Shown here piece by piece: positions 1 to 64,000 of a DNA stretch of 64,000 nt. This DNA comes from Takakia lepidozioides (taxonomy: Eukaryota; Plantae; Bryophyta). The notes under the pieces are model-generated. The model ran no database searches and was not told the origin of the DNA. It worked only from the letters and a program-made list of their open reading frames with translations. Each line of letters opens with the position of its first letter. The first letter of the stretch is position 1. Location: NCBI GenBank assembly GCA_030704615.1, contig CM060732.1:57846001-57910000 (forward strand), given 5' to 3'. A program made the translations under genes and the position numbers.

Positions 1-77
1 TCAATACATATACATAATTCCCACCTGACCATGTCCTATGTCATAGGCAATGTACACTATGACCTCTTCAATCATTA

Positions 78-410
78 GGGGGAGGTAAAAGACGTGCTCA
101 ATCAATACTCTGCATACTTCTCCATCATCAATGTAATTGACATAGAATAAGCGCAATTTTAGTGCTTTAAAAGCTATTCAGCTGGCAATTGTGTCTGAAA
201 ATCTCAGCATTCCCTAGCAACCTAGTCAAATCTCTGTAAGAGAATGTATACAGTATCAACTCCACAATTTACAAGGGGGAGGTAACAGGTGTACTCAAGC
301 AACACTCTGCTTCTCCACCGTCAATCCAGTGGACGTAAAATAGGTTCTTTAACTGCTAGTTGTGGCTCTGATCATCTCATCATTTCAATGCAATCCAGTC
401 GAATCCATCC
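78..410. repeat. Degenerate tandem duplication (~190-200 bp period) in ABCA intron 1
   Basis: ggggaggtaa..gtgctcaatcaatactctgc..ttctcca at ~78 recurs at ~276; gctggcaattgtgtctgaaaatctc at 181 recurs as gctagttgtggctctgatcatctc at ~355. Confidence 0.45.
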
Positions 411-884
411 CCCATATACACAGCATGATTAGACTATATTGTAGTCGGCAGTTCGATGGTCAGAGGATTTCAACTAAAGTAAAGAAGACGGTCTGTCAAT
501 TGTGCTGACGCAGAGCGTTTCAGCTGGTGCTCTAAATTATACAAGGGCGTAAGCCACATATTCGCACAAATCCACTTCAACGGCCAAGAAATCGAGTTTC
601 CTTCGAAGGGATGCCACCAGGTGTTGGTCTCATACGATTCAGGAAGAGATTCCTGTGCAGAGTTGGAAGGTCAAGAACACCTTGATTCAAAATTTAGCTG
701 ATCCATAGAGATACAGTCTACAATGCCAAACAAGCTCCACACACATACGCATGACTGACAATGAGCATGGCGTGACACAGGAAGAAACAGAAACACAGGT
801 ACAAAAAAAGAAAATGATCCACTCCCGTCAAGCTCACAATTAACTTCCACCAACTCTACAACAGATCTTGCAAAATCTATATAC

Positions 885-980
885 CTGGAATGTCAAATTC
901 TTCCGAAACAGCGCATTGGCCTGCGTACCATACCCCGTCCTTCTCTGCGGCTGGCCCTCCATCGCCTGCGACGTCTCCAT
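885..980 (-). CDS. ABC transporter subfamily A (ABCA7/ATH-like), first coding exon; gene continues beyond the left window edge
   Basis: ATG at 980 reads METSQAMEGQPQRRTGYGTQANALFRKNLTFQ, followed by a GT donor (CAG|GTATA). TQANAL.RKNLT(F/Y)Q is the conserved N-terminus of plant ABCA3-ABCA9-type proteins. Not in the ORF track because it is under 60 aa. Confidence 0.75.
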
Positions 981-3900
981 TGCAACGATAGTCCGCTGCC
1001 CTCCCCCTGCATTCCTTATTCCCAGAGTAGCAGCGAGGAAAGAGAGACGAAGACACAGGAAAGAGAGTCGACGACATACGCATCCTTATGACCCGGTCAC
1101 GGTTTCCGTTACTTGCGTCGCTAACCACGATCGGTTGCTTAGTTACTCGTGAGTCGTGACCCTCCAACTTAGAACAAGAATGCACGAATGCACAACATTT
1201 ATTAACGCTTTCTAAATTACAAATCTGTTTTTTACTTAAGAACATTACTCTCTTTCAATAAGATTCCAATAATTATAAATAAAGTTCGTGCAGGGCCTCA
1301 GTCCCCTTCCAAAAAACAAAAAAAAACAAAAAAAAACAATCCTGTTACCCAGTCGGGTGTGGTTTGATTTTCTCCCTTTCCCTTGGGCGGTGTCCCTGGA
1401 GCCTGCTCGGCGCCTCATGGCGAGGTTACTATGAAAGAGGTTATTTTCTACTCTCTTGTATATTTATTTATTTTAATGTATATGACTTCTACAAAAGCAA
1501 GCGTAAATTATGGTGTCTCTTGACCCCAAGGGCTACTGTTCCGGAGGGAAGGTGGGGGACACCTTTGTAGCTCCCTGGTATTTCCCTTTTTTTTTGTTTT
1601 CTCCACGAGGGGACAGTGGCCCTCAAAACTTTCATTTCCCTTTCATTTATTAAAAAACAAAATTAAATTTGAAAACAAAATTAAATCGATTGTTGTGTTT
1701 AAGAACAGCTTCGGTAATCATCTTTTTCTTTGAGTTTAGTATCTTCTTCTCCTGTTATTATACTAGTTGCTTTAGTCTCTCCTCTTCTCTCCTCCTCGAG
1801 CCACGCCACTCCTTCCTCTTTGGGCTCTTTATAGATCGCCCACCTGCTCGATAAGATAAAGGCTGCAGAGGCGATGCTCGAGTGCGTGAGGTCCCAAGAA
1901 GATAGGCCCGTGTACTTGCCAGTACATTCCAGTTCATACCCACCATGTTGGGACACCATGGCCGGAGGCTGCTTGTCGGTAGCAGCAAGAGGGCCACATT
2001 CGAAGCCATGGGAAGCAAGCAGGAAGCAGCATGCGTTGATTACACGGGCATTTGCTAATCCATACTTGCGCCTTCTCTACATTTTGTGCAGCCAGGTCAA
2101 CAATCTGGTGACTTTGTTGTTGTACCCACGGCCGATTGTAGTGTAAGCGGTCAATGAGAACATCCACATTTGACTTCAAACTTCTACACACACCCTCGAA
2201 TTATCTCTTGGTAACTACAGCCTGTGGCGCTGCTTCTGTCCAAGAACATGCCATAATTTCAGTCCAGTGACGCACCTCAAAATCCAGCAGTCCTCAGGGG
2301 ATAATTGGTATTAGGGTATGTTGGCCTACGACCGTACAAATAACGATGGTGAAAAATCTAACGGTGAATTTTTGTCATTTTTACCTCAGGTAAATTTCAT
2401 AAGGTGTCCCACATATGGGGCAACCTACAAACTTGGAACTATTTGATTTCAAGAATCCTACACAAATTTGTAGGGTTTCAAAGTCGAACCAATTAGAATG
2501 CTTGTATACACCAAGTGCCCTATGACCAATCACACTTTTGTGGGGGTTACATCAAATGATTGTTTACCAAGTGGCAAAAATGGACAGTCTTGGGACCAGC
2601 ACTGCATGGTCATAGGTTGGTCATAGGTACTGACAGAAGCGTTAATGGGGTGTTCGGTCATAGGCCAAGTTACCCTATGGCTGGTATGAAAAAACTGATA
2701 TCAGCCTGGTCTGACACATGACCAAGTATTTTCCAAAATGATACCAGATTGGTGTGGTATCTAATTCAGTGCATATACCAATACATATACCAGTCCTTCA
2801 CCTACATACCAGTCCAACACTCCAACACTGGACTTCACCTAATAAGGAATGTGTCACTCTGGAAATTCTACATATTCCGTTCGATCTAGACCACTCAATC
2901 CATCCATCACTATCCATCACCCACACAGTTCCAAGAAAATACAGGACTGCACATGGTTCCAAAAAATGGCGGGACACACATTTGTCACGTAATGTCAAAC
3001 CTAAACCTAACCCTAGAACATGTTTTTGCAAGTAGCCGACATATATCGAGTTCCTAATTCATTCAACATATTGTTAGGCAAATTTGAACCCAAAACCTCT
3101 AGATTATACACATAATAAAACACTTCATGCTAACCAACATATCAATTATTGAACTTACACATAGTCTTATGATTTAATTGTACATAAGGTAGTTCATGTG
3201 AGAGTTGTTCGTCGCGACCTCAAAGCGACGCTCCTTGCGTCGCTTTTCCTGCACCCTCTACTGCAAAAACCAAAAAATGGTCCAGTCATTTTTAGGCGTT
3301 GCTACAAAAGGCTTATCAAAAAAAAAACTCAAGAACAACGCCCAGGGCGTCGCATTCAAAATGTGATTTTATTATTATTATTATTTCCCCTCCCATGGTG
3401 CTTGAAGCTACGACGCGGCGCACCAGAGGCCGACCCCCAGTGCGTCGCAGCCCAGCAAGTAATTTTGCGGAGTTCTTTTGCAATTTTATTCTATCACTGT
3501 GCAGCAGAAATCACATTTGCTTTTGGATCACCTAGCTCTTTATGAGCAATGTGCTTGGATTTGATGAGAGCCAATACATGTGCATACTCCCAATCTCGCG
3601 ACGTTTTTTTTATATTTTAGTCCATTGCAACGCCTGAGGCGTCGCAATGGAGGACTTGGCCAAAACATGCCTAAGGTGAGTAAGAGCCCATCTTCCCTTC
3701 CCTCTATCTTTTGGGCTACATTTGATGTTTGAGAACTAGCCCCTGAAGCATTGTCCATCGTGACAATTTTACCGACCACGAGTGCGTAGAAGATGAGTGT
3801 GCAAAACATGAAAAAAGACCACTACGATGATTGGTATATTATCAGTTGAGTGCTTATGTTGATAACATGCATGCAAACTTATGGGCAAAAATCCACAAAT

Positions 3901-6379
3901 ATTCAAAAGATTTCATCTCCCCGTGGGCCAGAACAAAAAAAAAAAAAACTCTGGCCAAAGCCGGCATAACCCGCCATTTACCACCACCCCGCCTACCTAC
4001 AAGTGATAAGGATATAGTTAAGGATGACATATCAGCATCTATGTCAATAACCAATCGTAATGCTTTTGTATGTGTGAACAGAGATAATTGAATGCACTTT
4101 ATGACACCCGCAATCACCAGATGTGAACGTACCTTTAGTGAATTGTCTTTTGTTTTGTTCCTCCTACATGTAGTTGGTTTGGAACATATCCTTGGAATTT
4201 CTTCCACTAGAATGAGTCCGCCACGCAGGATAGACGTTGTGCATCTTCATTCCCATACGCTCATGTTGACGATGAATTTGACAATGAGAATGATGGAGAT
4301 TGAAATCAAGATCATGAGCTAGAGTATATCTATAGGTTTAAACATTCAAAAGTTTCTCTCTTTTGCCACAAATTGTTGTGCGAGGACAACGGAGCACTAT
4401 TGGTCTAGTAATTGATTACAAACTCCATAATCCCTATTTTTTGTGCTTATTATAGCCAGGGATTCCGACTATGTGGTACCCTTACATCTCTAAAAGAACT
4501 CTTGTTCACAAGGTATAAGTTGACATAAGTTATTGTTTTTTATTCATAAAGTTATAAGCCTTTGAAAGTTTTAATTGTTTCTTTTTGGATTGCTGGAGCT
4601 GTAGGCAAATGACGAGTCATGATCTCTAGGACCCTAAATAGCACTAGTTGGAGTGCACCTATGTACTCCAAACCATCATATTATCAACAGTATTATTCAT
4701 GATGTAGAGCGTTCAAAAACTTTGCACAGTCCTAGGATCCAAGTCCGTGTATCGCACAAGAGAATTAAGCAAGGTTAAAACCTTAAAACCACAAGATACA
4801 AGATGTGAATGAATGAATAAAATTCATTAACTTGCATGCATTAGTTGCCAAATGACCTAGTCCATGACAATCTTTCTAGCAAGATCCCTGTCTTTAGAAG
4901 ACTTTGGACTAACAAAAAAAATCCTCAATTTTATTATCTGCAATTATCTGAAACTAATATATATATTGCACATCCCTGCTTGCCTTTAGCAAATCACTCG
5001 ATCATGAGCAAATGGACGAAAGGCCAATGAGCCACGCTCACTAGAAGATGGTTTGATCTACGGAGTATATATTGCCATAGGGTGCAATCTGTAATCACAC
5101 TTCGAGTACGAGTGACATGGGGAAGCTCTAACAAGTTTTAGGGGTGAGGTGGAGCTCAAACGGACAGATGCTCTCTCGGGAAATGTATGTAGAAGCACGT
5201 ACCACAAACTTTTCTAGTGATCATCGAGCCGAGTGGTGGTGCAAATTGCATGGCCGGTCTTGATACGGTTACACATATTGGATGAAGTTTATGGGGCGCC
5301 AACACTTAAATGTTCAATAACTAGGAAGGGAGCCTACTCTTCTTAGAGGTGACGATTGTCTACCCTCACTATCTTCCATTGCTCAAAGTCTGACAATGTT
5401 CAAGGAATCCCCCGGCTTGCACACACATTGTAGCAAACTGCAAAGATCTTCATGCGCCCAAAACATCTCAGCGCTAGATAATGACATGCAAGAAGAGACT
5501 TGGAAAACATAGCGGTATATAGTGGAAACTGTGGCATGATCGTGATCGAAATTGTTGCATTTGAAGGCCACCAGCGAGCTCCCCAACGAAAAAAGATCAG
5601 CTAGACATGTGTACTATTGGACATAAAGTCAAGGAGGTTCTCGTTTCACATGCACTATTGCCTTTAGCCCCGCTTGAACCTCGGAGGAAGTAGGAGGGAA
5701 GTACGGCCCACGTGCACAATATGTTGTTTATCTTACCTTGGGAGGGACTCGGGAGGGCCTCTCATGTGGTTGAGTACCCACCACCTGTACACTGCATCGA
5801 CATGCGTCGAATGAAGACTAAGTTACGGTAACTTAGCCATACTACAATTCCACTCAGTCCAATGGCTTTGCCAAGGCCCGGACCAATTGAGCCGGTCACT
5901 TGACAAATGGTGGGTCCGCGGGAGGGATATTTGAGTCAAGAGAGATGAGCAATAATGCAATGTGCACAAAGGCGACCTTCACAACAGGTAGAAGAGACAT
6001 GACAACAGGTGAAAAGCGATTACAGATATCACCCATGAACTCTGGCGTCAAATTCCCAGATATTGCACTCGCTGATGTCGGTCACCGACATCTGGGCGCC
6101 GGCTAAACTTAACGCATAGAAGCAAGTCGTCATTTTGTCATCTAGTGCCAACTTGGCCAATTGCCGATACATGGAAGTCCAATGGAAGTTGGCCCCATGT
6201 CCCTAGAACTAAGTCCCTAGATTTGAGCTTTGGTAATCACAATAACTTTATTTTTGTATAGGGATTCGAACCCTTATAGCTATCCATTCTAGAATACAAA
6301 ATTATGGCCTTTAAGATTAACCGTAAACTTTAAAGGGTAAAGAAAATGGAGTTTATTGAAAAATAATATGATAAAATAT

Positions 6380-6501
6380 CCTCTAAGGATATAAATAGGA
6401 TTCCTTAGAGCGGATATAAATAATAATTCATCTATTTCATTTTTTCCCGCTCTGAGAAATCCTTAGAGCAGATATTTAAAAAAAATTGATGTTGAAAATT
6501 T
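6380..6501. repeat. Unclassified AT-rich interspersed repeat with ctctaagga/tccttagagcgg inverted motifs; right flank of the chromovirus insertion
   Basis: The same family occurs at ~31750-32130, 32345-32420, 34140-34340 and 35203-35615. Confidence 0.7.
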
Positions 6502-7150
6502 TGTCAATGACGAGAACATGACTGAACACAAACAAGAGATCAGACTAGAGGTACAAGATTAGACAAGAAGTCAAGGTCGGCGTGGCCGAATGCATGGTAG
6601 GTGAACATGAATCAAGATGATCTTTATAACAATGGACAAGAGTACAAAATACTGGAACTCGACTCGGATACTGGAATGCTGGAAACTGGATTAGAATACC
6701 AAATACTGGAAACTGGACTAGATACTGGAAACTGTACTGGAATACTGAATTTGGAATAAGAGTAGCTTGAACTTGTGTTGGCGAGACTGAAGAGTGTCCA
6801 GTCTCGCCTCTTATATATACTGGCTACTAAGAAGCTTCCCTAAGAAGCTTCCCCTATGGAGGTTGCTTGCTGGAGAAGTTTCCAAGATTAAACAAAGGTT
6901 TATTGATGGAGAAGCTTCCATAAACAAATGAGGTATCTTGATAGAGAAGTTTCCTCCAAATGAAGCTTCCTGAGCAGTTTCCCAAGTTACTCTTGGTAAT
7001 TTGGTAAACTCCCGGTAACTTGGTAAGTAATGGTAAATCATGATAAATCATGGTAAATCACGGTAAGTCATGGTAACTTTTGGTAACATGGTAATTTGGT
7101 AATTTCTGGTATTTACTATTGGTTAGTTCCTCTAGACTATGTCCGTGATA
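6502..7150 (-). repeat. 3' LTR (649 bp) of a Tcn1/Tf1-like chromovirus
   Basis: Reverse complement aligns end to end with 35616-36264. Termini T(A)TCA...TGACA. Preceded on the minus strand by polypurine tract GAGGGGGTGA (7151-7160). Confidence 0.92.
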
Positions 7151-7205
7151 TCACCCCCTCATTTAGCGCCGAGATCCTCAAGGAGCGGTAAAATCTTGGA
7201 CTTGC

Positions 7206-7607
7206 TTAGAGTTGAGAAAATCCAAAATCCGGCGAATAGTACTTGCCAAGTATTCGACTCTTCGTTCTTGACTCAAATGATTTATAGGTCCCTGCAACCA
7301 TCGACATGTGTCCAACACCTTGAACTTGGGACCACGCAGTGATTTGAACATTCTGATTTTTGAAACTGCCTTCAAACATGATTTCATTGCCCTCTGGGTC
7401 CGAAGCCTCAACCTCCAACAAAATTATCAAACTTCGAGTAGGCTCCATTTGCCGTCGTACGGGGTCCAGACGAAGAAGTACGCGTCGCATTGGTGGCCCA
7501 TCGTCTCGAGAGCGTCGGCGTGATGTTGAAGGTCGTGAGAGTCGGAACGACTGATCTGGTAGCTGGGTAAGCGACAACTCCAATGTATCTGGTTCCTACG
7601 ACTCCAT
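7206..7607 (-). pseudogene. Extra ORF of unknown function in the chromovirus 3' region
   Basis: ATG GAG TCG TAG GAA... at 7607 is in frame with the 125-aa ORF 7206-7583. TATATATA at 7646-7653 lies ~40 nt upstream. Located between the pol stop (7754) and the PPT. Confidence 0.4.
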
Positions 7608-8896
7608 ATTGCCAATACAAGATGCAAGAGTGCTGGAAGTGTAGCTATATATACTCATGTGTGGTGCTCCTCCCTCCTTAGCGTGTATCAGGTACATTGA
7701 ATGTGGAGTCTTCACCTTGAAGCTAACTTGGCTGACATCATCGTTGTGACGTCTTATTGACGTGTAGCTCGGGACTTAGCTGGATATCGTTGATGAAACT
7801 CTTGGACTTTGTCAGATGCATTGGCGAGGTTGGATGAAGGTTCCCACGTTCGTTCGCTGATATCGTAGCCTTTCCAATGTACGAAATACTCAAGACGTTT
7901 ATACTTGATGCGAGAGTCTAGGACTTCGTCGACTTCATACTCAATTTTCTGATTGACTTCGATTAGTGGAGGTAGTACGGAAACTCTCCTTGGAATATTC
8001 GATGGATGATACAACTCCAATAATGAAATATGAAAGACTGGATGGATGCACATACTTCGTGAGAGTTCAAGCCGAAAACTGATCAGATTTATTTGTCGAA
8101 TAATTTTGAATGGGCCCAGGCGTTGATAATCCAACTTCCTTGATGGTCGCGAGGTTTGTATGTCCCGTCGAAGAAGCCACATACGATCTCCGACTTTGAA
8201 CTAGAGTTGGAGTTGACGACGTTGATCTGCATACTCCTTGTATTGTTTTTGAGCTTCTGCGAGGTGGAATGTCAGCTCCTTGTGAATCGTAGTAAGATGA
8301 GTAGCAAAGTTTTCTACAGCAGGGCTTCCAACAGTCTTCATGTGGAAAGGGTTTGCTCGAGGATGATGACCATAATTGGAAAAAAAAATTGGAGTTTGCT
8401 GGGTCGAAGAATGTATAGTGTTATTGTAGGCAAACTCAGCCAATGACAGAAGGTCCGTCCAATTATCTTGGTGATAATTTATCGTACAGCGAAGATACTG
8501 CTCCAAAATCTGGTTTACACGTTCGGTTTGACCATCAGTCTGTGGATGATTAGCTGTAGAAAGGTTGATCTTAGTATCCAATATGTGAAATAATCCCCTC
8601 CAGAAATTTGATATGAACTATGGTCCTCGATCAGATACGATGTCTTTCGGGAGTCCATGAATGCGGTAGATATTATTGATAAAGAGTCTTGCAGTTTCCT
8701 CGCCGGTAACTGTTTTATTACATGGAATGAAATGTGTCATCTTCGTAAAACGATCTACAATAACAAGGATTGAATCAGTGGTCTTGGAGATTGGAAGGTC
8801 CGTAATAAAGTCCATAGACACAGACGACCATGGACCCTTGGGAATGGGTAATGGTTGAAGAAGGCCGTAAAGTCGATGTCGTGGTCCCTTTTGCCA

Positions 8897-9260
8897 AGTA
8901 TTGGCCTCCAAGGACCTTCAACAGTCCTCCAAACAGCCCTTAAGAAACTCCACAAATCTACCAAGTATTGGCCTCCAAGGACCTCCAATAGTCCCCAAAA
9001 GAGCTCTTAGAAAGTTCCATAAGTCTGCCCAATATGGGCCTCCAATCGTCCTCCAACTAGCCCTCACAAGGCTCCACAGGCCTGCAAAACATTGGCCTCA
9101 AAGCACCCCAAATAGTCCTTCAAACAGCCCCAAGCAGGCTCCACAAGCCTGCAAGATATTGGCTTCAATAGACCCCAAATAGTCCTCAAAGCAGGCCCCA
9201 ATACCTGCAAGATATTGGGACATGCAGAAGATGGGTTTCTGCGGGTGAGAATTTTTTGAC
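8897..9260. repeat. Foreign tandem-repeat fragment plus filler inserted in the chromovirus integrase N-terminus
   Basis: ~47-62 bp units (ttggcctccaaggacc.., caggccccaatacctgcaagatattgg) match 37868-37940. It replaces the residues expected between ELISRD and AKGPRHR. Confidence 0.75.
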
Positions 9261-11754
9261 TGGTCCCTGGATATCAATTCCATTGTTTTGTTGAAGCCGA
9301 AATGTCTGCAGCCGGAAGATCATGACATGTTTGAAGAATTCGAAGTCGTGTAGGTCCTGGAGGTACATAGAGAAGTCCCTTGAAATAAAGTAAGTCATCT
9401 TTGAGCTCGAAGTCGTTTGTAACATGTAGGTTCTCTCGAGGTTGATTTAGTTGACTTCGTAGTGTCATAGCGAATTGGTCGCTCTTCAGTGCTTCCTGAA
9501 TCTCTTTTATGATCTCGGCATCGTCATAGATGGACATGGATATCATATTCAATTGGAGATTTGCTGGTTTCAAGATGATGGATTTCTGTTGGTCAAAAGC
9601 TGCATCCCCTTCCTTTGGCGCAAGATACGATCGTTGAGAAAGAGCATCTGATTTTCCTTGAAGATGTCCGGGACGGTAGGTAATAGCAAAATCAAACCTT
9701 GCTAGTGACATATTCCATCTCGCTTGACGTTGATTCAAAACACGAGCACTCATAAAATATTCGAGGTTTTTGTGATCGGTATAGACAATGACCTGATGTT
9801 TAGCTTCATACAATAGATGACGTCAATCCTCAAAAGCATCGATAATCGCTAGAAGTTCTTTGTCATGGATTTCATAATTGATCTCCACAGCGGAAAATTT
9901 GCAAGAACGAAAACCAACAGGGTGGAGTCGACCATCTGTACCTAGTACCGTGCCAAATGTAAAGTCCGATGCATCTGCTTCTAAGAAGAATGGTTTGCAT
10001 ATACGAGTATTGGAGCCGTTGTAAAGGTCTACTTCAGCCTTTCAAATGTCTGGTCAGCCTTCTCGTCCCATACAAATTTGTCCTTCCCTGTGAGTCGTGT
10101 CAATGGTGCAACAATTTTGGAGTAGTCATTGATAAAGATTCTATAGAAATTTGCAAAACCCCGAAAACATTGTACATCTCGGACCGAAGTTGGTTTAATC
10201 CACTCGATGATGGTTTGTATTTTTTTCTGATCCATAAAGACGTCTTTGTCGGAAATAATGTAGCCCAGAAATTCGACCTCAGATTGATGGAAAAGACATT
10301 TCTCCAACTTGACATATAGTCATCTTTATCTTAATTTATCAAGGACAAGGCGTACATGGCGGCCATGTTCTTCTTCGTTCTGTGAAAATATCAAAATGTC
10401 GTCCAAATAGATGACTACAAAGTCATCTAAAAATTCTCGAAAGATGTCATTCATCATATGTTGGAAAATTACTGGAGCATTTGTAAGACCGAAAGGCATA
10501 ACACTGTATTCAAAATGTCCATACCTTGTTCGAAAAGTTGTTTTCCATTCGTCTCCTTCTTTTATCCGTACAAGATTGTAAGCTCCTCTCAAGTCGATTT
10601 TGATGAAAATCTTTGCTCGTCCCAGCTGGTCAAGAAGGCCAGAAATCAGCGGCAACGGATAACGATTCTTGATTGTGACTTTGTTAAGACCGCGATAGTC
10701 GACACACATGCGTAATGATCCGTCCTTCTTTTTCACAAATAAGATAGGCGCCCCCGCGGGTGATTTTGAATGTCGGATGAAGTGCTTTGACAAATTTTCA
10801 TCAATGTATTCGCGTAATGCAGCCAACTCCGTCTGGGATAAGTTATAGATTGGGCCGAATGGTGGTTGGGCTCCTTATTGTAACTCAATTGTACAGTTAT
10901 AAGGTCGATGTTCTGGCAATATGTCTGCATTTTTCTTCTCGAAGACATCTTTGAAATCTTGATATTGACCGGGTAATGTTGAAGTACATTTGTCTGTTGG
11001 TGGACTGTTTGGAGTCCAAGTTTGTGAACTTCTTGAACCTCAGTGGGTCTATGTGAGGGGCTGATTGAGGGCAGATTTTAGAGTTCATGACAATAATTTG
11101 AGGGCTCTTGAGAGTTATTTGAGAGGTTATTTAAGGATAGTCTTATCTATTGCTTGAGCAAGAGCGAGTGTGAAGATAGGGGGAGTAATGGGATGAGAGC
11201 ATTATGGGCTTAGAGATTGCTTTAGCTTCCCTTCTCTATAGTCTTCCATCATTCTTGTAGGCCAAAACTTTTCTGTAAGCGGAGACAGAGCTAGTTTGGA
11301 TAGAGACGTGGCTATCTTGCAGGTTTATTGAAGCCGCAAGGAGATCGATTGATTTAAGTTGTGGGAGGTGTTGTTGTTTGAGTTTTTTGTGTTTGGATCC
11401 TCCTCCCACACATGCATGCTTGACTGTGCACCATGCTAGTTTGGTTTGGGCGCTTGCTTTTATAGGTGGTTGTGCCGGAAATATTGTGGCCGGCCAATCC
11501 TAGAGCATGCTGTCGGTGATGAGGTTGGGGTGATGAACAGCAGATCATCATTGTTTATCTTATGGTGAGGCTGGGTTGATGACCAGCAGACCATAGGAGT
11601 GCCTGCGGTGGATGCAGGTGCAGGTGCAGGTTCAGAATAGGAACCTAGTATTCCAAACCATAAGCCGCAACAGGTTCTCTACCTGACTACCTTGTGGAAA
11701 GGGGGATTAGAGACAAGTTGATAGCCGGTTTAAGTATGAGTTTTCATCACAGAG

Positions 11755-13360
11755 GTGCCACCCGTTGCTGAGGAGAGTGTCGGTACGAGCACTAGCGATA
11801 CTAGTGGGTATACAAGACGAGGTGTGCGGTTTAGGCCACCTTCACCTTTAGTGTCTTCTGAGGAAGGTTCAGACTCAGAGTTAGGAGGATTCTCGCCGAG
11901 GGTGCAAGCCATTTCCATGCCATTGTTGTGGGATACGATGGAGGAAATGTATGGAGCTACCAAGGGGCCACGTCGGTACTCGGGAGCTGTGGGCACCATC
12001 GAGCTTGATGATTTCATACAGGAGTTTGATAGTTGGTGTGATTTGCAGCAAATGCGCAATCCACAACTGTTTACGCCTTTTATGGCGTAGAAGGGGCTGT
12101 TTCAGCACCTTGAGGGGCCGCCTATGGATGACTACCATGAGTTTAGGCGAGGAAATGAGGTGAAGATTGAGGAGTGGCGACAATATTGTTCATCTGACTA
12201 TATCTCTATCACTAGAGGCACAAGGGCAGTGGCGACACCAGCAACTATACGAACATCCCCAACTGCAAGCACTAGTAGTGGGACAAGTAAAGATGGAGTT
12301 GGGAAGTCCACTCAAGCTCCTGCTGCAGCACCAGCACCCGTGCCTGCCTTTAACCCAGTTGTGGAGTTCTTCGAGGAGTTGAGGAGAAACTACCAGGGAA
12401 TAAGGACGGAGAAATTGTGGAGCTTGCAAGAGTTCCAGCGCAAGCCTACTGAGAGTTTGAGGGAGGCTTACACGCGCATGAGTCGATTGATAAATGTGAC
12501 TCAAAGGGTTACGGAAGCTCAAGCAGTCCAATTCTAGTATGGGATATTGGACAAGGAGCTGAGGAGAAGGGTGCGGGATGCAACTCTCCTACAAGTGGCC
12601 CAACCCACCTTAGCAAACGTGTTTTTGATGGCAGAGCGGATAGAGCTCAATATAGTGGAGGAGCGAGTGGTCATGGTGGGGTTTGGTAAGGAGACACAAC
12701 GAAGTGGGGCTCCTAGCCAATAACAACCACTACCCCAACGTGCTCAAGACAACAAGGGGGCTCAGACGAAGCCTAGGGAAGGACAGAGTTGATCTCAATT
12801 GCAGAGGTCATTTCCTTCATTCTCAAGCCAACAACAGTCGGGTGTGACATGTTGGGATTGTGGAGGACCCCATGTTAAAATAGATTGCCCGGAGAGAGGC
12901 AAAGGGCCGGCACAGGCACAACCTACACAACTACAGTGTGGGCATTGTGGCAAGTATGGGCATGAGGAGGCCCATTGTTATGACTTGCATCCTTAACTAC
13001 GGCTAGGCCAGTTCCAATGGAACAATGGTGGCCGAGGACGAGGCAATGTAGTCCAGAGAGGTAGATGAGGCAGAGGTCGCGGTGGAGGTCGTAACCAAAA
13101 CCAGGGAGCACAAGGTCAAGGTCAAGGTCATGACCAAGGCATGGTGGATAGGCTTGCCCAACTAGATCAACGTCTTGCCACCATGGCCACTACGCATGTT
13201 GCGCCAGCTCCAAGGCCTGAGGTTCAAGCCCCACCCGCACAACCTCTTATGTCTAGGGAAGACCAGATTGGTATGGGCTTCATGTGTGGAGCCGCACTTG
13301 CAGGACCATTGCATGTGGACTCTGTAGCTGCTGTCACTCGAGCAACAAATGCATGCTCCT
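11755..13360 (+). pseudogene. gag of the DNMT-carrying retrotransposon
   Basis: Retrotransposon capsid-like segment (LDDFIQEFDSWC.., LQEFQRKPTESLREAYTRM) and two CCHC zinc knuckles (CWDCGGPHVKIDC, CGHCGKYGHEEAHC). In-frame stops. Confidence 0.8.
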
Positions 13361-13964
13361 GAGCCAAGAGTGTCACTTGCCAAATCAATACGAATCTCTT
13401 GACCCTTCAAACTCCCCAAATCCTTCAAACTGAAGGCAAAGCAATTTCTATAAGCCCTTAGAAATCGCTGGATCCTCCGTCTCTCTCCTCCGGTGACTGT
13501 AGGTCCAACATCTGGTTCCCAATTGTCCTCAGTGACTGCAACCTTGAATACACCAGGCTTGGAGGTAGGAGACGAATCCTTTAGTTGCTAGATAACAACC
13601 TCTTGGGCCTTGTCCACCCAATCTGATTGTGGCGTAGCCTCCACTTGCTCCGCCATAGCCACCTTGAGAACATCCTCTGAGCAAGAAACAGACTCAACCT
13701 CTTTAAAAACCTTGGCTACATTGGCCCCCAACTTATCCTCAGTCCATGGCTCTCCCCACTCCTCATACTGCTGCTTGAGAGATCCAATGACTCTATCTTT
13801 ACGCATCTCATCCCACATCTGCCATGGGTGTTTGCAACCCACGATCCTGTGCTCGCCCTCACTCACTGCCTCAACCGTCCCGGTTGGCAGGGAGGATGCA
13901 CTATCCAATGGGAGTGCAGAAGTAGCCACCAATGCTTGCAATCTCCGTTGCTCAGCCATGCACA

Positions 13965-14912
13965 AGCCAATTATCCATGTCAAGCAATTTAGATCCATTG
14001 CTTGACCCAACACTTGGCGGCGTGATGCCTCTGACAGAGTTGGCACATCTGTAGTGCCGGTGACAAATCCCATTGCCCGCTCTCGCTCATCCGCATTGGG
14101 CTCCACCAATTGTTGTAGCACACTGTCCCAAATCTACCCAGGACCATTGTCTCGGAAAGCATGAGACGAGGGAAAGCTCATGAGTGTAGGCAAGGCCGCA
14201 CGTGGCTGCCCCACTCGATTGACCACTGTTAGAGGTTGACGATCATCATGTCGCACTCTCTGTGGTTGCCTCCCTTGGTCCAAAATGCCTTCAACCGTGA
14301 GATTGGGTGGCCGTTAAATGGAATCATATGTTCTTTTGAGCAGCTCTGGTGGTGCAAGATTGGTCCACCACAATCGAGGTCGATGCGCGTGTGATCCCAC
14401 TGCTGCTGCATCCAATAGCACCGCCGATCCAATCCAAGACCGCACCCGATGCACACTGGCCATAACCCTGGCCCGAGAATCCCCCAGAAGAGGAACATTC
14501 TCCAAGATATAGCCTAGAGGTTGCACTTGCCTCGTCTGCAAGTCCCGCAACACTCGCAACATCTCCCAAACAAATGCGATCGTGCATCATGCAAGCCATT
14601 CCCATGACATGCGGGAGAGTGTCCTTGGCAAGGCCATCCGGCTATCACCAAGTCGATGGCACCATGCCGGTCCAAATCATCCGCCCCCAGCAAGGTAATA
14701 TCTGCTGGCAAGGCTTTTTGGTACCCTTGAATTGCTGAGAGAGGCAACAACTCAAGATATCGGTGTGTGAGCAAGGCGATATGGCACATAGAAATATGGT
14801 GAGCTATCTCATCCTTCTCCACATATAAGTACTTGCGTACTTTAATCCCTGCTTACAATACTTCTGCAAGCCCAGTGCTCATGCCTCCAAACAGGTCTAG
14901 CAAACAAATCCC
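13965..14912 (-). pseudogene. DNMT3-like C5-cytosine methyltransferase domain inside retrotransposon pol
   Basis: Motifs in canonical order: I ICLLDLFGGMSTGL; II KYLYVEKD; IV IDLVIAGWPCQGHS; VI YILENV; VIII AAAVGSHAHRPRLWWTNL; IX ERERAMGF..TTDV; X RRQVLGQAM. Stop at 14853 and frameshifts near 14570, 14315 and 14150. Confidence 0.9.
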
Positions 14913-15249
14913 TGAGTCATGTGGTTGCCAGGTAATGGGCACTATGTCCAAAGGTGCTAACTCGGGAGGTCCAGGTGATGTCATTGAACTCCCATCACTC
15001 ACCAATGGAAAGGCCTCTTGCCATGCTTGGTGCACACACTTGCCTGCTACTCGATGCAAATTCCTAACCGTACCCCACAGTGGAATATGCATAGGTACAT
15101 GAGGAAGCAAATCAGCCTTGTATGCCAATTGTTTGTCCTCATCAGGTGATGGCCTATCATTTGCATGGCTATTGCCTTCCAAGAGCTCACCACCCCAAGC
15201 CACTACCCCTGAAAATGCAGCCAATGTGGGCATCATGTTCCTATGATCC

Positions 15250-15700
15250 ACCGCTACATTCCCAATAAACCACACTGGGAGCAGTGCACGTCTGTTATCT
15301 CCTGACTGCCACTCCGCCCTATAGGATGTCGTTTCTTCCCAAAAGTCCAGAGTGAATTCCATGGGGTATAACACCGCCCCACCAACAAGCACATCATAAG
15401 ACATCGCGTCCGTAACAATGGCTTTAGCTCTCATGACTGAGCCGTCTGTATGATGATCCGCCTGCAATCGAATGAAGAGCTCATGGCATGTAATCCCTTG
15501 TGTCTTCTCTGAACCGCCCAAAGATGTTTGAATTTGGAAAGGGCAAAGCTCCAAATCCGCCTCTGTAAAGCCCAAGCCTGCATTTCCTGCTCTTCCCAAC
15601 ATCAATGGCTGTGCCCCCGAGTCCAACAAGACCCGTAGTGGCCTATACCTCCTCCCAGCTGGGCCACCCAACTGAAACACACCATCCTGATTGTCCACCA
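15250..15700 (-). pseudogene. Retroviral-type aspartic protease domain
   Basis: RVLLDSGAQPLMLG catalytic motif and the downstream YDVLVG motif in ORF 14853-15752, in frame with DNMT motif I. Confidence 0.8.
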
Positions 15701-16206
15701 GGACTACCCCATGAGTCACCATACTGCGCTCAATGGCTGGCCTAGCCGGCAACTCCTACAATCTTGCAGCTGCCGCTTGCCATGGCGTAGCTGTGGCTGT
15801 CTTCACCCTTGAATTCAAGGCATTCATGCATTGCACCTTATCCGCTATCCCCGCAGATAGTGCCGATGCATCACCACTCCCACAGAGTCTAGCTGCTAAT
15901 CTGAACACAGCAGCTGGTCGAATCCCCGGCATTGCAATTGTCATTGCAGAAAACAATGGAGCTTGGCAAACTGCCGTAGCCGCCCCCAACAATGTACTGG
16001 CTGCACCTTGTTTTGCAGCACCACCCACTAGCATATCCCGAGCCATGCCAACTCTCCCCAATGGCACTCGTGGCTCTACCTCTGACACACTTGGGCGAGC
16101 AGGTGCCATCGATGGCGTAGTTGGCATTGTCTCAGCCAATATAAAAGACTGTGGAAGCCTTGTCTGTTGACTTGCTTCCCCCCTTTGTGGATAAAAATCC
16201 ATATCT

Positions 16207-17535
16207 TTGGTGGAGTTGTCAGGCGGGGAGTATGCCTCGGCAACGGTGATGCCAGCTAAGAAGGATATCTATTGCAATTGGACAGAAAGAAGGATGTGTG
16301 GGGACTATCGTCCTGTGAACCGTCAGACTAAGTCCGATAGATATGCCATGCCAACTCCAGAGGAGATCTTTGATGCCATTGGGCATGCAAAGGTATTTAG
16401 CACATTGGACTTGCGATCCAGTTACCACCAGTTGCCAATCAATGAGGCTGACAAGCAAAATACGGCGTTCTGGGGATTGACCAACATGGGAATGATTGTT
16501 TGTACCAGGATTCTCGCGGGGCTAGACTTCGTCTGGTGCTACATTGATGACATCATCATCTTTAGTGCTACGGTTGAGGAGCATGAGAGACACCTTCAGG
16601 TGGTGTTTGAGCGCTTGAGAGCGCACGGGTTGAAACTGCACCCCAGAAAGTGCAAGTTCTTCCACAATCAGATTGAGTATCTGGGCCACATGATGTACCC
16701 TGGAGGATTGGGTGTTCAATAGACAAAGGTGGAGGCCATTGCAAGCATTCCATGCCCCATGGATGTGAGCAGAGTTCGTGCTTTCATGGGATTGACAAAC
16801 TACTATCGACGGTTTGTCAAGGGATTTAGCAGCATTGCAAAGGCTCTTACCAAGTTGACCAAGGTGGGTCAGGAGTGGCAGTGGGAGGAGAAGCAGGAGG
16901 AGGCCTTTGAGGAACTCAAGGCTCGATTGACTTCTGCACCTATTTTTGAGGTGGCCTTTCCAGCTACATACGGATTGGAGTATGCTGGGGATTGGAGCAG
17001 TGCTCACACAGGTGGATGATGAGGGAAAGAGTTTGTAGTGGCATATGCTAGCCACTCGAGCAATGATGCCAAGGCGAAGTATAGTTTCTATGAAGAGGAA
17101 TGTCTAGTTGCGGTATAGGCAGTAGCACATTTTCAGATGCTACCTCTATGGCAATCTCTTCACCCTTGTCACGGATCACCAACCATTGAAGTGGTTGATG
17201 GAGTCAGACAAGCTTACAGGGAAGCTTGTACGGTGGGCACTTATGCTTCAAGAGTACGACTTTCAGGTGGTGCATCGAGCTGGTATAGTCAATCGGGATG
17301 CAGCTGGATTGAGTCGTAGTCTATGCACGAGCGAACATGATGATACTGGAGCTCGGTAGCATGGTTAGACAGATGAGGAGATTGTGTCAGGATGACATGC
17401 CTTTTTGTGCATTCTAGCAATGGGAGCTCAAGCTGGTCCATCCCATGCGATTGGTCATGTAGATAGCGTGCATAACGATCCAGAGACTAGTGAGGAGTTT
17501 GGTGTTGCTAAGGATGTGCATGAAGATGCAACAGT
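16207..17535 (+). pseudogene. Reverse transcriptase and RNase H of the DNMT-carrying element
   Basis: RMCGDYRPVN, FSTLDLRSSYHQ, YIDDIIIFS, IEYLGH; RNase H LHTDWS..GIGAVL, VAYAS, VTDHQPLKWL. Confidence 0.9.
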
Positions 17536-17538
17536 GTT

Positions 17539-18190
17539 TTTGGTGCTCCAGCCGAGGTACTCACGGACCAGGGGAGAACTTGCTGTGACATCCAAGGTCG
17601 TAGGCGCTGTCTGCTGCAGATACACATAGTTTCCAGGGTTGAATCTCCGAACACCCGGTCGATATCCTCCTCCACGTATAGTGGCATACGTCAATGTGTC
17701 TCGGTGTTGGGCAATAGCAAGGTTCTCAAAAGCCATAGGCATGACTCTCTTGAACAACTCTGCCCGCTGGTCACACGCTTGTGTCCACACATCCGGATCA
17801 TCAAGGTTGAGGACTACTGCAGCCTCTCTGCGAATAGATGCAGACAAATCTAGCTCTCGGCCGAAGAGAAAAAAGTAAGGTGAGAAAGGCAAGTGAAGCT
17901 TGCTGAACCTGTAGCCCATAGCTAGCCAAGGCAGCTGAAGGTCCCAATCTCCTAGGTGTTCCTTCTGTAAGCCATACTTGCGCAAACCTCTCTTGACTGT
18001 CTGAACAACTCTCTTCGCCAAGCCATCAGCCTCGGGATGATCCCGAGAAGTAGTGAGTGTGATTCTAAGGGTCAGGGAGGTGTTGCCTTCAGGAGTGTTG
18101 ATTCTGGAAGGTCGAGATGGTATGGTATGGAAGGATTATGTGCGCAATTGTGCATTATGCCACCTCCCACATGTGAATGGGATGATAGAT
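17539..18190. pseudogene. Fragmented integrase of the DNMT-carrying element
   Basis: FGAPAEVLTDQGR (+, 17539-17577); TTSRDHPEADGLAKRVVQTVKRGL..WDLQLPWLAMGYR (-, 17579-18055); VILRVR..LEGRDGMVWKDYVRNC (+). Confidence 0.8.
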
Positions 18191-18221
18191 TCCCAACCTT
18201 ATCACCAGCTAGGGGGGCGAT

Positions 18222-18800
18222 TGTAGCATAGTTTTCTAGGATTGTGTGCTAAGAATATGTGGTGAACAACGATGTATGTTGTGGCACGATACTTAGGTGC
18301 ACGACAGCTGTCATGGTTTTAGTCATGGTTAACTAGAATTACCTACTTCTAGTTAATTAGGACATTTTGTATATTTATATTTGTATTTTGTGTGTTGGGA
18401 TTTCATTTGGTCTCATATGCCAAGTGAGGTGTCAAGCCTCACTTGGGACATGGGGAGTGGTTTTCCGCTTAGAGAGCTCATCTTCTTGTAGTTGAGCCTC
18501 CATGAGCCTCCATGAGCCTCTCTCACCTCCATAGCTCTAGGTATTGAGAGGGAGTGTATTGAGGGCTTTGTAGGGTGGATTCCTTTAGCTTGACTTAGTT
18601 TATGTGATAGAGTGGATTTCACTTGGAATGAGTAGGACTTGTTCTTAGTGTGATTGCTTCATGCTTTGAGAGCTTTCATTGTCATCCACTTATCTAATTT
18701 CTCATCTCTTATCATTGTAGCATAGCTTTCTAGGATTGTGTGCTAAGAATGTGTGGTGGACAACAATGTATGTTATGGCACGATGCTTAGGTGCACGACA
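18222..18800 (+). repeat. Truncated LTR of the DNMT-carrying element, with its first 85 bp repeated at 18716-18800
   Basis: Starts TGTAGC directly after the PPT. Homologous to the reverse complement of 39717 to ~39310. Confidence 0.8.
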
Positions 18801-19550
18801 AATGTTTTAGCGATTGTCTAAGGGTGAAGGCCTCGTGCAAGTAAGCTGCCAAACATTTCTGATAGTGGAAGACTTTAGTGAGAGATTGGGTTCCACGGAA
18901 GAAATAATGGAATCTCCCACAAATCTTGTAGTATAGAGGACAATAGAAGAACTGTTCTTCAGTTTCAATTTCTCGGCAGAGCTTTGTCATGAGATTGGGT
19001 AGCTTCAAAGTTTTCTTGACATGTAATTCCATAAGCTCTCTCCTGATGAGTCTGTTGCGGTCCTGTCTGGACGTGATGTCCACCCCTTCTGGATTCATGG
19101 GTGATATGGAAGCAGTAGACAGTCCATTGTGCTCAAATAAACTATCCACTCTTGCATACCAGGAGTGCCTGAAACCTGTAGCTTTGAGCCCCATAGATGT
19201 TGTGAGGGCTCTTGCCACAAGCCCCTTGGGTGGAAGGGCTTGTAATCTATGAAGAACGATTGTAGGCCAGAAGAGGGCCTCGGTTTCCAATGGCATGCAT
19301 GCAAACTCTGCACCTATGATGTGAGACGGAGTTGTGCTTCCGGCACCAAGCATTGCTTGGAGAAAAGATGATTTGGGGGAGTTGATAACCAAACCCAGAT
19401 ACCAATATGATTTCACAATCTCAATTTCCTGGTGGTTGAAGATGAATCTGCGATCAGCCGGGCCATTGAAGACCATGATCTTGGTCTTGCTAAGATTGAC
19501 TTGCAGCCCATAGTCTTTGGAGAACTGTTCCAGAATGTGGAGATGACGTG
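18801..19550 (-). mobile_element. LINE (RTE/L2-like) ORF2 C-terminal remnant
   Basis: LEQFSKDYGLQVNLSKTKIMVF..EIVKSYWYLG (late RT domains) and C-terminal ETEEQFFYCPLY. Confidence 0.75.
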
Positions 19551-20289
19551 GCAAGGAACTAAAAAAGGCATACATGAAAAACCTAGAGAAAGGAAACAAA
19601 GAGAAGAGAAGTTGACCATCTGGTGACCGTTTGCACAACCCCCCAAGAAGCAGAGAAACTCTTTACAACTTAAATTGAGAGTGAACAGTGGACCACTTTC
19701 CTTTTCCAAAACTTTACAGTGAAACTTGCTGAATACTTGGCAGCCAAAGGCATACTCAGGTGCTCCCATAGAACAGTAAGAGACAAACCACATGAACATG
19801 TCCACTGGAATGATAAGGGCAAAACTGAAATTGCAAGCTTATAGCAGCAATTCCTAGTGTTCACTCATCTTAATAATCTGATACGCTACTGTAAAATACA
19901 ATGGTTGTGGCGTAAAACACTTCAACACCTGCACTCCTTATTGCAAGAGTCCATGTTAAGCAGCAGTATTACTCGATGCATTTCCTGCGGGGCCGGTGCT
20001 AGGATTCTGGACAAGCCTAAAGTAAAGAATCTGTACAAGTAGGTTGTGTGGAGACAGGGCCATGAAACAAAATTGCACTCCTATCACAGGACACATGAAC
20101 CATTAACTTGAGGCAGTCCTACTACTTCATTGCAGCAGCTCCTTTTGTGAATCACCCAACATACTGTGCCAATTGATCCCTCCACTGAGTGTGAAGCTAC
20201 CTCAGTTGCCCATTGGAACCAATGATGCAAACCCCTGCAACATTCACCGTCTCCCCTGGTCTTTGTTCCAGCCATGGCCCAAGCTGATG

Positions 20290-23200
20290 TTATGAGGTTG
20301 ACATATGAAGCTTCACAAGAGCTGAGTAGGCTCCACCTTCTCTGGCCATCAATTGGTCATGTTTTCCCTGTTCCACTATTGCGCCATTTTTCACAACTGC
20401 AATGACATCAGCATTTCGGATGGTAGAAAGGCGATGTGCAACAACAATCGTTGACCGGTTGGCCATGACGCGGTCAAGGGCCTCCTGGACAACGTGCTCT
20501 GACTCTGCATCCAAGGCACTGGTGGCTTCATCCAGAAGCAATATCTTGGGATCCTTTAGTATCGCCCTAGCTATGGCTACCCGCTGCTTCTGTCCGCCCG
20601 AAAGCTGGATACCCCTTTCCCCTACCGTTGTATTGTAGGACTCAGGCAAGGCAGTTATAAACTTGTGGGCATTGGAGGCCTTTGCGGCAGTTTCGATCTC
20701 AGTGTCTGCAACATCATCATCTCTCCCATATGTGATATTTGCTCTGATGGTAGTATTAAACAAGACCGGCTCCTGGCTCACGAGTCCAATTTGTTGTCTC
20801 AGCCACCTCACTTCTAACTGTTTGATGTCCACACCATCAATCAAAATGCTACCGCTAGCAGGGTCATAGAAGCGCTCAATGAGAGAGATCACTGTGGACT
20901 TCCCACTTCCAGACTCCCCCACCAAGGCCAGAGTCTGAGCACCACCCAAGAGAACCCAGTAATAAAAATCAGTTTCAAATCTCAAAATCCCCCTGGTCCT
21001 ACATCACAACTTGGCCTCCTCCATGCAGCAAAACGCTCTACAAACCATACATCCAAATCTCAGATAAAGCATGCCAAGCCACTCGAGAATCAGACAGCCT
21101 GCTTTATCAGGAACAAATCATACATGCACACCCACTGGCATAGTTACGTGATAAAATATGCACAAATTGATCTTATGTCAAACAGAATGAAGTTTTAGAT
21201 GCGACGAACCTTTCCAGCATGGATTGTCAAACATAGGTCCTTAAAGATCTGCACATTTGGCCTTGTTGGATAGGTAAAGCTAATATGCTGGAACTCGACT
21301 TCTCCTTTGACCGTTTTCAAGGTCCTCCCAGATTTCTCGAGAGGGTCGATCTTGGATTTACCGTCCAGCAAATCGAAAACCGAATTAACAGCACTCTTTA
21401 CCTTGGTTATATCAGGAGTCAATCCAGCTGTTTGGGACACTCCCAGAGCACTCATAGTGATCGCAAAGAACACCTGCATGCTTTACTTGTTCTTCTCAGT
21501 TATGACCACAAAAGTTGACAATCTGCATCTTACGCATGAAAAACACTACTTTATAATGTCCGTGGACAGCTCAAAGAGCTTATGGGATAAGAAAACAAGA
21601 AAGAGAGTGGCCCCCTCAACAAGCAGCCCAAAAACAACTACTGATCAAGGGATTGTCTAAGAGGCATGCTGCCAAGCATTTCTGATCCTCGCAATGGAAG
21701 ACCTCTGTAAGAGATCGGTATCGCAGACTAGACCAGTGTCTACTCTGGATCTCATAGTAGAAAGGACAATGAAAGAACAAATGTTCTTCATTTTTCAATT
21801 TCCCTCCTCATCCCTAGCACAAATAGGGCACAGGGACTCATCATGCTGCAGCTTGTCCGACCTCCTGGTCTCTATCTGCAGACTTTGGGAGCCCACCCCT
21901 CGACCTTCCCAATGCCCTTAGGAGAGTGATAGAGCTGCTAAGAGGTAATTGGGTTGTAAGATTCTATCATCATGGACAACCAAAAATATCTTCCGAGATA
22001 ACTGCAGCTTTGTTATGAGATTGATAGGTTTCCAGATCCGCCTGACATGGAGTTCTATCATTCCCGTCTGATGCATCTGCTACGGTCGCACTTCACATAA
22101 TTTCAAAACCCTCCATACTTGGTGGCAGTAGGGAAGCAACGGACAGTCATGGCGCTCAAAGAAGTTGCAGATCACCAAGAGTAAAACCAGCATTTTGAGC
22201 CTCATAGAGATTTCAAAGAAAGGAACTTTAAAACGTCCATGGAAGCTCAAAGAGCTTTAAGGACATAGGAGGAGCGGGTTTTGTGGGAGCAGACCTTGAA
22301 AACTTTGCTGAAGGAGGTTTTTTGTTGAGAAACCAAGCGGGCGCCAAACCAGAAAGCAAGCGCATAGCAGGCAAACAGCACAAAGTTGGAGAAGCCTAAG
22401 CCTGTTCCACTGATGACACCCTGGCGGATACCACTCTTCAAGGGCTGTTTGCATTTCTCCTCATACAAAGTTACCACCTTCTCTTCCGCACAGAAAGAAG
22501 CCACAGTGCGAATGCTGGAGATTGCATCAGTTGCCACTCGGCTTGCATCTTGGTATGCCTCCTGGAGACATGGTACAACACAGATTAGATCACCAGCAAT
22601 GTCAGCTATGTGGGCTATGTCACCTGGTGAAGGGAAACTGACATACTGACATTTACTACTATTTGGCTTGAAGCTAGTTCCCTTTCTGTGGCCTCAGTAT
22701 GCACACGATCTACTGACCACACCGAAAAGGTGAAGACTTTTGGTTAGGAATCTTATGCCACAACTGCCAGCAACTGACACACACAACCTCATACTGATAG
22801 CAGCATCAGTCCTCGACTCATCTGCCAATCTCATCCAAGCTACAAGCACAAGAATGCTGGATGTTGGCAGGGTTTACTCAACTTCCAGCCCATAACAGCT
22901 CAGCAACCGCCTGATTAAACTCCGATGTGATCTAAGAAAAGACAGGTACCGCAAGGTTGTACTATTCTTGTCTTCTGGAAGGACAAAGCAGGGGTAGAGA
23001 CATTGTCCGCCAAGTGCAACAAACAAGAAGACAGAAGGGACGGGAGAAGGACCTTGGCATCAGTAGTAAAACCCTGCATGAACTTCATCTGCATGTAGCC
23101 TTGGGTGGCCAAGAGAGGAACCAAAGCCAGAACCAGAAGAGAGAGTTCCCAGTTGGCAGTGAAAGCAATAGTGAGCCCACACACAATGGTGCCGACATTT

Positions 23201-26200
23201 TGTACCATCAGAGACAGGGTGTCACCCACCATACTCTTCACGGCGGCTGCATCAGTTGAGAGGCGTGCACTTATGCCACCGCTGCAATAAAAAGCCAGCC
23301 AGCATTTGTTCTGGTTTAGTTCATTATCATATGTGTTGGAACTAGGAAATGAAATGGTGCTTTATAACGTCCGCGGAAAGCTCTTAGAGCTTATGGAAAG
23401 TGCAAGAAAACATGAGAGAGGAGAGAAAGTGGAAGAAACACCCACTTTACCTCCTGATATCGCTTCTTTCAAATAGACCACTAACACAAGATAGATCCTC
23501 ACCAATCAGTGCAAAAAACAAATAAAATGTGCAATCCACCTTGAATTTTCATCCTCGTCAAACCATCCAACTTCTCGCCGCAAGACCTTTTCAAATGTCA
23601 ATCGCCGAATCCGCCGAATCAGCCTTTGCCCTATAATTGCAAAAGTGATGATCTGTGTGGGTGCGACCACAAAAACTCCAAGAGCCAGCACCAGATACAT
23701 GAGGGACCAAAAATTGGCCTTTTTTCGCAACTCATGTTTGTCAGATAAATAGAAAGCTCCAATAACATTGGAAAGTAGCAGACCAAAGATAGGGAAGATT
23801 GATCCATTGGCCGCAGCAGCAGCAGAACCAACAATGAATAGGGGCAGTTCAGGCTTATTCAGAGAGGCAAGCCGGAAGACAGATGACTCTGCCCTGCTAG
23901 ACTTCTTTTCTGTACCACTTTCAATATCATCATCCCGTTGTCCTCCACTCTTGGAGCTTGCAGAGCGGTTCATGGATGCAGAGTTGCGGGGGGAGTTACG
24001 GTTGGTCAAAAAAGAAAGGCTCAACCGGCGGCTGCCCCTGCTTGAGTTTCTACTCAAAGACCTAGAGATTGCATCCCCATTGGGTTCCGGCTCTACTGGG
24101 ATGTCCCTTGTCTTCGGCTTGTAAACTTGTTGTAGGCGAATTAACTGCGAGTATGCTCCGTCAGGTTTGCTCGAGAGTTCATCATGTGACCCTGCAGACA
24201 CCATAGCCAGTGATGAGGTGCTCTCGACACGCATGTGGCACTTAGAGCCCCATCAAACTGCTCTCTTCAGGAGGCATAGATTCTTTGCTATATTAAAGTT
24301 CTGAGCTGGGGAAATCTCCCAAAATTTTGGACAAGTAGTTTTTAGGGCAACTGACTGTTTAATACCGAATCTAAACATTGCCACTGCACATATAAATAGT
24401 TGATTGTAAAAAGCCTACCATTGTAGACAACAGATGCTCAGGTGGACTGAATTTCTAAGTCATTGGACATGAGAAAGAGGACCATTGCTTTGTCACAAGG
24501 GGATTATCTGATGCTCAAAGAATGCACTTTGCCTTCTTACACACATGTGGAATTGGCATGAGGTTCAAGATAGGGAGGTAAGGAATTTCTGCCTGTTTCC
24601 ACAACGACACCTCGCTGTATAACAGCTATAAGATTGGCCGATCGAATGGTAGATAGCCGGTGTGCCACAACCACAGTTGTCCGTCCCACCATCACCTGTT
24701 CCAGTGCTTGTTGGACTACCCTCTCTGACTCTGCATCCAATGCACTTGTTGCTTCATCCAGCAGTAGGATGCGAGGGTTTTTCAGTATAGCCCTTGCAAT
24801 TGCCACCCTCTGCTTTTGGCCCCCTGATAACTGAATGCCTCGCTCTCCCACCTGCGTTTCAAACCCCTGCAGACGCACCAAGTACATAGGAGGTACATGT
24901 CAGAAGACATTACCAGCAAGGTCCCCATCTTGGAGCATTCTTGCCTTAGTAGGTCCTGGGCCTAATAGTAGGCCACCATTTTGATGCCCCTAACAACGCA
25001 GGGTAAAACCTGACACAAAGGAAAACACAAAGATGGATTCAGATAAAAAAAAAATAGGCATTACATGTCACACCTTAGGCATTTTGTTGATGAAGGTGGC
25101 TGCATTAGCCAACACAGCTGCAGCCTGAATCTCCTCCTCCTTGGCTCCATCCTTCCCGTAAGCAATGTTCTCCCGTATCGATGTCCCAAAGAGAACCGGC
25201 TCCTGACTGACAAGGCCTATCTGCTGTCGCAACCACTTTAGTTGCATTGTCTTGATGTCAACTCCATCAACCAGAACTTGGCCAGCCACAGGATCATAAA
25301 ACCTCTCTATTAGACTCACCACAGTTGATTTGCCTGACCCACTTTCTCCAACCAAGGCCACAGTGGTGCCAGGCGCAATGGAGAGGTTGAACTTTGAAAA
25401 TATTTGCACATCTGGCCGAGTTGGGTAGCTGAAGTCAATGTCATGAAGCTCAATCTCTCCTTTCAGGTTGTCGAGAACTACACCACTCAAATCAGATGCA
25501 TCAATCTGGGGCATACGCTTGATGACCTCAAACAATTTGTATGCTGCTGCTCTGCCTGCTGCAAAGGCAGACACACATGGGGATGCTTGGCCCAGTGATC
25601 TGCTCACAGAAAACCACCCGAGAACCTGAGAACTTAACTGCTCACCTAAATATCATGCAACTAACTCTTGAGAGTTCCTCTAATATAGATATCAATGTGA
25701 GAGCCTAGTAAATTCTGAACTCGCATTTGAGCAGATAAAATGAGATAGCCACATCCAAAGCAAAGAAGAGCTTTCAATGATGAAAGGATAGCCGCCAAAA
25801 TAGAGATCAAAGAGAGTCTAAACTATGGGCTTTTCGCAGACGTTATAAAATTCCTTTTCATTACATTTCATTTCTTCCTCTCTTGAGAGCCCCACTTTCA
25901 CTTGTACCATACTTCCTTTTGTCCAGAAGTTCTTTGAGTTTCCCATGGTGTTATAAAGTTTCTTTCCTTCCCTTTCTTCTTTATCAACAAAACTAAGATC
26001 ATGTTTTTCAACGGCCATGCTGATCAAAGATTCCTGGTCAACCAGACAGATCAATTCATGAAATCATAGCCTTTCTTCTCTCACTGCCTTTGGTAGTGAG
26101 GTCTGGGGAACATACTATTGCCTACTCCAAGATAGCCAATCCCTTACTAAGGTGTTCCACTACAGGGATCAGAAATGCTTGACAGCATCCCTGCATGAGA

Positions 26201-29200
26201 ATAATGGAACTTACAAAATTCCTTGATGAATAGTTGGTTTTGGGCTGCTTGTTGAGTCTCAATTCATTCATTTCCTTTCTTCCTGCATGAGGCATTACAT
26301 CTTAGACAACCCCTTGATAGTCGGTTTTGGGCTTGTTGTGGACCCTACTCTCTCCTGGTTTCCTGCTTTCTCTTGTCCCATAAGCTCTTTGAGCTTTCCG
26401 CAGAACGTTATAAAGTGTCATTTCATTAAGGCACTTTGTCTTTAGACTAGTCTGAAGTGATTTCTTGTAGTTGTCCATTGTCCCATGGGCCCTAGGGTAC
26501 CTGTAGCACAATTCAGTTTCTTGCTTGATTTCACTCTTCTATGGGAGGAAAAAGGTCAAGTATGAAACTCACCCTCCTCCAGTGAGCACAGCAAACACAA
26601 CGCTAATAACGGAGCCTCCATTTTCTCCATGATCCGCCACCAGCTTTGACCCGTACCACATCGCCAGAGCATAGCTCATGAACATGGTCATCAGAGCAAA
26701 ACCAAGGCCAAGACCAGAGGCTACACCTGACTTAACTCCGGACTTCTCAGCAATTGCAAGCGCTTTGTCATACTCATCCACGGATTTGGTCTCTCCAGTG
26801 TAGGATGACACCTACAAACATTGCAGTGAACCATCATTTACAGTACCAGACAACAACCTCAACCTAAATGTGTGATCATAATTTTCTGTCTGCTCTTCCA
26901 AGATTCACAAAGAAATTTCTGTCAGTGGAACCATACGGCTGCAGGATTGGACTCCAAAAACTCTCTGAGCACGAAAGGATGCAGACACTGAATATTTTGC
27001 GTTTATAATCAACTCTTAGTTGATAAACATGAGGTACAAATAGGCTTGTTCATGAAAACAATACAATGCACAACTGATTGGTCTTATCGAATTTGTTATG
27101 AACTCTACATTGGAAGGCACATATTATACAAGGCACACGTCAAGGGACTCACTGTCCGAATAGAGCTGACAACTTGCTCAACAGTGGTGTTTGCCTCTGC
27201 ATAAGCTAACTGTCCTTCGCTTGACATTTTAGACATCAACATTGCCATGGTGCCGCCTGCCAAGATCAGGAGAGGCATCGTTGCCACCATGACCAATGTG
27301 AGCCTCCAGCCCTTCGCAAATGCAACACAAAAGCCGCCTACGAAGGTTGCAATCAACTGTTGAAACTTGCCCACCTGTCCAAAGAATGCCCACATGTTTC
27401 ACCTCATGAAGTAGAAAGCCATATTCTAACTAGATTTATATTCGAATAACGACAGTTTTAATGATGTCCTCCAGCAATTATTAACAACATCTTTTGCTGC
27501 ACTGGCCCTGTGACAAATTGAGACCGAAAAATCACCGAATAGAGCTCCTGTGAGGAGAACATTACCATCCAGGATTGCCTGACATACCCATTGACAATGA
27601 ACTTGGGAGTAACTTACAGCAGGTTACAGGAAGACAAAGCTATATGACTATCTTTAGCCGAGATGGCAGACAACGCTCAAAGACCTGGGTGATACTCCAC
27701 TTTGCGGTAGTAGTTGTAACGACAGGGATGAAGATATGCTGGGTCCCAGTTGTAATCAATCTAAATTACAGGTTGGGAAAGTGTCCCATTGATTCATACC
27801 TTCTCACCAATAGCGTCCTGGATAAGAATTGTGTCACCTGCCATCCTCCCTATCACTGCGCCTGTAGTGGTGTCTTGGTCAAAAAATGGCACATCCTGCC
27901 TCAAAATGGCCTTCAAATACATACTCCTGATGCGGGCAGATTGTCGCTCTCCAGTAACCATCCAGCAGGTCACCTCTACACAACAGAATTCCCGCAGCAC
28001 TGTAAAATCCACTACCAATGACAGCCTACATGCAGAACTGAAATGTAAACATTGCCAGGGGTGGGGAAGCTCGAAAGGAAAAAATAAGCAGATTCTTCTT
28101 CCCAACAAAATCCAACTAGTGTGACCACCTATCAATCCTAAAGGGTCCAGGCTCCTCCTCTTCTTCACAAAAACACCAATCCTCACCACTACCGTCAGAT
28201 AGTAAAATGAATCAAAGACAACTTGCATTTTTAATTCGCTATCACCTTTCCAAATGTGAGCTGTTAAGCTAGAATAGTGTCTACCAAGGCTTTTCATTCC
28301 TTATGGTCAAGAAAGTGACAAATGTTCCAGAAATCTCACGGGCGTAAGATGCCACCGCAGATGCTATTCCAAGATAGACAAACTTCACAGCTACCTGCAC
28401 AGCGCCCATGCCAACATGCATAACAGTTTGGGAGTACCATCAATGTCAGTGAAAGCTGAGGAGATCTCTTGAAAGATCTATGGTGCAGCACTTGGATCTA
28501 ATGATGCCCTTGGAGGTTGTTGAAAGAAGAGACTTGGTCTCAGCTCTTTCATGACATTTGTCGCTAGAACATTAGTTCTTATTCTTGGGTTCTGGTTTTG
28601 TTCCTCTCTCATGTTTTCTTCCATTTTGTCCCATAAGCTCTATGAGCTTTCCGCGGACGTTATAAACACCATTTCATTTCATTTCATGGGGGAACTCCAT
28701 GTTGACAAGGCAAGTATCACTTGAGTCTGGGACCAGTTCCTTATAGCTATATTTCAGTCAATTTCTGCGTCTTATCCAGGAATTGAAGGATCATACAGAA
28801 GTAAGGGTATGCCAAACAAATCCATGCAGCTGAGCTCAGGCAGAAAATGCATGGAAGCTGACCAACCTCATAAAAATTCTCCAATTATATTTTCGGATGC
28901 AAAAAGGGGTAGCTAAATTAGGAAATAAAAACAATTGCTGCCCAGATTCAGCACGCCACTTTGTTTGCTTCTTGGTCTTGCAGCCATGCTGCGCTGGGTG
29001 GGGAACCTCCCCCTCATTTGTACTCTGGTTTGGATGGTCAGTAGAAGTGTTGTCCCCAACCCCACCCAAATTAAAATAACATAAATTATAATAACTGCTG
29101 TTGCTGTGTATGCCAACTGGGAGACTTGGGAACTAGAAGGAAAAGACTTCCATTGTGTTGGCTGCAAAATTCCTGGAGCACTTCTGGGCAACTTCTACAG

Positions 29201-29671
29201 CCGCAGGGGGTAGAACCATGACAATTGCACAAAGGAAATACTACTAGCCAATACTCTCCTCTGTTCTCAGAAAAACTTAAAAATTCAAGGGAAGTAAAGC
29301 AACACCTTTGACACTTCATGGACCACGGCAGACGTGTCGCTCTGGTTGTTGCCAAAGGCATTTGTTAGCGCCCCAAAGATGAGCGTCATCAATGGCATCG
29401 ACACTCCATTCGCAACCGCGCCTACAGTTCCCACTATCATAAGAAAGATATCAAAAGAATCCGCGAACTTGAACAGCTTGTAAAATGGCACTATATACTC
29501 CGTGTCTTTGCTCTTCTTCTTCGCCCCCCCGTCTACGACCTTCGTAGTTCCTGCCTCTTGTAGATCAGCCTTTGAATTGCCGTTCACTACCTTCCCCGGC
29601 GTCTTACTGCCTCCTGTCGGCCAGTCAGCTCCAGTCGAAGTGCCAACCACGTCTATGTCCGGGTTCGCCAT
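20290..29671 (-). CDS. Full-size ABCB (MDR/P-glycoprotein) transporter, ABCB4/11/21-like, 12 coding exons, ~1304 aa
   Basis: Exons: 29306-29671, 28340-28394, 27800-27975, 27153-27374, 26573-26811, 25074-25599, 24593-24866, 23540-24191, 23053-23281, 22295-22561, 21210-21473, 20290-20934. These sum to 3915 nt (frame intact). Two NBDs with [29 protein letters not shown]. Confidence 0.95.
21535..22110 (-). mobile_element. LINE 3' remnant in ABCB intron 10 (same family as 18801-19550), including its 3' UTR
   Basis: [31 protein letters not shown], followed by the cccataagctct..cggacattataaa 3' UTR. Confidence 0.7.
23335..23435 (-). repeat. Short LINE 3'-end copy with (CATTT)n tail, ABCB intron 8
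   Basis: Reverse complement of ccataagctct..gagctttccgcggacgttataaagcaccatttcattt. Confidence 0.65.
26330..26430 (+). repeat. Short LINE 3'-end copy, ABCB intron 5 (another degenerate copy at ~25810-25880)
   Basis: gtcccataagctctttgagctttccgcagaacgttataaagtgtcatttcatt. Confidence 0.6.
28570..28687 (+). repeat. Short LINE 3'-end copy with (CATTT)3 tail, ABCB intron 1
   Basis: Near-identical to 40958-41075. Confidence 0.7.
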
Positions 29672-31749
29672 ATTGCCCTGCGCCGCGACAGCCTTCAAAA
29701 GGCTTCGAGACTGATTTCCCGCTCTCGTTGAACCTCCTGAACATATAAAGGATGGATGCGGGAGGTCTTAGCGTGGAAGAACCTCGTTATCTCAACAGCA
29801 GGAATTTAGGCATTGGGAAACATAAGGTGAACACACTGACTGCAACGATGTCAGGACAGCAGGAGGAATTGCTAGCATGACAGACGTTTACACATCCTTA
29901 CCTCAAAATCCGCCACCAAATTCTCACCTTTCTTTTGAATCAAGTCAACTCCTCAACCACATCGACGAGTAGTTCCCTCTTCCCTCGAGCCTCCATAACA
30001 ACTCCAGTATCAGGTACTGGATCCGATCACCAGTGAGCGACAGATGATCGAACACTATCTCAAAATTGCAGACAATTCATCTCCAATATCTGGACGCCCC
30101 TTCACAATTCGAGTCCCGATAGCAATTCTATAGACCAAGGACTCCTTTTCCTGGAAATTCAAACCGCCTATCGTCCAGGAGACCAAAGCACCACCAGCAA
30201 CCTTATTGTAGCTTAGTTCAGCCTCTCTGTACATCTCTCTGTTCTTTTCTTTATATGTTTTGACTAGGATGCAGGTCAACGACCGCCTACAAGCACGGCG
30301 GGACCCGTGCTTGCAAGCCATTTCATGCCATTCTTTGGCCTTTTACTTCACTTGCCCTTCGAATCCCCTGCATTCGAACAACCACCATCGCTGTTCCTTC
30401 TCGAGTATCTTGGGACTTCATGTTCGAGCATGCCACAGCGAGCCCTAATGGATGAAAAATCAGTATAACATAACGGTAACACCTTCCTGGACAATTGAAA
30501 GCGTTCACATGAACGAGAGATAGTGGATGGATGGACTTTCTTCCTCGTTAAATCAACGAAGTAAACTCCGAGATGTTTCATGAATGAATGTACGTTGACA
30601 GGGCTGTTTCATTCATCCGATTGCTGGTCGGTAGTTAAAGTTTGGTTAACTTGCGTCGCAAGTAAGTTAAAGACTAAAGACACAGAGGCGGATAATAAGG
30701 CGGCGACTCACTGCTTCTGGAAGCTCCTTCTTACCACGCCTTCCCACACGTGCCCTTTCATTCGGTGCTGATTAGGTTTTCCGTAAATCGTACTGCACAC
30801 ATCCATTTTTGCACTTCCCACATCAATCGAGCCGCATAAAACGTGCTCGAAATTGAATGCGATCCCGAGTCCGTGGATCTTTTCACACTCCTAAACCGAA
30901 GTGCTTTTTGCATGGCACTTCTTGTCACATACTTACTACCTAGCGAGTTGCAAATCCGGAATCCGGATATACCTATTCAGGTTTTCAGCATGCGGTCAAA
31001 GTGGAGATGGCGCAACTTGGGGGACACTCTTGTCAGTCCTGGACCCATGCAGAGCTTTCGGTGAATAAGAAATCATATGTGATTGTATTCTAAAGACCGT
31101 GTAGACCTCGTTGGCAGAGCATCCATTTTCGTAACGCTCTCGCTGCCAAACACCCACCGTGTGAATCGTTTGCGTCAACGAACTGACAGATCTGGCGCCC
31201 GCATGCCCAGGAAGTCCACGAGCTCGTATTTAACAATTTAAAGGGACTGCATTCCCAAAAAGCTGATGTGCCAGAGACTACTTTTATGTAGTTTAGTAGG
31301 TACACAAGTCTTTTGACACTGCTTGTCAGCGGTTTTTTATTTTCATTTTTCAAAAGTCGCTCGCCGGGACACCTGTGAACTTTACCCGATGTCCACGTGG
31401 CGAGACTAACTAGGTGGCACGTTTTGACGGATCGATGGCGTGATCGAACACCCCTTATTCCACGCTGGCGATTTCCCCCACAATTCATTTCTACAAGTAT
31501 GTAGCTCAGTCATTTGCCAAAAAGAAAAAACAATCCCCCTGTTCTGTTTTAAAAAAAAAAAAAAAACACTGAGTCCTTGTAAGTACAGGGGAACTGCTAA
31601 GAATCTTGTTCATTCATGAGCAGTCTAAAAGGTACCGAATTTCGAATACACGACTGGGTCTGGACTCTGCAGAGAACAACAGGGGTCAACACCAAGACAG
31701 GCTCGGATCCGGACTGTACCGGGCCGGCCGAGATCCAGTGTGCTGCAAA

Positions 31750-32420
31750 CTTGGGGTCCCTGGCCAGTACATTTTAATAGATGGGCGCTCCAAAGGATTC
31801 CTTAGAGCAGATATTTAAAAAAACTTGATGTTGATGATCTCACGGCGATTTAGAACTAGTCTCCTACCTTAACCACTACAATGTCACCTTTTCGCTAAAT
31901 GTATTAGAGTTTAGCCAAAACCTACGTATTAGGTATTAGGGTTTAGCCAAACCTTTCAACGTGGCCTTCTGTCTTGCCGAGAAACAAAAACTCGGCAGCA
32001 GCTGGCATCCTAAAGATATATATTAATGAATCTATTAGGAGCGGCTCTAAGGATTTCGTAGAGCAGGAAAAAGGGGAAAAGTCGAATTATTATTTATATC
32101 CGCTCCAAGGGGTTTTATTTTTTATTTTTTAAAGGGAAACACCTGGGAGCGACAGCTCACAAATCAGGCCCCTTCAATAATAGTGAGAGGAGAAAATAAC
32201 CTCTTTTCACATTAACCCCCCATGAGGCATAGGAATGGGGCACCACCCAGGAACCATACCATACCCGTCAATAGCAAAATTTGACCCCAGAATCGTCTGG
32301 GTGGCACTTGGTGCACTTAACCAATTGAGCTAGTGACTGTTGGTCAAGGATTTCTGAGAGCGGGAAAATGAAAAAAGACGAATTATTATTTATATATGCT
32401 ATAAGGATTCCTTAGAGCCA
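31750..32420. repeat. Unclassified cttagagcgg-family repeat (includes an empty-site version of the chromovirus target)
   Basis: Shares tccttagagcagatatttaaaaaaa.ttgatgttga with 6460-6497 and ggccacgt/gctaaac blocks with 34140-34340 and 35400-35615. Confidence 0.65.
32140..32342 (-). mobile_element. Possible tRNA-derived SINE
   Basis: A-box-like TAGCTCAATTGGTTAAG and degenerate B-box GGGTCAAAT at tRNA-like spacing; no intact cloverleaf; interrupts the cttagagcgg repeat. Confidence 0.4.
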
Positions 32421-33569
32421 GAAGAAAATATAAAGATAAACCAATGAACGGTAAACCAGTCCAAAGTATTGTTCAAGTGATGAAGATGTTCGTATCACTA
32501 TGTCCGAGCAATGGTTGGAGAGGTTGATCTTGAAATTTGGATTGACAGAGGCTAACAAGCAGGGCTCAGTTGCTTGAATTTGTAGAAAGAGAGAGAAGAC
32601 TCCAGCCAAAGTTGGCGTAACTAAGAGCCACTTCACGTCACGGCTACTGCCCCTTTCGAGGGTGGGCCCTATAAAGAAACAGATGTCTAGGGGACACCGT
32701 GTAAGGAGGGGTAAGTAATGGATAGGTACCTAGGGTACCTGAGGAAACCTTGAGGCATGAGTGTGAAAATAAATCCTTGTTTGAGGCGTGGCGTGACGAC
32801 CAATGAATGACATACTAATTGGCCACACCTCATGCGTTTTTTACAAAAGACACTTGTCATTCCTGCAATTTGTGAGAGAGGTTTCTCAAAACAAAATGCT
32901 ATCAAAAGCCATTTGAGATCTTGCTTGAAGTTGGATATTTTGGACGCTTTGAGGCGAATGTCATTATGTGGAATCAAGTTGGAGAATATGGATTAGGGGC
33001 GGTGTTCGAAGTGTGGCGCAACTTGGGAAATCGAACTTTGAATTAATTGTAAGAAGTTCACACTTCTTTATCATTTTTAATTTTAATTTCATATGATATG
33101 GTTGTGTGAGTCAAAAATTTCTCAACTTGTCATGTGAAAGACGTTTTCTCAAAGTTGTCTGTCATAGTGAAAGTCCAAAAAAAGAACATGTCAAAAAAAA
33201 TGTAGGGCTACCTGTCAAAAAATAAAACTGTTAGCTATTACCTCCCTAAAATGCGCGAGTCGGACACATGGAAACTTGTTCGATTTTACCTCTCCAATGT
33301 TAGGCAAACTACCTACTTAACATGTAGTTTGGTCGTCTACCTTATGCCCAAAGTGGAAAGGGCCAATCCGCCTCAAAATGCTTTGTTCCCAAACTCAAAA
33401 GTGGCCACAATAGTTTCGGATCGAGCTCAAAGTAACTATTTCCTCCCGCTGTTCCTATGCACTTTACGCCCTTGTTTTCTTCACTCTCTTCACGACCTGA
33501 ATCTTGTAGGGAATGACACATAAAAGAATTACTTAAATATTAATAATTGAAATAATATATATATAAATA

Positions 33570-33813
33570 GGCAAGGACTACACTTACCCAATGCAAGCGT
33601 GTGAGGTGGTGGGCCCGTTGGCCTAAGCTTGGGGAGGCTCCGGCATACCACATGTCAAATCTCTTCCCCCACTATAAAGGTAGAGAGCGCTCCACACCTC
33701 CGGTTCCCTCCTCACGCTCCCCATTTTTAGGACCGTGTTCCCAAACATTTTCCAATTTACCGGCAAGACTCCTACGCTTGCATTCAACTCGTCGGGTAAG
33801 CGTAGTCTGCTCC
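33570..33813. mobile_element. Mutator-like MITE (244 bp)
   Basis: TIRs gactacacttaccc / gggtaagcgtagtc and aatgcaagcgt / acgcttgcatt; GG...CC ends; 9-bp TSD ATATAAATA (33561-33569) / ATTTAAATA (33814-33822). Confidence 0.7.
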
Positions 33814-34342
33814 ATTTAAATATAACAATATATATTATATTATTAAAAACTTATTATCATATTGTATCATGCTTTCAACTTCAAATTCATCATTTCAATC
33901 TAAAACCAATCAATCAAATTATTTATCATATTACATCTCAAAAATTACAAATGTACTAAATATAATATTTATATTAACGAATTTATTTTAACTATTAATC
34001 AGAAATATGAATATACATATATTACTTAATATAAAAATAAAATTATAATATAGTAATATACAATAATATACTATTATATTGTTTTCTACTCATATTTCAT
34101 CATTTCAGTAAGTTCAAAATCCATTCAATCAAATTATTAGGGTGCCAGGTAGTGCCAAGTTTTTGTTTACCGGTAAGACAGAAGGCCACGTCTACAGGCT
34201 ATGACTAAACCCTAACACCTAATACGTAGGTTTTGGCTAAACTCTAATACATTTTAGTGAAAAGGTGACATTGTAGTGAAGGTCGAAGACTAGTTCTAGA
34301 AATGTCATCATCGCCATATCATCAACATCAAATTTTTTTTAA

Positions 34343-35202
34343 CCCCTAAACGACGAGGCGACCCGAAATGAGTCGCCTCATTTTTTTATCCAGCCAATGA
34401 AGTCCGATGAAGGTGCTGCCTGAATGAAAATTGTAGCCCCCAATGTCTTCACACGCAGGACTTTATGGCACCCCGGACAGATCATTTCTCCGCCGTCAGG
34501 ATTTTTTGGAAGCGGATGCAAAATTTTGGGTGGAGGGGGGTGGGGCCACGCATGTTGACCGGCGACGTGATAGGCCCTTATGACGACACATGCGCGGTTG
34601 CCTGGGTCACATGCAATTCGGGCTGTCATAATCCTTCGCGGGAAAATCACTCAAAGCTCCATCCGAGATGCAATTTGCCCCAAATGCCGCAGTTTTTGGG
34701 CAGGGTGCTTTGAAAGATGCCACTGCATAGACTGACCGTTGCAATTTAGATTTGGCCCAAAATTTCCAGTGACCATGGGACCTCCATGATCTGCTTTGGA
34801 AATTCTCAATTGTAAGCCTACCCCCATCCACATACAAAGCAACCCCCATTTAAACTCGTTGGATTGTCCTCAATTTTTTGACAAAGCCTACGGGATGTGA
34901 GGAGGCAATGGAATATGGAGGGCATTTGCCCTGGAAAATTTTGCAACATTGCTCACGGGCTTGGTCAAAATGCACTTTTGGGACCTTTTTTTGCTTTTTG
35001 TACAAAATTGACCTAACTTATTTGTTGTAATATCTCAAATGGAACGGTCAAATAGTTTGGGATTGGGGGTGCCTGTGCATGTACTAGGTAGGGACACGTT
35101 TCAACGGTTCATCCCTGTGGATGAAAGGGGGTAGCAGGGTGGGCCAGTTTTGTCCAAATGGACAAAAATAGCTCTTGTCGTTTAGGGGTTGTCGTTTAGG
35201 GG
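34343..35202. mobile_element. TTAA-flanked non-autonomous TIR element (piggyBac-like), 860 bp
   Basis: TTAA|CCCCTAAACGAC...GTCGTTTAGGGG|TTAA. Interrupts a repeat whose uninterrupted form is at 31801-31835 and 6460-6497. Confidence 0.7.
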
Positions 35203-35615
35203 TTAATATCTGCTCTAAGGATTTCTTAGAGCGGGAAAAGGGGAAAAAGATGAATTATTATTTATATCCGCTCTAAGGAATCCTATTTATATCCTTAGAG
35301 CGGAAATATATATATATATATATATTCCTCCTCTAAGGATTCATCCGAGCCTGTAACGGGCCGACCGATATCGTTAAAGTGTGCTGCAAACTTGGGGTCA
35401 CTGGTTGGAAACAGTACATTCTCATGCACGAGCTGGGATGTAATAGATTCATTAATATATATCTTAGGATTCTAGCTAGTGCCAAGTTTTTGTTTTTCGG
35501 CAAGACAGAAGGCCACGTCGGTAGGTTTTGGCTAAACTTTAATACATTTTAGCGAAAAGGTGACATTGTAGTGAAGGTCGAAGACTAGTTCTAAAAATGT
35601 CATCATCGCCAAATC

Positions 35616-36264
35616 TGTCACGGACATAGTCTAGAGGAACTTACTAGGAGTAAATACCAGAAGTTATCAAGTTACCATGTTACCAACAGTTATCATGACT
35701 TACCGTGATTTACTATGATCTACCATGATTTATCATTACTTACCAAGTTATCGGGAGTTTATCAAATTACCAAGAGTAACTTGGGAAACTGCTCAGGAAG
35801 CTTCATTTGGAGGAAACTTCTCTATCAAGATACCTCATTTGTTTAAAGAAGCTTCTCCATCAATAAACCTTTGTTTAATCTTGGAAACTTCTCCAGCAAG
35901 CAACCTCCATAGGGGAAGCTTCTTAGAGAAGCTTCTTAGTAGCCAGTATATCTATGAGGCGAGACTGGACACTCTTCAGTCTCGCCAACTCAAGTTCAAG
36001 CTACTCTTGTTCCAAGTCCAGTACTTCAGTCCAGCTTCCAGTATCTAGTCCAGTTTCCAGTATCTGGTATTCTAGTCCAGTTTCCAACATTCCAGTATCC
36101 GAGTCGAGTTCCAGTATTTTGTACTCTTGTCCATTGTTATAAAGATCATCTTGATTCATGTTTACCTACCATGCATTCGGCCACGCCAACCTTGACTTCT
36201 TGTCTAGTCTTGTACCTCTAGTCTGATATCTTGTTTGTGTTCAGTCATGTTCTCGTCCTTGACA
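35616..36264 (+). repeat. 5' LTR (649 bp) of the Tcn1-like chromovirus
   Basis: TGTCA...TGACA termini; TATA-like box at ~35947; matches the reverse complement of 6502-7150. Confidence 0.93.
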
Positions 36265-36277
36265 GTTTGACGAGACT
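36265..36277 (+). promoter_or_regulatory. Self-priming primer-binding site (Tf1/sushi type)
   Basis: GTTTGACGAGACT has no TGG tRNA-complementary start. It is complementary (10/11) to AGTCTCGCCAA at 35978-35988, ~30 nt downstream of the LTR TATA. Confidence 0.7.
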
Positions 36278-37868
36278 AAAGTTTGTTCCTTAGTAAGTTA
36301 AGATGGAAGGCACATTTGCGGAAATGGTCGTCACATTGCAGAGTCTTCAGCTCCAGATGCAAGAACTTCGTGCCTCTACTGCCCAACTAAAAGCTGATCA
36401 GTTTCAAGACCTTGGCAATGCTCTCAACAATTTGCAACAACAAATTTCAGAGTTGAAGGAGTCGAACAATGGATCTTCAACCTTACGAGTCCTTACTACA
36501 ACAAATCCTACTGCAACGGTTCCTCCAAATCTTCAACAGATTACAAGGGAACCAAAGGTCAACATGCCCGAGAAATTTGATGGGATGAGATCAAGATTTC
36601 GCGGTTTTGTTCAACAAGTACGATTGTTCCTACGACTATATCCACAACGCTATTCTGATGAAGGTATTCAAGTAGGATTCGTGGGCACCTTTCTATCAGA
36701 CATTGCCCTATCTTGGTTTGCACCGCTATTAGAGAAAATTTCGCATTTACTATACAATTTTGAAGCGTTCATGTCCGAGTTCACTGCAACGTTTGGAGAT
36801 AATGATAGAGAGAGAGTTGCAGAGACAAAGATGCGAAATCTTCAACAAGGAGCACGTCCAACTTCCGTTTATGCTGCCGAATTTCGACAACTTGCGTGCG
36901 ACCTTGACTGGAATGAGAAGAACTTCATTAGTCAGTTTCAATGTGACCTAAAAGATGATGTTAAAGATTTGTTGCTGACAATGTCAAACGTGAGTACACT
37001 GAGCGAATTCGTCACCCAAATCATTGCATGCGATAATCGTTGGTTCGAAAGACGTCAAGAGAAGCGATCTGGATGGACGACGATGCACCATGCCGCTGCT
37101 ACTACGGCACCAAATACAACGATCATCGGACATCCGGTAATGATCCTATGCAGATTGATGCTGTCCGATTCAAGCCATTGACGCCACATGAAAAACAAAG
37201 ACGGCGCTCGAATGGATTATGCCTTTATTGCGGAGAAAATGATCACATGACATTAAACTGCCTCAACAAGAGAAGATTCAAAGCTCGGGGCACCACTCAA
37301 GTGTTCGATACGAGGAGGTCGGAAAACGAAAATGTTCAGTCACAGTACGGACCATGCGGCTGCACACCCCAAATTCCTCACCAAAAAAAGATCTCTTTCT
37401 ACCTCCTGTATCTTGTTTCACATTTCCAGTAAAGATCAGGATGCAAAATCGAGATATCTCCGTAGAAGCACTTTTGGACTCGGGCGCTTCAGCGTGTTTT
37501 ATTGACAAAGACTTTGCAAAGCAACACAATTTACCGCTCGTAAGAAAGAAATTCTCAGCCCCTGTTGAAGTTATCGATGGACGACCGTTAGCATCAGGAA
37601 ATGTTGACCATGAAACTCGACCCCTTGAAGTGAAGCTTAAAAATCAAGCATCACAGATTGTTTTCAATGTCATCCAGTCTCCAACGAATCATGTGATCCT
37701 TGGACTTCCCTGGTTTGTACTTCATAATCCTGATATCGACTGACAATCACGAAAAAATTCGGTAAGACAAAAATGCAAAAGTACCAAAGGTATTCAACCC
37801 CTGTTTTTTTGAGCTAGAGCCTTCATGAGAGCTACAAAAAAAAAGGCGACATTTGCACTTTATGCGAC

Positions 37869-39717
37869 AGGCCCCAATACCTGCTAGATATTGGCCTCAA
37901 TAGACCCCAAATAGTTCTCAAACAGGCCCCCAGTAGGCTCCAAAAATATCCACAGTCAGTCGATTTTTCATCCATCACTGACCGAATTTCATCCAAAACC
38001 GCGATTTCTCATCCACAAGTCCAATATTTTATCCGTCAGTGCGATATTTCATCCACTGGCACGATATTTCATCTGCTGGCGTAGTTTCATCCGTCGCCGC
38101 AATTTTTCATCTGATGGTACGATAAATCATCCGCTGCCACGATTTCATCCGCTGACGCAGTTTCATCCGTCGCCACGATTTTTCATCCGATAGCGCGATA
38201 GTTCAACTGCTGACGCAGTTTCATCTGTCGCCGCAATTTTTCATCCAATAGCGCGATAGATCATCCGCTGGCACAGTTTCATCCGTCGCCGCAATTCTTC
38301 ATCCGATAGCGCGATAGTTCATCCGCTGATGAGATTTCATCCGTTGGCGCAGTTTCGTCCACTGCAACCGATTCCCATCCAGGAGGGCCAATTTTCATCC
38401 ACTGGCTCAATAGTTCATCCGATGGGACAATGGTGGTACTCCCAACTCTGGGGCAATGTTCCCACGCGTTCCCATGCGTTTCCACGAGTTCCCAAGGAGT
38501 TCCCAAGCGTTCTCACGTGTTCCCTCGAGTTCCCAAGTGTTCCCACGTGTTCCCAAGCTAGAGTTTGCGCCGCTTTGCCTCTGCGATTGCTGCAACGAGC
38601 TATGGCTTCTATGGAGCAACCAGAGGTGTTGTTCTTAGTTTCTTGAGCATCAATAGACCACCAAGAGTGCCTCTAAACTCCCTGAGCAAGCTCTCTTTCT
38701 CTATAGAACTTATTGAAACAAGCATAGAACAAGCTATTGAGCTTTATATGGCATACCCTCTTTTAACCATCGCATGCACTCATAGTGCTTCCTTCCATGG
38801 CCATAGTGCACTTCTTAGAGCTCCTAATCCAGCCCTGCACTTGCCACTTCCATAGACATGCTCTTCCCAAGCTTGGGATTGAAACCCCAACTCAAAGCAT
38901 GCTCTACAAATACACTATTCTGCCCCAAAGAGAAATCAGATGTCTACCTCCACTCATAGCTTTCATAAGCTTGAAGTTGAAGACTCCCACAAGCTGAAAC
39001 CATGCTCCACACATGCACCGCTTGCTCCCTTAATACCTGAGCTCTTCTTGAACTCCTCAAACCGTGCAACACTTACAGAACAAGAACTTCTTCACAAGTT
39101 CTCAAACTTTTCAATGGGGCTCTCCTTGAAGACCTCCTCTTGTACATAAACACCACAAGGCTTTCTTCTTGCAAACCCTACAACACCTTGTAACTTAAGA
39201 GCTATCTATTAAGCTCTCATTCACACAAGTGCTAACTATGCTAACACATTGCACTCATCGATGTAAGCAGGTCTTCTTCTAGTGATACGGAAATGGTGAA
39301 AAGAGGAGAAACCACTCTATCATGTTATATAAGTCAAGCCAATGGCACCTTTGCTAAAAGACTCCACCATACAGACCTCACCCACTCTCCATCTCAAGTA
39401 CTAGAGCTATGACGGCGAGAGAGGCCTCGGGAGGCTCAACTAGAAGAAGACGAGCCTGCCTACTTCTCACATGGAGATAACCTCCCCACGTCCCAAGTGA
39501 GGTTCGTCACCTCACTTGGCAGATGGAACCAAATGAAGTCCCAATGCCAACAAAATACAAATATAAATGTATAATGTCTTAATTAGCTAGAAATAACAAT
39601 TTCTAACTAATTACAAACAAAACCATGACAGCTGTCGTGCACCTAAGCATCGTGCCACAACACACATCGCTGTCCAATCACACTTCCTAGAATATAGTCC
39701 TAGAAAGCCACGCCACA
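37869..39717 (-). repeat. Long LTR segment of the DNMT-carrying element
   Basis: Begins TGTGGCG at 39717 directly after PPT TAGGGGGGGCGAT. The first ~400 bp are homologous to 18222-18620. Extension to 37869 is inferred. Confidence 0.65.
37960..38556. repeat. CpG-rich minisatellite arrays: ~20-bp (tttcatccg...) units, then ~9-10-bp (gttcccacg) units
   Basis: Repeated tttcatcc(g/a) cores at 37960-38425; gttccca repeats at 38455-38556. Confidence 0.8.
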
Positions 39718-40820
39718 ATCGCCCCCCCTAGCTAGTGATTAGGTCCCTCTAACACCGGATAGCTTGCAAGTATCCACCCCAATAAGATCATCGCTTGGTC
39801 TTCAATCGCACAAGTCCCAACACCTGAAGTCGATAGATCAAGAGGCCGGGTACAAACGTAGCCCCATTGTTAATCGCCTTCATGCAATCCATGATCTTCA
39901 GTTGAGTATCCATGGCATTGAAGCCCCACTAGCTAGACCTTGGATCACTTGTTCGCCTCACCATTGTCATGCCCACTACCTCTGTCCAAGGCATCGTGGA
40001 CACAACCATTCTCCGATAGGAACTTCCTCAAGTGGCAGTGTCAAGCATCCCATGTGCCACCCCCTTGAGCATTTGTCACACGCCAACATGGTTGCGGCGC
40101 CACCAGCATGCCCACATAGCATGCAACGCAATCCTGCAGATCCCACTATCCTCCCATCCACATGTGGAAGTGACATGGCGCACAATTGCGCACATGGTCC
40201 TTCCATACCATGTCATCTCGACCCTCCAGAGTCAACACTCCTGAAGGCAACACCTCCCTGACCCTTAGAATCACACGTCATGTTGTGACATCCAAGGTTG
40301 TAGGCGCTGTCTGCTGCAAATACACATCGTCCCCAGGGTGGAAACGCCGAACACTTGGTCGATATCCCCCTCCGCGTATAGTGGCGTACCTCAATGTGTC
40401 TCGGTGTTGGATAATAGCAAGGTTCTCAAAAGCCATAGGCATGACTCTCTTGAACAACTCTGCCCGCTGGGCACATGCTTGTGTCCACACATCCGGATCA
40501 TCAAGGTTGAGAACTATTGCAGCCTCCCTGCAAATAGATGCAGGTAAATCCGGCTCTCGGATCCCCCATGAGAGGAACAGTCTCCAAGATGTAAGCTGGA
40601 GGTTGCACTGGCCTCACCTGCAAGTCACGCAACACTCGTAACATCTCCCAAAACAAATGCGACCTTGCATCATGCAAGCCATTCCCATGATCTGCGGGAG
40701 AGTATCCTTGGCAAGGCCATCCAGCTATCATTAAGTCAATTGCACCATGCCGGCCCAAATCATCCTCCTCCAGCAAGGTAATGTCTGCTGGCAAGGCCTT
40801 TTGGTACCCTTGAATTATAA
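39718..40820 (-). mobile_element. DNMT-carrying Gypsy element copy 2 (internally deleted): DNMT motifs IV-VI joined to integrase C-terminus, PHD finger, PPT
   Basis: IDLMIAGWPCQGYS..LFWEMLRVL..YILETV (40548-40820); WTQACAQRAELFKRVMP..LDVT (40278-40547); PHD 39976-40140. Confidence 0.88.
39976..40140 (-). pseudogene. PHD finger at the integrase C-terminus
   Basis: CMLC..MLACDKCSRGWHMGCL..PLEEVPIGEWLCPRC, a canonical C4HC3. Confidence 0.88.
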
Positions 40821-40900
40821 CACTCGTGGTACTGCGAGTGGCACGGAATCCCTCCTGAGGGTCACTGAGGATATGGTGCTGCTCAACGTAACTGGATAAC
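40821..40900 (-). mobile_element. Small LINE RT fragment
   Basis: LSSYVEQHHILSDPQEGFRATRSTT (non-LTR RT QxGFR motif). Confidence 0.6.
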
Positions 40901-40957
40901 ATTGTAGTTAATTAACTAGAAGTAGGTAATTCTAGTTAATCATGACTAAAACCATAC

Positions 40958-41290
40958 ACATTAGTTCATATTCTTGGGTTCTGGTTTTGTCTCCTCTCTC
41001 AAGTTTTCTTCCATTTTGTCCCATAAGCTCTACGAGCTTTCCGTGGACGTTATAAAGCACCATTTCATTTCATTTCTCTCATATGCACAAGCGTTATTTA
41101 TTCCTCTTTCCCTCACGTGCACAATATTTGTTTTTTCTTCTCGCACACGCACAATCTTTGTTTCTTTTTCTCTCCATCGGAAGCACAATCTTTGATTTTT
41201 CTCCATTGTTTTTTTCCATTTTGTCCCATAAGCTCTTTATGCTTTCTGCGGACGTTATAAAGTACCATTTCAATTTCATTTCATTTTACT
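40958..41290 (+). repeat. Two LINE 3'-end copies with CATTT tails
   Basis: ccattttgtcccataagctct..ggacgttataaag.accatttca at ~41010-41075 and ~41215-41288. Confidence 0.65.
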
Positions 41291-42209
41291 AGCACAATCT
41301 TTGTTTCTACTCTCTTGATGTCGCGTACCTCACTTTGGTAACTCCTATTTTAAATCATAGTTAGTCGCTTTGATGCGTGCGCCTAACTCCTAAACTGCCG
41401 CCGGGCCAACTCGGAGCATCGGGGCATAACGGTCCCTCTTGCTCCTCCTCCACGAGACCCTCGAACAAATTGGGCCTAGTGGAAATTCCCCTTGTGGTTG
41501 TTGGCAGTCCAGAATCGCTCCCCATACCTTGGTCGCTTTCCGGCTCGCATGCTTATCTTCTAGCTTTTGGTCACCCAACGGGCTTGCATCGTTCTCGGGG
41601 TTACTACTCCCTATATATACTTCTGTAGGTGTCCGCGGGGGGCTCCCAAATAGCCAAGTCATTTTCTGGTGAACCGCTACCAAGACCGTCAACTCCCTGT
41701 GATAAGTCGCGGTGAGTCTTGGCCCACAGCCTCAATGGACCGTATGAGCCCCAAGAGTCCCTACGACTCCCCCCACAAGGCCTTAGCCTTCTGGTGAGTT
41801 CTATGCCACCCCCACTATAACTCTCTAAGCTACCACCACCCCACATGGAGCCCCCACCGCAACCTAGCTTGTGGGGCTCCCTTAGTGAGTGCCTCCGCTC
41901 CTTTGAGCGCCTTCAAGGGTGCTTCAGCCCCTTTTCCTATTGCTGCCGCTGCCCCCACCACAAGGGCAGCCCTTCTCGTGTCCCGACTCCTCGCCCTCAA
42001 GGCAAAGGGCCGCGACACTTGATGGCACAATCTTTGTATTTTTTTCTTTTTCTTTTTCCTCCCTCTCTCTCGCACCATTTCATTTCTTCATGCCTCCCTC
42101 TTTCTCGCGTGAGCTCCTTCTCTCTCCTTGCCGCACTCGTCGGCGCCCGCTCACGCGTGTTGGCGCGCCTGTGCCCCAACGCCGCCTCCACTACGTTCTC
42201 CTCTAGATA

Positions 42210-42900
42210 AATGTCAAAGGACTGGCGATAAGGATGGGGTCTCGCCCTCACCCTCGCCTCACCCTGATTCTCCTCTACTTCTCCGTCCTGGCCCGGGTAC
42301 TCAACAGCCTCTCCCTTGCACCAGTACTCCACTAGGAGTGCGGATATCCAAATCCTACGAGACCAAGTTGCTACCCTACAAACTCGTTGCATCTCGGAAG
42401 AGGCACTGCAGCAGTTACTCGAAGCACGGAATAAGGATTTCGAGAGGTTGCTCGCAACCAAAGATAGGGACGTGGAGAAGTTGTGTGCAGCCTGGGACAA
42501 AGATTTAGAGAACCTGCGGGCTGAGGTTGCCGTCTTGCGAGCTTCTCTTCAGGACAGCAATACCAAAGTGGAAGGCCTGTTAAGACAACTCAATACAAAA
42601 ACAACCAACGCACGTCTCTCTAAACTGGAAGGGGAAGTGATGGCCCTCATAGAGAATGACACTTCAAGTACCCTCCCGGCAAGTATCCACCAACAGGTGG
42701 AAACTCTTACTAAAGAGCTAGAACCCACAAGGCTGCGACATCTTCATGGCCCAAGAGCTCCAAGCTCATAAGGCGGAGGCTTCTTCTTGGGCTAACATAG
42801 TCAAGTAAAGCACTGGACCATCCAACAACAATTCCGCTCTTTGGAAGATACAGTTTTGGCTACCCTGCAGGAGGAACAGTAACGGGCTTTCAAAGCCCAT
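42210..42900 (+). mobile_element. Probable LINE ORF1 remnant (coiled-coil)
   Basis: Heptad-rich ORF 42316-42771, followed by SSWANIVK, typical of non-LTR ORF1; truncated. Confidence 0.45.
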
Positions 42901-43802
42901 ATTGGTGTCACAGAGCGCCCGACGGCATGCGAAGGCTGACACCAATCGTGCTCATAAAAGTCTCCCCAACATAATTTGAAGGAAATCTGCCATTACAAAG
43001 GGCCATTGGAGCACGGGGTTCAGCTAGGTCACCAGAACTCATCCACTGTAGGTCCCCCGCAACCCAATTCTAGGCAAGTATCCGCATTCAAAACACCTGC
43101 AACAGCATCGTAAGGCCTCATTTGGTCCCCGCAAAGCAAAGCGAGCAAATGTGAGTGCGCAGATAAGAGAGAGAGAAAGAGAGGGAGAAGACGATGCGAG
43201 GGAGAGCCCTAAAACTCTGATTTGGAGGGGTGACAGGCTGGCGACAGCAGAGCCTCCACCTTTAGGTCTGGTACAGGTTCGGCACACCGAGAGGTACGGG
43301 GCGAGGCCCGTCTGCGCCCGCCTTAGGTTCGGATTTCCGCGGTCAAAATGATGGATGAATAGTTTCTCGTCCGCAGTACGAGTCGCGCACAACGAGAAAT
43401 TAATGGGCGGCGGGCTGAGTGGCCGCATGTTTTTGGAGCCTGCCCGCCCACAGTGTGAGTGAGCAGCTGGGTTGTCGCTTCGTGGGCTTATGGTAATTTG
43501 GTTTCATTCCTTCTTCCTGGCAACACAGGCTCCGATGTAGTGTCATTTAGTTGCACCCTGTGAGATTTTGCAAAGGTTCCCAACATAGAAGTAGTACGAG
43601 CATGGAAATGACAGTGGAGATTGTGATTGCCAGGCAATCGACACAGTTGCTTGATCACATACAGCAGACCTTGCTTAACAGTTGGTGCATAGCTACTCCA
43701 CATAAACTGGACTCTCTCATGAAGTTTTGAAGTGAAGAAGAAAAGAAACATTTAGAAAGAAGCACAAGTGAGAGTTTTGCAAGCTTGTACTGAAGAGTCA
43801 AT

Positions 43803-46800
43803 TCAAATGGGCGGAACAAACATGTGGCCTAGACCTAAGAACTCACATGCAAATTCATCATCGTTCTTAGCTAGCATTCTCTTCAGGTCACAGACTACTT
43901 TGCGATTTGCAATCACTCTAGCTCTGGGCATAATCTTCTTCTCGAGAGAGTAGCTAAAATATCGGGGATATGTCACCACTTCATGAATTGGACGCCCCAT
44001 GCCATTGACTAAGTAATCGAGCTTGGGTCTAAACACTGCCTCAATGTTGTAGCCGAGAATAGGTGGGAAATGACACACCATGTATGCCACATCCCTTTGG
44101 CTGAGACCCCTAGCTCGCAAGTAGGCCATCCTGAAACACACACAAGACAGTCAAGGCACTTCTTATAGCACACAAACTGATACCAATCTGGACTACTCTC
44201 CCTTCATGACTCAACATATTACTCTCCTTCTAACCCAGCACTTTTTTGAATTGGACAGAATATGCCCAGGCACCTATGTACTATCAGGACACCCACCAAA
44301 GCAAGCGTGGCCACTGCTTGCCAATACCACTGCTGAAGTGAGATGCCAACCCATGGCAGATCATACCTTCTGCTATATATGGGAAAGTCCCATCCATCCC
44401 TGGTCCAATTAAGATCTGGTCAACAGGTGACAGCAAATGCGGGTAGACATTAACTAACCTTGGTCGTAAAGAGGCATCCACACTCATGGAAAGCATCTCG
44501 GGATACACATGTATCACCCGCCAGAAGCGCTCACTGTGGACCCCCAACTCCCTCAGAAATTCCACCTTCCTTTCCAGGGTGCATTTGATATTAGACGCAA
44601 AGACCTCTGGTGATCTGCACAACATGCTGCCCATGCGACTAGACTCCACCCCCATCTTCTCCAGAAAGCTCACCATCTGCCTATGCCACAGTCAAGTAGC
44701 TCAGAACTGCTTCGAGTGGAACTATAAGAACACCTCCTGGTAAAGATTTGAACCTCAAAGCTGGATTGTTCCCATAAAACGCCATAAGAGCTATCCTCAC
44801 CACACCTTCAAAAGTAAGTTGCTCCTCTGTACTTCTACAATGTTCAAGATACGTCCATGGCAAAACATCTCAGTACTCCTCAGTTGCTGAGTCCATGATA
44901 AATTAGGCAAAAAGGAACTGGCCATTTGACTGTTCCTCCTTTCTCTCAGAGTATTCGTGACTGGCCAGCGCCTCCCTGCGGTGGTAGTGCCACAATGCAT
45001 GTACTGGTACTAGATAAGTGGAGACCAGTGTAAGCAATCTTACATTCTCGAGGGGTATCAACGTCCTCCTGTTTTTATCTGGTCCAATCCATCATGCTTT
45101 CCTTCCTATCTTCCACGAGAGAAACAAGTCATTTCATTTGAGTTTACAAGACTGGGGGGGTAGAATAGAAGGATGCTCACCTCATTGAATTCTTGAGGTG
45201 TCTGAAGAAGTAGTTGTGGGCTGCAAGCTATCACTTGACCCAGCCGCTTGCTCTTCACCCCCAAATCATTTAGGCGATGCACCATCGGTTGCATTGTCCT
45301 AGTACTTGAACATCCCACCAACTGTGGGCATCTTGTGATAGCTCGATCCACATCTCCACCTGGCACCTGGCACGTGGCACCACCACATCAGCAGACATAT
45401 TGCACACATCCCACCTTTATCATCTCTTCACATAGTATGCCTTTCCTATGTATGATTGCCAAGATATATGATGTCAATAAGAAAGAGTGTGAGAGAGAGA
45501 AAGAGAGAGTTGGGGATAGTATAAACACCTTGATAGAAAAGAGAAACTGGACGATTTCGTCCACATTAGCCTGAACACTGCGGCTCAGAAGCCAGGGGTA
45601 CCGGACCACCATCTTCCCCAGATCCCTTGCACGTACGCCAACCTACAGCATGTGTCAAAGAATCTGCTGTAGTGTGTGGGTAAAATCGCAAAGAAAGTGG
45701 CGTCATATCTCTCTTCAAGCACCAACTCCTGTCAGGCCGCAAGTAGAATACTCAGATTCCAACCTCAAGCAAAGTATAACGCAGACCTTCTTCAAGGTCC
45801 TGAGTCGTGGCTGTAGGTCTTTTTCAATGTTGCACAATAAAACTGGTGGAAAGCAGAGTATCACCCGGCCCAGACTTTCTTTTGGCACTCCTAAAGTCTC
45901 CAGAAAAGAGACAGCAGGCCTAAGCTCAGCTTCCAAACTGCGAATAAAAATTTGTGGAAACTCCTCTATCACATGCGCAACAGCTTCCGCTCTTGTATCA
46001 AGAATAGCCAGACCTCCACGTTGGGCCTCCATCTAGAGAATTTGAAAGACAGTCCAGGTTAGTTTCTCTTGGATGCAGGCATTTGACTGTTGTGAGTGGT
46101 ACAAATTTTTTCTCGGCCATCTAGAGAGAGGAACAGCGCAGAACTCAGCCATTTCTCAATGAGTAAGGAGCCAGCATATAGGAGAGAGACACCCCTTACA
46201 CCAGGCGATCCGGAGAAAGGAAGACCATCACAGAGAGAGAACAAAAAAGAGAGACTAGACACATCTTCTCACTCATCTTCTCGCTCTCATTCATGTGTGC
46301 AACTTCAGTTCCCCAAAATCATATGAAACCTTAAGATGAAATTACATTCGGTTTCTGTCCAATATCAGAGATCATTTCGCGAGTTATTGCTAAGGTGCCA
46401 GTACATCGGGTCTAAGAGAGAAAGAATACTCCAGCCAAAGCCAGGTAAGGGCACTGGCCTGGGCTCTTTATGGAAGTCCTTAGGTCTGACACTATGAAAC
46501 CCTCCTGTGAATGCACTCCCACACCACTCCCGATTGCCTCAGAGCTGAAGCCCACCAGGTATGTCCACTTACTATCATTTGGAGGTTCCCATACATTCAC
46601 CCCATCCCAAATGTTGGTGCAAAAGAAGCAGGGCGGGTGAAACCTTTTCGAAAAAAGAGAGGGTGCGCTGTAGGTCCTCATCAAGAGGGACGGAGAGTCT
46701 CCTCATCATGTGATGCACTAGTCCTTCCACGGTCTTCGCGTTATCTTGTGTGTCTGCCATCACATCCTCCAAAAACCTGACCTGCGCCCCCTCCAACACA

Positions 46801-47589
46801 AAATATAATTGTCCCACCAGCCTGTCCGCAACCAACATCTCCCGATTGCAAGTACCCTACAACCTTGGTCTACTTACAGCTGTTGCGCTACCCAACTTAT
46901 TTTTCATGTGTTTGAGCTGCACAAGTAAATGATGAACAGTCTGTGGCCAGAACGACAGCCACCTTCTCGAGGAACTCCGAAAGCGGAAGAGAGGATAGCG
47001 AGTGCGAGACTCGTGCCATGTGCTGAACTCGCACACCCACGCTCTCCAATACAGCGCCCCAATTTTGCCTGTCTTTTCTTTGCGGGCTGAGACGGCCAAC
47101 GTTGTATGCCTGGGCCTCTCGGGCGGCATCGAATGTGCCCCACCGCCGAAGCTCCTCTAATTCATAAGTACCATCCAGCAGCTGTTGAACAAAGATGGGT
47201 GCCTTTGCAGACACTTGCAGAGCCTCCTCCCGATCAAGGCCTGCTTCTACCAGCATATCTGCCACTGCAGCATGAGCTTCCTCTCGAGAATAACCCAAAT
47301 TTGGTTCGGCATCCCCATCTCCATACCCGCATCTAATGTCTCTTCTGCTTTGTTGGGAAGCTTGCACGCCTTGACCAACGCTAAACTTATGACATTTTCT
47401 ACCCTGTTCTGGTCCCCCCTCTGCTTTAACAGCATGAAAAAATTCAGGTATAGAGACTGCGTAGAGACCTCGTAGCACTGTACATGGGACAATAGCACAT
47501 GCAGCGTTGTTTGACCCAACATCTCGCTGCACTGCAAAGAAGGGCGCCTGCACCCAGGCTGAGGAGTGCACATGCAGTTGCCAATCCAT
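43803..47589 (-). CDS. MTERF8: mTERF-family plastid protein, mTERF8/PTAC15-like, 7 exons, ~618 aa
   Basis: Exons: 46963-47589, 46644-46781, 45787-46032, 45529-45642, 45181-45366, 44459-44676, 43803-44130 (1857 nt). mTERF repeats; EAQRGGL and YPRYFSYSLEKKI..LAKNDDEFA..FLGLG match recalled PTAC15. Confidence 0.88.
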
Positions 47590-48034
47590 TCTTGCCTAGA
47601 ATGAGTTAGAATGAGTTGACAGAGGGCGAAAGGCCGCCCATCGCTCCCAAACTCACTTCATCTCTTCAGAATCACCTCTTTTAAACTTCACACCACCACT
47701 ACTTACCAACATTTTTCTGGCATGTCCAGTACTAAAGCCCAAGCCTAAACCAAGCTTCTTCCCGGCGACACTCTAGAAAAGAACAACCCTTAATAGCAGT
47801 GGCGCGTTGGCTCGCTTCGCAGATCTTTCCACGGACGGTGTGTGCATCTCGATTTCTTGGGGAGCTTTTCGCTTCTTGATCTGCTTGGCACTCAGTCTTC
47901 ATTCGGTTCAGGCGCTCCGCTGTTTGGCACAGCATGTTTTAATTTGCAGGGGCTAATTACGTGGACGCGCACGGTGTTGTGAGCTGAGAGAGGAGAGGCG
48001 TGTGAGAGATCTAAGTTTGCTTGTCAAGATGGTG

Positions 48035-48219
48035 CTCGGTCAAAATTCGGGGACACCAAAGTGGGAGTGATCAATTGGAGTGATACTCCTCCCTTGTTGC
48101 CCTGATGATATATCACCCTGTCCCATGTCACTTCCTTTCTATACTTGGTCAAAATACGGGGACACCAAGTGGGAGTTATAATCAATTGGAGTGATACTCC
48201 TCCCTTGTTGCCCTGATGA
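48035..48219. repeat. Direct duplication (~75 bp x2) in the mTERF8/TAF1A divergent intergenic region
   Basis: ggtcaaaat.cggggacacca..tcaattggagtgatactcctcccttgttgccctgatgat at ~48038 and ~48147. Confidence 0.8.
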
Positions 48220-48382
48220 TGCACCCAATCTACGCCCCTCTCGAGAAGGGGTGGGGAAGATTTGATATATGGGTGCTAAGAATCAAAACCCTTTGCGGGG
48301 TCGTTAAAGGCCGGGCCGACCAACTCCTTCGTGTGTTGTGGGAAAAAGAGCGGCATGGTGAGAAACAGAAGAGAAGACGGAG

Positions 48383-51300
48383 ATGGAAGATGAGAAAGAA
48401 GCAAAAGAGAGCAGGGAGAAGGAGATGGCAATGAAGAAAGCGCGAAGGCTGGTGCTGCCAAGCCGAAGTCGCTATACCAAGAAGCATGGGAAGGACACGG
48501 GCGGCAGTGCAGACTTGCAGCCTTATCACCGTCGGAAATTGCGTGCCGTGCTGGCCGCTCTGCTGGAGCAGCGTGTCTGCGCCCCGGCTTCCGGAGTTGT
48601 GTCCGTTCTTCTTGGAGCCGGATGTCGCAGCGACCAACTGTATCAACACCGAGATTTGAATTACTTCTGGGTACCTCCTCTGTTTTCGAGTTGTGAAGAA
48701 ACAAGCTCATGTGTGTTTTTGATTTATGAAGGAATAATTCTCGTGCTATTACAAGGGAAGAGGCTGTGGAAAGGCTTGATCTGGTTCACGGTGATCATAA
48801 CAAAGGTGTAGGGTGTCTCATGCTCAGGCAGCAATGGAGGTGATGCGGCAGATTGAAGGCACCAAAGCTAATAGTCTAAAGTTCAAGCGCCTATATCGAA
48901 TTTTGCATCGGAAGCAACTGAATCCGGTATAATTTGGGTTGACTCCGGACTTTGTCTCCTCTTTGGTAGTCACACTTAGTATGTTCTCTTTCTCAACTTT
49001 GTTTGTTCGATGGGGACTATGGGCATTAGTTCTGCAGTGTAATGCAGTAAAATTCTATGATTTGATGGTGGAACAGAGACTGGGGGGAGAGGTGCAACTA
49101 GAGCTGGCTCTCTACTTGATGAGCCAGGGTGACTACGATTCGTATGAGGCTGCCTACAATGAAATACGACCGTATGTACTTCCTCTGACCCATCTCTTTC
49201 CACTGCACTATGAGGATATCCACGATGCAGGTAGAAGGCTGACTATCATAGATTGTGACAGTCGAACCACAGAAACCAAAGAGCAACTCAAGGCAACTGA
49301 GGAGAGAGGGGGAGAGAGTCTCTAATAGGAAGTGTCATGCTTGTTGCAGGATAGTGGATGTGGCTCCATTCCGCGACGACCCAGTGGTTAATTTGTGTCA
49401 TGGGCTCACACTGCATCGGCTCTGGCATGACAGAGCTGTTCAAGATGTTGAGAAGCACTTTGTTGATGACATGGGAGGCAGGCGTCCTTGTAATGGAGAT
49501 CAGGGTTTTGAGGAAGGCTGTGGGGAGAATGAGGACATGGAGGTGGAGGGGGACCGGGATCCGGATAGGATGGTGGGAGACGACGATTTGGTAGGCATGC
49601 TTCTTCAGACGAGGGGAAGACATTTGGATTCCAGTGGAGGCGAAAACACAGATTCATTTGGTATTGCAGGGAGCAGCCTTCCCAGTAGCCAAGGACAGCA
49701 ACGAGGCTTGTATGATGAGGAGGAGCATGGGCAGCAATTTGATGAATTTTGGCAGACTGCAGTTGTCCGGTGGTCTCCTGGTATATCCTGTCTTAAAACC
49801 AATAATAAACTTGGTGACAGTGAGTAGATATTTTTCTGGGTTGCTTGCAAACAGGCTTTACTGTTTTGCATGGCCAGATCCTGGTCTTAATCTAGTTTCA
49901 GCAGATACTTATCACCGGCAGTCTTCGGTTGCATGCTTTCAGGTTTTGTTGCCTACAGAGAGAAATGAAGTGATATTCTGTCAGATTGATGAAGTATTTG
50001 GAGGCCTGCAAAATCTAAAATTGGTATTGGCATGTTGCTTGACAGATCTTGACAAAAGGTTGTTTCCAGTGCGGCTGCCACAAACTAGCACCCAGGCAGT
50101 ATATGTGGTTCCAATGCAGAGTGGCAGAACCAGGGACGCACATGCCAATGCTGTCAAATATCTCCGCCAAGCACTTAAGGGTGCGCGCAACATGACCCCT
50201 GCACTCCTTCCCTTGGTCCAGGTACCTCAACCATATTACGTCAAAAGGATACATCTTTTTATATCACTGCTGACATTAACTTTGGTGGTGGCTGAGGCTG
50301 TTAGGTTTGCCGCGGATCGTTTGTCCTTACTGCGCCAGCTGTCTGTCCCTTTTTTCAACACTACTGAGACCAAAACACACACCAAGTTTACATAGTAGGG
50401 TCTTGCCATATTGGCATTTTTATCCACGACATCCTTTCATCTCCCTCTCCATCTTTGCTTGGCAGCTGCTGCTGGCTGTAGGAGATGTGAAAGGTGCTGT
50501 GGAGGAGATTGATAGGTGTTGCGATAGCCCCCACCTTCTACCCCTTGGGTGCGTCTTCTGTGCTAAGTGGTGTCCACAAGTAAAACCACAAGCGAGTGAT
50601 TTGAGTTTGTTGCACTGCTTAGCCAACCCTTAAATGAAAGATACACAAATTCTGAAGTTCGCCTCCAATGATTTCTGGATGATGTCATTGAGCTTGGGTT
50701 CTGTGGTAGGATCTGCGGGGTTTTGGACTAAAATGGGGCTTGGGTGGGTTGGTGCTGGTATAGCATAAAGACATTGCTGTTGGAATCATTTGATCGAAAG
50801 GATTCGAGATTGATCTCACAGAGCTATGAAGCTATGCTGGACATAAATCCATCATGTGCAAGTGCCCTTTCAGCTCTCATTCGCTTACATGCAGCTGGTA
50901 CTATTACTTCTCCCTGTTAGCCAAAAATATTTCTGCTTGGTCGGAGAGATGTGTCCTGTGCTTTTGGTAGTTTTGGCTGGTACAAAATGGATCTGTCTGA
51001 TTCGTTGTCCTGGGCACTCTCACCAGACGGACGCCCCCTTCAAATCCATCAAGGGATTTGTTCCTGTACCTCTGTTTACCAACTTTGAAAAACCTTTAGG
51101 CTGAGCCAAAAGCCCAGGCCCTTTTGGGGCTAGTTATAGGGCAAATCACACACAGCAGATTGATGCTTGTGTAAGGGATCTCTAGAGGATATCTGGAAAA
51201 CTTGGATCAATTGTCTGTTCCAAGGTGAGTCATACTACCGGCGTCAGCCCCTAGTTTCTGTCCCGTTGTGTTCCCCTCAAACTGGGCACGGGGTCAATGG

Positions 51301-51870
51301 CCACAAGGTTATGGCAAACAATGTCTTATGAGTACATTCTCCTTTTGACAGGAAGATACAAAACACAGGCACTAGTGGAGTGTATTGCCGGCGCTTTGGA
51401 TGTGGAGAAGGGAGACCTAGAGGTATGGCAGCAGCTGGCCGCTTGTTTGCTTGTGGCGGAGCTGCAGTTGGACAATTCTACTGGGAGTGGAAGAGTGGGA
51501 GAGACTGGTGCAGCTTATAATCAGGATGGAGATGGTGTTGGAGGGGTACAAGATGCTTCGTTTGAAGTCTGGCTGAAGCAGACTTGGAAGGAGAGAAGTA
51601 GATGGTGGGCCCACAAACACTTTCACGAGACAAGCATACGTGTGGAGCAACAACATGATGGTATGCTGGAGGCAAACTTGAATTTGTCCTTTGTCTCAGG
51701 CTGCACTCCTGTGACCGATGTTGATTTTCTGGTTCAAGGAGATGGCTCTGGTACGACTATGTCTCTCATTCTGGTACTCTTTTGTTGTGATGTGATTATG
51801 GATAGGTGATTGGCGGCGAATTGCGTACAAAGCTGCGTGCTCGACTCATATTATGGGTCCAGGGACTGTG
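48383..51870 (+). CDS. TAF1A-like protein (RNA Pol I TBP-associated factor subunit A), multi-exon; 3' end uncertain
   Basis: Spliceable exons encode LRAVLAALLEQR..ASGVVSVLL, VQLELALYLMSQG, DPVVNLCHGLTLHRLW, AVKYLRQAL..ALLPLVQLLL, WKERSRWWAHKHF and YKAACSTHIMG, matching recalled plant TAF1A-family motifs. Confidence 0.62.
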
Positions 51871-52632
51871 TATGAGAAAGTGGTCTGTAAGGCACTGGAG
51901 GAATTGAAGGCAGAGAGTTTGTTAGCACTAGTCCAGCTGCACAACCAGAGGGCCCATGCTCGGTTAGCCCAGGCCCAAGCAGGCCTGGACTCTGCCAATT
52001 CTCCTTAATATACAAATTTTCCTTATGTTGCTGTTTGTAGCAATTGTTCACATTTGGGTGTCTAGAATGCATGGGTCCAGAACACCTTGTAAACCTTTTG
52101 TAACCCTGCTTCCCAACTCTTCCTTGACCCACTGATAACAAATGCTGTCACACTGTCCAGCTGCCAGATTCCGTGGGAAACCTGTAAGATTTTCACCAAG
52201 AGAGACTCTCATTATTTCCCAGCATGCGTCCAATCACACATCATTGCAAGATGCCTAGCATTCAACATTTACTCGTGTCCAAGTCAGATATAACTATTCG
52301 CACTGCAAAATCTTAGCTGCTTAGCTTGCCTCATTGTTCTCCGCCTCTTGGAATCACAGACAAAAGGTTTATAGGGAGTCAACAAGAGGTTCAAATAAGT
52401 GGGTGTGTGGCACGAACAATATTGGACAGCTGCACCAGTTGACCCACACATTCTCTTCAAGATTTTACTGAGCGTGTGTAGTGTGTACCCCAAATGCGAG
52501 GAAACCTGCCACTCTCGCGTAGGCCTTTTCCTGGCATCCCCACATTCTCATTTGGTGTATGCAGAAAATTCCTTGCATACAAAAGAAACTCTCTCAAACG
52601 TTAGGTCTGGCAGGGGGTCAGCTGACAACACG

Positions 52633-55600
52633 ATGCAGGCCTTGAATTACCGCTCTAGTTGTCTCGTCCGATTTCTCTGCTCCTGCGGAAGTGTCCCATT
52701 CCTCATCTCTTTCTGCATTGTGGTATGGACTGTTTACGCCTTATTTGGAACCTCCAGCTTCCCATTCGTATATCCTGCGACTCCAAGTTCTCTTGGTCAT
52801 AACATAGGCTTTCGGAACTCAGGTGGTCTTCTCAATCTACCTTTAACATGCATATTTATATCAAGATTTAACTCTGCGTGTATATGTGACTGGTGTCATG
52901 GATAGACCTGCATTGTCTGTCTCTGCAGTCTGCCGCTCTGTGCTCTGCTATATTGCTGAACATGGGATAATCTTTGCATTTCCAGTGCATTATCTCTCCG
53001 ATGCTGTGATTTATGGTGACACAGACAATGCTGCATCTTTTCTCTCTCCACTGCAATGATAGCAGAGCACTGAAATGCAGGGGCTTCACAGGCCTGGGAA
53101 GAGCGAGATTCTTTCTGTGATTATGCCTCTGGCGTTTGGATACGTGATGAGAAAAGGAAGGTGTGGTACGACGAAAGTTGTCCCGACATTTTTAAGGGGT
53201 GGAATTGTGGGCGTAACAAGAAGCCGAACTCTGGGGGCCACATCGCCTGGAGGTGGCAGCCCTGGCAGTGCGACCTACCTCGTCTGGACCCTCTGCTATT
53301 TCTTTGGCGTTTTAGAGATAAAAATATTGGTAAGGAGCATGTGACTAGCTAAACCCCGCGGCTTTTTCTGGTTTCATTGGTCTTCAACTTCACAGCTGGT
53401 GTCGTTTGGGGCTGCTGATTGGACTGTCCCATCAAGGGCCTCAAGATCTTTCTTGAATGCTTTGCTTTAAGGGTTGATGGAGTTTCCACTAAATCTTCTG
53501 ACTCCCCAACATGTATTCTGAGGAAATTTCTCTTTTCTTTAGGGAGTGAGATCAAAGAGGGTAGTAGAAATTGAAGTCCCAAGTAAGTATGAACTTTGGT
53601 TTGTTACTTGTGGAAAACTTGACAAATACTGAAACAAGCCTGATGCTTCACAGTGGTTTGTGAGTAGGGGTTTGCAGAAGATTGACAAAATCAGCTGATT
53701 GATATGGTGTTTTGGTGTGAAAGAAACCTCCAGAACTTGCATACATTGGATGGGAGCTAAGTCAGCTTTTACAATGACAGTGCAGGATTTGTGGGAGATT
53801 CTTTGAACCGCAACATGTATATATCTCTAGTTTGCACCCTCAGGACAGCCTCTAAAAATGTCAAGAAATGGCGTCCCTTTGGTGCTGATAAGGGAGTCAC
53901 TTTCCTTACTTATAATCTGACTGTGGTCTACCATCGCACCAACTTGCTAGCCCGCTATGGCCGGTGGGTCCATCCTCTCCTTGTCTTCCTGGCTAGGTGG
54001 TGAAATCTTTTGCAACGTGAAGTCTCATTCTGCTGGAAAGTTTTGGTCAGAATGTGAGGCTCCCTGGTCTCGATGCAGTGGGGACAGTCATATGTGACAA
54101 GCAATCTGATAGCCAACAAAGATTCGCCTCACAAAATTGTAGGTGGGGGCATACATAAGGTAGAATGACATGTCACTTTGTGGTGGTTGGTTGATATTAT
54201 AGTACTTCACTAACATTGTGCTGCTGTCCACACAAGGCTATGAATACCATGTTTACCTTTCACAGCATAGGGCATTTCTTCTCAATGTGTACATGGCTTT
54301 TTACATTCATGCATGTTGCAGTCATGTGCGCGAGGCTACCATTCAAGCATGTGTGTAGAATTTGTGAACTGCGAATTTGTCTGGTACTCCGGCACATGCA
54401 GAAGTGATTGGAGAGTTGGTGGGAGTGCCTTAGATGGGAGGTGAAGGAAAGCGGTGGGGAGCTGGAGAAACTGGGGTACAAGAAAGGGTTCCAAGTTGAT
54501 GTTGATGTCCCACAAAGCACATGGGCGAAAGCTCCACAGAGCCACCATGTCCTCATTGTCAACACTGGCCACTGGTAACCATCCACTTTGAACCCTGCAT
54601 TCTCGCTGGGTATTTGGAGTCACATCTGCACTGGTTATCCAGAGCCACCCTGAGACGGTTGTATATGCTAGCTTGGGATGTGAATATGATAATCTAAGCC
54701 GTGCACTGATGTTTCACATACACTTGACTTCAGGGGCCTTGCAAGAGATAATCCAGTGGCCCCAAATTTTGCTAGTGTCTAGGCGTAATGCAGCCATTGG
54801 AATCTAATTTAGGTGTCACCTGTATGTTTCCTTCTATCAACATGCTTTAGTGGCTAGCAAGGTGGACATCAGGGGTTGTCCTTTCTGTATTGGACCATTT
54901 GGTCGCCCGTTAGAGAATATGTCCAGATATGAGCAGGTATTACTTCCTGTTTTGGCAGCAGGGAGTTTGATGTGAGCACTTTCTTTCAGGTGGTTTGCAC
55001 CAGAAAAGTTTTTGGATGCACCATTGCTGTTTTTTGAGAAAGGGGAGCCCATCATACCTCCCAAGACCCCTGAGGAAGGCCTTGGCTTGGTTCTTCACCA
55101 CATGGTCTGTTTTTGTGCCCTCTCTAACTTGTATGTCATTACCTGCACAGACCTGCTCCGCTATAAATTCTTTTCTTTTCTTTCTCTAGCTCCTAAAATG
55201 TTACTGCACAAGTGTCGCTTCTGTGCAACCAAAGAGCACTTTTTACTAGACAATTCACTGGCGGAGCACTCTCATGCAGAAGTATAGAGCTTCTAGTATG
55301 ATATTCCTCATAGCAATACTTGATCCCTGTAAGTGCAATTATCCCCCCCAAGTTCAGCTCCATGGAAGTTAGTGATCCTTTTGGACCTCACTGGTTTGCA
55401 AATGTTCAACTGTCATTGGATGCATTGGATTGCATTCATGGCAAATGCATGGAGTTGTAAGGAAAGTAGCTCGTGTATTTCTATTTAAAACAAGGTTGGC
55501 CTCTGTCCGTGTGGCAAAGTTATCATACATCGAGAAGAACATTCAAAGTGGCAGTATGAAGTTTCTACGGCTGCAGTCACCACGGCACTTTGAGGGTGGT

Positions 55601-56444
55601 GATTGGCATAATGGGGGCACTTGCCAGCGTACTGAACCTTTGCTCCCTGCACAGGTGCGTCAAGAACCTTTCAACTGGGACTCTAGTACCTCTTTTCTGC
55701 CTCCTTTCTTATTAATTGATCAACAGTTTGATCACTTAGGCAGGTTGTCAGTGTCTGGGTGGAAGTATGTCTTGTGGTTCATCAGGACCAAAAGAAGATA
55801 TATTTATATTTTTATATCTCTCTCTCTCTCTTTCTAATAAAAGATGTGAAGGCCTCCAATTGCCCAGAACAGGAGCCATTAGGAAACAAGAACCCAAAGC
55901 TTCCAGAACTATCTGGAAGCACAGGCTGTCTCCACGAGCCATCCTGTCTCTTCAAAAACACCTTCTTCTTTGTCTGAGATGACCATGTCAGCATGCTTTC
56001 TTCCTCTCTGTGACGTTCTCCAAGTCCCTTACAAGGGCCTTGGGAAGTTCCACACATTTGGAGGAGGTTCAATCCTTTGCAGACCAGGGGAGCTCATCCA
56101 TGGTTCTTTTGCGTTCAGTCTATGTAACTACATGAGGGTTGCTCTTGTTTCTGACAACTAATCAGGTGCACTCATTTTTCGCCCTGGAAAGCCATGGAGT
56201 CAACAGTGAGGCACGCCGCATAAATGCTCATCTGATAGCGGCCATTAACAGAACGAGTTTCCACACCTTGAACATCACACAAATGAGCGAGTTCAGAGCA
56301 GATGCTCATCCCTCCACATCAGCTGGGACGCTGCATCCAGACTGCATGCATTGGTGCCTCCCAGGAGTAACTGACACTTGGAATGAAATGCTTGCAGCCC
56401 TTTTATTCAGAAAGCTTGATAGCTCGACCAGAGCTAGAAATTAA
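52633..56444 (+). CDS. TBL13: Trichome birefringence-like (TBL/DUF231) O-acetyltransferase, TBL13-like
   Basis: N-terminal signal anchor; PMR5N ([25 protein letters not shown]); GDS motif [10 protein letters not shown]; KKWRP.GADKG.TF; NTGHW; RHFEGGDW; DCMHWCLPG. Exons ~52633-52822, 53081-53329, 53786-53963, 54434-54574, 54990-55104, 55519-55653, 56166-56444. Confidence 0.9.
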
Positions 56445-56973
56445 GCAGTGTAGGCATTTAGTATGTCATTAGCAAAGAAGAAGTTCCAAACAAGTGGGTG
56501 TGCCATTGCTCCCCAGCTGCTGATAAACATCTGGAGAGTACACTAACGAAGCATTGAGTAGTTGGAACTGAACGTTAAATCTTGTAAATAGAAACATAGC
56601 ACCTTGGAAAATAGCTGGATCGCTGGTTTTGGCTCACTCATTCCCAACGGATTGATTGCGAGAAAATTCTTTGGAGGCTCAGTTGAGTTGCATTGGCTCA
56701 TCCTTGATGTTGACACCAGCGTTGGGTATTACTTTTTATAATAACTGCTGGATCCTGATATTGAAATATGTTTTCCTTTTATTACCGCTGGTTCCATAGT
56801 ATTAGATTACTTATAAACTTTTATATCCATGGGTTCTCAATAGAAGGATGATGAGCTGTTGCTCCCGGGTATCTTTAAAAAGAAAAAATAAAGAAGGATT
56901 GTTTTTTATTTGCAGATGGGTATCAACCCGACTAGTATTGAAACCCGTTACCAACCTGGGTACAAATAATTAA

Positions 56974-57000
56974 AATGAAATGAAATGAAATGAAATGAAA
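56974..57000. repeat. (GAAAT)n microsatellite, likely a LINE tail
   Basis: aatgaaatgaaatgaaatgaaatgaaa; same unit as the CATTT tails elsewhere. Confidence 0.7.
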
Positions 57001-57425
57001 CAGTACCGCACTTGCCCATGCTATTTGTCACGCCCTGCCAGAATAATTAGTTTCTCTTGAAGAAGAGGTGGGGCAGTCTTTTTGTAATTTTTGCAGTTTT
57101 GGAAGTTAGCATTATATATAATATAAAATACTGGAGATATGTATGAGTAGCACAATGGTAGTTTGCAAAGTTGTGGGAGTAGGTTTAGAGCTCAAATGAC
57201 TGGGGATTCCTGCGTAGGAAGAGTAACATTTATTTTTCTTCCGACAGCACTTTTTTGGTTTAATTATTGTCGGACAGCGTAGGCAGGTGCGATATACCTT
57301 CAATTTACAAGCATACCTAGCTTCCCAAAGAAAATAAAATTTTGTTGCAAAAGCCGTTTGCATTAAAGTTATCTGTAAAGTAAACACCCACAACAACAAA
57401 CAAACTTTCACTTGCACATTCCCAC

Positions 57426-57676
57426 TTGATCCTCCCCGCGCTCTTTCTAGACTTCCTCACCACAGAGCTGCAACTCACTCACTCATACTACTCTAACCCT
57501 CTCACATGCCCACTGGGTTTATCTGCTTACTCGAGTTTACACGACATAGATGAGCACTTTGGATCCTTGGGGATTGCAAGGTCTCACCACTGGCAAAGGC
57601 GAGGGTTTGCACACCCCCCAATCTCGCTTCCGCCAGTGAAGCGGTTCATCCGGCGCGCATTGTTGCACATATGTCA
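57426..57676 (+). pseudogene. Fragment resembling a PCIF1/CAPAM-like N6-adenine methyltransferase domain
   Basis: LP..FLDFL....YYSNPLTC...AYSS..DIDEHFGSLG......W..RGFAHPP aligns by eye with the PCIF1 pattern FASPLNC..YCS..DTD..FGSRG...SFEANPPF. Confidence 0.5.
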
Positions 57677-57679
57677 CTA

Positions 57680-58760
57680 TAGACCAGAAAAGGTTAGTGA
57701 GGACTCCACCCAAAGAGAAGGCAGAAGAAGAAGGCAGATAAGAAGTCTCGGAAGAAGGAACCTTCCAAGGAGCACAAATATTCAAGTAAGGATAGCACAA
57801 TTGAGGCACCGTTGAATGATGAGAGTCCACCTAGAAATTTGGCCGAATCTGTCTTGGGTGGCACTTCAAAAGAGACTGAGATTGTTGTGGTTGCAGCTGA
57901 GGATACTACTATGGGCATTCAACCTGCCTCCCCGTCAGAAGAGACTCAATTGGAGACTGACCCTGCAGAGAAAGAGGAAGCCCTCGAACAGAATATTGTG
58001 GAACCCAAAGGAGATGATACCAAGGGATAGGTAGACCTCATGGATGCCACTGCCTCGACATCAACGTAGGTTACACTGCCCTCCCACTCATTCGTACCAT
58101 CTGCATGTATGTACTCATAGGTCGGTAAGATAGCCATTGTAATTTTCTTGTGTGTTGGTTTGCAGGGTACGAAGGCTAAGGAGGTGTCTCTGTCAAAGAT
58201 CCACGCCGTATCAAGGCTTGTCACTCGCTTGCATGTAGCCCTAGCCGCCTTCCCAGAGGCGCCTAAACCTGCAGCCCCAGCCGTACCATGGAAGGTACTG
58301 CTCTACACCTTCTTGGTTTCTAATTTCTTTGTTTTTCCGTGTGTTTTCGACAGTGATTGGGGTTTGGGATTGGGTATGCAGAAGTGGGAAATGGTGTTCC
58401 TCATGCACCCTGCAGATACAGGAAGACAAGCAGCATTGGCAGAGATCGCGGGATTTCCTGGCAAGGATAACTTGCTCCATAACAAGACATAGAGGAGGGG
58501 TTCCTCAAGGTTAATATCAAGAAAGTTTTACTTCCAAATGTGAATTTGTCTGTTCCTAATACAGCCGATCGTCCTCCTCAAATCCTCCTGAAACATGTGA
58601 GGGATGGGTTCACAGTACGGCCTGAGAAGATCGTGAAGAGATGTCCGCCCCTGCCACCAGCTGACGTGACTGAGGAGGACTAGTTGATATCTATATTACA
58701 GTTCTGGAACTTAGACTGTGTGGATAGCTGCAAGATGGGATCATAGATGTAGCTTCACAA
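57680..58760 (+). pseudogene. Degenerate intron-containing ORF (K/E-rich), probably TE-associated
   Basis: Acidic/basic low-complexity ORF, GT-AG-bounded segments and in-frame stops; no recognised family. Confidence 0.3.
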
Positions 58761-58877
58761 CACTCTTTTGCATATGCTCGACCCTGGCACCTGTCATTAC
58801 AACATAAATGGTTTGTGTACTGGCTCACTGTTTATATTTGTAATATTCTAAGGTTTCGGATAGGGTTATGAGAAAAC

Positions 58878-59144
58878 GATATATTAGTTCCGTAGGAGTT
58901 AGACAACAAACGTCTCACATCTCATTCAACTGTGCGACACTACCATAAGAGGCATGGATCGGAAAGTAATAGGTGCATATGCGACCTCCGAACGTTTGAT
59001 ACTAGGTCCAGCGAATGGTCTACTTGAACGTCCGGAGGTCGCATGTACATCTATTACTTTTTTATCCATGTCACTCATGGTAGTGTCGACATTTGAATGA
59101 GATATGGAACGTTTGTTGTCTAACTCCTATGGAGCCAATGTATC
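58878..59144. repeat. Fold-back inverted repeat (~130-bp arms)
   Basis: taggagttagacaacaaacgt..gcgacctccgaacgtt pairs with aacgtccggaggtcgc..acgtttgttgtctaactccta; centre ~59010. Confidence 0.85.
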
Positions 59145-59814
59145 ATTTATCTGATACGTCCCAGTGTAATACGAGATCAATCAAAATTCGTTCGATTGTC
59201 CAATGAGGCGTTCACTTGTCATCTGGTTTTTGTTCAATGCGAAAAAGAAATCCTGCAATGCGTGCATGGCTATTGCACCCATTGAACGGATGTGGTTGAA
59301 GCCCCTCTTCTGCCCCCATGTGTTGGAACATGTGTGGAGACACATTAAACGAATAAATCATTTGCCTCCCCATCGACGCGTTCACCCCTCAAGCCATTCC
59401 ACAATTTAATTGAATTTAAATTCATTTTAAGCCAATAAATAGGTTTCAACTGCCTTTCATTGGGGGATTCTGGCACGTATCGATTTTGTTTTTGGCTCAA
59501 TTTTGTTCTGCGGCTTCAAGCATCCCACCGCTACTCCCCCGCCAAAATTTGGACCAATAAAAAATACCCCAAAAAACAAATTGTTCTCTTCGCTCACTAT
59601 TGCAGATGTCTCTATGAAGAGTGCTTGAAGTTGAACACAAATCAAGTTTGGAGTGCACAACAGGGAAGAAACTGTGGTTTTGGGTCCAAATGAATTATGT
59701 TCGCTCCCAAATTTGGCACGCACGTTGCATATGTCTACATTACACGCCCCATTCAAAAATGAAATGAAAAAAAAATCGTGAGCACGCGAAACACAGTCCA
59801 ACAGGTCCCAAAGC

Positions 59815-60197
59815 AATAGCAGATCCAACGGAATACATTCAACGGGTGAACGGATGGTTGCCCATCTAAATCATTTTTGTTTGCTTCCAAACTTTGCCAG
59901 TACGTTCAAGACACCCTCTCACAAGTCCCAGACTAATATGAGATCAATCGAAATTCATTCGATGGCTCAACGGATGGTTGGCCATCGAAATGATTTTGGT
60001 TCGCTTTGAGACTTGGCCACTATGTTCAATGTATCATGTAAGAAACCCCAGAGTAATATGAGATCAATCGAAATTCGTTCAATGGGCCAACAGATGGTTG
60101 CCTATCCAAATGATTTTCGTTCGCGTTGAAACTTGGCTAGTGTGTTCAATATACCCTTTGATACGTCTAAGTGTAATACGAGATCAATCGAAATTAT
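59815..60197. repeat. 120-bp tandem repeat (~3 copies; an isolated unit at ~59165)
   Basis: gagatcaatcgaaatt at 59940, 60060 and 60180, exactly 120 apart. Confidence 0.85.
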
Positions 60198-60733
60198 TTT
60201 GTGCTTTGAGAACTTTGTGGGTATGTTCGTAGAAAGATCATAGATTTTGCGAAATGATTATGAAATACGCAGGGACCAGGCGAAATTTGTTTGAAAGACG
60301 ACCGTTTGTAACTCGTTATAACTTATTGGTTAACATCAATTTTCCTTGTTCTCCAGCTTTCGGAGTTCATTGCAAATACCCACATACACGTCATGACCAA
60401 ATATGACACCATTGTAAATTTGTTTACAGGGTGAACTATTTCTTCCCCATCACACGAGTGTAAATGCGAAGAAAACGCTGCTCATGCAATTGAAATTGGC
60501 AGGTGCCGCACATGTGCATTGTGTATTAACAAAATTGGTGATATGCAAAATTGGCGGAATGCCATCACTGTGTTTTCCAACAATATTCAAGGTACAACAA
60601 AAATGCACATTGTATAAGTACTACGCTGTCAGTCATTAAAAGCCTAGTCGTCACTGTCTGAGGACAAGGAATTTGATGTTGTGGCCTGATTTTGCACTGC
60701 CAATTGCCAGAGCTTGCGACCATGATCTCGTGG

Positions 60734-63071
60734 TCAATGAGGGCCCAATGACATGTAATCAATTATGGTCTGCATCCGCCTACTTCGCGGCGAAAGTTGA
60801 CTTTCTTCTTCACTCTCACGACGTGGCGGAGGTGGATCGAGAACAAGTGCTCGGGCTGCATGCAAATCGGCAACGAGGCCGTCCACATCCGGCAATAGAG
60901 CCCCCGAAATACGATGATAATGGTTTGTCCATAATCGCCTCCATTTCTCTACAACTGCCTTCATGGTACTTTTGAAACTTTCCAACTGTCTCTTGCGGGC
61001 CCTGTCTCTAATCATTGTGTCGTTTCGACGGTAAGCCGCCTTGTACGCCTCATTCATTTGGCGTTGACATATTATAGCATATTCTATTTCGGACAGCAAC
61101 AAATGTCTCCCAATCGGTTGTCGATCATACAATTCGTTCTCCTCCGGCACCCATGGAACCTGTGGGAGCCGGATAAACCTGGACTCCAATGCCCTTCCAG
61201 ATTGCGGCAAAACTGCTCTCTCTCCCACCAATCTCGAATGCCTCCCGCACGTATGGTTATCTCCCAGTCAGATGTGACCCAGAAATACTGGGGATCTTAG
61301 ATGTATGCCGGGTTTCCGGCATATATGCCATGCATCTCTCTGTCTGCATCCCATACCAAGTTCTTGCCCCAATGCACACAATTCAGAAGAGAGAGATGAC
61401 TCCGGCCGCGGCCGGCATAACTAAGATCCATTTCGCCTTGCGGCTACTGCCCCCTTTCGGGGGTGGGCCCTATCACAATTCAGAAATATGAATGGTAGCC
61501 CATCCAATGGGAGGTTGTGTCGATTGTATTCAAAACCTATGGGCATCCGTTCCTCCAAGCCTACCAGCTCATAGAAACGGCAATGGATTGGTGTATGGCA
61601 TTCTGGGCAAGCGCTCATCCGCAAGGCTTGCGGGATAAGACATGTGAAATGGAACATATGTCCACATGATCCAAGCACATGACATCCCTCTGGGCCGTAT
61701 GGATTCATACACATCGAACAAATTGTGTCATCTGATATCCATGACGGCAAAACGCCTTGTGGTATCTCCTCCCTCTGGGCCGGTTTGATGTCGCTGGTCA
61801 TCCTTGTTGTGGTGTCCCACTCTTTCTCTATTTCCAATTCCTAGTTTATGCTTCTGTTCGACCCCGAAATTCTGTGCTCACATCGATCGAACATAGAATC
61901 CACATCTGCCCAATTGGTATACCCGGCGAATAAGCTTGATGCGATGCGAAGATCGTTATACCTTTGCATGTTGGCATAAATGATATCCACGCTACGGTTC
62001 GACATGCGTGCGACACGTTGCAAGTCTGACAGTGCCCGCTCTACCCGTGCTTCTCTGGAGGCCAAATGGGTCGCCCATTGTACCCAATTCTCCCAATCGC
62101 CATACAATGGGACCCATGCCCGAATCTCCAGCGTTTTGGACAAGCGTCATGTAGTTGCCATGACAATGTCTCACTCCTTTGTAACGCGGTCGACATCTAA
62201 TATCGGGTTCATCTCGGATTGAATGTCGACCCTCGAGCATTCCCCAGTTTCCAGTACTGATTCTTTTCTTTTCCTCCTTCTCTCACCCGCAATTCGTTAT
62301 TCCTCAACCATGGTTTCATCGGCCACAAGGTCAAGGACGTCCGTAATTTCGTGAATAATGAGGTCAATACTGCGATCAAGCATCGCAAACTCCGCGTTCA
62401 TGTCCACGACGTTTTGTTCGATCCTCATTGTGGACAACAGTGCCTTCATTGTTTGGAGGCATGTCTTGCAATCTAGCTTCCAACTCGGCTATGCGCAGTG
62501 TTTGCCAGTCTAGTCGGTCCTACAGGGTCCTGATTCGCTGGTATTTTTCCGCCAGTTGTTCCTCTAACGTTGCAGCCGGTTGTATTCTAAACGTGTCTGG
62601 GATGTACTCCAAATCGTATAGCAACCTTGCGTTCCTCATACTAGCAATTTGCCAATTCACTGGACGCAAAAGTATGACCTCCACGGACAACATGGCTGCC
62701 AAGGTGTACGGGATTTGGCCCTTTAAGAGAGGTTGACCCCACAATGTGCAATGCACCTCATTCGCCCTATGCTGGAAATGCAAGTTCGTGCAAGACCTGG
62801 ACTCTGCGTAATTGTTTCGGGTTTGCACGTTATGCCTATCCAAAGGCCAAAATTGATTGATGTAGTACCATTTCACGAATTTTTTGCATCTCGTCATCAA
62901 CCACCTAAATTCTTCCGGAACATCCTCCCAGCCCTCTTCTGCTAGTATGCTAGGGTCACCATATACTTCCCAATTCAAGTCTTGCCTTGACCCTTTGATT
63001 TTCTTAGGGGGCGGTTCATGTTCATTGGGATCATCTTTTCCATGACGGTCATTGTCCTGGCCCTCTGCCAT
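60734..63071 (-). pseudogene. Intronless degenerate ORF with a RING-H2 finger, probably carried by a DNA transposon
   Basis: Collinear ORF pieces 62520-63071, 61841-62143, 61421-61837 and 60734-61231; CSMC..CGHMFHFTCL..CPEC. Confidence 0.6.
61273..61477 (-). mobile_element. 205-bp insertion (solo-LTR/TRIM-like) interrupting the RING ORF
   Basis: TGTGA...TCACA termini; flanks TCTGAAT / TCTGACT; ~80 bp shared with 32590-32672. Confidence 0.5.
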
Positions 63072-63439
63072 TCTGCAACAATCAAAGCAACACTAAACGA
63101 GGTTTACTAATAAGATGTAACTCTAAACCCTTCATCCTAAACGAGTTTGAATATGTGTCAAAATAGTTCCTGAAAGCTAATTTTGTAGAATAAAATGATC
63201 CTGGAAGCCAGAGGACGGCCTATGGGAGCATTCTGTAACGACCTCACAGAAATCGCGGCAAAAAATACCCCCTACCCAACCAATGGCCTCCTTCTCCACG
63301 TGACTACGTGTCGTGGAATAATGAAATGTCACGCACACAGAAGTTGTGTGAAGAGGAAGTGAGGGGAGAATGAGCCTCCCTTGGCTTATATGCTCCCTCC
63401 CCCCATTCTCATTCCTCGGGCCACGTGCAGGGCGAACCT

Positions 63440-64000
63440 TCTAGAAGCGATCGCCAACTTGACGGTCGCTCCATTTTTCAGAAAAAATGAAAAAGAAAAA
63501 ACGACCGCCAGAACTGGCGGTCGCTCCATTTTCCGAAAATAAAATAAATATGCGACCGCCAACATAGGCGGTCGCTACATTTACAGAGACATTAAGAATT
63601 GAAGCGATCGCCAGTAATGACGGTCACTTCATTTTCAAAACAATTAAAATAAAAGCGACTGCCAGTACTGGCGGTTGCTGGATTTACAAAAAAAGAAAAA
63701 CAATTGCGGCGACCGCCCGTAATGGCGGTCGCTCGATTTTCCTCCAAAAAACAGAGAAGCAACCGCCTGTAATGGTGGTCACTTCATTTTCAAAAAATTT
63801 TAAATAAAAACGACCGCCAGTAATGGCGGTCGTTTCATTTTCAAAACAATTAAAATAAAAGCGGTCGCTCCATTTCCAACCAAATTTAAATAAAAACGAC
63901 CGCCACAAATGGCGGTCGCTGCAATTACAAAAAAACAACAATAGCGGCGACCGCCCCTAATGGCGGTCGCTCGATTTTCCTCCAAAAAACAAAAAAGCGA
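63440..64000. repeat. Array of palindromic subterminal repeats (GACCGCC-N6/7-GGCGGTC), CACTA/EnSpm-like; runs off the window
   Basis: About ten hairpin units such as cgaccgccagtaatggcggtcg, separated by A-rich spacers. Confidence 0.65.

Follow-up and report, generated by a model that had tools for sequence, protein, structure and literature searches.

A PHD finger and a DNMT3-like domain in a green-lineage Ty3/Gypsy retrotransposon family, parted in the subclade of a Takakia copy by a conserved and probably leaky stop codon

The window, by which we mean the whole stretch of 64,000 nucleotides from Takakia lepidozioides that was analysed, contains two copies of a Ty3/Gypsy retrotransposon family. 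Copy 1 retains gag, protease, a full-length DNA methyltransferase (DNMT) domain, reverse transcriptase (RT), RNase H and part of the integrase, but has suffered two internal inversions. Its features are:

11974..13360, + strand: gag region (tblastn with L015 ORF1, E 6e-18; also tblastx with L008)
13372..16190, - strand: inverted block with the gag end, protease (~15650-15330), DNMT, linker and RT N-terminus
13951..14918, - strand: DNMT3-like domain, full-length but dead, motifs I, IV, VI, VIII and X in normal order
13582..13590, - strand: conserved in-frame stop between DNMT and RT, TAG CAA CTA (TAG 13590-13588), in a CARYYA context
16204..17551, + strand: RT and RNase H (Pfam RVT_1, E 1.8e-21)
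17563..18054, - strand: inverted integrase segment, the N-terminal part of the integrase being deleted
18059..18190, + strand: integrase end, followed by the deletion of PHD and 3' UTR
18212..18800, + strand: 3' end, with polypurine tract (PPT) 18212-18217, B1 18220-18306, A2 18309-18713 and B2 18714-18800

Copy 2 lies on the minus strand and is a dead deletion derivative, about 3.4 kb shorter than the intact relative L015 (L and P numbers denote loci and proteins, respectively, of the relatives analysed). Its features are:

40909..40955, - strand: 47-nt stub of the 5' A repeat, 98% identical to 18313-18359
40817..40908, - strand: foreign filler of about 90 nt between the A stub and the DNMT fragment
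40561..40816, - strand: DNMT3-like fragment, motif IV to VI (PF00145, E 1.5e-11), 89% identical to copy 1 14479-14733
40146..40560, - strand: C-terminal half of the integrase, 77% identical to P0001 and 89-90% identical in DNA to copy 1
39976..40125, - strand: C4HC3 PHD finger at the integrase C-terminus (ligands 40125-39991, stop 39978-39976)
39722..39728, - strand: polypurine tract (G run); the same G run precedes repeat B in 6/6 loci inspected
39353..39719, - strand: 3' end, with B1 (39719-39633), a CA-nn-TG junction and a partial A2; B2 is missing

Elsewhere in the window are exons of an ABC transporter (ABC_tran, ABC_membrane; 20290-29767, - strand), separated from the 3' end of copy 1 by about 1.5 kb, and remnants of an unrelated Ty3/Gypsy element (RT-RNase H-integrase at 8360-11030, - strand; gag-protease at 36297-37743, + strand). 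Exon matches were obtained to TAF1_subA (51255-51806, + strand) and PC-Esterase (55376-55834, + strand), the latter in keeping with a land plant as host. Degenerate tandem arrays occupy 63444-63998, 59801-60195, 38027-38423 and 8890-9203, the array at 63.4-64 kb having short palindromic units. A short, very high-copy interspersed repeat adjoins the 5' end of copy 2 (40958-41076) and recurs at 28569-28685, 23346-23428, 26345-26427 and 41207-41284.

Copy 1 is also dead. Its DNMT has stops at 14855, 14316 and 14136 plus a frameshift near 14568, and no match to the A repeat was found upstream of gag, where the 5' repeat was sought. The inversion at 17563-18054 is specific to this copy; contigs show that other host copies are colinear across 17581/18057. 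Alignment of the two copies proceeds to 18188 (= 40146) and resumes at 18196 (= 39744), and therefore copy 1 has lost some 400 nt that would hold the PHD and the 3' UTR; the initial annotation had already stated the deletion of the PHD. The deletion ends about 20 nt before the G run 18212-18217.

In copy 2 only motifs IV-VI of the DNMT are left (256 nt, 40816-40561) and these are out of frame with the C-terminal half of the integrase, which rules out an in-frame DNMT-PHD fusion at this junction. The integrase fragment is interrupted by a stop at 40280 and again by a frameshift near 40167-40170, directly before the PHD, and the integrase-PHD linker is about five residues shorter than those of relatives. 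The filler at 40817-40908 matched nothing in the window or in the loci of relatives; the idea that it held a LINE RT motif was dropped when no match was found. Contigs of other copies connect repeat B to a place near 39283. Deletion derivatives resembling copy 2, having protease, DNMT, the integrase end and PHD but no RT, are found at L012, L014, L051 and L038 and in P0004 (Marchantia Mp_7g09570). Such derivatives are not in frame where checked.

The PHD finger of copy 2 directly adjoins the C-terminal part of the integrase and has canonical C4HC3 zinc-ligand spacing, C-x2-C-x11-C-x2-C-x4-H-x2-C-x14-C-x2-C at 40125-39991 (- strand). It is real: the Pfam PF00628 match has an E-value of 2.2e-11 (44 bits versus a cut-off of 24), and a looser C4HC3 pattern had a single match across all six frames of the window and none in 50 base shuffles. 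The placement of a PHD at the integrase C-terminus in the initial annotation was thus correct. Pfam detected no chromodomain in the window or in the L015 ORFs, the PHD being found in that place instead, and hence the element does not have the feature that marks chromoviruses. The further claim that a DNMT and a PHD belong to the same element is borne out by relatives, although neither copy in the window has a whole DNMT plus a PHD.

The ends of these elements are split direct repeats of the form A-ORFs-PPT-B|A-B rather than ordinary LTRs. The full layout is present at L046 and L060, with TG...CA ends and a 4-bp target duplication that is exact in L060 and has one mismatch in L046. The B|A-B part of the layout is seen in copy 1 (18220-18800), L007, L038, L061 and L074. 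At the internal B|A junction, CA-nn-TG, the two element ends meet head to tail with 2 nt between them, and the PPT lies in front of B, not A. Junction sites are found in the window at 18300-18313 and 39639-39626 and at L046, L060, L007, L038, L061, L015 and L013. The junction, the PPT position and the 4-bp target duplications together suggest, by analogy, a DDE integrase that acts on a DIRS-like, possibly circular intermediate. IS3 and IS30 transposases work likewise.

With the integrase C-terminus as query, 66 longer relatives were recovered from sources that include liverworts, Sphagnum and volvocine algae; most are labelled with a PHD. The locus set consists of the best 80 of 359 confirmed metagenome loci and represents 66 distinct copies. 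In these best 80 loci the domain order is gag-PR-DNMT-RT-RH-INT-PHD (PR, protease; RH, RNase H; INT, integrase), with the DNMT directly after the protease in all 22 loci having a protease match, and the Ty3/Gypsy order RT-RNase H-integrase is present. In an RT-RNase H tree of 152 rows the window falls within one clade (FastTree support 0.999) that stands apart from ordinary plant and animal Ty3 rows. Clade mates are the Klebsormidium nitens proteins P0372 (DNMT-RT-RH-INT), P0342 (RT-RH-INT-PHD) and P0303, together with Closterium and chlorophyte elements. Of the named rows, proteins of Calypogeia and Marchantia lie closest to the window in this tree. The tree comprised rows with near-complete RT and RNase H, left out P0260-P0277, and was rooted on the window's unrelated Ty3 remnant; its deep branches inside the clade are weak. 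A separate maximum-likelihood topology, computed without supports, agrees on the main groupings. By sequence, the window copies belong to a Ty3/Gypsy clade that is broadly spread in the green lineage and has Klebsormidium elements of the Gypsy-DNMT3 kind among its members.

The host genome has many related copies, as given by contig coverage: two runs of a single sample yielded 5,826 and 10,530 short contigs that matched the copy 2 region at an identity of at least 85%, and the bins of the PHD were well covered. Contigs of two runs whose RNA origin is only a guess touch parts of the element and were not taken to show expression. Nothing was found when the integrase-PHD alignment was compared with viral contigs.

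The methyltransferase domain is DNMT3-like. When the L015 DNMT was compared with PDB, the 29 best of 44 matches were DNMT3A, DNMT3B or DNMT3C. The motif order I-IV-VI-VIII-X in copy 1 is unrearranged, and the motifs are intact in relatives. In the one intact pair available, L013/L015, in which synonymous sites are near saturation, pN is 0.14 versus a pS of 0.64 for the DNMT and 0.10 versus 0.73 for the PHD, indicating purifying selection on both. The position of the DNMT varies within the clade. In one large subclade (P0047, P0053, P0099, P0124 and others), the named members of which are chlorophytes, the domain lies between RNase H and integrase, and in the remaining members (such as P0036, P0235, P0308 and L015) it lies between protease and RT. 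Motif IV reads E-C or is devoid of Cys in many of the chlorophyte-type DNMTs. Chlorophyte relatives that bore no PF00145 label had been taken to be DNMT-less, which was wrong: the domain is present but often missed by Pfam. The K. nitens DNMT gave no DNA methylation in yeast, a result its authors call inconclusive (PMC5890265).

DNMT and PHD almost always occur together, and yet each domain can be lost alone. Since both the loci and the representatives were ranked by a PHD-containing query, which inflates the PHD frequency in both, the following counts are upper readings: among the best 80 of 359 loci the PHD is present in all 22 (19 distinct copies) that have a DNMT and are long enough to hold the finger, it follows the integrase in 70 of the 72 loci with at least 300 nt beyond the integrase (the other two have a frameshifted PHD), and it is found in 148 of 150 representatives at 50% identity. 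Co-occurrence across family members, the check that the initial annotation had proposed, thus came out positive at every informative locus. In 53 representatives RT or RNase H and integrase share one ORF; the DNMT lies between RNase H and integrase in 40 of these, lies upstream of RT in 2, and is lacking from 11, although most of these 11 ORFs start near RT, so that upstream DNA falls beyond their scope. In both arrangements, with the DNMT either ahead of RT or inserted between RNase H and integrase, the integrase keeps its PHD.

Losses are seen in both directions. P0243 and P0252 are gag-protease-RT polyproteins that have kept the PHD but lack a DNMT, and P0055 and P0056 have kept the PHD beside a decayed DNMT. 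Conversely, no PHD was found in 11 Closterium proteins with an integrase match, 10 of which extend at least 36 residues past the match; these rows are gene models from an RT-based search that had no PHD in the query. Four of the 11 carry a DNMT. The 22/22 co-occurrence taken together with P0243, P0252 and the Closterium losses indicates that, in these sequences, pairing is the rule in the clade but the two domains are separable. On the initial annotation's question of whether the PHD is equally common in DNMT-less relatives the answer is divided, as the PHD persists there but such relatives are a minority. The idea that the PHD is older than the DNMT lost ground, since DNMT-less rows nest among DNMT-bearing ones in the wider tree, the deep branches of which are weak.

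In the subclade of the window DNMT and PHD are separated by a conserved stop codon. The TAG at 13590-13588 is the only stop in the DNMT-RT linker of copy 1. A TAG is found at the homologous place in 14 of the 23 loci having both DNMT and RT (12 distinct copies) and no stop is there in the other 9 (8 distinct), whereas DNMT and RT are in frame in 22/23. In plant viruses, a UAG with CARYYA directly after it serves as the type I readthrough signal (PMC5382211). The full CARYYA motif is present only in the window (TAG CAA CTA), L013 (TAG CAA TCA) and L015 (TAG CAG TTA); nine loci have the partial motif TAG CAA CCY and two have a decayed TAG TAA. TAG plus CARYYA occurs in only 3 of the 1534 TAG triplets of the window. 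The linker codons after the stop are also under selection (pN 0.13 versus pS 0.63 in the same single, nearly saturated L013/L015 pair), and L015 ORF2 has no Met before its RT domain. Moreover, in 33 of 48 DNMT proteins the end of the DNMT is complete and matches to RT, RNase H and integrase are absent; all 33 terminate 5-181 residues past the DNMT. From these sequence features the stop between DNMT and RT is probably leaky and read through. At L037 (221-229), a single locus of another subclade, the DNMT is followed immediately by UGA CGG, with which a type II readthrough context begins.

What the PHD might read was approached through its residues. The nearest PHDs in PDB are those of CHD4, MLL3, KDM5A/B PHD1, PHF12, DPF3, PHF21A, ATXR5, BAZ2A, AIRE and UHRF1, and none of the ING, BPTF or TAF3 PHDs is among the best 60 of 85 PDB matches. 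The aromatic cage of H3K4me3 readers of the ING2/BPTF/TAF3 type has a Trp two residues before the His. This position is Gly in the window and Trp in only 1/193 PHDs, whereas the Met of the cage is common (133/161 PHDs). In KDM5B PHD1, L325, P347, G349 and W351 contact H3 Ala1, D328 contacts Arg2 and D308 contacts Lys4, and loss of D308 lowers affinity about sevenfold, from 6.4 to 41.7 uM (PMC4225485). Aligned with KDM5B, the window PHD keeps the equivalents of L325, D328, P347, G349 and W351, which are conserved in 189, 184, 159, 149 and 183 of 193 parsed PHDs, respectively. However, the equivalents of D308 and of the T3-binding E321 are both Ala in the window PHD, and acids before Cys1 are rare within the window's subclade (2 of 18 PHDs) but frequent elsewhere (113 of 143). 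From this pattern of residue conservation, binding of the H3 N-terminus seems plausible, caging of H3K4me3 unlikely, and strict K4me0 sensing in the window's subclade doubtful. Binding of H3 may also be weak, given the lack of a D308 equivalent and the few acids before Cys1 in the subclade. AlphaFold gave an integrase-PHD model of low quality (mean pLDDT 51, pTM 0.30), which was set aside.

The reading we prefer, with a probability of roughly 0.55, is that the PHD would tether the integrase to H3 tails and that the DNMT, being upstream of the conserved stop, would be a separate, Gag-linked methylator of cDNA. Because the conserved UAG separates Gag-PR-DNMT from RT-RH-INT-PHD, the PHD is probably an integrase tether and not a guide of the DNMT in the manner of an ADD domain. 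Occasional readthrough of the UAG would give much Gag-PR-DNMT and little RT-RH-INT-PHD, and the protease would then cut the domains apart. The PHD would grip Ala1 and Arg2 of H3, would be unable to cage H3K4me3 and, in this subclade, would sense K4 perhaps only weakly; from these properties integration would be favoured at nucleosomes without active-promoter marks. The DNMT would methylate the cDNA inside the particle, so that reader and writer share one particle but neither steers the other. Methylation of cDNA has been proposed for DIRS elements (PMC5890265). A more ambitious version, which we put forward only tentatively and consider less probable than the preferred reading, is that the Gag/Pol recoding point was shifted downstream of a captured DNMT3, with a leaky UAG, DNMT at capsid level and hence in many copies per particle, cDNA methylated in advance, a scarce PHD-integrase that avoids H3K4me3 and a second writer in chlorophyte-type members. 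If true, the latter members would have two writers and one reader in one polyprotein, the second writer being a phage-like amino-methyltransferase fold behind the PHD.

The initial annotation had instead proposed a coupled reader and writer, in which the PHD senses unmethylated H3K4 as ADD does and recruits integrase and DNMT alike to chromatin of that kind, the new copy being methylated at its site. Family members do carry both a DNMT3-like domain and a PHD of the unmodified-H3-reader type, both under purifying selection, and several data favour coupling: the co-occurrence at 22/22 informative loci; the one-ORF representatives, 42 of 53 of which have a DNMT, each of these 42 also having a PHD (and 40 of them the DNMT close to the PHD); the nearest solved PHDs, which read unmodified H3; and the host DNMT3 of a moss, which works away from H3K4 methylation (PMC6453930). 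However, co-occurrence inside one clade reflects shared ancestry and is not independent evidence. Within the window's subclade the stop parts DNMT from PHD; a shift in the position of the DNMT leaves the PHD on the integrase; and the domains are lost separately, as in the DNMT-less or DNMT-decayed proteins that kept a PHD (P0243, P0252, P0055 and P0056) and in Closterium, where 0/11 integrase proteins have a PHD and 4 of the 11 have a DNMT. The window PHD also lacks the K4-sensing acid. These observations argue against the ADD-like coupling, which we now regard as improbable.

Two other explanations must be weighed against the tether plus separate methylator. The PHD might be retained for a role other than H3 binding: it could attach to a host protein or to DNA, or lend stability to the integrase C-terminus. 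Such a role would fit the window's subclade, in which the acidic patch is gone and small or basic residues precede Cys1, and an invariant Cys just upstream (C321 of P0001) that hints at a structural unit with the integrase tail. This seems unlikely, as the clade as a whole keeps the Ala1 pocket (P, G, W) and the Asp that binds Arg2, and Closterium integrases end without a PHD, so the finger is dispensable for the fold. The other explanation dispenses with readthrough: RT-INT-PHD would come from a spliced or separate transcript, the modules remaining separate but their ratio being set differently. Ogre elements are known to splice at a boundary of this kind, and the restriction of full CARYYA to the window, L013 and L015, with TAG CAA CCY at nine loci and a decayed TAG TAA at two, is in keeping with it. 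Yet the frame is kept across the stop in 22/23 loci, the codons right after the stop are under selection, and L037 has its UGA CGG directly after the DNMT (one locus), and we consider the odds to be well against this explanation, as they are for coupling.

Several known systems resemble the family in part. KnitGypsy-Dnmt3 and the streptophyte Gypsy-DNMT3 elements (PMC5890265) match the family in their Ty3/Gypsy domains, in their DIRS-like repeats and in a DNMT3-like domain whose motifs are not rearranged, but in KnitGypsy-Dnmt3 the DNMT shares an ORF with RT, whereas in the window's subclade a conserved stop lies between them. Since DNMT, RT and RNase H do not lie in a single ORF, the window element is a variant in the KnitGypsy-Dnmt3 clade and not KnitGypsy-Dnmt3 in the strict sense. 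The relatives named here extend beyond K. nitens to liverworts, Sphagnum, Closterium and chlorophytes. EpiLTRs likewise combine a histone reader with a cytosine methyltransferase in one LTR element, although theirs are a chromodomain, Dam and a DNMT that is a sister of DNMT4, whereas the window family has a PHD and a DNMT3-like domain; the preprint describes the Gypsy DNMT3-like domain as a distinct acquisition (bioRxiv 10.64898/2026.05.21.726589). The L015 ORFs contain neither Dam nor a chromodomain, and the element therefore does not belong among the EpiLTRs. DNMT3 ADD domains consist of a GATA-like finger and a PHD next to the catalytic domain in one chain. The window family differs in having a plain C4HC3 PHD about 1,100 codons downstream of the DNMT and beyond a stop.

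Among PHD-bearing elements, REM1 of Chlamydomonas is reportedly a Gypsy element that has its PHD in a separate antisense ORF. Gypsy-7a_cRei, also of Chlamydomonas and compared here by its description only, is a Gypsy element with a PHD and no DNMT among its listed domains; its insertions are intergenic 2.6 times above chance and targeting has been proposed (bioRxiv 10.1101/2022.06.16.496473). PHD fingers have been called widespread in retrotransposons (PMC6673714), and one Ginger1 transposase has a PHD at its C-terminus (PMC2836005). Chromoviruses also have a histone-reader fold at the integrase C-terminus and an assumed targeting preference (PMC6317226), but the window family has no chromodomain, and its fold and predicted mark are different. 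The PHDs of KDM5A/B PHD1, PHF21A, ATXR5, CHD4, BAZ2A, AIRE and UHRF1 share with that of the window the Ala1 pocket, the Arg2-binding Asp and the lack of an H3K4me3 cage. The survey text of PMC6317226 makes no mention of a PHD; the idea that Selgy elements carry PHDs was abandoned, as no supporting paper was found.

Elements that unite a reader with a writer, and Gypsy elements with a PHD, are thus already published. The present analysis adds a conserved stop of the recoding type, losses of each domain independent of the other and a prediction at the level of residues, all of which speak against the ADD analogy. The available text of PMC12344493, PMC6338049 and PMC6317226 contains nothing on a DNMT-PHD pairing, and a PHD is not mentioned in the text or supplement text of PMC5890265, Fig. 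4c of which may show one. No paper was found on an integrase-PHD or a DNMT-RT stop in Gypsy-DNMT3 elements in a search whose scope excluded most subscription papers, Repbase, that figure and preprint supplements. In the cited papers the targets of retrotransposon PHDs are a matter of proposal rather than measurement. The family makes these targets, and the use to which DNMT-carrying retrotransposons put the enzyme, testable in liverwort, moss and green-algal models, as it offers intact members, natural losses of single modules and a recoding signal that predicts protein amounts.

A further domain of about 150 residues, missed by Pfam in the scanned proteins, follows the PHD in 74 of the 150 representatives (for example P0053, P0119 and P0124). 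It resembles phage SAM-dependent methyltransferases of the adenine type (ESM Atlas; feature score 0.96, TM 0.7-0.77), and a clean xPP[FYW] motif is present in only 3 of 52 near-complete copies. P0345 and P0349 form a separate lineage with the order protease-Dam-RT-RNase H-PHD-integrase, in which a PHD and an adenine methyltransferase are again found in one element but the PHD precedes the integrase.
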